A stretch of 63,994 bases of DNA, counting the filler, from Basidiobolus ranarum (lineage: Eukaryota), in NCBI GenBank assembly GCA_040143965.1. It is 4 parts of 4 records of this genome, joined end to end, with 100 filler letters (N's around TTAATTAATTAA, not from the genome) between each part and the next. Parts side by side here need not be neighbours in the genome. Positions count along the whole stretch, not along the records: positions 17,068 to 34,028 come from JASJQH010007197.1; 3 more parts are not named here. One strand, given 5' to 3'. A model generated the notes under the pieces. It was not told where the DNA came from, made no database searches, and worked only from the letters and a program-made list of their open reading frames with translations. Positions 1-63,994 of the stretch are shown here, in pieces (position 1 is the first letter of the stretch; each line of letters starts with the position of its first letter). A program made the position numbers and the translations under genes.

Positions 1-406
1 CTCTACTACTATATAGAAAGGTGCTGAAGAAAAAGCCTCTACTACCTTCTGTTTGGTCTCTATTTTCCATGATGAATAAATATAGTTGACCTGTGAATAA
101 TTGGTTGTCTGGATGACAAAAAAACTATCTAGATATAGAAATTGAGGACGTGACCAAAATCTCGGATTTAACGTGAATTTTCACAGCGGATGTTTAGAAT
201 ATTCCAACGGAATTTGATTTACTATATAACAGCATAGTAACTCGTACTCGAACAAGTACTCCTCTCTTTTTTAGTGGTTTTTGGGTATAGGGACTCTCGT
301 GTGCTTGACCTTACCCTGGTTTCCTCGTTATTCTATCTTTTGAACTTGGCAAAAAAACCAAACGAAGCACATATTTCCGTTAGCATCAAATCCTCTCATT
401 TAAGCA

Positions 407-1959
407 ATGACTACCCTTACTATCGCCGCGTATACTGTCAGTAGTATCGTCTGTGTTGTCTTCGGTGCTTTTGCATTGTATCTCAGCAAGAAGCTCCAGC
501 ATCGTAATGCTGATACTGAGTTTTTTCTGACTGCCAGAAACTCATCTAATTGCACCAAAATTACCTGGAGTTTTTACGCTGCTTCTGTGGGTTGTTGGTA
601 CGCGTTGGAATATTATGACAGTTCATTTTTTATTAATAAGTACTAAACCATTGTTTCCCTAGGACTCTGTTTGGTCCGCCCAGTTACGCTCTAGATGCCG
701 GTATCGTTGGTTTGACTGCATATGCAGTGGCTACAGGAATTCCAATTTTTATAGTAGCCTTCTTCGGTAACAAGATACAAGCCCGTTATCCACATGTGCT
801 CTCCCTTTCTGATTTTGTACGCTGGCGTTTTGGAAATACCTTGCAGTATTTCGTGGCGATTATCATGATTTTCAACGTGGCGACCGCTTTAATTGCAGAG
901 TATACATCTATTGGGGATCTTTTTGAATCAATTATTGGAACCACAAGAATCCCAATTGTCGTGATCGTAGGTGTTATTACTATGATATACACTGCAACTG
1001 GTGGACTTTACGTATCTATTGTTACCGATCAAGGGCAGGCAGTCATGAGCTTATTATTTGTTGTCATTATGATTATTTACATAGCTGCTACGTTCCGATT
1101 ACCTTTACCTAGCCAGTTGCCTCCGGAATTGGCTCCAAACTATTTGGGTTGGGGATCTATTGCAACTATGCCAATCTCCCTTTTCGCTGGTACTTGTTTT
1201 TCGGAAGCTATGTGGCAACGTGTCTGGGCTTCGGAGGATCCGCGTGCTCTTAGGCGTGGTGCCATCATTGCCATGATCATCACTACTCTAGTGATCTTTT
1301 TCCTTGGTTTCTGCGGTTTCTTAGCTGCGTGGGGTGGCCTGGATACATCTAACCCTAATGTAATATTGTTTACATTGTTGGGACATGGAGGCACCGCTCC
1401 GGTATGGATCACAGTCATTGTCACCATGCTCGCAGTGGTCATGAATACATCTGCTGTAGATAGCATGCAGAATGCCCTGGTGGACAGTGTCTCCTCGGTA
1501 TTCTTGAAGTCCCAACCTGTGTGGATGTCCAGAATATTGGTTTTTGTGGTGAATGTGCCGTTGGCCATCATATCTTTGAAGGGATATCAAGTTATGAATC
1601 TTTTCTTGCTTTCAAATTTAGTTACCACTTGTTTCATATTACCAGTCTTCATGGGTCTTTGGCAAGGGCCGGGACGTCATATGATCAACACAGTCTCAGT
1701 ATTTATTGGGTGCTTCTCTGGCTTTGCCTCTGTTATGGTGTACGGGACTATAGTCAAAGGAAACTTGAAGGATGGGATGTATTTCACTTTCTTTGCAGGT
1801 TACCAATACCCTCCCTTTTTGCTCGCACTGGGATTCTCTGGAATTGGTTTAATAGTGTCTGGCTTTCTTATATCGCTCATTTTCCCAAATTATGGCAAAA
1901 AGATAGAAGTTCAAAAAGTGGAAAAAGTGACATCAAAAATATCCATAATCGAGGGATAA
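407..1959 (+). CDS. Sodium:solute symporter family transporter (DUR3/DUR31-like urea/polyamine permease), 2 exons
   Basis: Exon 407-597, intron 598-663 (GTACGC...TACTAA...TAG), exon 664-1959. Spliced reading gives EFFLTARNS...FYAASVGCWTLFGPP. Also YTATGGLYVSIVTDQGQ and WQRVWASED SSS motifs, many TM segments. Confidence 0.88.
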
Positions 1960-2295
1960 CTCTCTTAGAAGTTCGAAAGTTATTTTACTGCTTTCAACTA
2001 TTCTTCTTTTTCGATTGACTTTTTTATGATCTTTTATAACCATTTCTTTTTTATGAACTTCTTTAAATATTCGATATCGAATTGCCATGGTTTGGGGGAT
2101 ATTCTTTAGCTAAAATGTTCACAATAAACTGAGAATTTTCGATTTTGCTATCTAAATGATGCCAGAGATATGCTAGCAACTGTTTATTACACTTTCACAT
2201 TGGACGCTAGTTAGGCTTCTGAAACACCTAGATTGGTGCTTTTGCTTCTTCAACCCACATCCTGTATTGTTCCAGGGAATTCAGAGTTTCAGATC

Positions 2296-2329
2296 AACAG
2301 CTCATATGGATTAACAGCTCATATGGATT
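2296..2329. repeat. Perfect 17-bp tandem duplication (AACAGCTCATATGGATT x2)
   Basis: Directly visible between the convergent SSS and GATA genes. Confidence 0.9.
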
Positions 2330-2398
2330 TCGAAGAGTCGTGATATCGTTCGGTGAAGGAGTGATTTGGCACTTTAAAATATTGAGATTAGAGGCAAG

Positions 2399-4216
2399 TT
2401 AAATCAAGTGGTTACTCATAAAATCCATCTTACCTGAAAGTGTAAATTTTCTTTTCTTCAACGGTGTGGCCAAACTTCGATTAGGTGTTTTAAGAGTAGC
2501 AGAGGGACTTGGATGACTTTTATACTCAAGGTCTTCTTTATCAGAGGTATCTGCATCTACATTAGAATCTGGGGATATGGCGTGGCTGCTTTTGGACTTT
2601 GCTTTGGATTTCAATTTGGGCAATGGCGTAGTGGGTAAAGAGGAGCCAAATGCAACAGGCGAACTAGGTCGTCCTACTTTGGCTGATTTGATATCATCCG
2701 AGCTGACTGCAACATCCTGCAATATCTTTCCATGCTTCCATTTGACTCCACAAGCATTACACAAAGTGCCAGCTCCAGCTGGGCCACGTCTCCACATTGG
2801 TGTGCTTTTACAACTACAATAAGCACACTTTTTACCATTTCCATTGGTTGAGTTATAAGAGTTGGAATTTTTTCGTGAAACAACAGCAGTAGGCTTGGGT
2901 TTTTTGACTATAATAGATTGGTTAAAATGAAACGTTAAGTTCTATCCTGTATTGTGTAACCATTCTTAAACCATACTATCTTTTTACCTTCCGAGGACCC
3001 AAGGGATTTGGATTTTTTGGAATTACGTCGGGATTCTGACTGAATAGATCTGTAAGTCGCTTGCCTTTATGATTCATTGGTATCTGATTGTTACTCACGT
3101 TAGAATCCGATGCCCGTCGCTCGATGGATTTGGATGGAGTTTTAATGATTGAAAAATCTTTGGCCTCGGCAACGGTGACAGTGGTGGGAGCTATTGTTTT
3201 CTATAAAAAGAACCACCCAAGGATAGAGTTAGAATTCAATTGACAAAAAGGAATTGTTGGCTCCTATCTACCTTCACCAAAGCTTCGGGTAATTCACAGG
3301 GTAAGGAATACTTAACATATAAACGATTCGGAAGATATTTAACCTATTTTAGAATTTACATAAAACGTTTAGTTTGAGTATTAGCGAGGAATATGGATAG
3401 TAAGAGAACAAGTGTTTACCTTGTCGGTCATATATCTATACACAAAAGATACATCTTTGGTGACTTGCTTTATCGATAGCCAAAGCTCTTTAGACACTCT
3501 TGACATATGCATCATCATTGATGGCAACTCATCCATAGATGAAGGGGTCCTTTGTTCACGGATATTTGAAGAAAAAGTCGCGATAATCTGAATTATAAAC
3601 TTGTCAAAAAAAATTCTTTGTCATTAATAATTAAAAGTCTATCTATTCACCTCAAAAGGTTCGCTTATGTTCGTTGCTTCAACAATAGCTTCTTCGGGGA
3701 ATAACCAAGATTCGGACGGATCTTCCATAAATTCAAATATAAGTTCACCTGGTGTAAGAGTTTCAGGAACATCGGACAATGTATTGATTGATAGTTCACT
3801 TATATCCAAAGATTTTTCGGTCAAGTGGACCATTTCTTCAGAAAAGTGCTCTAAAACTGGATGTAATACACGATAAAATTTGGTGCCTGGAAACGTGTGA
3901 GGACCAATGAACAAAGTGCAAGTGCCTATGTATAGATACTGAACACCTGACTCTAAACCACCCCCATATTTACGGAACAACGAAGTATAAGCTTTACGGG
4001 TGTGAATCAAACACGAAAGTAACGCCTTACTAAGAGATGTGAAGATTTGATTAATTGTTAAACGAGGTGATTAATCAAGTAATACTCTCTCTAGAATAAA
4101 CGAAGAATGTATCCTACATACGTGTCAGTTTTCAGATCTTCATCTGTTAACGAACGTTTTGAACCCTCTTTGAGTAAAGATGCAGAGAGAATTTTCTTTT
4201 CTGTATCCGATTCCAT
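2399..4216 (-). CDS. Multi-exon protein: Swc3-like N-terminal region plus C-terminal GATA zinc finger
   Basis: ATG at 4216, several GT-AG introns. Last exon encodes CAYCSCKSTPMWRRGPAGAGTLCNACGVKWK (C-x2-C-x18-C-x2-C). Upstream exons carry CTLFIGPHTF, LIFEFMEDPSESWLFPEEAIVE and VYRYM...RLYVKYSL, resembling Swc3. GATA call is firm; Swc3 call is moderate. Confidence 0.8.
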
Positions 4217-4890
4217 CAAGATTTCGATTGGTTGGTAATATGTACAATGTTATAAAGGAAATGGACAAGTGATAGATGTTGAGACAGAAGAAGATTACTA
4301 GTGTGGTGTTCACAATTGTTTCCTATACAATAAGCAGTAAAATCTAACTTGTATGAACTTTTTGCTGGTGTACTTGAATTCGGGGTTAAATTCACCTTGA
4401 ATGATAACTAAAATTATAAATCATTCTATATTCCTTGATAGAGAAGTCACAATAATACTGCTTCGTGTTGCAAGTGGAACAGGTGACCTAATATAAAATA
4501 TTGATTGGATCATTCAAGCTGAGCACTAAAAGGCATAGAGCTATTAAATATTGTTGATGCATTACAGATGGATAGATGATGTCAAATATCACTTCGAATT
4601 CATAACCATCTCCCCCGAGCTTTTCACTACCACCAGGACTATCTTGGAAGTGATAAGATGAACATTGAAACAACTACATTACATAGCACCAGTGATTATC
4701 CAGATTGAAAGAGGATAGATTATAAGATAGACTGAAATCATGGAAATTAGAAGATTTGTTTTCCTATCATGTGATATGGCACTTATCTGTTTGTTTATTT
4801 ATCCTTCACCCATTGGTACAAATCCAACAAAAACTCGGTGCTTTGTAAATATTTTTACAGCTTAGTCGACTTGGAAAGTACAAAGTAAAT

Positions 4891-5577
4891 ATGGACAAAT
4901 TTGTGATACGAAAACGCTTGCCTCTCGAAGACAAAACCCAAAAAACCATATCAACAACAAACATTTGTAAGCCAAGTATAAAAGATATCTTAAATGTCAA
5001 CCCCAGTAGAGACATGCTATACAAATCAAATTCTTCTGGGCATCAAGTTAATGAATCTCGAAGAAGCTCTACACACTACTGGGAGTATAGACATAAAAAG
5101 TTACATCAACAAAAACCCGAGACGGTATACCTTTTGTATAATTCAGATTTACTATTGAGTAAGCTCATTAAATGGAACATTTAGATTTCAAAAGTATTGA
5201 AAGGAGTAGTTGTGTACATAGACGGCTACTTGGACCTGAACATGTCTGATTTAGATTTCAAGAAATTGATACAGAAACACGGCGGTGAAGTAAGGTAAAT
5301 ATATGGGCCTCATAAACTATAGGCAAGTATATCCAAATTGACACTCACCCCTAAACACTTTACTAGTTATACTTTAGCAAGGCGAAAAGTCACCCATCTT
5401 ATATGCCGTAATCTGAGTGCTTCCAAGACTCAAAAACACTTCCAAACCAAAAGTAAAGTTAAAGTAGTAACTCCAAATTGGATAATTGATAGTATAGATA
5501 AGGGGAAGCAATTATCGGAAAGCCGGTTTCTAGCATTGAAGGAACAAACAAACCATGTTCTGGACAACATCTTTTGA
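4891..5577 (+). CDS. Small stand-alone BRCT-domain protein (Rev1 N-terminal-like BRCT), 3 exons
   Basis: Spliced: ...YWEYRHKKLHQQ...LKGVVVYIDGY...KKLIQKHGGEVSYTLARRKVTHLICRNLSASK...VVTPNWIIDSIDKGKQLSE, with BRCT GG, TH and W motifs. Confidence 0.85.
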
Positions 5578-6011
5578 AGTTATATACCACCAATGCTTTA
5601 TGCCGTCACGTCGATATAGACACATCTCGTACAAACCAATTTCACCCTATTCCGCATGTACAAAATGACAATTTCTCGAATATCCTTTGAAAATCTTTAC
5701 CGCCAATTTTACCGTGCATAAATTTTCGAATTTTGTCTTGAGTAAAAATTATTTCAAACACACTTCCTTGGCCAGTGAAATATTCGGAATAGATTAACAA
5801 TGCTAACTCTACTTTACCTATTTGTTTTCAAGATGACTCAAGATACTGAAGTTGATGATTCAGTCCTCAAAACAATGACTGTGCTATTACTGTTCTCTCT
5901 AACCAATAGCATCAAAGTAAACATACCTTCAGCTACCATCTGATGGCGATAGATTCGAAGGGTAGCGGATGTATATAAGCGCTCTCCACCAGTGCTTAAC
6001 TGTATCTCATC

Positions 6012-6491
6012 ATGCATTCAAAACTCATTGCCATCTTTACAATTGTTCTATCCATGGTATCCTATACCCATGGTGGAGCAGCCATCACTGCTCCGGTTGA
6101 AAGTCAATGGCCAGCCGGCAGTACACAAATGATTACGTGGGCCGATAATGGAGATGGTAAGCCTATCCCTGCCAAGGTGGATCTCGTACTCATGTCTGGA
6201 AAAATGACAGCTCTTCAGTTAGTGAAGCCCATTGCTAGTCAAACTGATGGATCCTCGGGACAATATAAATGGGACATACCCAAGGACATTGCACCAGGCA
6301 AGCAATATGCGGTGAGAATTGGCCCTGCGTCGAACCCATCCTACAGTGCATATTTCGAGATATTGGCTGCCGATGGATCTTCAAGCGGAAACCTGGTATC
6401 TGGTCATAGTAATGATGGCCACCAAACTCTTCCATATGTGTGGTGCTTTACTATGTTTTCCATCCTACTCTTAGCGTTAGGGTTTTATTAA
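6012..6491 (+). CDS. Secreted, probably GPI-anchored cell-wall protein with Kre9/Knh1-like N-terminal domain
   Basis: Signal peptide; ITAP...W.AG....ITW, G.YKWDIP, YS.YFEI; hydrophobic C-terminus; TATATAA ~40 bp upstream. Confidence 0.82.
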   Translation: MHSKLIAIFTIVLSMVSYTHGGAAITAPVESQWPAGSTQMITWADNGDGKPIPAKVDLVLMSGKMTALQLVKPIASQTDGSSGQYKWDIPKDIAPGKQYAVRIGPASNPSYSAYFEILAADGSSSGNLVSGHSNDGHQTLPYVWCFTMFSILLLALGFY

Positions 6492-7044
6492 GGAATATGT
6501 GAATTATTGATCAAATATGGGAAGTAGCATTTTAAATAAATTATATATGGAATGCACAAATCATTCAACAGTTGACTAATATAATGTGGATTTCTATTGA
6601 CTTACATGCAATCTATTCATAATCCAGTTTATCCGCTAAACTTGGCCAACGTGATTTTATTCGAGAATGTGATACAGATTACGTGATGACCGTTCAACTC
6701 ATTAGTATCATACGTTCCAAGTAAATAACGTCACGTAATATATAACCCAGCCCCTGGTATTTCCAAATTTATTCTAAGCAACCCCATTCCCCAGCTATTC
6801 CCAAAAAGTAAGCATGATATGTTTAATATGAGATAGACGGCAATATGACCATATATGTCTTCATAGATTCTTCCAAACTCAAATGATTCGAACAACGTTT
6901 TGATTCCAAAAATTTATTATTGCTAAGTGTTATGATCAGGAAAGCCACGATTAACTTCCAGCAGAATGATGATGAATGTATAATGAAGTTGGGGAAATAT
7001 GGTAGAATACAGATGTTTGAACCGAGCCTAAGGTTGCTCCAACA

Positions 7045-8340
7045 TTAAGAGTTTTGCTCGATCTTGTTAACAAGTGATATAATGGCATCCTTAGCTCCCA
7101 ATATGCATCCGAGCAAACCGACTGCTACAACGATTAGGCACCACAGAAGTTCTAATTTACTAACACTCTTCCATCCGTAAAGCTTAAGGTAGAGAACAAT
7201 AGGGGCCACAAAGACAATGATGCAGTTCGAGAGAGCTCCGATCAACGACATAAGTTCTGGTACGTATGGAAGGAACAGAGCAATCACAGTGAGTACAACA
7301 ATGACCACAGTACGAAGAGCACCACGAAGGAGGAACTCCTTAGAAGCGCTGTGATATTTTCTGTCGATCTTAAAGATCATCTCCATTTCATTGGCAAAAC
7401 TAGTGAGCAAGATAGGCGCCGCAAGGATAACGTGAATTGTAATCAAAATTACAGCAATGTAGTAACCAGCATTATGTGGAATGTTAAGATAGATGGGGGA
7501 TTTTGCTGCGTTACCATATACGTAGTATCCACACACACTGATCAATAAGTACATGCCGGTAATAGTGGCAATGGCTAAAAATAACACCTTATTCCAGGAC
7601 TTAGGGTTGCGCATACCTTCTTCTACGTGTGGGTAGATGACATTTCCACCATAGGAGAAACTGATGGATGCCAGGGCAATTGGAATTCCGGATCCGCGAG
7701 CAAAAGCGTGTCCATATTCAGTAGTGGCAGTGGGAACTAATGATGGTAGCTGTATAAATCCTTCGATGACTACCACAAGTACAACCACTAAGGTAGCAAC
7801 GGCACCGAAAATCGCTAAGATAGCAACCTCTTTCAAGGACTTTAATGCGATGTATGGAAGGCAAATAATAACTGCAGCGACTATGATGCAGACTTTTTCA
7901 CTTGCTGCAACACCCCAACCTCGTAGTAGTTCCCAAGCATTTTGGCCAGCTAGCAAAATATAGATACAAGAAGCTCCTAGTAGAATGGAGTAATAGAAGA
8001 CTCTGACAAAGAGTTTCCCAAATTTACCAAATGCGGCCTCTCCGATTGATGGGTAATCGGGTAAACGGGTTACACCATCGTAATAAAGACATTTGATAAG
8101 AAGCTGTCCGGTATAGGTAGCAATGCAAGCTGAGAGTACAATCATAAATACTGATATCCAACCACCTTGGTTCAGCGCCAAGGGAAGCTGGAGGGTACCA
8201 GTTCCAGCAATTACGCAGACAATGTTGAAGTAGGCACCAAAGCTTGAGCCAGTTCTATGTTGGTTAGCTCCATCCTCGAACTCGAGTTGATGAATATCTT
8301 TGTTCGAGACATACTCGTTGGTGGCAGTTTTTTCTGTCAT
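7045..8340 (-). CDS. Amino-acid transporter (Aa_trans/AVT-like family), intronless
   Basis: AYFNIVCVIAGTGTLQLP.AL.QGGW and FSYGGNVIYPHVE.GM..P..W motifs; ~11 TM helices; first ATG at 8340. Confidence 0.9.
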   Translation of the reverse strand: MTEKTATNEYVSNKDIHQLEFEDGANQHRTGSSFGAYFNIVCVIAGTGTLQLPLALNQGGWISVFMIVLSACIATYTGQLLIKCLYYDGVTRLPDYPSIGEAAFGKFGKLFVRVFYYSILLGASCIYILLAGQNAWELLRGWGVAASEKVCIIVAAVIICLPYIALKSLKEVAILAIFGAVATLVVVLVVVIEGFIQLPSLVPTATTEYGHAFARGSGIPIALASISFSYGGNVIYPHVEEGMRNPKSWNKVLFLAIATITGMYLLISVCGYYVYGNAAKSPIYLNIPHNAGYYIAVILITIHVILAAPILLTSFANEMEMIFKIDRKYHSASKEFLLRGALRTVVIVVLTVIALFLPYVPELMSLIGALSNCIIVFVAPIVLYLKLYGWKSVSKLELLWCLIVVAVGLLGCILGAKDAIISLVNKIEQNS

Positions 8341-8831
8341 TACAGCGGACGGAGTTTTCAACCAAAAAAGTGAAGGTTACTAGTCAAGCGTGAAAAGGGT
8401 GAACGGATTGTTCAGCGATTTTCTAACGATGCAGAGCTATGAAATAGATTCAACGAAGGAGCAGCCCGCGTAAGAAAGAAAGAAAGAAAGAGAGTTAAAG
8501 ATGATTGAGACTGATGTGAAGATAACCCGGTGATTTCTTTTTATACTTTCGAGAAATCTAAATATGTTCACTTGCCATTACAGAGGTCTCATGGTCTCTG
8601 ATAAACTTTTGTCTTTATCTGGTAACTGGCTGAAAGAATATTGTGCTCATGACACTCTGCTAATTCGACCAAACGTTTGATTGCGCCCATAACACTTGAT
8701 TGGCCCACCTTGGACAAGGTTTAGATTGTATTTATTAAAGTTGATATACAATAGAATACGAAGAACGGCTCGATGTCTAAAAGAGGATGGATCATGCAAA
8801 ACTTGTGACACATTGAACGGTTTTTCATCTA

Positions 8832-8902
8832 GCCTGAATTTGGATGGTTGTATTTGGATAGGCTGTATTTGGATGGGTTGTATTCAGAGAGCCTGTATTT
8901 AG
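8832..8902. repeat. Degenerate ~15-bp minisatellite (GG(C/T)TGTATTTGGAT-like, 4-5 units)
   Basis: gcctgaatttggatg gttgtatttggata ggctgtatttggatg ggttgtattcagaga gcctgtattt. Confidence 0.7.
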
Positions 8903-9939
8903 TTATTAAGGTTGGAGGTTTGGTGAACTGCGAATAGCAGGTTGAGTGGGAGTTGTAGGAAATATTACGAATAGTGGTTTGGGTGGGAAGAACAACCCCA
9001 GGTGTTACCTCATCATGCTCACTTTTTAGCTAGAGAATGCCACATTTTCATTAACTAAACCGGTTACTTGCAAAAAAAAGAGGGCGCGAACCACAATCTG
9101 AAATGGAACTTGATGATTGTGTAAAATAGAACTTCGACCAAGGCAATACCTGGTCAACATAACGATGGTAAGAAGCAGCCGAGTATTTCTGTCAAGTAGT
9201 CAAGATGCCCCACGAGGTCTCTATGGCAGAAACAATCCTACTTCGGTGAAAATTTTATCATTCAACTAAATCCGTGGTTCATGGGAAAGTTGGTTATTTC
9301 CAGTTGCTTCGGTTCACGAATCAATTCTCAGGACCTAAATTTCGCTCACGACGAAAGAAGCCTACCTGTTTCAGAGCCATGATCGAACGATTTGTGCTGG
9401 TCAGTACCCGATCACATCCAGTTGTGATTTTCTATCGTTTTATCCAACTGGGGTCGATTTTTCTGATTAGATACGTCAGATTGCATTTCTTACATCTTCC
9501 GATCTGAGTATAATACCCTTATGTTATTTACCATCAGATAGCGGTAGTGTCAGTATTTCTACCAGGGAACACAACGGTTGATCAAAAATTAACTTATACA
9601 CTCCGTGTTTGACTAAATAATCTCGGGTACATATCGGTGGTCAGACGTTCCTTGTCAAGCCATTATATTGTCAACGCTCGGCTTGGAGATAAATATTAGA
9701 CAAATGGCGCAGTCGCTAAGACAGTCATATTGCTGCAAACGGTCTGATAAAATGCACCAAGTATACCGCCTCTACGTGTCAGCCAAATTGCCACTACCCT
9801 GATGTTGCATTATTAATCAGTTATAGCCAATTTTTTGCCAATAAATATGTGCCTGAGCTAAAAAAAACCAAAACCAAGTATATTTCGTACCTCACCACCA
9901 CAGCGCTTTCTTATTTTCTTGGTTAACTTATTCTTAGAT

Positions 9940-11779
9940 ATGGGTGAAGCTAAAGATGCAGAAAAAGAAGCTATTAAAGCACTAAGGAGGAAGCTCATAA
10001 TTAAATACTTCCGTCCTCTTTTCATCATATTCATTGTTACTCGAATAGGGAAATTCCTCTACCCCTATATCTTTTCTTCCCCCTCCATAACCGTTATCAA
10101 TGTACCTAAACCTACAGATCAAAACTACTGTAACGTAAGTTATACCTTCTTTGTAGAATACTAACTTTATTTCTGATCAATTTCATAATTTCTATAGCCT
10201 ATGGGTTTAATCGCAGACACTTCTTGTGATTTTAAAACTATCAATGACGTCAATGAAAACCTTTCATCTGAGCTACTCAAACTAGTAGAATCTCCATTCT
10301 TCAGACATTACAAGGTAAAGAATTTAGGAAACAATGAAGCATTTCATATACTCATTTAACACAACACTTCTATTTTAGTTAAATCTTTACAAAGATTGTC
10401 CCTTTTGGCCCAACAATTACTTATGTAATCGTGAAGATTGCAATGTTGAAGTGATGAATGAAGTTCGTGATTTATTTTTCTCTTTCTTATACATACTCTA
10501 AAGCTAACAATTTATATTCACCTTAGGCGGAAGTACCAGAGGAATTGAAGAAAAAACTTGGGGCTATCGATTTCTCACCAGCTAGTTTTGTAAGTTGCGA
10601 ATTCTACTCTTTTAAATACGTGCAATTCGTTAATTTAGTGAATAGGGCCTTCAACCTCTAAAAAAATGCGAATTCACGAATAGAGACTTTTGCGTGCTCG
10701 AGGATGAAAGCTCGCAAGGTATGCCTAATTGTAACTGAGTAAAACGACCTTGTAGAATTTGAACCTAACCTTAACGTAGATGGAGTGTATGTCGATTTAA
10801 TCAAAAACCCTGAACGTTTCACTGGATATGCTGGCCCACCAGCACACAAAATTTGGCAGGCAGTTTACGAAGAGAATTGCTTTGCGCCTATTAAATTAAT
10901 TTCAGCTGCCAATGATCACGTATTGCCTATGACAAATGCGTTGGTGGATAACGCAATAGAGGAGGACGAGACTTGTTTGGAAAAGAGAGTGTTCTATCGT
11001 CTCATGTCAGGTACTTTAACCAGTATTCAAACCTCATAACTCAGAAAACAACCCTAACTTGTTTTTAGGACTTCATGCTTCTGTTTCGGTTCATATCTGT
11101 GATGAATATTTCAATCAGACAACTGGACAATGGGGACCCAACTTTGAGTGTTTTCACGAACGTGTTGGTAAATATTCTGACCGCGTAGAGAATATATATT
11201 TTAACTATGCGGTCATGCTGCGCGCTCTGAACAAAATGTCACTTTATCTTCAACAGTACAATTATTGTAGTGGTAATCCTGATGAAGACAACAAAACCAA
11301 GGTAACTTTTCTAACTTAGAGCTTCTTCATACTTAATCAGACGATTAATGAACCATTTTTAGGAAATATTGGACAATATCCTTACATCAAGTAAAGCGTT
11401 ACCTCCAGCCTTCGATGAAAAGGCGCTTTTTAGTGATTCCACATCCAACATACTAAAAGAGGAATTCAAAGATCATTTCCGCAATGTTACTAGAATTATG
11501 GATTGTGTAGGCTGCGATAAATGTCGGTTATGGGGTAAAATTCAAACCACGGGATTAGGTACAGCACTCAAGGTTCTTTTCTCGTACGACGATCACAAGT
11601 TTGGAATCCGAGCAAACCCGAATTTATTACAACGTAGTGAAATAGTAGCCTTGCTCAATACATTTAACAGATTCTCTGAAAGTATTTCCTCCATTCAGCG
11701 CTTCCGTAAAATGTATCTTGACCAAGTTTAGAAACTTTGTATAACCCAGTTTGTTACCATTTCCTAACCCTAGACATGA
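9940..11779 (+). CDS. ERO1: ER oxidoreductin 1, multi-exon
   Basis: [76 protein letters not shown] (CxxCxxC). The 3' end is either TAG at 11731 or, after a short intron, ACA-TGA ending 11779. Confidence 0.95.
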
Positions 11780-13157
11780 AGATCAATTATATAAACATAA
11801 AAACACTTCCTTTATATACGATTGTTATTAGCAATAATCAACTTTTTCGCAGAGAATCAAAGTAACCAGGTGTTGCCTTAACCCTACTAATTTCCTTGCT
11901 GGGTTCATCTGCATAGAAATGGAGATTAAATGGATGTTTTCCATACAGCGGATTCATAGCTATACCAAACGAGCATTTCACTAGCTAGATGTACATAAAC
12001 ATTGCTCAAAATTGTAGACTTAAATTTCCGTTGAGCGGGAAGCTCTCGGCGAATACCAACCTTTATGTTACTAGGATAGCCAAGTTTCAAGAACAAGTTG
12101 TTTGTTGGAGTTGAACTTCCTGGTCAAATAGCGAATAAAGGGTTTAGAAAAGACTGACTATTATTTGTGTACATAGAGTTGCAGAGTATATGTAAATCTG
12201 AACACCAACTCGGGGTCTAGTAAATCAATTTGTATATGATGTTGATTACAACCCCTTATACTTTCTGGTTCAATCTCCGCTTGGATGGAGAATGGATTTT
12301 ATTATTTATGGAACCGTGACTGCTCATATGCCGCTGGAGACAAGATTAATCTGTATATAGTGAGTACGAGATGTGAGATTAAGCAGTCCATTTTCTGTGT
12401 GGCACTTGGTCCATAAGATTAGCACACATGAGCTTTCGATTTTTGCATGACTATATTTCCTGAGCATAAGAAGTGAGCCTCTCTTGTTTCCAAGAAGGTT
12501 CCGAAGCAGCGTAATTGTTACCATGTCCTTACAGTTGCAATCACATGTTTGGATTGGAACTCATCAGTTTGCTTGTAAGAGAACTTAATTATGATTCAGT
12601 TGCACAAAAGTATTATGTCGTAGCACAAACAAGCCCAACAATATGAGCATTACTGGTGTATATTTGGCTTATTTCAACGTATATAAATATCTATCCGCAA
12701 AGCTCTACAAACCGATAATATGTACATTCACAAATTCTGCACCTCAACACGGCCAGTAATTGTTAGTAAATTTTAATTAATGGTCATTTCACTCAACTGG
12801 GCCGCTTGCCATTAATTTAGCTTTATCTCCGAGACTAAGACGTTGAACATGATACATCAATCAAATCTGGAATTATATTTCTATAAATCTGTACCAATTT
12901 AACAGGTACCATACCAAACATTCTCGCCCCTTTCTTACTAGTCCGAGAGTATATCAACAACCCACCCTTGCTTAGCTTCTCTCCCTCTCCCTCCTTTTAT
13001 AAATAGTTATTTCTTCACTTTTAGCTACTCTTACTCTTGTAAAATAGCGAACTACTAAACTCTTAATTTCAACCTTAAACTTATTACTTATATTAATTCC
13101 CACAACCTCATTCATTCAAAACAAAGTTCAAACTCAGTAAGAATTTGAAAGCTAGGA

Positions 13158-16100
13158 ATGACGAACTCATTACCAAATTTATTGGAACTAGACGACCGAC
13201 AACTAGTTGAGAAGTTCCGTAAGTTATTCACTTTTGCTTCGGATAGAAAGAACACAGTTCCTTCTTTCATAAAACAGTCCTTTCTGACCTTTGCCTTTTG
13301 TATTGGTGTTCCATAGGGACAATCACTTACCCAATACTTGAAGCTTCCAAACATTCCCAAGAACACTTAGTCTCACATTCTGTAAATTTTTATTGCTGTT
13401 GTGGTACTGTGGGATGTGCAAAATACCTGGAGGGGGATCAGAAGATTCAAGATAGAGACTCTCAGCTCACTCTTTTAGCAGGTATTGCTTATACAATCGA
13501 ATCATGTATATATACAATTCTTATTTTATCAACAATATAGAACTCGGCAACGCGATATTACTGAAACATGAAGCACACATTCAAAACTCAGTTTTCGCTA
13601 TAAAAACCGCTCAGCAACAGGTTCCCTACATTTAGTCGTATATTTCCATGCATCACTCAACTAATGACTAAACTCTCTTATTCTAGTGCGAAGAGAAGGA
13701 TATTGAAATCAGAGAAATCCTTTTCATGGCACAGCAACTGAAAAGTGATATGGAAGCAATCGAAGAATCTCGAGATAACTTATATGTATCTACTTTAAAA
13801 ATGGAAAAGGTACTTGAATAATAGTGCAATTATCTCCCCTCTTTGGTCTAAATCTCACCAACGTTTTCACTATGATATAGACACTATTAGCCGTATCAGA
13901 AGATTTGGAGGAGTCGAATTTCCGTATACGTGAACTCGGTTTGGAATTAGACGAACAGATTCAAGTCAATGAAAAACTACGTTCTGAAACAGTTAGAGCG
14001 CGTCGATCCACTGCCAAGGTGGATGAGTGGAAAGAAAAAGTAAACACCATTCCACGTGAATCCTCGGTATCACGATTTGATTATTTACCTTTTGACACTG
14101 ATAGGCAATTAATCTACAACAAGAATTGGACAAGTCACGTGAATCCGAGACAGCTTGTCTTACTAGAATGCGTACTTTAAAAGAATCATATAGTAATTAG
14201 CATTTATATAAGTCTTGGTGACGACTTTCTTTAACTGTGTGTATTTACGTAGGCGAGCTGGAGGAATTGTACGAACATCTTCTTATCAAACACCAAGAGT
14301 TGACTTATGAGCGGGAGAATTATGAAGCACTCTCATGGTTGCGTGACTCTAACGAGAAGCTCCGTGAACAAATTTCTTATGTAAGATTTCCATTATCCTT
14401 CATCGCATTCCACATTTCATTACTGATCCTTTGGCCATTAAAGCTGAAATTTAGTATGCTAGATCGTTCGTATGATGAAGGCGAAGAAAACGATGGCATA
14501 ATTTCCATTCTGAAGGAACTAACTGAAGAAAATGTTAGACTAAAGTCAGAGATCGCTGAATATTGTGAGCTTTTAACAGAAACACGCAATGAAACTTCAA
14601 CACTAAGAGCCAAATTGGAAGATCTGAACTTTGGTCACTTATCTACAGATCCTTTGGATAGCGTGTATGCTAATCTGGATGAAAATTGCCATGATTTAAA
14701 TGTTTCTTTCTACCACTCGAATACGGAACGCCCCGAGCACAACGAACTTGAACTTCATTGTGTTTCTGCGCCTTTAACTACACCTTGTTGGAGTGAGCTT
14801 CAAAACAGATCCGTAAGACCATCAACGGCACCTACCTCCCCTGAAGGAACCTTCGTTGTAAGGAACACAATGTTTGGAGAGCTAGAGAAGTATGTTCGTA
14901 AGAAAAGACGGGAAAGAAGAAGATACAGAAGCTCATACTCTGGAAGAAATCGGGACTCTGAATCCATTAGCAATGAATCTTTTACAGATACATCAGATAC
15001 CCAAAGTGTTTACTCTAGCGAAAACTTGAGCGAGGTACTATCTTGATCTTATATATTAACATTTGTATTTTTTATAACCTAACTAGCATTTGCTCAATCA
15101 TCCTCTTTATAGTCTTTAACATCTAATAATACTTCAAATAAGGGACAGTTATCTCCAGACATGCCCCCAAGTGAGGTCGAGGGGATCGATATATCGTTGG
15201 AAGAATCCAATGAGAAATTCAGTGAACAATCAGGTAATGATCATAAGATAAAGACACCCGAACACATACTAACAAGAATCTCTCTAACACCTGGATGTAT
15301 TATGTAAAATCTAGATCATATCGACTCTGAGACATTTGTTAGCAGTGTAGTCAAAGATGCCTCTGAATCCCATCCTGATGAAACAGCTTGCGATGCAAAC
15401 ACCAAAGGTATATATATTTCTGATGATATGAAGACCATCACTCAAATCATTAACAACCATAATATTCACCAATCAAGTTGATACTTTGACTGATGATAAT
15501 ATGAATTGTGAGCATCAGCTTAGTGATAAACCCTGCAACTTGAATGAGGAACTTCCATCAACGCAGCAGAAATCTGGCCAAGAACTTTCTCCTAAAGAAT
15601 TAAATTCAACCGAAATAGAGGAAATGACTACCAAGATTTCGGAGCCCACAATAAGAATTCAGGAAGGTTTCTTCACCCCACAGCCTAAAGCTGCCAAAAT
15701 ACATTCCGAATTTGGAACACCACTTCTAGGAGGGAACAAGGATTTCTGGCTTGAAACAAGGACAAAGGATGACCGTTCTAACATCTTGACTACTTCCACG
15801 CAAAAAGGTGTGAAAGAATTGAAAAATGCTAGAATTGAATTCAAAGGAAAGCACTATATTCGTCATCGAGTTCATTCTGATGCTAGCACTCAAAGACCAC
15901 TCAATCGATTACCTGGGACTATCGACAAAAATGAAACATCAAAAGTACACTTTCTCCGTCAACAGAGAAGTGTAAATGCTGATTTAGGATTTGCAAAAAA
16001 ACTGGAATGGCTATCGGTAGTCCCCAACACTGAGTGGACCAGTCCAAAAGGACCATATGCTAAGAGGTCGCCAATATCCCCGCTGTCATTGAAATTTGCA

Positions 16101-16967
16101 AGTGTCCAAACTATGAATCTTGATAGCCAAGAAGATGTTTTCAAAACCTCCAATAGTAATAGAGAAGGTATGAACACACTAATCCAGCCATACCAATGTA
16201 TATTTGCTTACCATTCTATCAATCATGTAGCCTATATCAAGAAGTCGCACGCTTTACCCAAGTGTCAGCTGTCCACCCCTAAGGACGCATTGAGTCATGT
16301 ATACCAGATATACAAATACTCATCAACCATGTTTGATCGTATTCGTTCTACTGAAATGACTCATTTAAACCGATCAACGCGTAAAGCTTTTGACGTAAAT
16401 GGACTATCGAAAACTAGTAATGTCATGTTAAACAATATTGTACAAGAAATATCCAACATGAACAAGCATCTCGAATCGACTGCACCAAACGAGCAACCTG
16501 TAGATAATTCAAGGCTTAGCAATGAACAAGCAGGAAATATGGGGCTAAACCTATTAACAGAGCTACTACAAGACATCTTGAAGGATATGGCCACATTACG
16601 TATGACCTCCAATGACTATACTGTTGCTTATTACCACTTACTTGATCAGAAGCAAAAGGAGGCTAGCAAAGAAGCAGGATTTTCTCCTAATCCTCCAGCA
16701 TCACACTCTTCTAAACCTCGGAACACGCCTATCTACCGAACTAAACTCAATCCTGAGCCGCTTTTAGCTACTCATGTAACTCCGGTATCTGGTACATTAA
16801 TATCTCCTACTTCACAAACTCGGGGCAACTCAAACGTGTGTACCTCACAACTCTCTTCATTCATCAAGAACAACTCAACCAACACAGCAACTCTTGAGTC
16901 GGAGGTCTGGTACAATCGATATGGAATCCATAGAGAGAATAGATATCAACACTCTGCCTCAAACTGG
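13158..16967 (+). CDS. Large multi-exon coiled-coil protein with N-terminal CCCG..C and CC1-box-like motif; truncated by contig end
   Basis: Consistent GT-AG introns join the exons. YCCCGTVGC...DSQLTLLAELGNAILLKHE is followed by long E/L/K heptad-rich segments, then a low-complexity tail running into the N spacer. Confidence 0.75.
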
Positions 16968-17067
16968 NNNNNNNNNNNNNNNNNNNNNNNNNNNNNNNNN
17001 NNNNNNNNNNNTTAATTAATTAANNNNNNNNNNNNNNNNNNNNNNNNNNNNNNNNNNNNNNNNNNNN
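16968..17067. other. Artificial contig spacer (44 N + TTAATTAATTAA + 44 N)
   Basis: Exactly 100 nt; the core has stops in all six frames; identical to the other two spacers. Confidence 0.97.
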
Positions 17068-17176
17068 CTAAGTAAATTCCTTATGAGAATAATTGATAAT
17101 ATCTTAGTGAATTATAAGATAACTAAGTACTAAGCTATATATGACTATATAGGTGTTTAGGCAATGCTAATTTCAA
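17068..17176. repeat. Dispersed repeat end (copy A) abutting the truncated Fanzor; possible LTR or MITE terminus
   Basis: Aligns with 26767-26875, including TACTAAGCTATATATGACTATAT(A/G)GGTGTTTAGGCAATGCTAATT. Both copies end at ...CAA at the same boundary. Confidence 0.8.
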
Positions 17177-18604
17177 CACAAGATACTTTTCTCTTTTGTA
17201 CTGTCTAATCTTTTGTACTACCTGACACTTTTCCAATTCACTGCAGTGGCAAGTAGGGGACAGACTCTAGTTTTAAACTCGTCAAGGAGGTATAACTGGA
17301 AGTGTTCTTTGGTTAGCATTTTTCTCATTCCGATGCCTCTACTGGGGTCCTGATACTTTACATTTCCAGCCAACCAGTTACCACTCGAATATTCTGACTT
17401 TAAGTTCTCTCTGAGCTTCATGAAATTTCTGCATTTTGTTTCGATTGCATTTTGGTTATTGGTATATTGGTAAACCATTTTGTTTTCAGCGGTACTTTCT
17501 ACGTGCATACAGCACAGCAAATTGCGACATCCAGGATCAATTAGCACACATTTGCCAACACCGGCCAACAACTCTTCTCTTGCTAACTTCTCCACATACT
17601 GAAACTCCTCCTCTTCTGAAGCAATAGACTTTGACTTTGCGCCACCACCACCCTTCTTCTTGGTATTGTGGTTTTGCTTAAACACCGAGACCATATGTGT
17701 ACATCACACCTCAAAACTTCGTTGACTTGCTTTGATGTGAGGTCAATATTGGTTCCTCATACTACTTCTTTATCCAAGTGGCTGGTGATAGAGTTCTTTA
17801 AAATTTGAATACTTAAAATATACATACTGATTGTCATGTAGGATGGTATGAAACCTTTTCTCGGAAATGGAAAGCAGTTAAATGACTTGTTTCGGAGAGC
17901 TTCGCATATGCTTGACAGTCTAGCATACGCCTTTATATGCTTGAGAGGGTTGCTTTTGCCGTCGTAATAGATCGAGTCTTTTGCAAATCGATAAACTGTC
18001 GAATACAGGCCAAAAAGATTATAGATCATATTCAAATTATTTGAAGATAGAAATTCTTTAGGTATATCTTCAATATTTCTTGACAAAATAGCCAGCCTGA
18101 CCTTCTTTACATGCTCTTTTATTGTCTATATAGCTGCTGTAATCTCTTTCCCGCCTCCCTCGTTCTTCAAGAGTAAGTTGAGAAACTTCTAACTTTATTT
18201 CCAAATTGAAGGTTGACCCCGTTCAGATAAGCAGTGACAATTTTTGCCACTTCATAAGAAGCTACCTGATGAACACACTTCAAGTTGACTGGTTCGTAAA
18301 AACAGCACTGAAAGTACTTAGACTGATATTCGAGTATTAGACCTTTGTAGGCTCCTGATACTATTGAAGCTTTCTGTTTGTCTAGCTTGTAGTTATAGAG
18401 GAGTGAAATAAACTTTAAAAAAATCAACATTAATGAAATCCTCCAAATGAAACTCAAGATTATCTTTTAGTTCAAGATGTACTTCAAAAAGGAAAACAAA
18501 TGTGACACAGGGGTATGAATATTAGTTACAAGTGACATGGGTGGCGGAACATATATACCAGCGATTGAGATCTTGGCTGCTATAATCTTTAGAGGTGGTT
18601 CCAT
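17177..18604 (-). pseudogene. Fanzor (eukaryotic TnpB-like RNA-guided RuvC nuclease, Fanzor1-type) pseudogene; transposon remnant
   Basis: Frameshifted segments: MEPPLKIIAAKISIAGI..., QVASYEVAKIVTAYLNGVNLQFGNKVR, SIYYDGKSNPLKH, FNCFP..KGFIPSYMTI, VSVFKQN, GKCVLIDPG (RuvC-I Asp), GNW.AGNVKYQDP.RGIGMRKML, LLDEFKT (rearranged RuvC-II Glu), then partial Zn-finger PTCHC and QYKREKY. Internal deletion; RuvC-III absent. Confidence 0.85.
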
Positions 18605-18711
18605 AAAGAGAAGAAGGGAAAAGGAGAATCGACATCTTTTTTAGTTTACGGATAGAAATATTTGTTAAGCATATACTCTCGAAAAACAATGCTTAGATAG
18701 CTAAGATTTGG

Positions 18712-19048
18712 AGTACAAGTGAGACTCTCTAGTTCCATTTCTTCTAACATGCTCTCAGGTTGTGAGTAAAAATATGGATGCGGTTATAGAGCTACGATTT
18801 TCATATATAGCCAAGTTGATGGTAATGAGGTTTGCATGTAATATAGCATCTGAGATGAAGTACAAGATGTAATCAATATTTTAAGATCCTTCTCTCACCT
18901 ATAGTCTTACTCATGCAGTGGAATATACTCAATACACAGAATATAATTTTGGATGCATCCTAAAGCGTTCATACTTCTTCCCAGTTGGTGTAACAAGAGA
19001 TGATGATTTGAAAGAATATTCCATGATAACCATTATACATAGAATTTA
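18712..19048. repeat. Unclassified ~335-bp dispersed repeat, copy 1 (just upstream of Fanzor)
   Basis: Aligns in direct orientation with 24174-24506; shared blocks CTTCTCTCACCTATAGTCTTACTCATGCAGTGGAATATACTCAAT and CTTCTTCCCAGTTGGTGTAACAAGAGATGATGATT. Confidence 0.88.
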
Positions 19049-19308
19049 CATTATAATACAACTTCGACTTCAGTATATTATGAGGTGGAGAAATATTTAA
19101 GCATTTGTTACAAGATGTACCGACTGTTCGAACGGAAAAATTTAATTCTACCTAACCAGTGGTTTAACATCTCAATTAACGAACGATTACATCGCTATTT
19201 CTCACAATTAAACATCAATTATTATTCAAACATGAAGTTTATTATATTAAATATTATGCTAATAGCAAAAATTAAAGATCATAACCAACACACTAAATGA
19301 AAATCCTA

Positions 19309-20776
19309 TTAATGGTATAATTCAGAATCACCTAAGCAGTCAGCAACGGTGGTGATCTTGAAGCCAGACTTGATGACGGTATCCAAGATACCAGCAGCAG
19401 CCTTGATGGTGCTGGGTTGGATGTCATGTTGGAGGGAGATGAAACGATCATTCTTCAAGTTGGCCTTAGCGAGGACATCCTTGTAAACCTTGAGGGTCTT
19501 TTGTGAGTTCTTGTGTTCCCAGTCAAGGGTATCGACGTTCCAGTTGATGACCTTGTAGCCCATATCCTTCATGATGGTAAGAGCCTTGGCGTTGTATTCA
19601 CCATATGGAGGACGCATGTATTGAGGACGCTTGCCAATAACCTTGAAGATGGCATCGGCGGTCTTGGTCATTTCGGAGCGGATCTTGGATTCAGAAGTCT
19701 TGGCAAGACTGATGTGAGTGTAGGTGTGGGAGGCGATGTGATGGCCTTCATCATAGGCACGCTTGAGGAATTTGCGACCTTGATCAGACTCGAGCACTAT
19801 AAACAAAATCAGAAAAGGTTGTTGTTAGCAATCAGCTGGATAGAGTGTCTATAGAGTGGAACACAGAGCAAATTAGCTCAAGTATGATTTACTTACTTTC
19901 ACCAACAACGAAGAAAGTAACCTTGACATTTCTGGCTTTCAAATCGTTAAGAAGTTGACCGGTGTATTCACTTGGTCCATCATCGAAAGTGACGGCGAAA
20001 GTGCCAGCTTTGTTGCAAGTCTCGATGATCTTACCAGTGGGGACCTTACCTCCTGGTTGAACAGGGGGGTTGGGAGGTTGAGGAGGATTGCTGCCACAGT
20101 ACTCTTCGGTATTACCGCAGTATCCATATTCAGAACAGCAGTATCCGGAGGGGCACTGAACCAAAACCTTGCCCTTCAAACCACAAGTCCAATCACTTGA
20201 GATGACGGTCTTGGTGGGATTAGGACTGGTAGAGACAGTGGTACTAGGCTTGCCAGTAGGCTTAACAGAGGTGGTGGGCTGAGGGTTTTTGCAGTACTCC
20301 TCGGTGTTTCCACAATATCCGTATTCTGAGCAGCAGTATCCAGAGGGGCACTGAACCAAAATCTTACCCTTTAAACCGCAAGTCCAATCACTTGAAATGA
20401 TGGTCTTGGTGGGCTTAGGGCCAGTAGAGACAGTGGTACTAGGCTTGCTAGTAGGCTTGACAGAGGTGGTGGGCTTGGGCTTCTTGCATTGGAACAAACA
20501 GTCGGTCACGCAATGCTCCTTGGAAGTTCCACACCTAATCAAATATCAACAGAAAATCTCTTGGTTAGACCCTCTCGCCGGATATCTCCTAGCTGGTATC
20601 AATTAATACCAAATGTACACTTACCATCCGAAGGAAGAGCAGCACTCGCCACTAGGGCAGGTGACTTTCTCACCATTGATCATCCCGCATCTATCATCCT
20701 TGGAAACACGAGCTTGGATAGCTGTGACCTGAAGAAAGACGGCAATGGAAATAAGCACAGCTTTGGAGAAATACAT
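19309..20776 (-). CDS. Secreted chitin deacetylase: 3 x CBM18 (hevein-like) plus CE4 NodB domain, copy 1, 3 exons
   Basis: Signal peptide MYFSKAVLISIAVFLQVTAIQA; CPSGECCSSFGWCG and two CPSGYCCSEYGYCG modules with P/T/K linkers; CE4 motifs TFDDGP, SHTYTH, RPPYG, DTLDW, LQHD. Confidence 0.93.
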
Positions 20777-21603
20777 TGTTAGAGAAGAGGATTAATGGTT
20801 ACTATAGGAATTACTTTTCCAGATTATATACACAAGGAATCCTATGAAAATCACCAGCAGTTCACTTTTCGATGTCTCAATCTCCCAGCAATGTTACACC
20901 ACATTTGTACTCCTACTTAGCTACCTTCAATTAGAGGCGAAACTCAATGGCCACGAAGATTCGGTGCTACTCTTTGGATATATCTGGAGATGTTTGGTAA
21001 ATCAACCAAAACATACAAAATATTCACATTATGACGTAGTGAACTATTATTATCCACGATAGATTCAAGTAGTCAGTTTATTTAGTTTCACTCCGAATCA
21101 CCAAATATTTTGCAATCTACTAGAGCGTCTTTGATTGGTTATTGTTCTTCTACCACGAGGTTTATACTCTTCTTAGAAAATCGTTCGATTGATACGTTAA
21201 TTCCATTTATAGGACTCTTTCAACTGGCATCTTAGGTCTTAATTAGCAGCCGTGTAACCAAGCCTTCCATGTTATAGCATATCTCATTTAACCTTTAATC
21301 ACTTATTTTGCATTTACCAACGATTTACTCATACTTCATAGTCTTATTCTTAATATTTAAGCACTTGGCCTTCATTCTAGAATTGACACGTTCAAACCAT
21401 TCTTTCAACCGTGAAGGTAAATGCATCACTAAATCAGCTTCGAAGGTAATTTTGTCATCGCATCTTGCTACATTCAAAATTGGCTGCGAATAGCGAAAAC
21501 AAAAACAACATAATATCATTACACTTTATTAGATTAATAAAATTAATTATGCGTCCAAATGAGAAAGTTGATATGCAGCTGGTTAGAAAAGAGAGATAAT
21601 AAC

Positions 21604-23071
21604 TTAGTGATATAATTCAGAGTCACCCAAGCAGTCAGCAACGGTGGTGATCTTGAAGCCAGACTTGATGACGGTATCCAAGATACCAGCAGCAGCCTTG
21701 ATGGTGCTGGGTTGGATGTCATGTTGGAGGGAGATGAAACGATCATTCTTCAAGTTGGCCTTAGCGAGGACATCCTTGTAAACCTTGAGGGTCTTTTGTG
21801 AGTTCTTGTGTTCCCAGTCAAGGGTATCGACGTTCCAGTTGATGACCTTGTAGCCCATATCCTTCATGATGGTAAGAGCCTTGGCGTTGTATTCACCATA
21901 TGGAGGACGCATGTATTGAGGACGCTTGCCAATAACCTTGAAAATGGCATCGGCGGTCTTGGTCATTTCGGAGCGGATCTTGGATTCAGAAGTCTTGGCA
22001 AGACTGATGTGAGTGTAGGTGTGGGAGGCGATGTGATGGCCTTCATCATAGGCACGCTTGAGGAATTTACGACCTTGATCAGACTCGAGCACTATAAACA
22101 AAATCAAAAAAGGTTGTTGTTAGCAATCAGCTGGATAGAGTGTCTATAGAGTGGAACACAGAGCAAATTAGCTCAAGTATGATTTACTTACTTTCACCAA
22201 CAACGAAGAAAGTAACCTTGACATTTCTGGCCTTCAAATCGTCAAGAAGTTGACCGGTGTATTCACTTGGTCCATCATCGAAAGTGACGGCGAAAGTGCC
22301 AGCTTTGTTGCAAGTCTCGATGATCTTACCAGTGGGGACCTTACCTCCTGGTTGAACAGGGGGGTTGGTAGGTTGAGGAGGATTGCTGCCACAGTACTCT
22401 TCGGTATTACCGCAGTATCCATATTCAGAACAGCAGTATCCGGAGGGGCACTGAACCAAAACCTTGACCTTCAAACCACAAGTCCAATCACTTGAGATGA
22501 CGGTCTTGGTGGGATTAGGACTGGTAGAGACAGTGGTACTAGGCTTGCCAGTAGGCTTAACAGAGGTGGTGGGCTGAGGGTTTTTGCAGTACTCCTCGGT
22601 GTTTCCACAATATCCGTATTCTGAGCAGCAGTATCCAGAGGGGCACTGAACCAAAATCTTACCCTTTAAACCGCAAGTCCAATCACTTGAAATGATGGTC
22701 TTGGTGGGCTTAGGGCCAGTAGAGACAGTGGTACTAGGCTTGCTAGTAGGCTTGACAGAGGTGGTGGGCTTGGGCTTCTTGCATTGGAACAAACAGTCGG
22801 TCACGCAATGCTCCTTGGAAGTTCCACACCTAATCAAATATCAACAGAAAATCTCTTGGTTAGACCCTCTCGCCGGATATCTCCTAGCTGGTATCAATTA
22901 ATACCAAATGTACACTTACCATCCGAAGGAAGAGCAGCACTCGCCACTAGGGCAGGTGACTTTCTCACCATTGATCATCCCGCATCTATCATCCTTGGAA
23001 ACACGAGCTTGGATAGCTGTGACCTGAAGAAAGACGGCAATGGAAATAAGCACAGCTTTGGAGAAATACAT
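21604..23071 (-). CDS. Secreted chitin deacetylase: 3 x CBM18 plus CE4 domain, copy 2, 3 exons
   Basis: Near-identical to copy 1 at an offset of 2295 bp, introns included. Confidence 0.93.
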
Positions 23072-24173
23072 TATTCAAAGATAGGATTGTTGAATTGTAA
23101 GAGACTTCCAACGCTCACTTATATATTCCTCTATTCCAAAAGAATGGTGAGTAGTGTGGTAACACCACTTGATGACTCTCATATTCTATAAGAAACTCCA
23201 ATTCTGTTTGTTCATTTCCGTTATATTGGTCAAACATTTAAGATATGATTGAATGGTTAACTTTTTTGGTAGATATTTTGGTCATGTCATGCATTGCTGG
23301 TCCATCTGTTTATAGTAGCAAAAGATCCGTTTCCTTTTTCACAGATGCATTGGATATTGCAGTTGATCCATGCGATTTTCGCCCACCGGAATTAATATTT
23401 TTGGTTATCATGCGAAATGAGCATATCTCTTGGTTCTAGATTGTAGTAATATTCTAAGGCAGCTGGTATTGAGCATATGACTTCATAAAGTCAGATATTT
23501 TTGATCCGCTCCTCATCAGGTTTCAGGAATTGGATAGTAGTCTAGTGCAAATCAAAGAGCAACAGGGTAGCCTATCGGAATCGAACGACAGCATATGTCT
23601 AGGTTATTATAGAACATTCGTATCTCAATAGATACTGAAAGTTGGCGTCAGTAACGTTAGTCTAATTTAGAAAACCAGTTTACGTGTTACTCAGGGAGTG
23701 AATGTTTCCGATCTGACGGGCATACTGAGGGTACTCAAGTAATTACACTGACACAAGCATACGCCATTGAGTGAATTAAATCTTTCATATTCACCTACAG
23801 TGTTTCAAAAATACTGGACACAACAGCTTGGCCATTGTATTAAATAACTGGATTCTTCCAAAGTTGATTGACTGTCTTTTTTCACTGAACCTGAAATTTA
23901 TTTGTACTACAACCCAAGAATATTCGAAACCAGGAGCTTGAGGTCGAAAACGGTTACATGTAGTGTGCTGATACCATGGCGTTTCTAGGGCCTCAGTAAC
24001 TTCTCATTATTGGAAGATTTCCAGGAACCTTGATATATCTAATGGCTCACTAGACGCCACCAACTCAGTGCTAATTGTTCGTCATCCGGTAACAAAACCG
24101 AAATGCAGTCTCGTTCGATTTAGGAAATTCATATTGTCTAGTATAGGATGAAGCAGCTTCTCGAAAGGGTTGT

Positions 24174-24506
24174 AGTATACGTGAAACCACTGGTTCCATT
24201 TCTTCCAACATGCCCTTCGGTTGTGTGTAAGTATATATTTACGCTTATAGAGCTACGCTTTTTGTATGTAGCCAAGTTGACGGTAACGAGGTTTGCATGT
24301 AGTATAACATCCGAGATGTACAATGTGTAATCAATATTTTAAGATGCTTCTCTCACCTATAGTCTTACTCATGCAGTGGAATATACTCAATCCGCAGAAT
24401 AATCTTTTCGATTCATCCCAAAGCGTTTATGCTTCTTCCCAGTTGGTGTAACAAGAGATGATGATTAGGAAGAATATTCCATAATAAATATCATACATAG
24501 GATTAG
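24174..24506. repeat. Unclassified ~335-bp dispersed repeat, copy 2
   Basis: Direct-orientation homolog of 18712-19048. Confidence 0.88.
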
Positions 24507-26380
24507 CATATCCGCGAAGAGATAGTGAAGATGTGCGAGTAAGCCAATCAAAAGTTGCGTGAGATGAGGCTTCGCTTTGTAGATAAATCAAGTATGTATA
24601 CATGTGGATGTTGGCTGGGATTCGGGTATTGCTAATGGTAACTTCATCATTCATTGCAATCGCCATTGGACTTGGCATGCTTAGAGTTCGAACTTTTGTC
24701 GATAAATGAGCGGAAGTCTGGGGTTGAGTGCACACAGCATAAATATATTTATCTATGCACACGTGGAGTTCAAATGAGAGTCTAGATATACTACTCATTT
24801 GAGAGAGAGTGGAACGTTGATCTACTCCAAGTCTTAATATAGCTGTTAGAGTTGGTGCTAAATATCGATTTGACTGGTAGATACAATGACGTCTGCCAAT
24901 AATGTAGTTTAGGAATAGTATTTTATCCTTTTAACCGAGAATTTAGCTACCGGGTTGATTTCCATGGCGTCAAATTACGACAATAGCGAGTAAAGCATTC
25001 CCATGGTTTAATGTGGCTTTGATCCGTAAGACTAAAAATGAAACTAGTGATCACGAACCCTTTTCATATGGAAAGAGAGGCTTAGGGAGTCTTCACAGCC
25101 AGAAAATCCATGGTTACCCACGGCCAGACTTAGCCAAACCGAATAAAATACAACGGGGCTGTTGGAGACATGACTCTTCAAACTGAAGAAATCCCCATGA
25201 CCAGAATTCCTACAAGAGTCGGAGAATCATCTGGGAATTTTGTCAGGCCGATCCAAGGTATTGTAATCTTGGTCCATGGTGGCTTGGAACCAATCCTATT
25301 GGTTTCTCTTGCGGCTATATTACTGCCTCGATTAGTAATTTCTTTACTATCAGTGCCGTGAGATTTCGGCCAAGATCAACTTGGTTACACGTTGTATTGC
25401 TACACATTCGTTCGAAGCTAGCATTTAGATAGGCTATCAGCACTAGGTGTATTTATAGCACTAGAGAACTTATTGAATATGCATAAAGATCCTACATTCA
25501 TATAGTGGCCACGCTCATGCAGACTCAAGTGGAAATATGGCAAGTGCGCCGGATGTCTTAAAGTGCTAAATATAACCGCTACTTAGTGCATAGCTTTGGT
25601 GCGTTTGATGACTAATAACTTTCCCGCCTTGCTCCTCTCATTTTGTTTGATTGGTTATTCTGCTATTTTTTATCAACCCCACATAGCGACTTCCTACGAT
25701 GAGATTAGGCAAGAATAATCTACTCAGTGTAGGGATATTTACCTTGGTTACTTCAGTTGATATTCAATTGGAGAAGCCAACTTTTACTACTTGGTGATTA
25801 TTCAAGGCAGGTCCAATACTCCTCTAGAATACACTAAGCAGTGTCAATGATATACCTGAGATATGACTAAAATATACCCATGGCATCACTGAATTCATGT
25901 ACGGGCATATAATATAGCAAAGCGAGAACCCTCCAGATAGCAAGTGGTTATTTTTCCTATTGTTAATAAATACAATTAGATTCATCATCATGGGCAAATG
26001 AATGTTAGGCATCATTGACGATTTTAATATGCTGTGTTTCCTGTTAATTAAGTGACAAACCACTTTAATACGTGTCATCTTTTGTTGATCTCGTTTGTAA
26101 ATTGGAGTATCTTTACATTTGTATGCTATGCTGCAGCCCTACGTATTTGTTACTTTGCTTATACACTGGCACTCATAACTGATTAACTTTGTCGCATGAA
26201 GTTTTAAAATGGCAATATCGCAGCATTCACTTCATGATTCAATTTGATGTTTGTCACAATGCTTGATCGGAGCCTAAGTAACAGCCATTGGTATTGAGAA
26301 GGTGATTCCGCTACTCTTGGTGTTGTGGCCTACATCTTTATTCATAAGCTTACATGTTGAAAGCCATTGTGAAGAAATAT

Positions 26381-26455
26381 TGGTTTGGCCAGAAATTGAA
26401 CCTGGGATTCTGCCAACTCTAACAAGGTGCTCCACTCACTAAAATATCAGTTCAC
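26381..26455 (-). pseudogene. Degenerate tRNA-like sequence (tRNA pseudogene or SINE head)
   Basis: Minus strand reads ...TAGTGAGTGGAGCACC...CCAGGTTCAATTTCTGGCCAAACCA: T-arm/B-box-like hairpin, ~75 nt, weak acceptor and D arms. Confidence 0.4.
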
Positions 26456-26766
26456 ATGACTTTAGTATCCCATTAAACTGACTCCTTACCTACAATCATA
26501 TATGCCATCTCTTAATACAGTCTATCAAATGCTCATAATTTTGATTAAGTAAATTTTATCAAGGTGTTTTGGGAGCCTATTGCAAGTGGTTTGGAGATTT
26601 AGAGAAATTGGTGGCTTGCACTTATTGATTTATTGAGTATTCAGTTGACATTTATAGTTTTGTCAAGATGTAAACAGACTAACACGAAAAATGTGTTAAG
26701 GAAGGTCCCAGGAACATGTGTGCAAAGTTTGGGGCTTCTTTGAAAGATCTATATATCTGAGAACTT

Positions 26767-26875
26767 CTAAGTAAAATCCCATTGAGAATAATGAGTGATA
26801 CCTTAGTTCAATACAGGATAACTAGATACTAAGCTATATATGACTATATGGGTGTTTAGGCAATGCTAATTCCAA
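26767..26875. repeat. Dispersed repeat end (copy B); element may extend further left
   Basis: Aligns with 17068-17176 in the same orientation. Confidence 0.8.
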
Positions 26876-27099
26876 AAATATTCTCTATGTTGCCAACTGC
26901 TTGATACTGTTGTGAGCACTTGCGATGAATTCGAAGTATTTAAGATAATCAGAAGCCATATGTGATTCGCGCTTGTTGTTTTGTTGAATTAAAAGAAGTA
27001 TTTATACTAATATTGGAAGTAAAGAAGAATATTCAAGGACTTGGAGTAAAAAAGCGGGGACTTTTGGAAGAGTTTGAGGAATCTCTGTCTTGTTCACCA

Positions 27100-27550
27100 T
27101 TTCAGATATTTGTCATATATATCCAAGATAAATGTGACCATTTTGATGTAGAACTATTATGCAAATGAATATCATATATACCTATACCTCAGCATATACG
27201 CGATATATACAAAGAAGAAATCTTGGGCCACAATTTATTCTTTGATGACAACTTTGGAAGTAGTGTCTTAGCAAAGGTTTATGTTATGTCTGTAAAACAG
27301 CTAAGGGGGGTTGTTTCCATTTATTCTATCGGAATAGATTAATGCATCAAAGCTGGATACATTCACAGAGATAGCTTGCCAACTTAAATATAATGTGATG
27401 GGATGTAAAACGTTTGGTCAATGGTATAGAATCAACTTTTAATGTTAATATATGCCATAGTAGTGAAACCTACATAAAGAACCGTGGTATTCTCAGAAAT
27501 ACAGTATAAACTCTTTTGACTTATGGCTGTAGAGTCACATAGTATTTGTG
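27100..27550 (+). pseudogene. Possible decayed protein-kinase-like gene (Crinkler/FunK-type)
   Basis: GCT GGA TAC ATT CAC AGA GAT (AGYIHRD, catalytic-loop-like) at 27352-27372, and a DLW-like subdomain IX ~150 bp downstream; interrupted by stops and frameshifts. Confidence 0.35.
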
Positions 27551-28172
27551 GTTTGGCATTACACAAAATAAATGTATAGTTACTTATTTGCTTTGCATTC
27601 TTGTACCATAATTCTTTTGAATAAATAATTCAAAAGAAAAAGAATATTATTAGTTTTAGGTATACCTCTAGACTGTTGATCATTTGGCCATTATAATTCC
27701 TACACAACTACTAGTAGTCCTCAATATTTATAACACAAATCCTGTATGATATTCAACTGCTGAAGTCTATTGAATATATGTACAATAGATGCATCATTCT
27801 TGCAGGTATCTTATTAAACTGCTTACAATAGAATCCAATCTTCTTGAGCCTGTATGTATTCTGTACTCATTCAAGATGAACTGGTTGCTTATGCAACTAG
27901 TCCGCTGCTGAACAGATCTACAGAAGTTAGTATGTTTATTTTTCCAGAAATCCACACGCAAAGTGAATCTACATCAGACTGATTTAAAGCTAGACTAATC
28001 CATAACACTAGAACCCAGGTTAAGTTCAAGGAAACTGGGATTGAATAAAGTGCCTACTATTACGGATCATAAATAGGTAATACGAAAGTAATGTTTGGAA
28101 TCAAAAAAAGGCCACATTGTTACCATTTACACAAACTGGTCTTAATTCCCCGAAACTGTGATGTGGAATAGT

Positions 28173-29320
28173 TCAGTCATTTGTTGCTTCATTAATTTTC
28201 TCGTTCCTTTTTCTATTCTCCAATCGCTCGCTCTCTAGCAAGTCATCCACATCACATATCCTCCATCTCCAGTCGGGTATGTTATGATCTGGTAGCCATG
28301 GTTTGGCCATAGCATCGGATGGTTCAAAATATGGAGTTTCAAAGCTGATAACTAGCGGGCGTCTCGAAAGGTCGGTCTTGAACGGCTCCCCATCCCTTTT
28401 GATTTGATAGAGCACATCGGCATCAAAAACCACATTCACTTTAGCGTACAATCCTTGATGTAGATCCTGAACGAAGCTACGTTCAAATGAGCTTAAAGTT
28501 TGTTTCGAGATAGCTATTTTCATGGTCATCCATTGATAAATACGATACTTCTCCTTTAATCCAAACGCTTTTTTGGGCCCACGAGTGATCCAAATATCCC
28601 CTAACTTTATGTTATGAATTTTCGGTATTTCGATATTTAATGTATACCCTTTTCGTTCTAATTCCGATAATTCCTTGTCATAACGATCGTATAAATCGGC
28701 GGATAACGTATCATTCAAATACCCTTTGTCCCATTTGGATAAGCTTGCGCAAAGTGGGCCTACTGTCATTTTAGCTTGAGTCAAGAAAATGTTAGCTTTG
28801 ACCGTAGAGCGCTGTAACACGGTTGAAATTGTTGGGTGCAAAATGAAGTTAACCTACCACCAGCCAAGAACTCCCTTGGAAAGTACTCCCTAGTAGAATA
28901 AGCTTGTATTTCTCCAATAGCTATCCATTGACTTACTGCTCGACATATGCTGGTTGGAACAATACTTTTGACAAAAGATAATGGTTGGTCCATTTGATAA
29001 GGATATTGTTTTATCCTACTAGCGTCAGAGCCGCAGAGCCATGCTGGCAATTAGAGGAGGAAATCAACTTAATTGTCACTAAAAGGTCTTGATTCAGAGC
29101 AACCAAAGAACTTACGAAAATCTATTTGTGGAAAATGCTCCGGTGGTATATTCAAGCCTTCAGGCGGAGTGCCTTTTGGTGCAGGCGGAGGTGAGGGAAT
29201 GGGGTCTTGAGAATGGCCAGGGAGTGGAGATGAGTATGCTCTCGGCCCTAAAATTCTTGGTATTTTTATCACTTGGGTCTTTAAGGGAAACTTGGAGAAT
29301 GGAGTTCGATGTAGAAACAT
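28173..29320 (-). CDS. Probable mitochondrial Tim44-like/MAIP1-like protein, 3 exons
   Basis: Basic presequence-like N-terminus (MFLHRTPFSKFPLK...RAYSS). Spliced PQIDF|PWLCG and YFPREFLAG|AKMTVGPLCASLSKWDKGYL resemble the Tim44-fold EFL.GAK pattern. Ends with WRICDVD. Confidence 0.6.
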
Positions 29321-30858
29321 TGTATGCGGTGTTTGATAACAAGCGAGTTCGAGTCGGCTAGATGGATTTATATTTCGTAGTCTCATAGACACAATCTAAT
29401 TGGGTCAGCAATTTCTATCTACGTCATGCTTGCTTTGTGGAGGAATCGAATACTACGATCTCTTAGTATTCAGCTGTTAACCGCTTCCTACCTTTATTAG
29501 CTACAGAACTCGAATATTCTTACAAATATTATTCCATGCTCCGAGAAACCCTCTTTGCCCGCTCATTCAAAGTCAAGTATGGGTGTTATAGTTTTGATAC
29601 AGTGTGAAGTAATTTGATAAACTTTACGCAATAAAGAAGCAGTTATGTTTCCCGATCCACGATGAAAGCTCAAGCACAAATATGGACATTAGCGGGAATA
29701 CTATGTTATAGATAGTAATTACCTCACTTGTGTAACGTGACAGTTCTCGATTCTCCATCGTGATAGCACCATTTTTGAATCAGTGATTTAGGGTTCCACT
29801 CCGAGGGAATGTATGCATCTTGACAAAAGAACTTCCTTGATTCTAGAGTGACAGAAATGAGCCTGAGTTATTTGCTAAATAGTGCCCGCCCTTTTCTTAC
29901 TTTGTTCTTATCGGTAAACTTCAGGTTTTACGAAAACAACATTCAACCTTAAATGATGAATTCAAAACCAAGCAGGTTTTTCTTACTTGGATGAACAGTG
30001 GAGATTGAGTTATTCCAAAAAGTAATTAGTTTTCTTTAAATATGGAATATTTAACTTAAAGCGAATCGTTTTGGAGCAAGCAAGCTTCTAGAAGCTTAGT
30101 ATAAGCCTGACCTAAACCTTATTCCTGCAACTTTTCCATTGAAACCTTCGAGCTCCGAATTCACAATATCAAGTCAAGTAGAAGAATGAACAGATACTGA
30201 AGTCAATCTTACAGACTCCACATGGTTATGAAATCTAAACTTGAGTTAAACCGTCTATCAAGAAAGGTACGACCATAGTTATCCATGAAATTATAGTTTC
30301 ACGAATCAAAAGGCCTAGACCAAGAGATAGAGGCTTGAAAGATGAATGAAAAATTAGAAATTAAGCTTTCTAAACACAAAAAGTTCCTATCTCACTAATA
30401 TGTAGGTTTCTCTCTCAGTTTCAAAAGACATCTTTAAATCCATTATTCATATAGTAGCCATTGTCTTATAGCTTAAGTGAACTTCAATGGATAAGATGGA
30501 ATTGAAGAATTTCACCTTCGTATGACAGATTAATCTGCAATCTTGAAAAGGGGGATTAATCCATTTAAAATTCTAGATCAAAATATGGATGGATAATGTT
30601 AAGCTCATGCCTCGACCTGCCGACTGTTACTATTAAAGTATTTAAAGCCAATACTACTTCAACTCCTACCACTCGGATTTGCTAAGTTAATTAGTCCTGA
30701 AAGGAGAGATTCAATTCCAAAGAATATTTATTTGGGTTTATGCAACAAGCGACTTTGGAGGAGAAAGAATTACAAAAGGTTTGGGGTTAGGTGGCATGAT
30801 TTTCAGTCTTACACGAAATCTCTTTTTTTACAAATTTTACAAAAACTAGTAATACATT

Positions 30859-31755
30859 TCAAACAATAGGGATTTTTAGCAGGTGGGTGGCTGTGACTGC
30901 GGTTAAGAAAAGTAGCAGCTTGGCCCTTACTATAACTATAATACATATTACAAGCGAACATAACATGAGAGCAATTATAAATGGCTCTTCCGTGGCTATT
31001 AGTGTCATGAAGATTCGATTTGCTGCTTGGAATCCGACCATCGAGAGTGTAAATAAAAGTACAAAAAGTGAGGGAGACTCGGAAGTAAACAGACGATTCA
31101 CCGTTTTGGTTAAAGTATTGAATATATACAACGTAACGAAGATAATTCCTCGGACGAACATCATCAGACTCGCAATGGCAATGGTTATAAACAGTATCAT
31201 CAAGAACTCTTTGGTTCCGGTGATCGCGGCAAATACTCCGGTAATTCCGAATAGTAGAAGGAACTCTTTGACTCCGGTGACCGCCACCGCGATGGACGAT
31301 ACGGTGAAAATGATGATGGTGTCTTGAACTCCCAGAAAGCTCGCTATTGTGCTTGCTATCAGGAAAATTCCAAGGAATGTAGGGGTACTGGTCATAGTGG
31401 CGGTTATCACTGAGAAACTAAATACGATGAAAAACTCCTTAGTCGTACTGATGATCGCAGTGGTCGCAGCTAGAACGACGATTACTACAAGGTCGCGTAC
31501 ATTTGGTACTACTGAGGTTACAGCAGCTAGCACGAAAAGCAGCAAGAATTCGCGCGGACTGGCAACAAGAGCAGCCACTAGAGTCATGCCAATAATGACG
31601 AGAAACTCTTCGGTTACTGCAGTCATCAGCTTGTCTCGAGTGCTTCGTACGAAGGGGATTATTGAGGTCCCCAACGTAGTTCTAAAATTCACACTTTCAC
31701 CGAACAGTGTGATGGTTTTTAACGTGGTGATGTTTGCTTGAGGTTGGGAAATCAT
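30859..31755 (-). CDS. Intronless orphan hydrophobic protein with eight tandem 19-aa repeats
   Basis: Uninterrupted ORF (298 aa from ATG 31755) with exact 19-residue periodicity (x3-[KRQ]-[ED]-F then hydrophobic run); TATA-like ACTATATATAG ~140 bp upstream. Confidence 0.72.
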   Translation of the reverse strand: MISQPQANITTLKTITLFGESVNFRTTLGTSIIPFVRSTRDKLMTAVTEEFLVIIGMTLVAALVASPREFLLLFVLAAVTSVVPNVRDLVVIVVLAATTAIISTTKEFFIVFSFSVITATMTSTPTFLGIFLIASTIASFLGVQDTIIIFTVSSIAVAVTGVKEFLLLFGITGVFAAITGTKEFLMILFITIAIASLMMFVRGIIFVTLYIFNTLTKTVNRLFTSESPSLFVLLFTLSMVGFQAANRIFMTLIATEEPFIIALMLCSLVICIIVIVRAKLLLFLTAVTATHLLKIPIV

Positions 31756-33449
31756 AGATCGGTTTGTTTGAGATCTTGGATGATATATGTATTGGGTTAT
31801 GCAGATGCAAGGCAAGACTTGCGTTATGCTCTGTGATGCCTTTGAAGTGATTGTCGCAAAGTATTTCGATCAACCTCCTAGGGGACTTCCAACACTATAT
31901 ATAGACTTCACAAGATATGACATCAGTACTATTGATTGTCCAAGATTCGATAGAAATTGTGAGCAAATAATGACTTCCGACTTGGGATCCAGATCACAAT
32001 CAGCCATGGACAAATTATAGGCCAAATTGTAAGTAGGAGTAAGTGTCATCACCAAAAATGATGCCATTTAGGATCGGTATCCACGAATCTGATGGACCCT
32101 GGCTTATTCAACAAACAAAGGCAATTGGGGGCATTCCCAAGTAACTTCAACTCCAAATCTATGACGTAGAATTCAGTTCATCAGTACAATATGAGTATTT
32201 GGCGATCCTAAGAATGATGATGTAGAGCGGGTTATGCCAGGCGAACATGTAGTGCTCGTCCGATTTTGCCCACTTGTAATTAGCAGAAAAGAAAATCTCT
32301 CATCACTCTATTGGCCCTCCATCTTTTGACCTCAAAACCGAATGGTGACGAAAACTCTCATCACCAGCCACTACGCAGATCTCAGGAGTCTGGTAAAGTT
32401 AGCTATATTGGATTTCACCATTGTTGCAAACAGACCCACGCGGACCAGAAACGCCTATTGCTCCTGGATTCTTGGTGTATTCGTGATGTCTTGCTGAAAC
32501 TTATCAATTTGGCTCACCAATGATGCGATTATCAGGTGACTAGATTCTTATTGTAGGCATCTTCAGTGCACAGCATTATTTGGCAACATGTAGTTAGGAA
32601 CGTTATCAGTATTATAAATTATGGTCAGTACAATTGAGGGTTTCAAAGAACCTTGCCAGCCAGAACCCAACCGAATTTAACAGGGTTTTAAACATAGATA
32701 ATCAGTTCACGTCAATCAACTAACAATGAGTTAACGTTTGGCATCTATTCCAATCATATTTGTTGCAATTACTTGGATAGGGGTATCAAACGCTTAAGAA
32801 TGTCAACGATCTACGTATGCGAAGGAAACAGAACTGAGATACAGTTTTCCATGAACATTCTAAACATAGACCGTTGTTTTCAGTGCTTTGGTTGCAGAAT
32901 TGCCTTTTTCCATTCTTTAGGTTACTACAAAATGCCCGAATTGTCTGTTGCTAAGAAAACGAGGCTCAGGGTAACAGAAGCTTAGAGATTGAAAACCTCA
33001 TCGGAGGTTAGTCAAGGAAGGAGGAGTCACAGTTCTTTGCATGATAAGTATGGCTTAGCATGGTGCTATGACGTTATTGGCTCAATGCATCAAGCCCACA
33101 ATCGGCCCTCGGAAATAGAAAATACGTCTTATTTTACAAAATATCTGATTGTTCTAATTCCTCTCATTTTGGATCAAAACACTGTATATTGGCATCGATC
33201 AATCTACACATCGTGAAACCTCTCCACTCTCTCTGCACTCCTACATTACATCAATCGTAGCCGGTATGACAAAGGTTGTTGACTTGAGTGATTGGAGGCG
33301 GTATTCAGTTCAACATTTGATTGGGTCTTGTGAATAAACAAAATTTTAATCACCGTATACTCGACATACATTTGTTATCTGGATGCTCAACCACTGGGTT
33401 AACCTATTCGAGCAAATTATTTGGCCTAGGCGGGAATTTAATAGCTCCC

Positions 33450-33786
33450 ATGAACGAAGAAATCAAAGCACTTGAAAGCGAAATGAAGAAGAACAGGGGG
33501 AGCGAGAAAGAGATTACGGCAGCTATAAAGACAATATTGGAACATATAAAGAAGGTCAGGCTGGCTATTTCGTTAAGAGATATTGAAGATATACCTAAAG
33601 AATTTCGGTCCTTGAACGATTTGGATAAGATCCATAATCTTTTTGGCTTGCATTCAACCGATTAGCAATTTACAAAAGACACGATCTATTACAACTGCAA
33701 AAGCAACCCTCTCAAGTATGTAAAGGCGTATGCCAGACTGTTTAGCATGTGCAAAACTCTCCAAAACAAACAATTCAACTACTTTC
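33450..33786 (+). pseudogene. Second Fanzor fragment (N-terminal helical region), inverted relative to 17177-18604
   Basis: Clear nucleotide homology to the reverse complement of ~17871-18168 (AAAGAAGGTCAGGCTGGCTATTT, TATTGAAGATATACCTAAAGAATTTC, GCAAAAGCAACCCTCTCAAG); internal TAG at 33663-33665. Confidence 0.85.
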
Positions 33787-34028
33787 TTTGGGGAGTGGGT
33801 GAAAACGCTGTGGTGATTTTACATGGCCAAATTCAGAATTCCACTTGTAGATAATTGTTGGAAGCTAGTGACTCGTAGAAACTAGGTTCTTAGGGTTAGG
33901 TAGGGGGGATGAAAAGCACCAGGTGGTGTGGACTATATTTAGCTTATATACTAATCTAAGCCGAATGGGAATCCGGGCAGCTATCTTCTATAATATTTTG
34001 ACAGAACGGGATCGTATCCCTACTTAAC

Positions 34029-34128
34029 NNNNNNNNNNNNNNNNNNNNNNNNNNNNNNNNNNNNNNNNNNNNTTAATTAATTAANNNNNNNNNNNNNNNN
34101 NNNNNNNNNNNNNNNNNNNNNNNNNNNN
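34029..34128. other. Artificial contig spacer
   Basis: 44 N + TTAATTAATTAA + 44 N. Confidence 0.97.
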
Positions 34129-37100
34129 CCCAAAATATACAAACTCCACAATGCTTTGGCAGAGAATATTGCAACCTTATTCCCATTTCACCATTCCCCA
34201 CTATCTTTGTCTTGTATAATTTGACGCTTCAATTGTTACGTCATCGCTTTGTATATATTCCATTTATCTAGCAAGGTTACCATCGGGACCATCTTTGAAG
34301 AGAAATGATCTTGCTCAAGACCTTGCTTAGGAAACATTCTTCCTGATGATCGGACTCACCGTTCAAGAACTTCCACTAAAACAGTGCTGTCTAGTATAAA
34401 CCACAGCCCTTGGGAAGACTTTGGGCTTCTCAATTGCCCCGGCATTTCCCGGTTTTGTGTTCGAACGTGAGAATTCAGATTTTTTTTTCAGTTGGTTGCT
34501 ATTTCGGCCATGGATGAACTGGTGTTTGCTGCTTTTAATTATTTCTCTACGGTTTCCGCGAGTGTAATCTCCATTATATTCTGAATGATATTCCTTCGTC
34601 TCATCTCTGTTATTTCATTTGTATTCCTGAATACCAATGTGGAAGAAATAACCAAGGTGCCAATACTTCGTTATGTCCATCCGTACCACATTTACCGTAC
34701 GTTTTTACATTATTTCATCTTGCTACCTACAAAAACAACTTCCATTCCCATTAAATATAAGTCATACTTCCTTCTCATAATTCTATTTGGTTCTCCCTCA
34801 AATAAATTAACTGCGAAATTTCACTCTCAACTATCTAAAGAAATAGTCTCAAGGGCTATATTTCACCCATATCCATATGCTGTCATCATATCTAGAGAGT
34901 TTTATCCATCTTGAATCCAAGATCCTTCTACTCTAGATCCTGTAGGAGGCATTCAAGGTTGCTTGATACTAATCCAGATAGGACAAGAACAAATGAAACA
35001 TCTCAAGCCAGGATATGTAGCCAATAGATTGAGCGCTCATCTTTAGTTGGTTTTATTTCAAAATTAGAGAAATGATTAGCAATATGGCAGTTATTCCTAT
35101 ACTTTATCATCGCACACATCCTGTTCTTGGTTCGAGCTTCTAATAACAATCATTATGTCACCAAGATGCCGGTATGATATGCTTGCATCAATGAAAGAGC
35201 TCTTTAACATACTTTCTGGTTTTCTTGGTATGTTTCTTGAAGGATGAACCTAGAGAACGTATCGGGAAAGTAATCAGTCGAAGCCTCCATTGACGAAGGA
35301 AACTCATCGGGATATATTTATAGGGTTAAGGACTTTTAAGATTGGTTTTGGTAGAGTCTAGGATAACTCTTATTTATAATTTGGACGTTTTCGAATATTC
35401 GGGCATATGTTTGATCCACATGTGAGTGATGTATTGGGTGATCAGTTGGTGCATTGTTCACTTCTTCAGGAGTTGACCACATAGACAGACTAAAATTATT
35501 CTTGTGTCCAGCGCGTGCATTAAAAGCACTCTATGATGATGAGGCTGAGGCGTTTGTTTTACCCGATGTATTCCCAAATATTTGCTATATGGATGGCCTC
35601 TATCTATACTTTTACTTTGGTGTGTTACTGGATACATTCACATGAATCAGAATAATCAGTTGTTTTCAAAGTAAAGCACAGTTGACAGTATCATTATGCA
35701 GATCTGATTTGTCACTGTGCTCTTTTCTAATCTGTATTGTATTGTGAAACGTTTTTCTGTTGAGTAGAGCAGGCTCTTTATCCTATTCTTAGTGAATTCT
35801 TTTCCTAAGTTTAGCCTTCAACGAACTCCCTTTTTAAGCAGAACTCAATGACATCGAAGAGGCCAATCACTTTGCATCCGAACAAAAAGGTGCCAAAACA
35901 TTAGCATAGGCTTTGAGCAGCTAGTTGATGCTTGATATAGTCTCAACCCTTTCGGAGTCTCATTAAAGTGAATCCGCAATATTGCAGAAATGTAACCCCT
36001 CATTAGTTTTTGAAGTTTGTTTATAATAGTCATCGGAATCCAATTAGTACTGGATTATATAAGGGGGTTACTATCCCAAAAAGAGCAACTTGGGTAATGA
36101 CGCGTTAGAGTGGTGAGGATGTCTTTTGATAAAACGCGAGTATTGCTCAAATAATTTGAATTGGCTTCTTCTATTGACCTGTGATAGAAAAGCAAGCCAG
36201 CACGAGATGGTGATGGATTGGCAAAGTAAATATATATACATGAAACTTCTTTTTATTGATGTTTCATTTTCTGTCCTAAGATGACAATGATGATCACAAG
36301 GCCAAGTAAACTAGCTTAAGTTTTTGTAGCGAATATTGGCAAGTGATTGCTTTACAGAATGGATATCTGAGCGTTCAACTCATAATTGTCCATTAGAAAC
36401 CTACTGAATATCTTTATATTGAGAGGTAGCCATAGATGTATAAGTATGTTCTTGTCCTAGTCTGTTGTACTTTATCTTCAATTGATGCAGACACCTTTTC
36501 ATAATTACTTTTCATATCAGATGTATATATATATTTCTAAATTTTACCTATCGGCATGCATTTAAATCTTCAGTTACAGGTGGACTTTTCCGTCTCACAG
36601 GAAATAGTCTTTGCGCAACGGCGTCATCCTGCAGATAACTATAGATAGTTGCAAGTGTCATACAGCGATTATGGAATTTCTGGGAAAGTAGTGTCAATTT
36701 AAATTCTACTTGGGAGTCCAGGGGATTATGGAGATTATTGCCTTACTCATCTTCATTTCCTATTGATTAAACTTTTTGAAAACCTGTTCAGTTTCATTCA
36801 TATCAATACCATCAATCATAATGCTTTATACTGTGAAAAAGGTTACTGCTATACAGAAAATTGGTTCGATGAATTCTCTTTTCAAGCAAATATTGTATCT
36901 CGTACTTGTAAACGGGTCGAGTCTCGACCTGAATCACAAGTTTCAAGGCATCAGTTTGTAGAAAGTGATCCTCGCTGATTTAATGATCCAAATGGCAATC
37001 ACCACTTATTTATATCCAATCTCGCTAAAAACTCGCCTATAAATATTTAATATTAATATACACAGTTTCTCATGTAGTTTAGTCAATATAGAAGATTTTA

Positions 37101-37661
37101 TTAATGTACTAAAAGAGCAAAGAGACATAATATATATATATATACTAAAATATACTGATAAGATTCATCCAAAACTATACACCTCTCTTGATGGGTAGGT
37201 AACAATCGATCCAGTAGTCAACTCCTGCTTATTACAGCACATGCATTGCGATTGAATGTATGACTGTCACTTTTCCCTGTGAGGCGCCAATACTTTCTAG
37301 TTACTCAGTAAATCCTTGTGTTTCGAGTGCCACGTCCTCACTTACCATAGGATGTCGGTAAAGTTATAAAATGAAGTAGGACTCGATACAAAGATGGCAC
37401 GGACTGATGCGAGATGAAGAAATAGAGAGTAAGGCTGAGATTGAGATGAGAAAGGAGGGAAGAGAAGTATAGAGTAGAATGAGTAGAGCAACTGAATAGA
37501 CTAGATTCCTACCAAAAACAATGAAGCAGAAAAGTATCTACATGAATAACTAATAACCCTATCAAAAGCTGGCTTCACATCATGTCTGGTAAGAGTAGTC
37601 ATCAACATATCGCCCAACTCGACGATACTCATACACCTCCTCCCAGTTGTGTGACTGCATT

Positions 37662-40218
37662 CTAGTGTTGCTGGTAGTCATCCGGCTCCCCACTCCCCAT
37701 CATGAACGGCTCTTGACCTGGGAAGTTGTTCCCCAGCACTGCGTTCCCCATCAAGGGCATAGCTCCAGCTGCATTTGGCGGTAAATTGCTGTTTCCCATT
37801 CCTCCCCCCAAGCTTGCCTGAAAGTTTCCTCCTCCTCCACCGCCACTTACTCCTTGTCGTTCTCCAAATAGCTGGTTCTGGTCAAAGTTCGAGTAGCTCA
37901 TCTCCTGGGCCTAAATGCAAGTTCTCGGTTAGTTTCCATTCTCCAATTTCTACTATACGCTACACTACGCTACTCTACATTACTATCTCTGGTCTTATTC
38001 TGTCCTAATCTAATCTCTCTTTCCCCATATCAGTCACAAGATGAATATAGGAAGGGCCAGTTATGTGAGGCTCTTCTCAACATTCTCTTATCATTATACT
38101 TATGGCCAGCACAAACCACAAATGTACTAGCTTTAGAATTTCTATTTACCTGATTAATCGTGGCCATTGGCGCAAACCGCTGTCCTCTACCGCCACGCGT
38201 GTATTCCTCCGAAGGCTCATAGCCATGTGTCACGTTGTTGTCACCATATCCAGTGTTTGCGTTTCCACTCCCATCCATCCCTCCATAGTTTCCCCCCAGT
38301 ATTCCTCCCTTTGTTTCTCGAGGGAAAGGGTGTGGATTTTGTGCTTCTGGATTTAGCCCACTACTCAGTAGTAGTTGTGGTGGTGGGAATTGTCCACCAT
38401 CCGATGAATACATCTCCCCTTGATAGCCTCGCATATGTTGCTGCGGTGGTGCTTGGCGATATTGCTGCTGTTGATGTTGCAGGCTGACATCCGCTAGTGA
38501 ATGTCTTCGTGGCTGATTGTATGGCAGTGTGTAGGGATCTGCGAGTGAGTGTCTACGCAAATAGAGGTGACGACGTTGAGGACCTGTGTGATGTGACCCA
38601 TGTGGTGGTGCTAGATAGTTAACAATAAATGTGGTTATTATTCGGGATCAAACTGTATGTGTGTGTGTGTTCATTATTCACTCCACCCTCACTCCCTCTC
38701 CCCATCAACTTCCGTCAAGTCATTCTAAGCACTCTTCTGTCATGTCGCCAATCGATGTACTCTCACGCTTGTACTCATACAAATACACACCCACTCACAA
38801 GCTTTTCTTAGCTGCGACATGCAGTGTTGTGCTGCACTGCACTCTACCGTGTCATATTGTACTTTCTACGCATAAAGCTGTGATGTTGCTCGTCTGGTGT
38901 CATGACAGGTGCTTACTCTGACTCGCGTTTCAAATGAAAAAATATACTAGGTCTACTTACTGCTGTAGCCCGACTGTATTGGTGCCGAATCAACCGAGTG
39001 TGGACTATTCTGTCCCGGCTCTGGAACATTGCTAGCATTCTGGCCAAAGTTCAACCCGCCAGGACCGCTTGCCGATGCCAGTGTCTGGTTCGCCATGGAT
39101 CCGAGATCTTGTGAGTAGAAGCGGGGTCGGTTGAATTGTGGGTTATATCCTAGATTTCATTTTGGTTAGTATGCGTCTCTTCTAATTAGCTCACTCTCAC
39201 TCTCACCCTCACCCCCCCTTTGCCATCAACTTGATCACTAACCTTGTTGTCCATATTGTGAGTTCGGTGAGAATGTCCCGTTGAATGTGTCCATGTTGAC
39301 ACTGACTGTGCTGCTATAGCTGGCTGTCTGCTCAAAAATCAATCACAAATTATTAGCAAAATTCCTTCTCTTCGCTGCCTTCCCCTTACTCTTAAGGCTA
39401 CTTACATATTTTCCAATGATCTTCTTCAGGGCATATGGAAGTACCTTCCATGGGAACACTTTGACATCCTTCTCGATGTTTCTTGGCTTTGGATTGGGAA
39501 AAGACATGATCAGCTTAAAGAACTCTGCCGACTCCGGCTTGCACTTTGATACCGTCAGCGGTCTGAATCCTTCCAAGTTTCTTCGGATGCGATTTTTCTC
39601 TTCCACTGTGAAGCGTACAGCAATCAAGGATTCCAACAGGTAAATACAGTCAACGCTAGTGATGAAAAATTCCTTCTTCTCCTCCCAATATATACAAGAT
39701 ACCACAATACTATTGGGACCCCTTTCAGCAGGTGCGACTGGTTGAAAGCCACAATGAATTACGTTATTTTTATGTTGACGCCAAAACTGAACTAGTCTAC
39801 GTTTTGCTTCCTTCTCTTCGTCAGTCCTAAATTTCAAACCAATATTAGCACATAATATGACAAGAAAATTGACAATATTTACTTTATCTTACCAATTTAA
39901 CGCCATATCATCGATGTTACCAGTAAGGTTAAGTGAGGCCTTGTTCAAAAGTGAAGCGTAAGCATTATACGGCACCATTGGTACAGCTCCAACGGGACCA
40001 GTAGGTTGAGCTATGTAATTTCCTGAACTGGAATTGGGGAAATAGTATTCAGAGGATTGAGGTTGAGTTTGGGAATGAATGTGTTGCGGCATTTGTTGTT
40101 GACTTTCTTCCAGACTATGTATGTTATTCTGACTATCTAAGTCGGTCTCAGCGACAGAAACAGGAGGTGTTGAATAAAAAGGATGCATTGGTGGTTGTGA
40201 GGAATGAGGTGAGATCAT
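37662..40218 (-). CDS. medA: Medusa (MedA) developmental regulator, multi-exon; 5' end uncertain
   Basis: MALNW|TDEEKEAKRRLVQFWR...VSCIYWEEK...TSVDCIYLLESLIAVRFTVEEKNRIRRNLEGFRPLTVSK...FFKLIMSFPNPKPRNIEKDVKVFPW...ALKKIIGKY|TASYSS is the conserved MedA block. Q/G/P-rich C-terminal exons end at TAG 37662. An acceptor-like CTAAT...TAG just upstream of 40218 suggests further 5' exons. Confidence 0.9.
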
Positions 40219-43200
40219 AAAACACGCACTTTTATGTAGCTACAGTATATATTAGATAGACTTTTAACGCTAAAGAAGTTGAGGAAAAGTGACTAGATAT
40301 AAGAATTAAAATTGCGGAGAATATAAGATGAAACTCATTTAAGGAGTAGAACTAGTTTATATATAGGTTGAAGACAATATTGATATTTATATATTTAGCG
40401 TAAAATTGAATTTCAATAATAAATTTGATGATAGAGAATACGAAGATCAATCAATATAACAAAGAATACGGTTAGTAATTTGCCAGGGGAATACGCGGAA
40501 ATAGCATAAGCAAGGAGGATCCGAATCTCACCTGTGAAAATGACAGTGATAGACCTTTTGTTATGATGTAAAGAGGGGGGACAATCACCAGCAAGGTTCA
40601 TAATGATTGTAGACGAGATTTACACAGTCCTTGATCAAAAATGAAACTGGAAATCTAATCTAGGTGTGCAAATGTAAAACACGGAGGTAGCTAAAAAGCA
40701 GGAGGCATAGGTCAACCAAAGGAAAGGGACACAGTGTACTGTATAAATGATCATATCGATGGTAAACTAGAGAGAAGGCAAAAATCGGTCACACAACCCG
40801 ATACGACCACTAGATTCTCTATAGGGATTACAATGTGAAAAGGCAGAATGTAACAATAACTTCCATATTTCAACAAATCACCGTAGCTCAAGAAGCCCCC
40901 CATTTATATTGGCTACAATCGAATCCGTAGACTGCTGAGATGAGCAGCTGATTACTTTTAGCTTTCATTCTACCAATTTACACATTGCCAAAGGTTCGAC
41001 CAATTGGCGATCGACTGATGATCAACAGTAGTTCTGACATAAAGGATACAGCATGTAAAGAATGCTTTCGCACATTGTTGTCTACACATAATATCAGTCT
41101 TGTTAGCCTGCGACACCAATTTCCAATAAATAGCAAAGCGACTGGTCCCCTCACGCCAGCGTATGGGTGGACCAGCGCTGGTTTTCTATCTAGATCTGTT
41201 TGCAGGAGCCCAGGATAAGCAAGCCTACATAGCCTTTGCAAGCAGTACTTGTGAATGCTCTGCGCAGAGTCAGTGCAGTTTGTACATAGGCCCCTTGCCT
41301 TACAACTCGACAAAGCTATCACCAGTGGGATACTGCAGCCATAGACTGTCTCTTCGTGTATTCCAATCCCTTGATCGCTGCGTAGCCAACGATCCAAAAC
41401 AGCTCTTGCTCATTGTTGCATCAAATCGTAAGTGCTCATCACATGATATTTGAGGCTTGGGAATTCAATTTGTGGATGTAGTTGGGGTAGACGGCGAATA
41501 GGAGTCCACGGTAATACCAAAGTTACCTTCGATAGCCAAGAGCCAATGAAGCAAGGTTACCTGCACGGTCGAGTGATCCTGCAAATACATCTTTTAGGAC
41601 CTCCAACTGCCTTGTTTCAGATAATTGCTGATTCGAGATGGTGGCTCGCTTGTGTTGTGGTCCCGCTTGACCTTATCAGTAGGGCTGAATGGACTAATCG
41701 AGGAATGGCTATGAATGAAATCGGATGAAATGGCGATTTCCATGTGGGGAAATCTTGATCATTTAGACACTGAGCTAAAACGATGACTACATTCCTGGCC
41801 TTGGCTCTTTTTGGTCGCTTCCAGAATAGAAGCGTCGTTTAGTTAAGGTTATGATAGCGAACATGCCATTTCCAACTTTGTCTCGCTGGATACGTTGCTA
41901 GACTCCTACGTGACAAGTTATCACTTTCCAAAATGGGACTAGAGATAGCTTTTTCTTGTTTATACTTATATGAATTCACACTGCAATGACTTCATTTCTA
42001 CTGCTTAATTACTCAGAGCATGGTATCTTCATACCGCTTGACCATAAGAATTTCATCGGACTGGTAGGCTCAAAAGTACTATATCTATAAATGTCATGAT
42101 CTGGGTTATTTGATCCATTGATAGACATTTTATTGGGTTGAACCTGCTACAACCAAAGTCTTGGCCACTAGAACGACTGGTGTCACATAAGCCGCCTTGA
42201 AACCAACTGGCTGATTTCTATGCATGGAATGGCTTTGTGAAGGTGGTGGCCAACCTCTCTACTCTCAATGATCTATATCTCTACTGTTTGTAAGAACTAC
42301 TTGGACTAAATGAATTTACTGGCCATTAGTAATAGAAAAACCTGAGCACTAGCAAATGCAATATAATGTAGTAACCTTACAGAGAGTGGTAGGAAACTCT
42401 TTCTTTTTTCATTACTCAGATATAGTATTTGAGGGGTGCATTGATTGCGCCATGAGAGATACAAAGAGTTGTGGCGATCATGTAATATATATTGATTTTG
42501 TCTCTCTTCCGTTAAGAGCAGCTCCTGGAATTAAGATATCCTTCCGGGTCAACTAGAAACATCAAATGACAGTTAATATTCACATTAATGTCCATGCGGA
42601 TCCAATGAGTGGCATATCCCAAAATGTACAATTCACCTAGAAATATAGTTGATTAAAAATACCAGCGCTAGTGATAAAGCAAACAACTGAAAGGGGGATT
42701 CCCGTTTGGGGTAGGGGAAACAAGAGCTTGTGATTTTAGTGGTTTATGTACAGTCTGAAGTTGGAGATGGTGAGAAGCCATCGCAAAATAGGTTAGCCTT
42801 GCGAAAAATAATAGCTGTACTCTCTTGAGCTCATGGAATCTCAGTGTTTCAGGATAAAGAGACGGCATCTTTAAAGGACAGTGATATAGGTTCATTTACT
42901 GAACTATCATTCTAGGCTATTTGTCTTACTGGTTGTTGTATGTTTCATGGAAGGATTTTTACTCAGACAACAAATTTCCCCAATATGTTGTACTTTTTCT
43001 ACATCTTTGAAATGCTTTTTGAACCTTGTCACATTATGCAAAACTTGTATCCTTACCAAGACCCACTTACAAGTTGGTCTATGATTAGAAATATCGCAAT
43101 TCTTCTAAAAAAAAGCGTGGATACTCATACAGCATACAACTTTTGTTAGGTTGTAACTCCAAGTTTATGACAACAAGAATAGTTTGCAGTTTCCATGAGA

Positions 43201-44272
43201 GCTTTTTGCCAGTGATTTCCAAGAGTTATTGTTAGTAGTTCTTGGTACTCAACTGATGAGTTACAGTGGGAGAGCATCAATTAACTGCTTTACCCAGTAT
43301 TATTGAATAATTGTATGGTTGGATTTACTCATGTTGATAGCTACATCAACATAGTTAAGTGGATCACTAGAGAGAGATCATATAGCTACTTCTATTTGTA
43401 CACTCTGAATATAAATTTGTGGAGATTATTATTTATGTCATAGTTGAATGATTTAGTGATTCTCAAGCACTTTCAATTTGCTCAAACATCCGCCACACTA
43501 GATAAAGCAGAAAGTGACAATAGGCATTTGAGTTCGTAGTTCATAATATATGATTATTTTATATGAACGCATAGACTGGTTATTTCTACCAAGTACCGAA
43601 GTTAATGTACTAGTACTCCAGTCTACAAATCCTGTACTGCATACAAAATAGAAGCTAGGAGTTGCTAATGACCAAAAAACTAAAGCAAGCATCACAAGAC
43701 TACCAATCGCCTCAATGTAAGTGTTGGTCATGCCAGAAATGACAAAAACCAAGAATACTACTTTCATTTTACTTCTCATGATTGAGAGTCACCTACATCT
43801 AGTTGTCATTGTTTTTAGTGGTTAATATCTAGGCCTCAGCAGTGTATATTGATATTTCCTAAAGATCAATCACACTAAATTCCACTGCATCTATGAGGAA
43901 AGTGGCTTGCAAGAATATATAACAACTGCGAAATTGAAAATATTTGATCTACAGCCAGCATTGGATATGATAATACCACGAATACTCACTATATATATAT
44001 ATAACAATTTGTTACATAGGAACATGATGTTAGAAAAGTAAATGCGATGCTTTAACTCCTTGTCATTAATGATTACTACACTTGTAAAAGACGTAATAAA
44101 CAAGGGTGCTGGTAATGAGAAAATCACACAGCACTACAGGTGAGATTAGTAAATACACACATAGATTATTGGCTAAAATAGGAAGGTTTGCTGATATGGT
44201 TTTCTGTATTAGTAAAATTTTGACCGTAAGTTTCAATAGAAAAATGATACCATCTGTAATGAAGATTGTAAC

Positions 44273-44911
44273 ATCAGATAACCCACTCAGAATTTCTTAG
44301 TTATCAGATGAGCGCTTCTAAAGTTCGAACCCACTAAGCAAGATCGTACGGAACGAATCTTGGCATGGCGACAGAAATTGGTCCTGTATTAGCCAAACTT
44401 TCAATACTAATTTGGTTGGAAATAGCCATCTTGGCTCGAAAGGATCGGATGCTTCTTAATTCCCCATACGAAAACAACGTGATAACAGAGTTGTGCTTCG
44501 TAGTTATTGATTTAAATTTGGTAGATGATGATTGGGTCTGGATTGAATTACTAACATATCTAGTTCTTAATATTGCTAATTTCTGTATCACCCTATGCAT
44601 TGGTGAATGCATTTATGGTTGCTCTCGGAGTTCATTCGTCGAGTAAAATATCTGATAGTCTCCAGGTTATTGAAAGAGCTACGCTTGCATTTTATCAGAT
44701 GAAAATAAGAGGCCCAAATGGGGGAAATGGCATGTTTGATACTCCATTTAGATAGCCCGGGGCACTGGCTAGAGATAGATGCTAGGTGGGAGTTTTAACT
44801 GGAATTCTATGACTCATAGACGTATTAGACCAGTAGTTATCTGATTGAAATCCATTGATCTGTTTTTGTCATTTATGTGGAGCAACATAGATCAGGGGCC
44901 ACTTATCAGAT
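44273..44911. promoter_or_regulatory. Five exact ATCWGATAA (SreA-type extended GATA) sites upstream of C2H2 paralog 1
   Basis: Sites start at 44273, 44301, 44692, 44837 and 44903; near-match at 44650. Confidence 0.7.
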
Positions 44912-45038
44912 TTACTTGAAGATCAAAAAATTATCATCTGTTTCGTATATATACCTCTCGATAATCAATACCCAACATCAATCGAAGCTATATATTTTCC
45001 AGTTTCCGTTAAGTCACATAGATATATAAAAACTTATT

Positions 45039-45821
45039 ATGTCTTCTTGCGTCGAAGTCAACTCCTCTCAACATCCTAATATTCATTCTCCAGCGGAAGA
45101 TACTGATATGAATGAGCTGCTAGCAGTTCTTAGCCAAGAGGATATTCCTAGACCCTACAAATGCCCTTTGTGCGAAAAAGCATTCTACCGTATCGAACAC
45201 AGAACCAGACATATCCGTATTCACACCGGAGAGAAACCTTACAAATGTGAAAGTAGTGGATGCAAAAAATCCTTCTCTAGATCGGATGAGCTGGTGAGAC
45301 ATCAGAAAACTCATATAAATCCCAAGAAAAGAGGGAGAAAGAGTAAGAAACAACTCGCTCTTGAAGCCGAACTTCTTGCTACAGCGGCCGATAAACGCAA
45401 AGCCAATTGCCTTGAGGAGAAAGAAAGTCAACCACTAGTATCCGAGGAGGCTTCTCTCAAAAAGGCTCGGTTTACGGAAAATGAAGAAGCCCAGAATGTG
45501 CCTAGCTCTCCAAGTTTCTCCACTTCCTCTATTTCCGAGAGTGAGGACGAAATAGTAAGCACACCTCAACTAAAACCTGAGCATAGTCCCTCGTTAGAGC
45601 TACTTTCCGAGCTATCCATTAGTTTGGCCTCTGAGAATAGCAGCAGAACTGCAAATTCGGTATGCAAGGATGAACCCAAAACTACCGAACTTCCTAGTTT
45701 CTCGCAGCTATTGAGTAAGATTGCAGATGATCGACTTCTTCCTCCTCCAGTAGTACCAGCACAATGGTCACAAGTTCACTCTGTGCCAATGAATTATTCT
45801 ATTTTCTCTGGGTTATTCTAA
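45039..45821 (+). CDS. CreA/Mig1-like two-finger C2H2 transcription factor, paralog 1 (intronless)
   Basis: [34 protein letters not shown]...[23 protein letters not shown]-terminal LPSFSQL. Confidence 0.9.
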
Positions 45822-46430
45822 ATGATTTTCCCAATTGATACTCCCTCTTGGGACAATGTATTTTTGATGTACATATATCACCTACTGCTTATACTGGATT
45901 GTACAGAATAGCATTCGTACTGCCGTCGATTTTCTTCCCACCTATTATATGATGACTTGTGAATACTTTCAATTCTCTAGAAAATGATTGGATAGTCTCA
46001 TTATTGTATTTGTTTATTCAGACAATGGGCTTTCCATTATCAATAAATTCTCATGTTGCTTCTAATGATGACCAAAATTGTTTTGAATGTCCAAGAATAC
46101 TACGAAGCCAACTTAATGATAGAGGTTTGTATGTAAGCGTTATATGAGAATAATTATTTTGTGCTATCCGTTTTCTTCTAAGCCTAAAGTTGTAGTGACA
46201 ATAATGATTTTTCAGTCGCAATGTCATTTATACAACTTCCCTATTTCTGCGCTGCTCGGTTCCTCTTTCGATGAAGCACTGCGCCTGATGTAAAATCTAT
46301 CTTATCAAGTAGAAAATATATTCCAGTATAAAGTTTTCAAGTGTTTCGAAATGTGTCATATCAACGAAACAAACAGTTGTGGTGCTTTATGGTATACATT
46401 GTTAGTGTCATTTAAGGATTACATATTCGA

Positions 46431-46949
46431 ATCTGATAACCTTAATGGAGCAAGAGCTAGCTCCATTCCAGAGGTATAACTCCATGTATGGATCTACTAT
46501 ATAAAGGTATTACTTCTATGTGCACGATAGACTGAATTGGATCGGAATCTCTCCACGAGGGGAAATAGTAGCTGGCTGGAATTTACTCCGCTTCTTTGAT
46601 AAAATGAGAATAAGCAGCATAAAATCTGACAGTCTGTGATTTCCAAAAGGCTCATCAATTCCCCAACAATTTATCAAGATCAGAACTCCAAAGGGGGTAA
46701 CTCGTTGTATCACTCTCAACAAGCGCAAAGAATATGAATTAGCCAAACATTTTCATTTATCAGATCTTCGTTAAAAAAAATTGCATGTCTTCAGGTAAAC
46801 GCCAAAAGAGATACTCGTATAGCATGAAAAAACGACCTCTACATTGCCCCTTTTAGATAGTGAGATACAATTGGAAACTATCGTTGAAGACAGTAAAATA
46901 AATGGGGAAATCTGATAGTTACCCCAATTTTCAAAAATCTTTATCTGAT
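46431..46949. promoter_or_regulatory. Three exact ATCWGATAA sites plus a TATA-like element between convergent paralogs 1 and 2
   Basis: Sites start at 46431, 46757 and 46941; near-match at 46910; TACTATATAAA at ~46495-46505. Confidence 0.55.
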
Positions 46950-47236
46950 GGTTGTTACAAACTGACAGAGCGAAGTCTAGAATTTATCTGGAGCCAAATG
47001 CTACCCAGATTACGCAATTTTCTAGCTGAATATCATAATGTAGTGATGGATAATTAAGTATCATCTTTGAGGTATGTAACTAATTCCTGGACCACCCATG
47101 GCATAGGATTGTTACTCAATGCCAATAACTTGAATTTGGTTGCAACAGTGTGTATAATATTTATTATGAAACCCCACTTGTTTAGAATATATCGCTAATA
47201 TACAACTTATGTACAGATGTCACGCATGTAGGTATT

Positions 47237-47938
47237 CTAACAATACAAACTATGGGCTGGATTTATAGGCCCGTACCACTTGAATACCTGGTCATCAACT
47301 GGAATTGGTAAAAACTGCTCAGTTGATATGGATCTCATTACCTCAGAAAAACTTGGTAGCCGCACTTGTAATTTTCTTGTGCTCAGAGCAAATTCAGTTA
47401 CTTCTTGCATATTAGGTAAGAATTCAGACTTCAGAACAGGCGTAGTGATCAGCTCTTCTTCACTTTCAGAGGTGGATGGAGATGCGAGTATAGAGCGGAT
47501 AGGCTCTTCTGGACTATTACCATCACAAAATCCTATGTTCGGAATATCATCTTCGGATTTTTTCGCTTCGTATCCATAGCTAGTAGCGTTCATGGAGGAT
47601 CCGATAGTTCGGGATAGAGCTTGTGCTTCTATAGCAAGCTGTTTCTTACTCTTTCTTCCTCTCTTCTTGGGATTCAAATGAGTTTTTCGGTGTCTCACTA
47701 GCTCATCAGACCGAGAGAATGATTTTGCACATCTATTGAGTTCACACTTGTATGGCTTTTCCCCAGTGTGAATACGAATATGTCTGGTTCTATGCTCTAT
47801 ACGGTAGAATGCCTTCTCGCACAGAGGACATTTATATGGTCGTGGGGATTCGGAGTTTTCCACATTGGTCACTATGTATTGCGTATTGAGGCCTTCGCAC
47901 TTTAATACCCGGTATGCCATTGGGATCTTGTTACACAT
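47237..47938 (-). CDS. CreA/Mig1-like C2H2 transcription factor, paralog 2 (intronless)
   Basis: Same finger pair (RIEHRTR/RSDELVR), [24 protein letters not shown] and LPSFSEVM. Confidence 0.88.
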
Positions 47939-48787
47939 CTGGTATAGCGAAGTTCTTGACTTAAAGTATCCAGAATTACCCGTGAAATAGGATGTTCAAG
48001 TGGCCCGATGCTCATTTATATACTGGTCAACTCATTGCATTATAATCCGATATTATCTAATAATCCTAAACTCTTGCAATTTTTTTCGAACATACCTTGA
48101 ACAAATATGAATCATGCATCTACTCCCAAAGGGGAAATCTATATTTTATAGAAGAGTTTCCGATATGAATCCAGTTTCTTCCAAACTTTCAATTAGGTAT
48201 ATGGGTCGTCAACACTCTGATATATATTCTCACTTCAGCTGACTAGTTATAACGCCATTCCAGCAAGGCAGCGAATTCAAACCATTAAAGTAACTAATGG
48301 TTCTTCTTAACCTATCACTTTCTATAAGTTGCGGGGAGAATTATCAATAGACAGAAGGCGCATAGCACGTGCGAGGCCATTCTTATCATGAATTCCACTA
48401 TTGTACCATTTTTCCACAACCTAGAATTGCAATATAAATAGTGTATGTATTCCCATATATTATTCTCTACAGCATTCTAGGTGCTAGGTGCTATGTAATA
48501 AATACCAAAATTATCTGGAGCTGTCTGCATTGAATGGGAGTCATATCGAAATAATTGGTCAGTCCACTTTGGAGCTTTTTAATGGGGAAACTCATTGAGT
48601 CTATTTGGAAATCAATCAGAATCTTTCAACAAATACGTGAAGAGATGAAGGTTCCACCTCATTTCCATTTTGAATAATTAGATCAAATCAGCTAATATAT
48701 ACAATCCAGTCTATATCTGTATATATATCTTAGACTAATAAGTGTAAATTACCTTCAACTGATCAGCTTCACAATTCATCAATAGAC

Positions 48788-49598
48788 TTATCAGATCGTT
48801 ACTCTACTCACAACAAAAATAAACTTATCAGATTTTTCTGATTCAATACAAACACATATACTTTACCATATTAACTGCTCCTAATTTACGCAAACCCAGC
48901 CTCAATGTTGAGCGAATTCAGAGGCTGTAGGGTACGGATAGGGGATATCTCTCCAATGCTTCAAATGAACTTAGTTGCAAGAGTTACTCTGACTATCATT
49001 GATAATCGTGCACTCGAAATATACGGAACTCTATGGCAATGAAGGCACCGGATAAAGTTTTATCAAGGATCTAAACACCTGCATTGGTGACACCCGGGCT
49101 CACCAGCATAGTCAGTGTGTAAAGAAGGAAAATCAAATCGGGAGGGAAGGTTGAGTTCCGAGTATGTCAATTTTAAAGTTCAAAGCAATTCAATCTCCCA
49201 ATAAAGGGTCAAGGGAATCCTATTATGGGCAACAAATGGAGTAATTGATTTTTCAGAAGATTTGATAAACTCCAATGCTTATTAATATTGCAGGGTTCAG
49301 CACTTGTTTGACTGTCCAAACTTACAGAGGTGCATGTAAAACAGGTGCCAGACAAGCTTGACATACCCTAGAAAAGGTACATTTTCTCAATACATGGTTT
49401 TTAGCCTATTTGGTAAGGGCTTGAAACCATCTGATAACTCATGGATGCAGCCACGTAATTGCTTTTAAAGAATAACTATCTAATAGTCTTTAATGATGTT
49501 GAAAGTTGTGAGTAAAACGATCTGATATTGTTCGAAGTATTGATTGGATAACCTCTAGACAACAATCTGATAATGAATCTCCGTAGTTACTATATAAA
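48788..49598. promoter_or_regulatory. Four exact ATCWGATAA sites and TATA box in the divergent region between paralogs 2 and 3
   Basis: Sites start at 48788, 48825, 49429 and 49565; near-match at 49520; TATATAAA at 49591-49598. Confidence 0.7.
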
Positions 49599-49644
49599 CA
49601 GGGGAGCTATCTTACGCGAAGTACTTAGGAATCCCGACTGCCAC

Positions 49645-50388
49645 ATGAGTAGCAAGTACCAAGTTACCACTGATAAGACAATCTACGCGACCTCCTATCA
49701 AGATCACGCCATGGAAAATATTATGACCAGCTTTGAGGAATCCCAGGCTCCTCGTCCGTATAAATGTCCACATTGTGAGAAAGAATTTTACCGTATTGAG
49801 CACAGAACAAGACACATTCGTATCCATACGGGAGAAAGACCCTACCAATGTGAGTTTGAGAAATGTTCAAAATCGTTCTCCAGGTCGGATGAACTTGCTA
49901 GACACCACAAGACTCATATAAATCCGAAGAAGAGAGGAAGAAAAAGTAAGAAGCAACTTGCACTAGAGGCTGAATTGGCATCTCAGCAACACGCGAAAGA
50001 AAAGAAGTATCCCAACATCCATCCTCCATCCAAGGAATGGAAAATAGCTTCAATGAAGTTTAAGCGTACAAAGAAAATCAAGTTTATCACTCCTTGTTCT
50101 TCGCCGATTTCTTACGCCTCAGAAAGTGATGAAGAACTAGTTACTACTCCAAAAATGAAACTGAGATTTTCACCCAAACTAATTTCTCCTCAAGTTTCTC
50201 ACTCTGGACATTCAAACTTCAAGTTTGAAGTCGAAGCGAAACAAGAACTTCATTTGCCTAGTTTCTCGGAATTGATGAGCGCCATCGCCGCGGAGCGTGG
50301 AATACCCATCACAGGTCCGAGTGGAAGCAGCTATTCAGGCACTAGGAACTCATTTAATGCTTTGTCATCGAATATCCTCCGGCTATGA
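49645..50388 (+). CDS. CreA/Mig1-like C2H2 transcription factor, paralog 3 (intronless)
   Basis: RIEHRTR/RSDELAR fingers, [39 protein letters not shown] 49645 preferred over 49573 because the TATA box lies at 49591. Confidence 0.88.
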
Positions 50389-51073
50389 GATTTCGCTTTA
50401 AAATATGTATATATTAGCACCCTTCTCCGTGTATAATTTTCTATCGTCGTATTACAAATACTTTTATTGTTGCAGATTTACTATTATGAATAAAAGTTGA
50501 ACTCTTCTCAATTTGATCGCATAATGCTCAAATGAGCCTTGTATTCTAGTTAGTAATTTAAAATATGCCACCTCTGCATTGCTCAATATCAGATGGTACT
50601 TTCTCCGCTCCAGGATCACTTCGTCTATTTCAAATTTGTATGTTGTGAGACCTTAATGACCAAAGATGCTCCTCAGCGAAATATTTGGCGATTTAAAAGG
50701 AAGAATCTTCGGGTTGCCTACTTTGAAGTTACGTTGCATTGAAGCCTAGTAAAATTTGTATATCAGAGAGTTATATGGACTGCATATTAGCATCGGTACT
50801 GAATCTTGAACCAATAATGTATCGGTCATATTTCTTGGAATTTAAGAAGATTCGTGAAGTTGTTCTGAGAGTGCTAGCCATCGCTGTATGTTACTTAGGG
50901 ACACTGTTGTCAGTATTAGTGTCCAATACTACCGAGTTCCTCCCGTTTTCTGGAAGCAGCTGGCATTCCTAAACGGTGCACTATATGATGATTAAGCTGC
51001 TATGAGATGATACTGCTATCAAAGTATTTAGTCAATTATAGAAGGAATTACTTTTATTGAAGTGCTATAATAT

Positions 51074-51173
51074 NNNNNNNNNNNNNNNNNNNNNNNNNNN
51101 NNNNNNNNNNNNNNNNNTTAATTAATTAANNNNNNNNNNNNNNNNNNNNNNNNNNNNNNNNNNNNNNNNNNNN
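51074..51173. other. Artificial contig spacer
   Basis: 44 N + TTAATTAATTAA + 44 N. Confidence 0.97.
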
Positions 51174-53732
51174 CCCATTTAGGGCCGTGTAAATTATACT
51201 TGGAGGAAGTGAACATTTCAGACTCTACCACAGACACATCTTAGTACCTGTCAACAGGACTATAATTACTACAGCATGATCCTTTATCGTCTTGTGCACT
51301 ATACAAGGATGGGCTTGAAAATGGAGTAGCTAATGCGTAACTGGGAGCATAGGAGTATCCGGAGGTGAACTTGATATTACGTTGGTCATACTGAGAATCA
51401 GTTTCATCATTCATTTGTGATAGTGCTAATGATTCATGAGTTTTTCTGAATTTTTTGTTTTCGGTCTCTTTGGCGCGTAGATAATCTTCCAATTCTCTCC
51501 AAACCTTATGACATAAATAGACTTTACTCTTACCAACCATCATTTCCTTATCACTCCATTTGAAATTCTGTTGTGCAGATAAACATTTCTGCCGTGAATC
51601 GAGGTCGATGTCTATTTCGGCTCCACTCATGATATCTCCATAACGTTTATCAAACTCTTCGTGGGCCATGGTAGAAGTATATTCAATTTGCTTTCTTTCT
51701 GAAATGCTTGCCAGGCCTAAGTAGGTTACTTGATTGTGAATTTTCACTGAACCAGTGTTGTATTCTTCAGAATGAAGGCCTCGAGGATTTATACAAAATA
51801 CAAACCAAGGCTCGGTTTCCTTTAACGATTCTATTAGTTCACTTAGAGCACTTTGAAATTGGGACGCAACACAGGAAATCTTATTCGAATCTTTCTCGGA
51901 TTCCGTTTTACGTGGTTTACGCATAGAGGGTTTTCGTCTTGGTGTAGCTGGTTGCTGTCCAGCTATAATGGTTTTTTCATTTCTCGGATGGCTTTCCCAC
52001 GCCACGGATTTCTGGGTGAACAGAGTAGAGATAAAAGAGTTGGTGGTTGGTTGAAATTCAGCACTGCCTTTGAATAACCCGATGAAATCTGGCCCGATAA
52101 TATCGGTATTTTTCTCCAGAAATCCGGTAACTTGGTATATTACAGGACCAGCATAATGCTTGATAATGAAACTGTTACCGGCACTCATTTCGGGTATACT
52201 AAAGTCCGTATGCTCAAGTTGATTGCTCTTAAATGCTTGTAGCAATTCTTCATCAGTTGAGTTCATCCGATGTTGAATAGTTTGCTTCTCTAAAGTAGCG
52301 AATAAACCAATCTCTGGCTTCATAAACATATACAAACACGGAGTATTGTCAACGAAGTCTACTTCGGGAATGATTCCTATACCTTGTTCTGCGTATTCTT
52401 CTATCTCAGCTTCTAGAAGGTAATGAGTGCAATAGTGAAACAAGCGTTCGTTAGCAAAGTTGACGCAAAACTCCTGGAACCCATTATTCGCAAAGTCTTG
52501 GTGTCCCAACAAATCCACGAAACCGATGAAATTGCTTTGGGAATCGGAACATAGCTTTGTGTTTAAAAATTCCGTCAACCAACTGAAAAGAAGAGAGTAT
52601 AAGGAACGGGCCAGATCATCACGTTGAGTGTGTGCTTGAGTAGAGTTCAGAAATATCGTGCATATTTCTCCACCTAGAAGTTGCGTTTTATACGTTAACA
52701 CTGCTTCTAACGAGGCTGCATCCAGTCCCAGCAAGTTTGCAGCTACCACCAAGGTTTCCAAATTCTTAACCGAGGCAGGCTCACTTGCTTTGGTCGGGTG
52801 ATCTATGAACGTGATATTCCCCAAATAAAGAATTGCCGATAACAAACGAAATATTTGGCCTTGGTACTTTTTGTTTAGACCCAAAGATTTAAACGCATTC
52901 CTCAAGTGCTCTAAGTTTTCCGAGTTGTAATGGAAATCCCTATTAGTACAGAGATTTTCACCGTTTAAATAGTCGAAGCCTTGGTTTTCGTGTAATTTTA
53001 AGTGATCTCTTTCTTCGGGAGTCGCTCCACCACATACGTAATAAAAGATATGGAAGTTCTTTTGCCCCCTCGTATCTGGCGTCAGTCTAGATTTTTCCAA
53101 TATGTAATCCAAGATTTTAGCACCAATCACTCTACCACGCCCATTAAATTGAATCTCTGTGTAGTTGCCAAAACGAGAGGCATTCACATTGTGTTCAGTT
53201 TGCGCATTCCCAAAGGCCTCCAAAATTTCTGTAGCGCAGATGATTTGATTCATTAGACGTGCTTCTTTTTTTGAAGATTCCCGAAGCGCTTGTAACATGT
53301 AGAATGCTTGAATTTTCGTGTAAGACTTTCCACTCCCAGTTTCACCACTAAAAAGAACCAACTCAGTTCATTTGTTTGCCGATTGTAGTCAATCTGTACC
53401 TGAGTGATTTACCTTAAAATAATTGCCTGATCAATTCCAGTACGTCGCATACTTAGATAGGCATTGGTAACCGTTTGAAAGATATGCGGTGGTAATAAGC
53501 GGTGTCCACCTTCAGTGCTCTTGTAGTCGTCCAAGTACTTTTGGATTATCCCATCCGAATTTTGAGTCTCGGTTGATTCTTTAGAGGCTAATGCCACTAA
53601 CACCTTGGCACCGATACGCGTATATAAGGTGCTTGCTCGATACCGATCATAGAGTATGGAGGTGATCTGCATAGGTGAGATATTAGGTACACTCGCCAAA
53701 TCATCCACTTGCGAATAGTTATTCCGTGGCAT
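51174..53732 (-). CDS. Myosin-motor (class XVII) N-terminus of a class V-type chitin synthase; C-terminal part lost at contig end
   Basis: VDDLA, LPPHIFQ..NAYLSMRRTG.DQAII, P-loop GETGSGKS, LEAFGNAQT..N.NASRFG, NFANERL, and HPRNEKTIIAGQQ...PRRKPSMR as in chitin-synthase myosin domains. No IQ motifs seen. The synthase domain itself is outside this contig. Confidence 0.88.
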
Positions 53733-55317
53733 GGTTAACAAATATCTCGCCTTGTATATATATATCTAAAATCAAGATCAATGGTTAGAACTCACACTAA
53801 TGACGAGTTTGTAGCATAATCCGAACTATTAATGTTTGTACAATAACTTGGCCAATGATCAATCTTGAACAGTGTCTGGTTTGAAGATTCGAGACTTACA
53901 TGTTATTTAGATAGTGAAAGAAAAATCTACTGATGGAGCTTACGCACAAGCTCGCTCCCAGATGAGTTCGGTATCTGTGGGGAAGGGAGATTCTTATGAG
54001 GAATTGGACGTGAACACAAAAAATTGATCAATCTAGAACTCAAAATAGCACTGAAATGGTCGTGTCCATATGAGGGTTATAAATATGAACATGAGAGGGG
54101 GGATTCATATATAGTCATATGTTTGTTTGGAAGATTATGGTTAAGTAGATTAAGGGGTAGAGAAAGGAGCGGGACGCAAGTGTGGTATTCAAGGCAGTAG
54201 GTACATAAAGCGAATGCAATCTCCGCTATGTATTCTAGGTATGCGATGTCTGAATTTCTAGATTTGAGAATGCAAACCTCAATAGAAGAACAAGTTGGAG
54301 GCTCAGCCCCTATATACAAGCAAATAAATTGACCGGAAAATTTCGATTGGTCCACTAGTTTGTACAACAAATTGGTAGCTTCCAAGCCACATACTACATT
54401 TATGGTCACTAAGTGCTCCTACTTCCCCCAGTGTAATTCACCGTATGCTCTAACGCCCATTATTTTTCATGCAATGTTGGTCTGTAAGTTCTAGTGGCAT
54501 AAGTACGCTTGTATGTAGCCATATTCGTGACATATTCAGGTACTTACGCGTTCGAAGTTATCATAATTGAGAAGTAGAGTTGTGTCTTTTACAATATATT
54601 TTCTGTAGATTGCTGATCCACATTTTTATCCCAACTAACCCGGCTCAACTCCAAACCTTAGAAGCCAAACTGGTATGGTAAACCTGTAACGATCAACTTG
54701 TATATTGCAGTGAATGCCGACTTGACAACTAGCGTAATGGTAGTCAATACTCTACTATGTAATCATGATTGATGATAGATCTATTCTCAGTGATATTATA
54801 AACTCGCCTTGCATAGTGACTTATGTTTGGCACACTCGAGGCAATGCAACCTTGTACTGCATCTCTATGAAAGACTTTATCGTAAACACTCAAGACCTTG
54901 CTTCTTTTATAACATACAGAGCAAAACGGATCACTTGTTAGTTGCCTCTATGAGTGGTTATAATGCCTTCAAGAGAATGTGTGCTTTGTCATGCTTATGC
55001 TCACTTCTGATCAAGAATGCTAGGATGGCTATTCCTGACACGTGAACTGGTGGATTAATCCGAGAATTTCTAACGCAAGTCTGAAACAGCCCCACTTCCC
55101 TTTCACGGTAATATTTTCCGGTACCCCAATCAATCCATCCAATTAGCATATATGACTTGTAGTTGGCTTACCTTGACTATGTACAGTTGAGTTAAAAAAC
55201 GAACGGTTTACAAATCCACTTTGATTACAAATAGGCTTGCGTCATGGGTTCATTTCTAAAGCGCCCTTATATTGACATCGCTACCTGGCTGACAAACTTA
55301 GCACTTATCTTATACAC

Positions 55318-56172
55318 ATGTCTGACCACAAAGCCTCAAACTTTTCATTATCCAGCTATTTTGAACGTATAGGGTTTAAAAGCGACGGGATTCCTGAACC
55401 TACTTTAGAAACCCTACAGAAACTACACTATCTACACTTGCATAGTATCCCTTTCGAGAATCTTGCCCTTCATTATGGTACCAAAAAAGAGATTCTCATC
55501 GATTCAGAGAGTATATTTAATAAGCTAGTCGTCCAAAAGCGTGGAGGTTATTGCTTTGAACAAAATGGGTTGTTTAGCAAGGTTCTTAAAGAACTTGGGT
55601 ATAACTTCTATACCGGTATGGCTTCAGTTGCCAGTGAAGTCGACGGTAAGTTTCGCTATTTGGGACGTAGTCACATGGTATCGATTGTGAAGTATGAAGA
55701 ACAACTTTACTTAGCGGACGTTGGGTTTGGCTCAGCTGGACTTAGTGCAATTCTTCCACTAAAAGAAGATATTTCCTTCAGTGCTATAGATAACCAAGAG
55801 TTTCGCTTCAAACGTACTACTCATCCAACGGGTTCGCATCTCGATTGGAGTAGCACTGGCTTTTTGTTAGAATCACGTTACCTGACACCTACAGAAACTG
55901 AGTGGAAACCTGCTTATTACTTTACCCTTACGGAATTCACCTATGATGATTATGAATTGTCTAACTACTACACTAGCACTAATCCCGGAGTTATATTTCG
56001 CCAACACGTGATGGTCACTATGCCTACTTTGGATGGTCGAGTTACACTTTTTGACCGCTCACTGAAAATTAGAAATCAGGAAGGTATAGCCACCAAAACC
56101 ATTCTAGAAAATGACGAAGAGGTCATGTTAGCGCTCAAAGAACATTTTGGTATTGTAATTGATTTGGAGTAA
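55318..56172 (+). CDS. Arylamine N-acetyltransferase (intronless)
   Basis: Y..RIG, IPFENL, RGGYCFEQN (catalytic Cys), SHM (His), ADVGFG (Asp). Confidence 0.93.
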   Translation: MSDHKASNFSLSSYFERIGFKSDGIPEPTLETLQKLHYLHLHSIPFENLALHYGTKKEILIDSESIFNKLVVQKRGGYCFEQNGLFSKVLKELGYNFYTGMASVASEVDGKFRYLGRSHMVSIVKYEEQLYLADVGFGSAGLSAILPLKEDISFSAIDNQEFRFKRTTHPTGSHLDWSSTGFLLESRYLTPTETEWKPAYYFTLTEFTYDDYELSNYYTSTNPGVIFRQHVMVTMPTLDGRVTLFDRSLKIRNQEGIATKTILENDEEVMLALKEHFGIVIDLE

Positions 56173-57224
56173 AATTTGAAACCGATAGTAAAGGCACATA
56201 ATCAATAAAGTAAATCATCTTATTTAAACTATGTTTAGTAACTCTAAGTTACCTTCTCAAATTGATTGGATTGATAGAATGAAAATTCAACCATTATCTG
56301 AGTATACTTTTTCTGGGGAGCATTCTCGCGTATTTCCTCTATATATTAGAAGATTGTTGAATTTCTCGATCAGTGCCTAGCATAGGAAACATGGACTGTT
56401 AATTCTATGGAGGTTTGCGCAAAGTTCAGATATGGACATTTGACCATCTTTATGATATCCAGTAATGTTGAAGCAACTGCCATTGTTCATGGGCTAGTTA
56501 GCCGCAACTACTATACACGTAAACAAGTATATTTATTTCTATATCCTATATGGCCAAGCGAAGAAGCATCGCATATTGGAGAGGAAGGACTGGTGCCCAT
56601 AGAGCTTATCAAAGATCAAATTATACGGGAGCGTTGCATTGTGGCAAATCAAGTGTACATAGCTATGATGTAAGAACTTACGAATGTGTAAGGGCCTTCG
56701 TATAAGTAAACACCTGATAGAAGCAACCCATGCACATTAAATATTACAAATTCAATCGTGCTGCTAACTTTATTTATAACTTTATGGCGCAAGGAGATTT
56801 AATATATTGGTCGAGATTAGATGGCTAAAGGCCATTTGCCACTTGGGTTTATGGAATATATGGTATCTCCTTTGCTTGTTCTCACATAGCAAGAATCTAC
56901 ACCCCCTATTCCTAAGAGCCAGTTTGAGTTAGATTTGTTAAGGTGGCTGTAGGAAATATACCCATGGGATTTAAACCATTGCAATTACAATCTAAAGTAA
57001 ACAAACTATACTTGACGTGTTAAATAGAGTTACCAAAATCTATCCTCGATTAATCTGGTTGATTTTGGTTTATCTCTTTTTCACTTCAAGTGATGAAAGC
57101 TCTACCTTTATTCTGGAATATATCACTGAATGATAAATAGGGTTTTTTACTTGGGAAAGGAAATTATCAAAACTGCTAGAAACAAATATATATTTAGATA
57201 TCTTGTGATGCAAGTTCGGATATC

Positions 57225-58637
57225 CTAAGCAAATGGCTTGTTTGCAAGCCAACGATTAATCATATCTAACGCATTCTCCGGTTGATTATAGGGTACCATA
57301 TGTCCCGCTTCAAAAACCCTCAAAAATGTGAAATTTCCATAATTTCTCACTTCTCCAGCTGAACGGTTCCCATTATTCCATTGAAGATCTTGGGCTTCGG
57401 TGAAACCCTTCTTACCGGGCCAATCGAGATCCAAGGCCCAAGCTTTATTCCCATACCAATTGCAGATGAAGTCCGCATCACCAGCGTAGATCAGTACCCG
57501 AATACCATTAGATAAAAGACTTGGTATCACTTCAAAGTAAGGATACATCCAATCACCAGAAACATCCGTGTATCTATAGTATACATCGTTACTACATTCC
57601 TGATACCTGAGATCAGCACCAATTTCTTGCTCGACTTGGGTCGTGTTCAACCATTTGATTAGTCCCTCTTCAACAGGATAGCACTGGTCAGGTGTAGGGC
57701 ATTTCTGACGTATGTCATAGATGTTTACATGCTTAGCTTCATCGAATTTGTTCAGTATTTGATCGCAAAAAGTGAAGGCAGTGGAACATGCACTTGCATT
57801 ACGTGTATCGTAGCAATTAGAGATTAAACGTGCGCACTTCGGATATAATTGATCCATTTGGGTACATGTGGACTGCTTCAGTATAGCTGGATACGTGGAA
57901 TTACACGCCATCGTAGAGTAATACTTGTATTGAATCAAGGGATTGATTAGTCCGTTACCCACCGCGATGCTTTTCAAATTGATCTTCTCAGTTTCATTGG
58001 TTGCTTGCATATTGGCCTGGTTTATAGCATTCCCAACTGCGGGAATATAGTGACCACCATAGGATTCACCCATAACATGGAAATCGAGTTTCTTGTACTT
58101 CGGATAGGCTTCTAAGAAAAGATGGAGGAATGCTTGGACCCGGTCAGCACCCTCCACAGAGGTAGTGGTGTTTTCTCCATACGAGAATCCAGTCCCAAAG
58201 GGTTGGTCCAGAAAGATAGTGTTGGCGTTGTTATTCCATGAGTTGGGATTTATGTGTGTCCCATTACCATTGGGGTCGGCCCTGCAGGGACCCATCTCCA
58301 TAAGAAGACCCAATAGTGAAGAACAGCCTGGGCCGCCATTGAGCCATAGTATCAAAGGATCAGTCTCCGGTTGTGAACGAGATTCGAAAAACCAAAAGAA
58401 AAAGTGCTGGTTGCTGTCTAAGTCCAGGTATCCTGATACTTGCTTTACTGAAGGATCACAAACCGTCGGCTCCTTAACCCTTAATTTGAAGTCAGGATAG
58501 TCCTTGTGAGTATAATGAGCCCATCCGATATCGTAGCTGTCCGATGCTCTTGCAAGATTTCTAGTAGGCAATACCAAGGTGCTCACAGTCGAGCTGAACG
58601 CCAAGAGACCCGTAATGAAGTGGAAAGAGTTGAGCAT
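57225..58637 (-). CDS. Secreted/vacuolar serine carboxypeptidase, family S10 (carboxypeptidase Y-like), intronless
   Basis: Signal peptide; WLNGGPGCSS, DQP.GTGFS, GESYGG (Ser), GDADFICN (Asp), AGHMVP (His). Confidence 0.95.
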   Translation of the reverse strand: MLNSFHFITGLLAFSSTVSTLVLPTRNLARASDSYDIGWAHYTHKDYPDFKLRVKEPTVCDPSVKQVSGYLDLDSNQHFFFWFFESRSQPETDPLILWLNGGPGCSSLLGLLMEMGPCRADPNGNGTHINPNSWNNNANTIFLDQPFGTGFSYGENTTTSVEGADRVQAFLHLFLEAYPKYKKLDFHVMGESYGGHYIPAVGNAINQANMQATNETEKINLKSIAVGNGLINPLIQYKYYSTMACNSTYPAILKQSTCTQMDQLYPKCARLISNCYDTRNASACSTAFTFCDQILNKFDEAKHVNIYDIRQKCPTPDQCYPVEEGLIKWLNTTQVEQEIGADLRYQECSNDVYYRYTDVSGDWMYPYFEVIPSLLSNGIRVLIYAGDADFICNWYGNKAWALDLDWPGKKGFTEAQDLQWNNGNRSAGEVRNYGNFTFLRVFEAGHMVPYNQPENALDMINRWLANKPFA

Positions 58638-60499
58638 TGTTGGAGATATCAGCTGCAGACATCGCCGGCTGTGTATTTTATACCGGCAGGACGGCGATGA
58701 TAAACCGATTTGATGAATAGTTTCAGTACGTAGTTTGTTAATGAAGCCAAATCTAAAATTTCCTCAACCTTCCATTCGAGAGTGAAGATACCATTCAAGA
58801 ACTATGCCAAAAGCCGGTGAAAATGATCACAACCGTAAAGCATATCAGCTATCAGATACAACCGTCAACTAGAGCCAACCATCCTCAAGATACTAATTTC
58901 TGATCTTCGTTTCACACATGTACAAATAGGCTACTTTTGGGAATTCTGTACCGATGATTCGACTGTGACCAATAATCCAGTGGGAATCTCGAATGGGATT
59001 CAACCCATTTTCCCACCATAGAGTGAGCTATTTTCGTTTCTGCCAAGTGGTGGTGTTAACGATCGAGCATGTTTCTAATAATTCTGTTGATATAGAGCGC
59101 CATTGGCTTGATGGGATTCTTATATGACTGAATTACAGAGTGTGAACTCATTTGTTGTAGAAATCCAATCTCCTGTGCTCAATGAATAGTTTCCTCTCGC
59201 GGTAAATACATTTACTGTGCTTTCTTAGGGATCTCTTATCTGCCCTGAGCAAGCAATATGATTTCTGATATCCGAATCAGCCTTTACGTACAGAAGAGAA
59301 TCCCTCGGATTTCCCATTTCCACCCCTTGGCCTCAGGCTTATATCTTTCAACTTGAAGAATGGTTTAAATTAAAATTAGTTTTAAATTGACTTCAGCAGT
59401 CCCCAGCATACTTACCGTATCAAATAGTAACACCAGTGCCAAATTCGGACATGACAGATAAGCATTATCTTCTGATTAGCAGTCTTGTCATACGTACCAA
59501 TCGCTATTGTGAGTTTTTCAAAGGGTCGGAAGAATTTTTGGTGAGAAAATAGACAGCAAGTGATATGCTATGGGGAAATTTAACAAAGCAAAGCGGTATA
59601 TTAACTAGATATCTAAGATTACCCTTGTTCTTGGTCATGGAGAGATGACCAAGTTGAAGGAAGCTATAAGCCTGAGTAGCTGATGGATACCCAGAACATA
59701 TATTGAACGTTAGGTTGCACTGAGGTTATTTTACATATCAGATGTACGAATATTAACTCATGCAAGTACCATTTTGACCGTCATAGAAATACTTCCATAA
59801 AAAGACACTGTTAATGCAAACTCCGTCCGATTCTACTTCAAGGCTATGATGAAGCTGTGTTGATATTTACTATCTGCCACCACCAATCATTGCCAACCAG
59901 AGGCCTACAATGCTTGTTAGCAACCAGAGTCTGATTATTTGAATTCTTTGATCAATCAAAAGAATCAAGATTAATCATTAATCGTTTCGACTATAGATGC
60001 CAGATATGGCAAACCATATACGCTATTTTTAGAATAACGTGCTCCAAGATCATCACTTAAAACAGAGAGAACATTACTCTAGTGTCACATACAAAAGATT
60101 TCAGTATACATATGGAAAACACCTTCCAATTGGCCAGTTGACACACTACAAAACCGTGAAGGATGTTGCACTTTATTCAAATGATTGTTTACTGACAAAT
60201 AAGATCTCTCGACAAGCAATATTTTTGACAGGTTCAAATAATTAGTTTTAAACGGCTAACGATACATGTTCACTTGATAATTTAATAACTCAAAACATTC
60301 CTTCGAAAAGGTTAAAAATAATAGCATCTACTTTCATATGACTTAAATGTCAATATATTTTCATATCAAATGTATTAAATAAATATTCGCTAGATCTGTA
60401 GAGTGGGCTCACTGAGTTTATTTCGATTCAAGTTTATCTGTGTTTTAGTACAAATATCGATCTTGGATTATTAATCCCAACTATATTCAGTTTTTACAC

Positions 60500-61090
60500 T
60501 TAAGCAAGCAAAAAACCAAGAATGGGGAGAAGTACGATAAGTGATGGGAGAACTTGATTGGAGGCGTTGGTGGAGTCATTTTTCTTGTAGTTGTCCGCAG
60601 AAGCACCTACAAGTCCACTGGTACTGATGCTAATGCTAGTGCTGGTGGAAGTGGAGGTTACAAGTGCTCCAGAGCCAACGGCTGATGGGGATTGACTTGG
60701 ACTCTCTTTGTTCGTAATGGTAAAGCGGGTAGTCCAGAAAAGTTTAGACTCAGAAGATTTATTGGATGAAGGAGCAGTGAAGCGTAAGAAATAGAATCGA
60801 CCATAGGGACTTACATCAGGGACCGTATATTCCACTGATCTGATCGTAGAAGCAACATCCGTAGCAATAGTAGCCAACTTTGTCTGGGCCATATCTGTAC
60901 CAGTGTAGAGGGCGATTTCAAATGGTTTCAACTCATCTAGAAGTGGGGCTTCGTTATTCTCTCTCCATTCAATCTTGACTTTTTCACCAGCAATCCAGAC
61001 AGCATCATCAAGAGGAGTTACAGGATAAATACCTGCCAAAGTTGCCCCGATAAAACTGGCGGCTATGGCATAGAAAGTGATTATTTGCAT
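60500..61090 (-). CDS. Ser/Thr-rich GPI-anchored cell-wall protein with Kre9/Knh1-like N-terminal domain
   Basis: Signal peptide from ATG 61090; P....W.AG..V.I.W, YFLRF, WTTRFTI; S/T stalk; hydrophobic C-terminal tail. Confidence 0.85.
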   Translation of the reverse strand: MQIITFYAIAASFIGATLAGIYPVTPLDDAVWIAGEKVKIEWRENNEAPLLDELKPFEIALYTGTDMAQTKLATIATDVASTIRSVEYTVPDVSPYGRFYFLRFTAPSSNKSSESKLFWTTRFTITNKESPSQSPSAVGSGALVTSTSTSTSISISTSGLVGASADNYKKNDSTNASNQVLPSLIVLLPILGFLLA

Positions 61091-63062
61091 CGTGTTGGTG
61101 TCTTTCACAATGTTTGGAATTATCATTTCCTGAGATATTTGCTCATCGTTTTATACTCAGTTTTGTGTCATGCTCAACCTTAATCTTATATTCCAAATAT
61201 GGGTATGGATGAGAAAAAATTTGATGTGAAGATCATATAGATGCTAAATTGGTAAATTTACAATCAACACTACTAGCGTAGCAAGTATAAACTGCCACAA
61301 CAAAACGGGCTAAAAATAGATGCCTCTGCATAGACCAATTGTATCCTATCTTTGTTGCGCTGCCTTGGGCCACACCCAAGGAGCTTCGAAATATGTGTAC
61401 TGGCGCATGAAATGAGATAGCCTGAGAGCCGATGGAGTAAGCATTATTCCATTACTGACTAATTGCTGATATATTGGGAACACGTTTTTATTCACGGATC
61501 TGTCTTTATTTTGTCTTACTGTAATCGACATTGTACTACAGGAAATGAAATGTTCGAGATTATAGTACATTTCAGCTCAAACGAATATGGAAGATATTGA
61601 GAGAGTTGGCACCAGGTTGGGTGTAATAGCGTGGTAATTGAGGAGGACGACCTTCCTGATCAACTCTAATCTATAATTAAATTCCCTATGTAGAAGAGTC
61701 GATTGTTTTTCAATCTATGATTCTCTAAACCAAGGTTTTTTGGTAAGGTAAAAAATCATTAATACTTAGCAGGATAGGCTAGCGACAATCCTTACCTGAA
61801 AGAGCAGGCAGCTCAAAGTAAATATGGCAAGGATACGTCTATTCTCCACTTGAAACGCCATTATCACCTAGTATACCTTTTTAGAATATCCCTTATATTA
61901 TGTATATATGACTGAAGTCAAGCCAAACGGTTATCAGAAGTTTACGCCAGGGTATATAATGTAGTGTAAGCATGAAGATTCCAAAAGAGATGGAAAACTT
62001 CCGGCCATGATGAATTTCATTCAAATATACAACTGAGCAATTGGGCGTCTGATTGCTTCAATCGTTTAAGCTGAGCTTTGATTGTTGCTATATTTAAACT
62101 AATGATGCATCAGCCAGTCTTGGTGTTCTATCCATATATCATACATCTCCATTACTTTATTTAGGTGTTTATATATAGCTAATCTTCTTTAGCGCGGAAC
62201 TTGTACTCATTGCCCAATTCAAATATGTCCTACGTGGTAATAGGTGCAGAAGCAACATTTACTCCTTAAAAGTGACGAAATGAGCATGCATCTCGTCATG
62301 AAATCCTACGACTAGAATGGAAAATGACATGCAAATTTGTGAAGACTAAGATTTAGACAAGTGACTAAAATTTTAACCTTTTGGTATATTTTGCAATTTT
62401 CATCTTTGAGACTCTCAGGGTGCACTCTCGACAATAGGAACAAGCAGTAGAAAGTACCATATTAAATGAGAGCACCTTATAATTAGTGATAGTTACGTTT
62501 TTAAGAGATGCTACTCAGCACTTTATATTCATGCTAACAATTATATTCGCTTGAGTTACATACCCTTTTCTACACTACTACCAAGAGTACTCAAATTACT
62601 ACCCACGACTGGGTACAGATCTTCAGTAATGACAAGTGGATATGTAAATGCAAGAGGCAATCCATTTGAACTGTTAAAGAGAATTTGATGAGGCAGAAGA
62701 CGCAACTATAGCTGATATTCCGGTACGAAGCATAATGAGGAAGTCCTACTGTACTATAAGTAAGCCAAAAAGCCTAGCCCATTTAATCTCTCTAAAAAGC
62801 AATATTCTAAGATCTATATAGGCTTCACTTGACTCACATAAAGATGGTATGCCTTCGACTTTAATGTTCACTCGTGATGGCAAGAGGGAGTTATGATTTA
62901 TTTAGTTAAGAATATCAATGATGAGAGTTAAAGAGTGAATGGATATAATTTGCTATGCATGTTCCATAAAAAATGTCCTTGTTCATTGTCGAGAGTATGT
63001 ACAAGTGCTTTGTTTGTTTGTTTGGTAAAGAACCTGAGTGTGTAAGTGGCCACTTGGATACT

Positions 63063-63994
63063 TCAGTAAGTAAATCTGAAGTCTAATCTGTCATTTCCGA
63101 TATGATGAGTTGTTTGAATGTATTCTTTCTTGTCTTCTTCAGACATGGAATTCCATATCTTTTCTCTTCTGCGATTCAGGAATATATAGTGGTAACGTTG
63201 TGCGATGAAGAGAATGATGGTAAGGATAGCAAGACCAATGATGATCCAATTTCCTCGATGAAATCTTGGCTTATCATCGTCTCGGTAAATCTGGCTACTG
63301 GCGAGCCCGTTAATATTTACAGACATGATGTACATTGCCAATGCAATGGATCGTTTGCCCATTGGTGCCACATTTTCGGTTAGCCAGGCTGCATTAATTG
63401 GGTGCCAATATGGCCAGCCCACAGTAAAGATTACTACAGCATATAATGGCCATCTTCCAACAGAGTCGGGCAAGAACTCTAGTAGAAGTACTCCAACCAA
63501 AAACCATGACGTACCGAACACACCATGCCAAGCACGATCTTTAATGCGATCACTATTCCGGGTTAGAGCAAGCATGAAGATGAATTTGAGAAGATGCGCG
63601 GGAATGGTCAATAAATTGCTGATGACAGTGCTGAATCCAAAGCTTTTAATTATGAGTGGCATATACGAGGTAACTGGAGCAGGAGCCATTAGACCAAAGA
63701 AGCCAATAAGAACATGGCCCCAGATACGCGTATCCTTAAGAGCAGAGGCTAATTCCGAGCCCTTAACACCTTCCCTACGACCGACGGCTTTACTAGAGTC
63801 ATCCCGGATTAGACGAGTAACAAGAATTTTAACTTCCCTATCATCAAACCACCCTTTCTTCCCCCTCAAGAGTCCTTTGGTTCTAGATGGTCCTTCTGGA
63901 AGATAGAAGAAAGTAATAATCGCCACGATGACGGTACCAACACCATCGATTAAGAATAGCCACTGCCATCCCTTAAGACCGCCAACGCCACGAA
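63063..63994 (-). CDS. MFS transporter, anion:cation symporter/allantoate permease family (5' part outside window)
   Basis: GLKGWQWLFLIDG, FFYLPEGP, SNLLTIP, SD...DR..H, IYRDDDKPRFHRGN, terminal RLDFRFTY. Confidence 0.9.
   Translation of the reverse strand, partial: RGVGGLKGWQWLFLIDGVGTVIVAIITFFYLPEGPSRTKGLLRGKKGWFDDREVKILVTRLIRDDSSKAVGRREGVKGSELASALKDTRIWGHVLIGFFGLMAPAPVTSYMPLIIKSFGFSTVISNLLTIPAHLLKFIFMLALTRNSDRIKDRAWHGVFGTSWFLVGVLLLEFLPDSVGRWPLYAVVIFTVGWPYWHPINAAWLTENVAPMGKRSIALAMYIMSVNINGLASSQIYRDDDKPRFHRGNWIIIGLAILTIILFIAQRYHYIFLNRRREKIWNSMSEEDKKEYIQTTHHIGNDRLDFRFTY

Follow-up and report, generated by a model that had tools for sequence, protein, structure and literature searches.

What remains of a transposon-borne nuclease at the edge of a Basidiobolus ranarum contig, and how did its family come to be present in this fungus? 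Fanzor1 proteins are eukaryotic, TnpB-like, ωRNA-guided RuvC endonucleases carried on DNA transposons. In the stretch of B. ranarum DNA analysed here (63,994 nucleotides, hereafter the window), the first-pass annotation had read most of a Fanzor-like protein on the minus strand, across frameshifts. Three points are at issue: the family to which this sequence belongs, the state of its catalytic apparatus, and its origin.

The window is a series of separate draft contigs. Three identical artificial linkers (N44-TTAATTAATTAA-N44) occupy positions 16968-17067, 34029-34128 and 51074-51173, and the segments between them measure 16,961 bp (17068-34028) and 16,945 bp; the region 17068-34028, in which the Fanzor sequence lies, is a single contig. 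Its genes are of eukaryotic, fungal type and include chitin deacetylases with chitin-binding domains. A chitin deacetylase piece at 19309-19824 shares 96% identity with a protein of B. ranarum and 82–83% with proteins of B. meristosporus, versus 38–42% with Mucorales proteins; the latter value, a host benchmark for the Basidiobolus-Mucorales divergence, comes from a single domain of a protein that belongs to a multigene family. The adjoining segments encode a myosin head, a serine carboxypeptidase and C2H2 zinc-finger proteins. The features to which we refer below are the following; frameshifts, junctions with repeats A and B, and contiguity with Basidiobolus genes were read from the assembly.

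16968..17067, no strand: artificial linker N44-TTAATTAATTAA-N44, contig boundary.
17068..17176, no strand: repeat A, dispersed, unrelated to Fanzor and itself cut by the contig end (83% identity to 26767-26875).
17183..18604, minus strand: Fanzor1 pseudogene, copy 1 (PDB matches, tblastn against Rhizopus proteins, frameshift-aware alignment, DNA homology to the Rhizopus-type element L001).
17183..17266, minus strand: zinc-ribbon (TNB) remnant SLSPTCHC...QYKREKY (tblastn against SLCPSC...YQREKY of the Rhizopus protein P0003, and sequence reading).
17269..17382, minus strand: GNW...LLDEFKT block, with Gly at the canonical RuvC-II position and the relocated Glu, codon 17280-17278 (alignment to SpuFz1).
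17383..17397, minus strand: junction left by an in-frame deletion in RuvC (~270 nt, 90 codons), with ...NLKSE on one side and GNW on the other (protein and DNA alignments).
17530..17544, minus strand: RuvC-I motif LIDPG, with the Asp codon 17538-17536 kept (aligned to SpuFz1 VVIDPN).
17757..17759, minus strand: in-frame stop, KEVV-stop-G, Trp in relatives (alignments to relatives).
18126..18128, minus strand: in-frame stop, AAI-stop-TIKE (alignments to relatives).
18708..19046, no strand: repeat B, ~100 bp upstream of the Fanzor start (85% identity to 24170-24504 on the same contig).
33435..33785, plus strand: Fanzor1 pseudogene fragment, copy 2, 351 bp (tblastn, DNA self-comparison).

The five motifs on which the initial reading had relied were all recovered within the limits it gave, on the minus strand, over three frames and far beyond chance: LIDPG at 17544-17530, GNW at 17382-17374, LLDEFKT at 17289-17269, PTCHC at 17257-17243 and QYKREKY at 17203-17183. 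The MEPPLK start lies at 18604-18587. Copy 1 thus named extends from MEPPLK, the usual start of the family, to QYKREKY, and ~474 of an estimated 694 codons are left. Its limits, first set at 17177-18604, agree within a few bases with the DNA homology to L001, a metagenome contig carrying the gene of the Rhizopus arrhizus protein P0003 (99.6–100% identity): this homology runs from window position 18612, 8 nt before the ATG, to 17182.

Searches against the PDB narrowed the annotated "Fanzor-like" protein to Fanzor1. The open reading frame (ORF) piece 17218-17703 (minus strand, 161 aa) matched the Parasitella parasitica PpFz1 chain 9cf0_P (E 7.2e-26) and the Spizellomyces punctatus SpuFz1 chain 8gkh_P (E 9.6e-10), these two being the sole PDB sequences at E≤10; a second piece, 17757-18125 (minus strand, 122 aa), matched 9cf0_P as well (E 2.9e-18). 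With a family profile built from 14 relatives, the matches to PpFz1 (4e-228), SpuFz1 (6e-107) and GtFz1 (9e-28) ran end to end, and nothing beyond these three was found in the PDB at E≤0.01. In Pfam (a set without PF26935), none of five ORF pieces and none of six Rhizopus relatives gave a relevant match, and the family call is therefore based on the PDB and pairwise evidence; PF26935 is a precomputed Pfam listing on the Rhizopus relatives. A phmmer search with P0003 returned 2,735 cluster representatives at E≤1e-3, 323 of them at E≤1e-30, numbers which indicate that the Fanzor1 family is large and established. The minus strand of 18604-17183 is thus, with little doubt, a decayed Fanzor1 gene, a pseudogene that belongs to the family by descent only.

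Whether the conserved Asp and Glu map to the RuvC active site had been set beforehand as a test on which the annotation should stand or fall. In the HMMER alignment, the LIDPG Asp pairs with residue 777 of 8gkh_P and the LLDEFKT Glu with residue 935, and a single tag offset of 394 converts these positions to D383 and E541 of SpuFz1, whose catalytic residues are D383, E541 and D606 (PMC11423790, Xu et al. 2024). By alignment, the two residues of copy 1 map onto the RuvC catalytic D383/E541 columns. The first reading had also invoked an inert residue at RuvC-II compensated by a Glu further on. This arrangement is stated in two reports, the one describing Glu replaced by an inert Gly/Pro at the canonical RuvC-II position with a compensating Glu downstream (PMC10530073, Jiang et al. 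2023), the other a conserved G500 and E536 in Fanzor1 (PMC3627910, Bao and Jurka 2013); the GNW Gly and the LLDEFKT Glu of copy 1, 34 residues apart, fit it. When intact, the ancestral protein would have used a D-E-D RuvC site to cut DNA flanked by a TAM, with a bound ωRNA that was encoded at the 3′ end of its own gene; this activity is established for SpuFz1 and PpFz1 and is extended to the ancestor of the window copies by homology.

Lesions of copy 1 were called against the Rhizopus proteins P0009 and P0003 and against the DNA of the intact relative on L001. At least five frameshifts were found, near 18470, 18415 and 18185, within 17719-17679, and at ~17262, after DEFKT. The in-frame stops number two, or three if position 17713, seen along one alignment path, is counted. 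About 14 aa are lost near 18140-18158. The deletion of ~100 aa that had been suspected before GNW was confirmed: copy 1 has no equivalent of P0003 residues 321-413 or of PpFz1 chain residues 940-1112, and where L001 has positions 3523-3806 the window has only ~14 nt, which leaves copy 1 short by 270 nt, or 90 codons. The zinc ribbon is reached only via the frameshift past DEFKT, and the first Cys of its CPxC motif is changed to Ser (SLSPTC versus SLCPSC). Homology ends at 17182; beyond this point ~96 residues are absent, including the second Cys pair and the RuvC-III motif WNRDMAATLNF. When the C-terminal parts of P0003 and P0008 were compared by tblastn with the whole window, the best match outside copy 1 had an E value of 1.5. 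The break at 17182 is located 29 nt upstream of the intron site of the relatives, so that the 3′ intron site is gone, and no ORF continues past it in any frame. With its frame broken, 90 codons of RuvC lost, its zinc ribbon damaged and its 3′ part replaced, copy 1 is dead and non-functional as a nuclease, as had been proposed at the outset.

Could these lesions be errors of sequencing or assembly, or unrecognised introns, in a gene that is intact in the organism? One frameshift does coincide with a T run, near 18415, and the relatives do have an intron near their 3′ end (59 nt, GT..AG, L001 4038-4096). However, the relatives align straight through the stops and frameshifts with no intron-like gaps, by which introns were ruled out as the source of the frame breaks, and copy 1 shows in-frame stops, a 270-nt deletion and a 3′ end replaced by a repeat that is found elsewhere; the break lies ahead of the relatives' intron site and no frame is resumed behind it. 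We regard an intact gene as extremely improbable. The same holds, to the same degree, for the proposal that a truncated, Fanzor-derived protein was domesticated for a new, non-nuclease role. The candidate would be P0190, the longest open piece, which is annotated as a protein of 158 aa (17694-17218), is present in NCBI and UniRef, and keeps both the RuvC-I Asp and the Glu; but P0190 spans the 90-codon deletion, starts inside the WED/RuvC region, has neither RuvC-III nor the zinc ribbon, and forms a cluster of one member, while the stretches of the gene that adjoin it have decayed. Rather than a gene, P0190 is a piece of a pseudogene, and its "hypothetical protein" annotation is better treated as such.

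The loss of the 3′ end also bears on the guide RNA. The first-pass annotation had noted the lack of both RuvC-III and the ωRNA end, and this was borne out: the WNRD region is nowhere in the window, and the 3′ non-coding end, where the ωRNA would be encoded, is absent from copy 1, repeat A following in its stead from a break ~110 bp away from the contig end. Repeat A was considered as the right end of the element or as the ωRNA scaffold and was rejected for now, having no similarity to the 3′ flank of L001. It folds no better than shuffled sequences (z +0.38, +0.97 and +0.44), and its second copy (26767-26875) is not adjacent to any Fanzor sequence. Repeats A and B show no similarity to any part of L001, and Rfam at gathering thresholds gave 0 matches in the whole window. 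A 45-nt match between the 3′ flank of L001 (4536-4580) and window positions 33142-33186 (78% identity, E 1.6e-4 in a small search) is AT-rich and short and was set aside as probably due to chance. The recombinase-like ORF found upstream of the gene in L001 has no counterpart in the window. The homology of copy 1 to L001 stops inside the ORF, and two fragments are too small a number to delimit the transposon ends by terminal inverted repeats or target site duplications.

The second, diverged copy that had been claimed for the same contig exists, at 33435-33785 on the plus strand, but as an internal fragment of 351 bp rather than as a further RuvC-bearing gene. Copy 2 covers part of the REC region (117 codons, matching P0003 residues 36-152), contains one stop and is devoid of RuvC. 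It is inverted relative to copy 1, 15.3 kb away from it and 243 bp from the opposite contig end, and shares 83% DNA identity with 17870-18168. It still has the 14 residues missing from copy 1, indicating that neither copy in its present state derives from the other. Over 99 codons the two copies show 50 differences, distributed as 20, 14 and 16 at codon positions 1, 2 and 3; this even spread implies neutral drift since their common ancestor. A RIP-like bias between the copies was also considered, with no clear signal (35 transitions and 12 transversions, G/A and C/T changes occurring in both directions). The evidence points to copies 1 and 2 being the remains of one old, decayed burst. Nothing in the window speaks in favour of the first reading's hope that the family still has intact members in this genome, with a TAM and guide RNA of their own.

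We then turn to the origin of this family. With the piece 17218-17703 as query, 12 of 13 matches were Rhizopus proteins and the remaining one an unnamed JGI protein. Among the 120 profile matches listed, of 220, the named genera were Rhizopus, Gilbertella, Helicostylum, Pilaira, Thamnidium, Parasitella, Mucor, Cokeromyces, Halteromyces and Rhizomucor, all Mucorales, together with Coemansia and Syncephalis. No protein named Basidiobolus occurred among the 13 matches to the piece or among these 120 of 220, a result that counts as weak evidence for a patchy distribution. A tree of 46 rows and 678 columns was computed with IQ-TREE in quick mode from both window copies, their breaks bridged by X, and 44 relatives chosen from ~300 proteins to represent genera. 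Copies 1 and 2 group together (SH-aLRT 96) and are nested in a clade of nine rows that also contains R. arrhizus and R. delemar (99); next out are R. microsporus (93) and then Gilbertella with P0009 (99). Coemansia and Syncephalis, which belong to the host's own phylum, Zoopagomycota, are placed far off. AU tests rejected trees in which the 10 Rhizopus rows form a group that excludes the window copies (p 0.040), and likewise trees in which Rhizopus, Gilbertella and two unnamed rows do so (p 0.020); these p values are only moderately small and concern groups named after inspection of the tree.

The degree of divergence was estimated from both protein and DNA. Copy 1 and P0003 are 70% identical over 348 protein columns, and the window copies are 74–76% identical in DNA to the Rhizopus-type element of L001 (over 1.5 kb for copy 1). 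Of 347 codon pairs compared between copy 1 and the gene of L001, 293, 293 and 241 are identical at positions 1, 2 and 3, the chance identity at the third position being 0.255; the corresponding estimates are dS 0.68, dN 0.16 and dN/dS 0.24. That synonymous sites are far from saturated, although the two fungi belong to different phyla, speaks for horizontal transfer of the element. Since the copies nest in the R. arrhizus/delemar subfamily though the host is Basidiobolus, with 70% protein identity and a dS of 0.68, we infer that the Fanzor1 family probably reached Basidiobolus by horizontal transposon transfer. The simplest direction, to which the data point, is from a Rhizopus-like donor (Mucorales) to Basidiobolus (Zoopagomycota). 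In the fuller scenario that we favour, and which we hold to be fairly probable, a Fanzor1 element of Rhizopus type would have crossed from Mucoromycota to Zoopagomycota, possibly as a passenger of a Crypton-like tyrosine-recombinase transposon of the kind suggested by L001, and would have entered Basidiobolus, amplified there and then decayed.

Two other explanations of the resemblance to Rhizopus were weighed against transfer. The family might have been inherited vertically from a common ancestor with Mucorales, its closeness to Rhizopus reflecting slow evolution or lineage sorting. Fanzor1 of the broad family does occur in other Zoopagomycota (Coemansia, Syncephalis), and Fanzor1 trees are known to mix lineages, as Syncephalis does with Mucor in the 46-row tree. 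Against this, the window copies are located inside the Rhizopus part of the tree (support 96–99, AU p 0.02–0.04), and the 70% identity of copy 1 to P0003 exceeds that of R. microsporus (65%), of Gilbertella, Helicostylum and Pilaira (52–59%) and of Coemansia and Syncephalis (34–39%) to the same protein. A split at the level of phyla is not expected to leave a dS of 0.68 with 69% identity at third positions, as is observed here. Vertical inheritance is thus unlikely. Still less likely, and indeed very unlikely, is that the Fanzor pieces are a Mucorales contaminant that the assembler mis-joined to the ends of a Basidiobolus contig. Such an error would be in keeping with the position of both pieces within 1.6 kb of contig ends, but a chimeric contig is made unlikely by the surroundings of copy 1: repeats A and B flank it on either side, and each recurs in the interior of the contig (26767-26875 and 24170-24504), beside the chitin deacetylase genes of Basidiobolus type. 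Moreover, the Fanzor copies are just 74–76% identical in DNA to L001 and heavily decayed, they make a clade of their own, and the GC content is unchanged across both.

Horizontal transfer from a Rhizopus-like donor is therefore the reading that we retain, and the probable passage between phyla is the only new element at this locus, which is otherwise an ordinary fossil of a well-characterised family: the biochemistry and structure of Fanzor1 are already solved, and copy 1 adds no TAM, guide or nuclease. Copy 1 does document Fanzor1 in Basidiobolus. Among the papers searched, none contained both 'Basidiobolus' and 'Fanzor', though Fanzor surveys may list it in their supplements. If the transfer is real, it would be a concrete instance of an RNA-guided nuclease transposon moving between fungal phyla. 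The placement of the copies inside the Rhizopus subfamily, with synonymous sites short of saturation, offers a testable example of how transposons pass between two phyla that share habitats, and bears on how Fanzors spread among eukaryotes. If, in addition, younger copies from the burst persist elsewhere in the large Basidiobolus genome, some of them could be intact, and the guide and TAM of any such copies would be expected to be close to those of the Rhizopus subfamily.

Among known systems, bacterial TnpB of IS200/IS605 and IS607 elements is described as the family ancestral to Fanzors, with which it shares an RNA guide and the core of RuvC and zinc ribbon (PMC3627910, PMC10530073); no TnpB was matched directly in the PDB profile search at E≤0.01, nor was the Pfam family OrfB_Zn_ribbon. 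Within the eukaryotes, SpuFz1 (PDB 8gkh) is a more distant relative (E 1e-9) whose D383/E541 columns are matched by copy 1, whereas its D606 (RuvC-III) and complete zinc ribbon have no equivalent there. The best solved relative is PpFz1 (PDB 9cf0-9cf3), which has the same REC-WED-RuvC-TNB order as copy 1. It is described as an active Mucorales Fanzor1 nuclease with a 75-nt ωRNA and an insertion of ~100 aa in RuvC, the FRI domain (PMC11423790); the Parasitella proteins fall into another clade of the tree than the subfamily of the window. Closer to the presumed donor, four Fanzor1 families are reported from Rhizopus oryzae, of which ROr-4 has MuDR-like ends and 9-bp target site duplications (PMC3627910); they belong to the protein family of the window copies and to the genus of the presumed donor. 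On L001, the upstream ORF matches a tyrosine recombinase only weakly (Phage_integrase, E 6e-4, which falls short of the curated cut-off).

The subfamily closest to copy 1 is that of P0003, the R. arrhizus/delemar Fanzor1 of 577 aa that is named 'Transposase' in UniRef. P0003 has an open frame that includes CPSC...CKNQQC and the RuvC-III motif WNRDMAATLNF, whereas copy 1 is broken and lacks both; yet the MEPPLK start, LIDPG, GNW, LLDEFKT and the zinc-ribbon motifs follow one another in the same order in the Rhizopus protein and in its decayed Basidiobolus counterpart.

The same linker, N44-TTAATTAATTAA-N44, is present in three identical copies:
window 16968-17067, linker
window 34029-34128, linker
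window 51074-51173, linker

These linkers reveal that the window consists of draft contigs of ~17 kb that have been chained together, and the contigs are sorted by decreasing size (16,961 bp, next 16,945 bp). The neighbourhood of sequences on either side of a linker is artificial.

Outside the Fanzor1 copies, the following genes and open frames were found on the first three contigs:
window 15432-16967, + strand, 512-aa open frame reaching the first contig's end
window 19309-21603 and 21604-23898, tandemly duplicated gene for a chitin deacetylase carrying chitin-binding domains
window 45030-45821, + strand, C2H2 zinc-finger ORF
window 47237-47995, - strand, C2H2 zinc-finger ORF
window 49552-50388, + strand, C2H2 zinc-finger ORF

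The 512-aa frame had no match in Pfam. The chitin deacetylase units (2,295 bp each) are 99% identical, and each contains a 195-bp internal repeat (87% identity) coding for Cys-rich chitin-binding modules. The three zinc-finger ORFs of the third contig, which are of comparable sizes and all lie inside 5.4 kb, possibly form a local paralogue cluster.

At the DNA level, positions 1-199 of L002, a public contig of 1,114 bp, constitute a Fanzor1 REC fragment (63 codons) that is 81% identical to window 18103-17906, within the decayed copy 1. Over this interval L002 is closer than L001, the metagenome contig carrying the Rhizopus-type Fanzor1 gene (81% versus about 74-76%); the remainder of L002 matched nothing in the window. 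A 45-nt segment 250 bp upstream of copy 2, the REC fragment on the same contig as copy 1, resembles the 3' flank of the L001 gene (window 33142-33186 versus L001 4536-4580; 78% identical, with an E of 1.6e-4 from a small search). This match is AT-rich and probably arose by chance.

The L001 gene itself has a 59-nt GT..AG intron (positions 4038-4096) after ...RHGLLR. Because its first 117 codons, at the N-terminus, are disrupted, its protein P0003, a Rhizopus arrhizus Fanzor1, starts at MKYAHQ. Upstream of the gene, a 301-aa ORF (L001 1-903) weakly matches Phage_integrase, the tyrosine recombinase family (E 6e-4, under Pfam's cut-off), a resemblance hinting that the L001 Fanzor1 gene may have a Crypton-like carrier.
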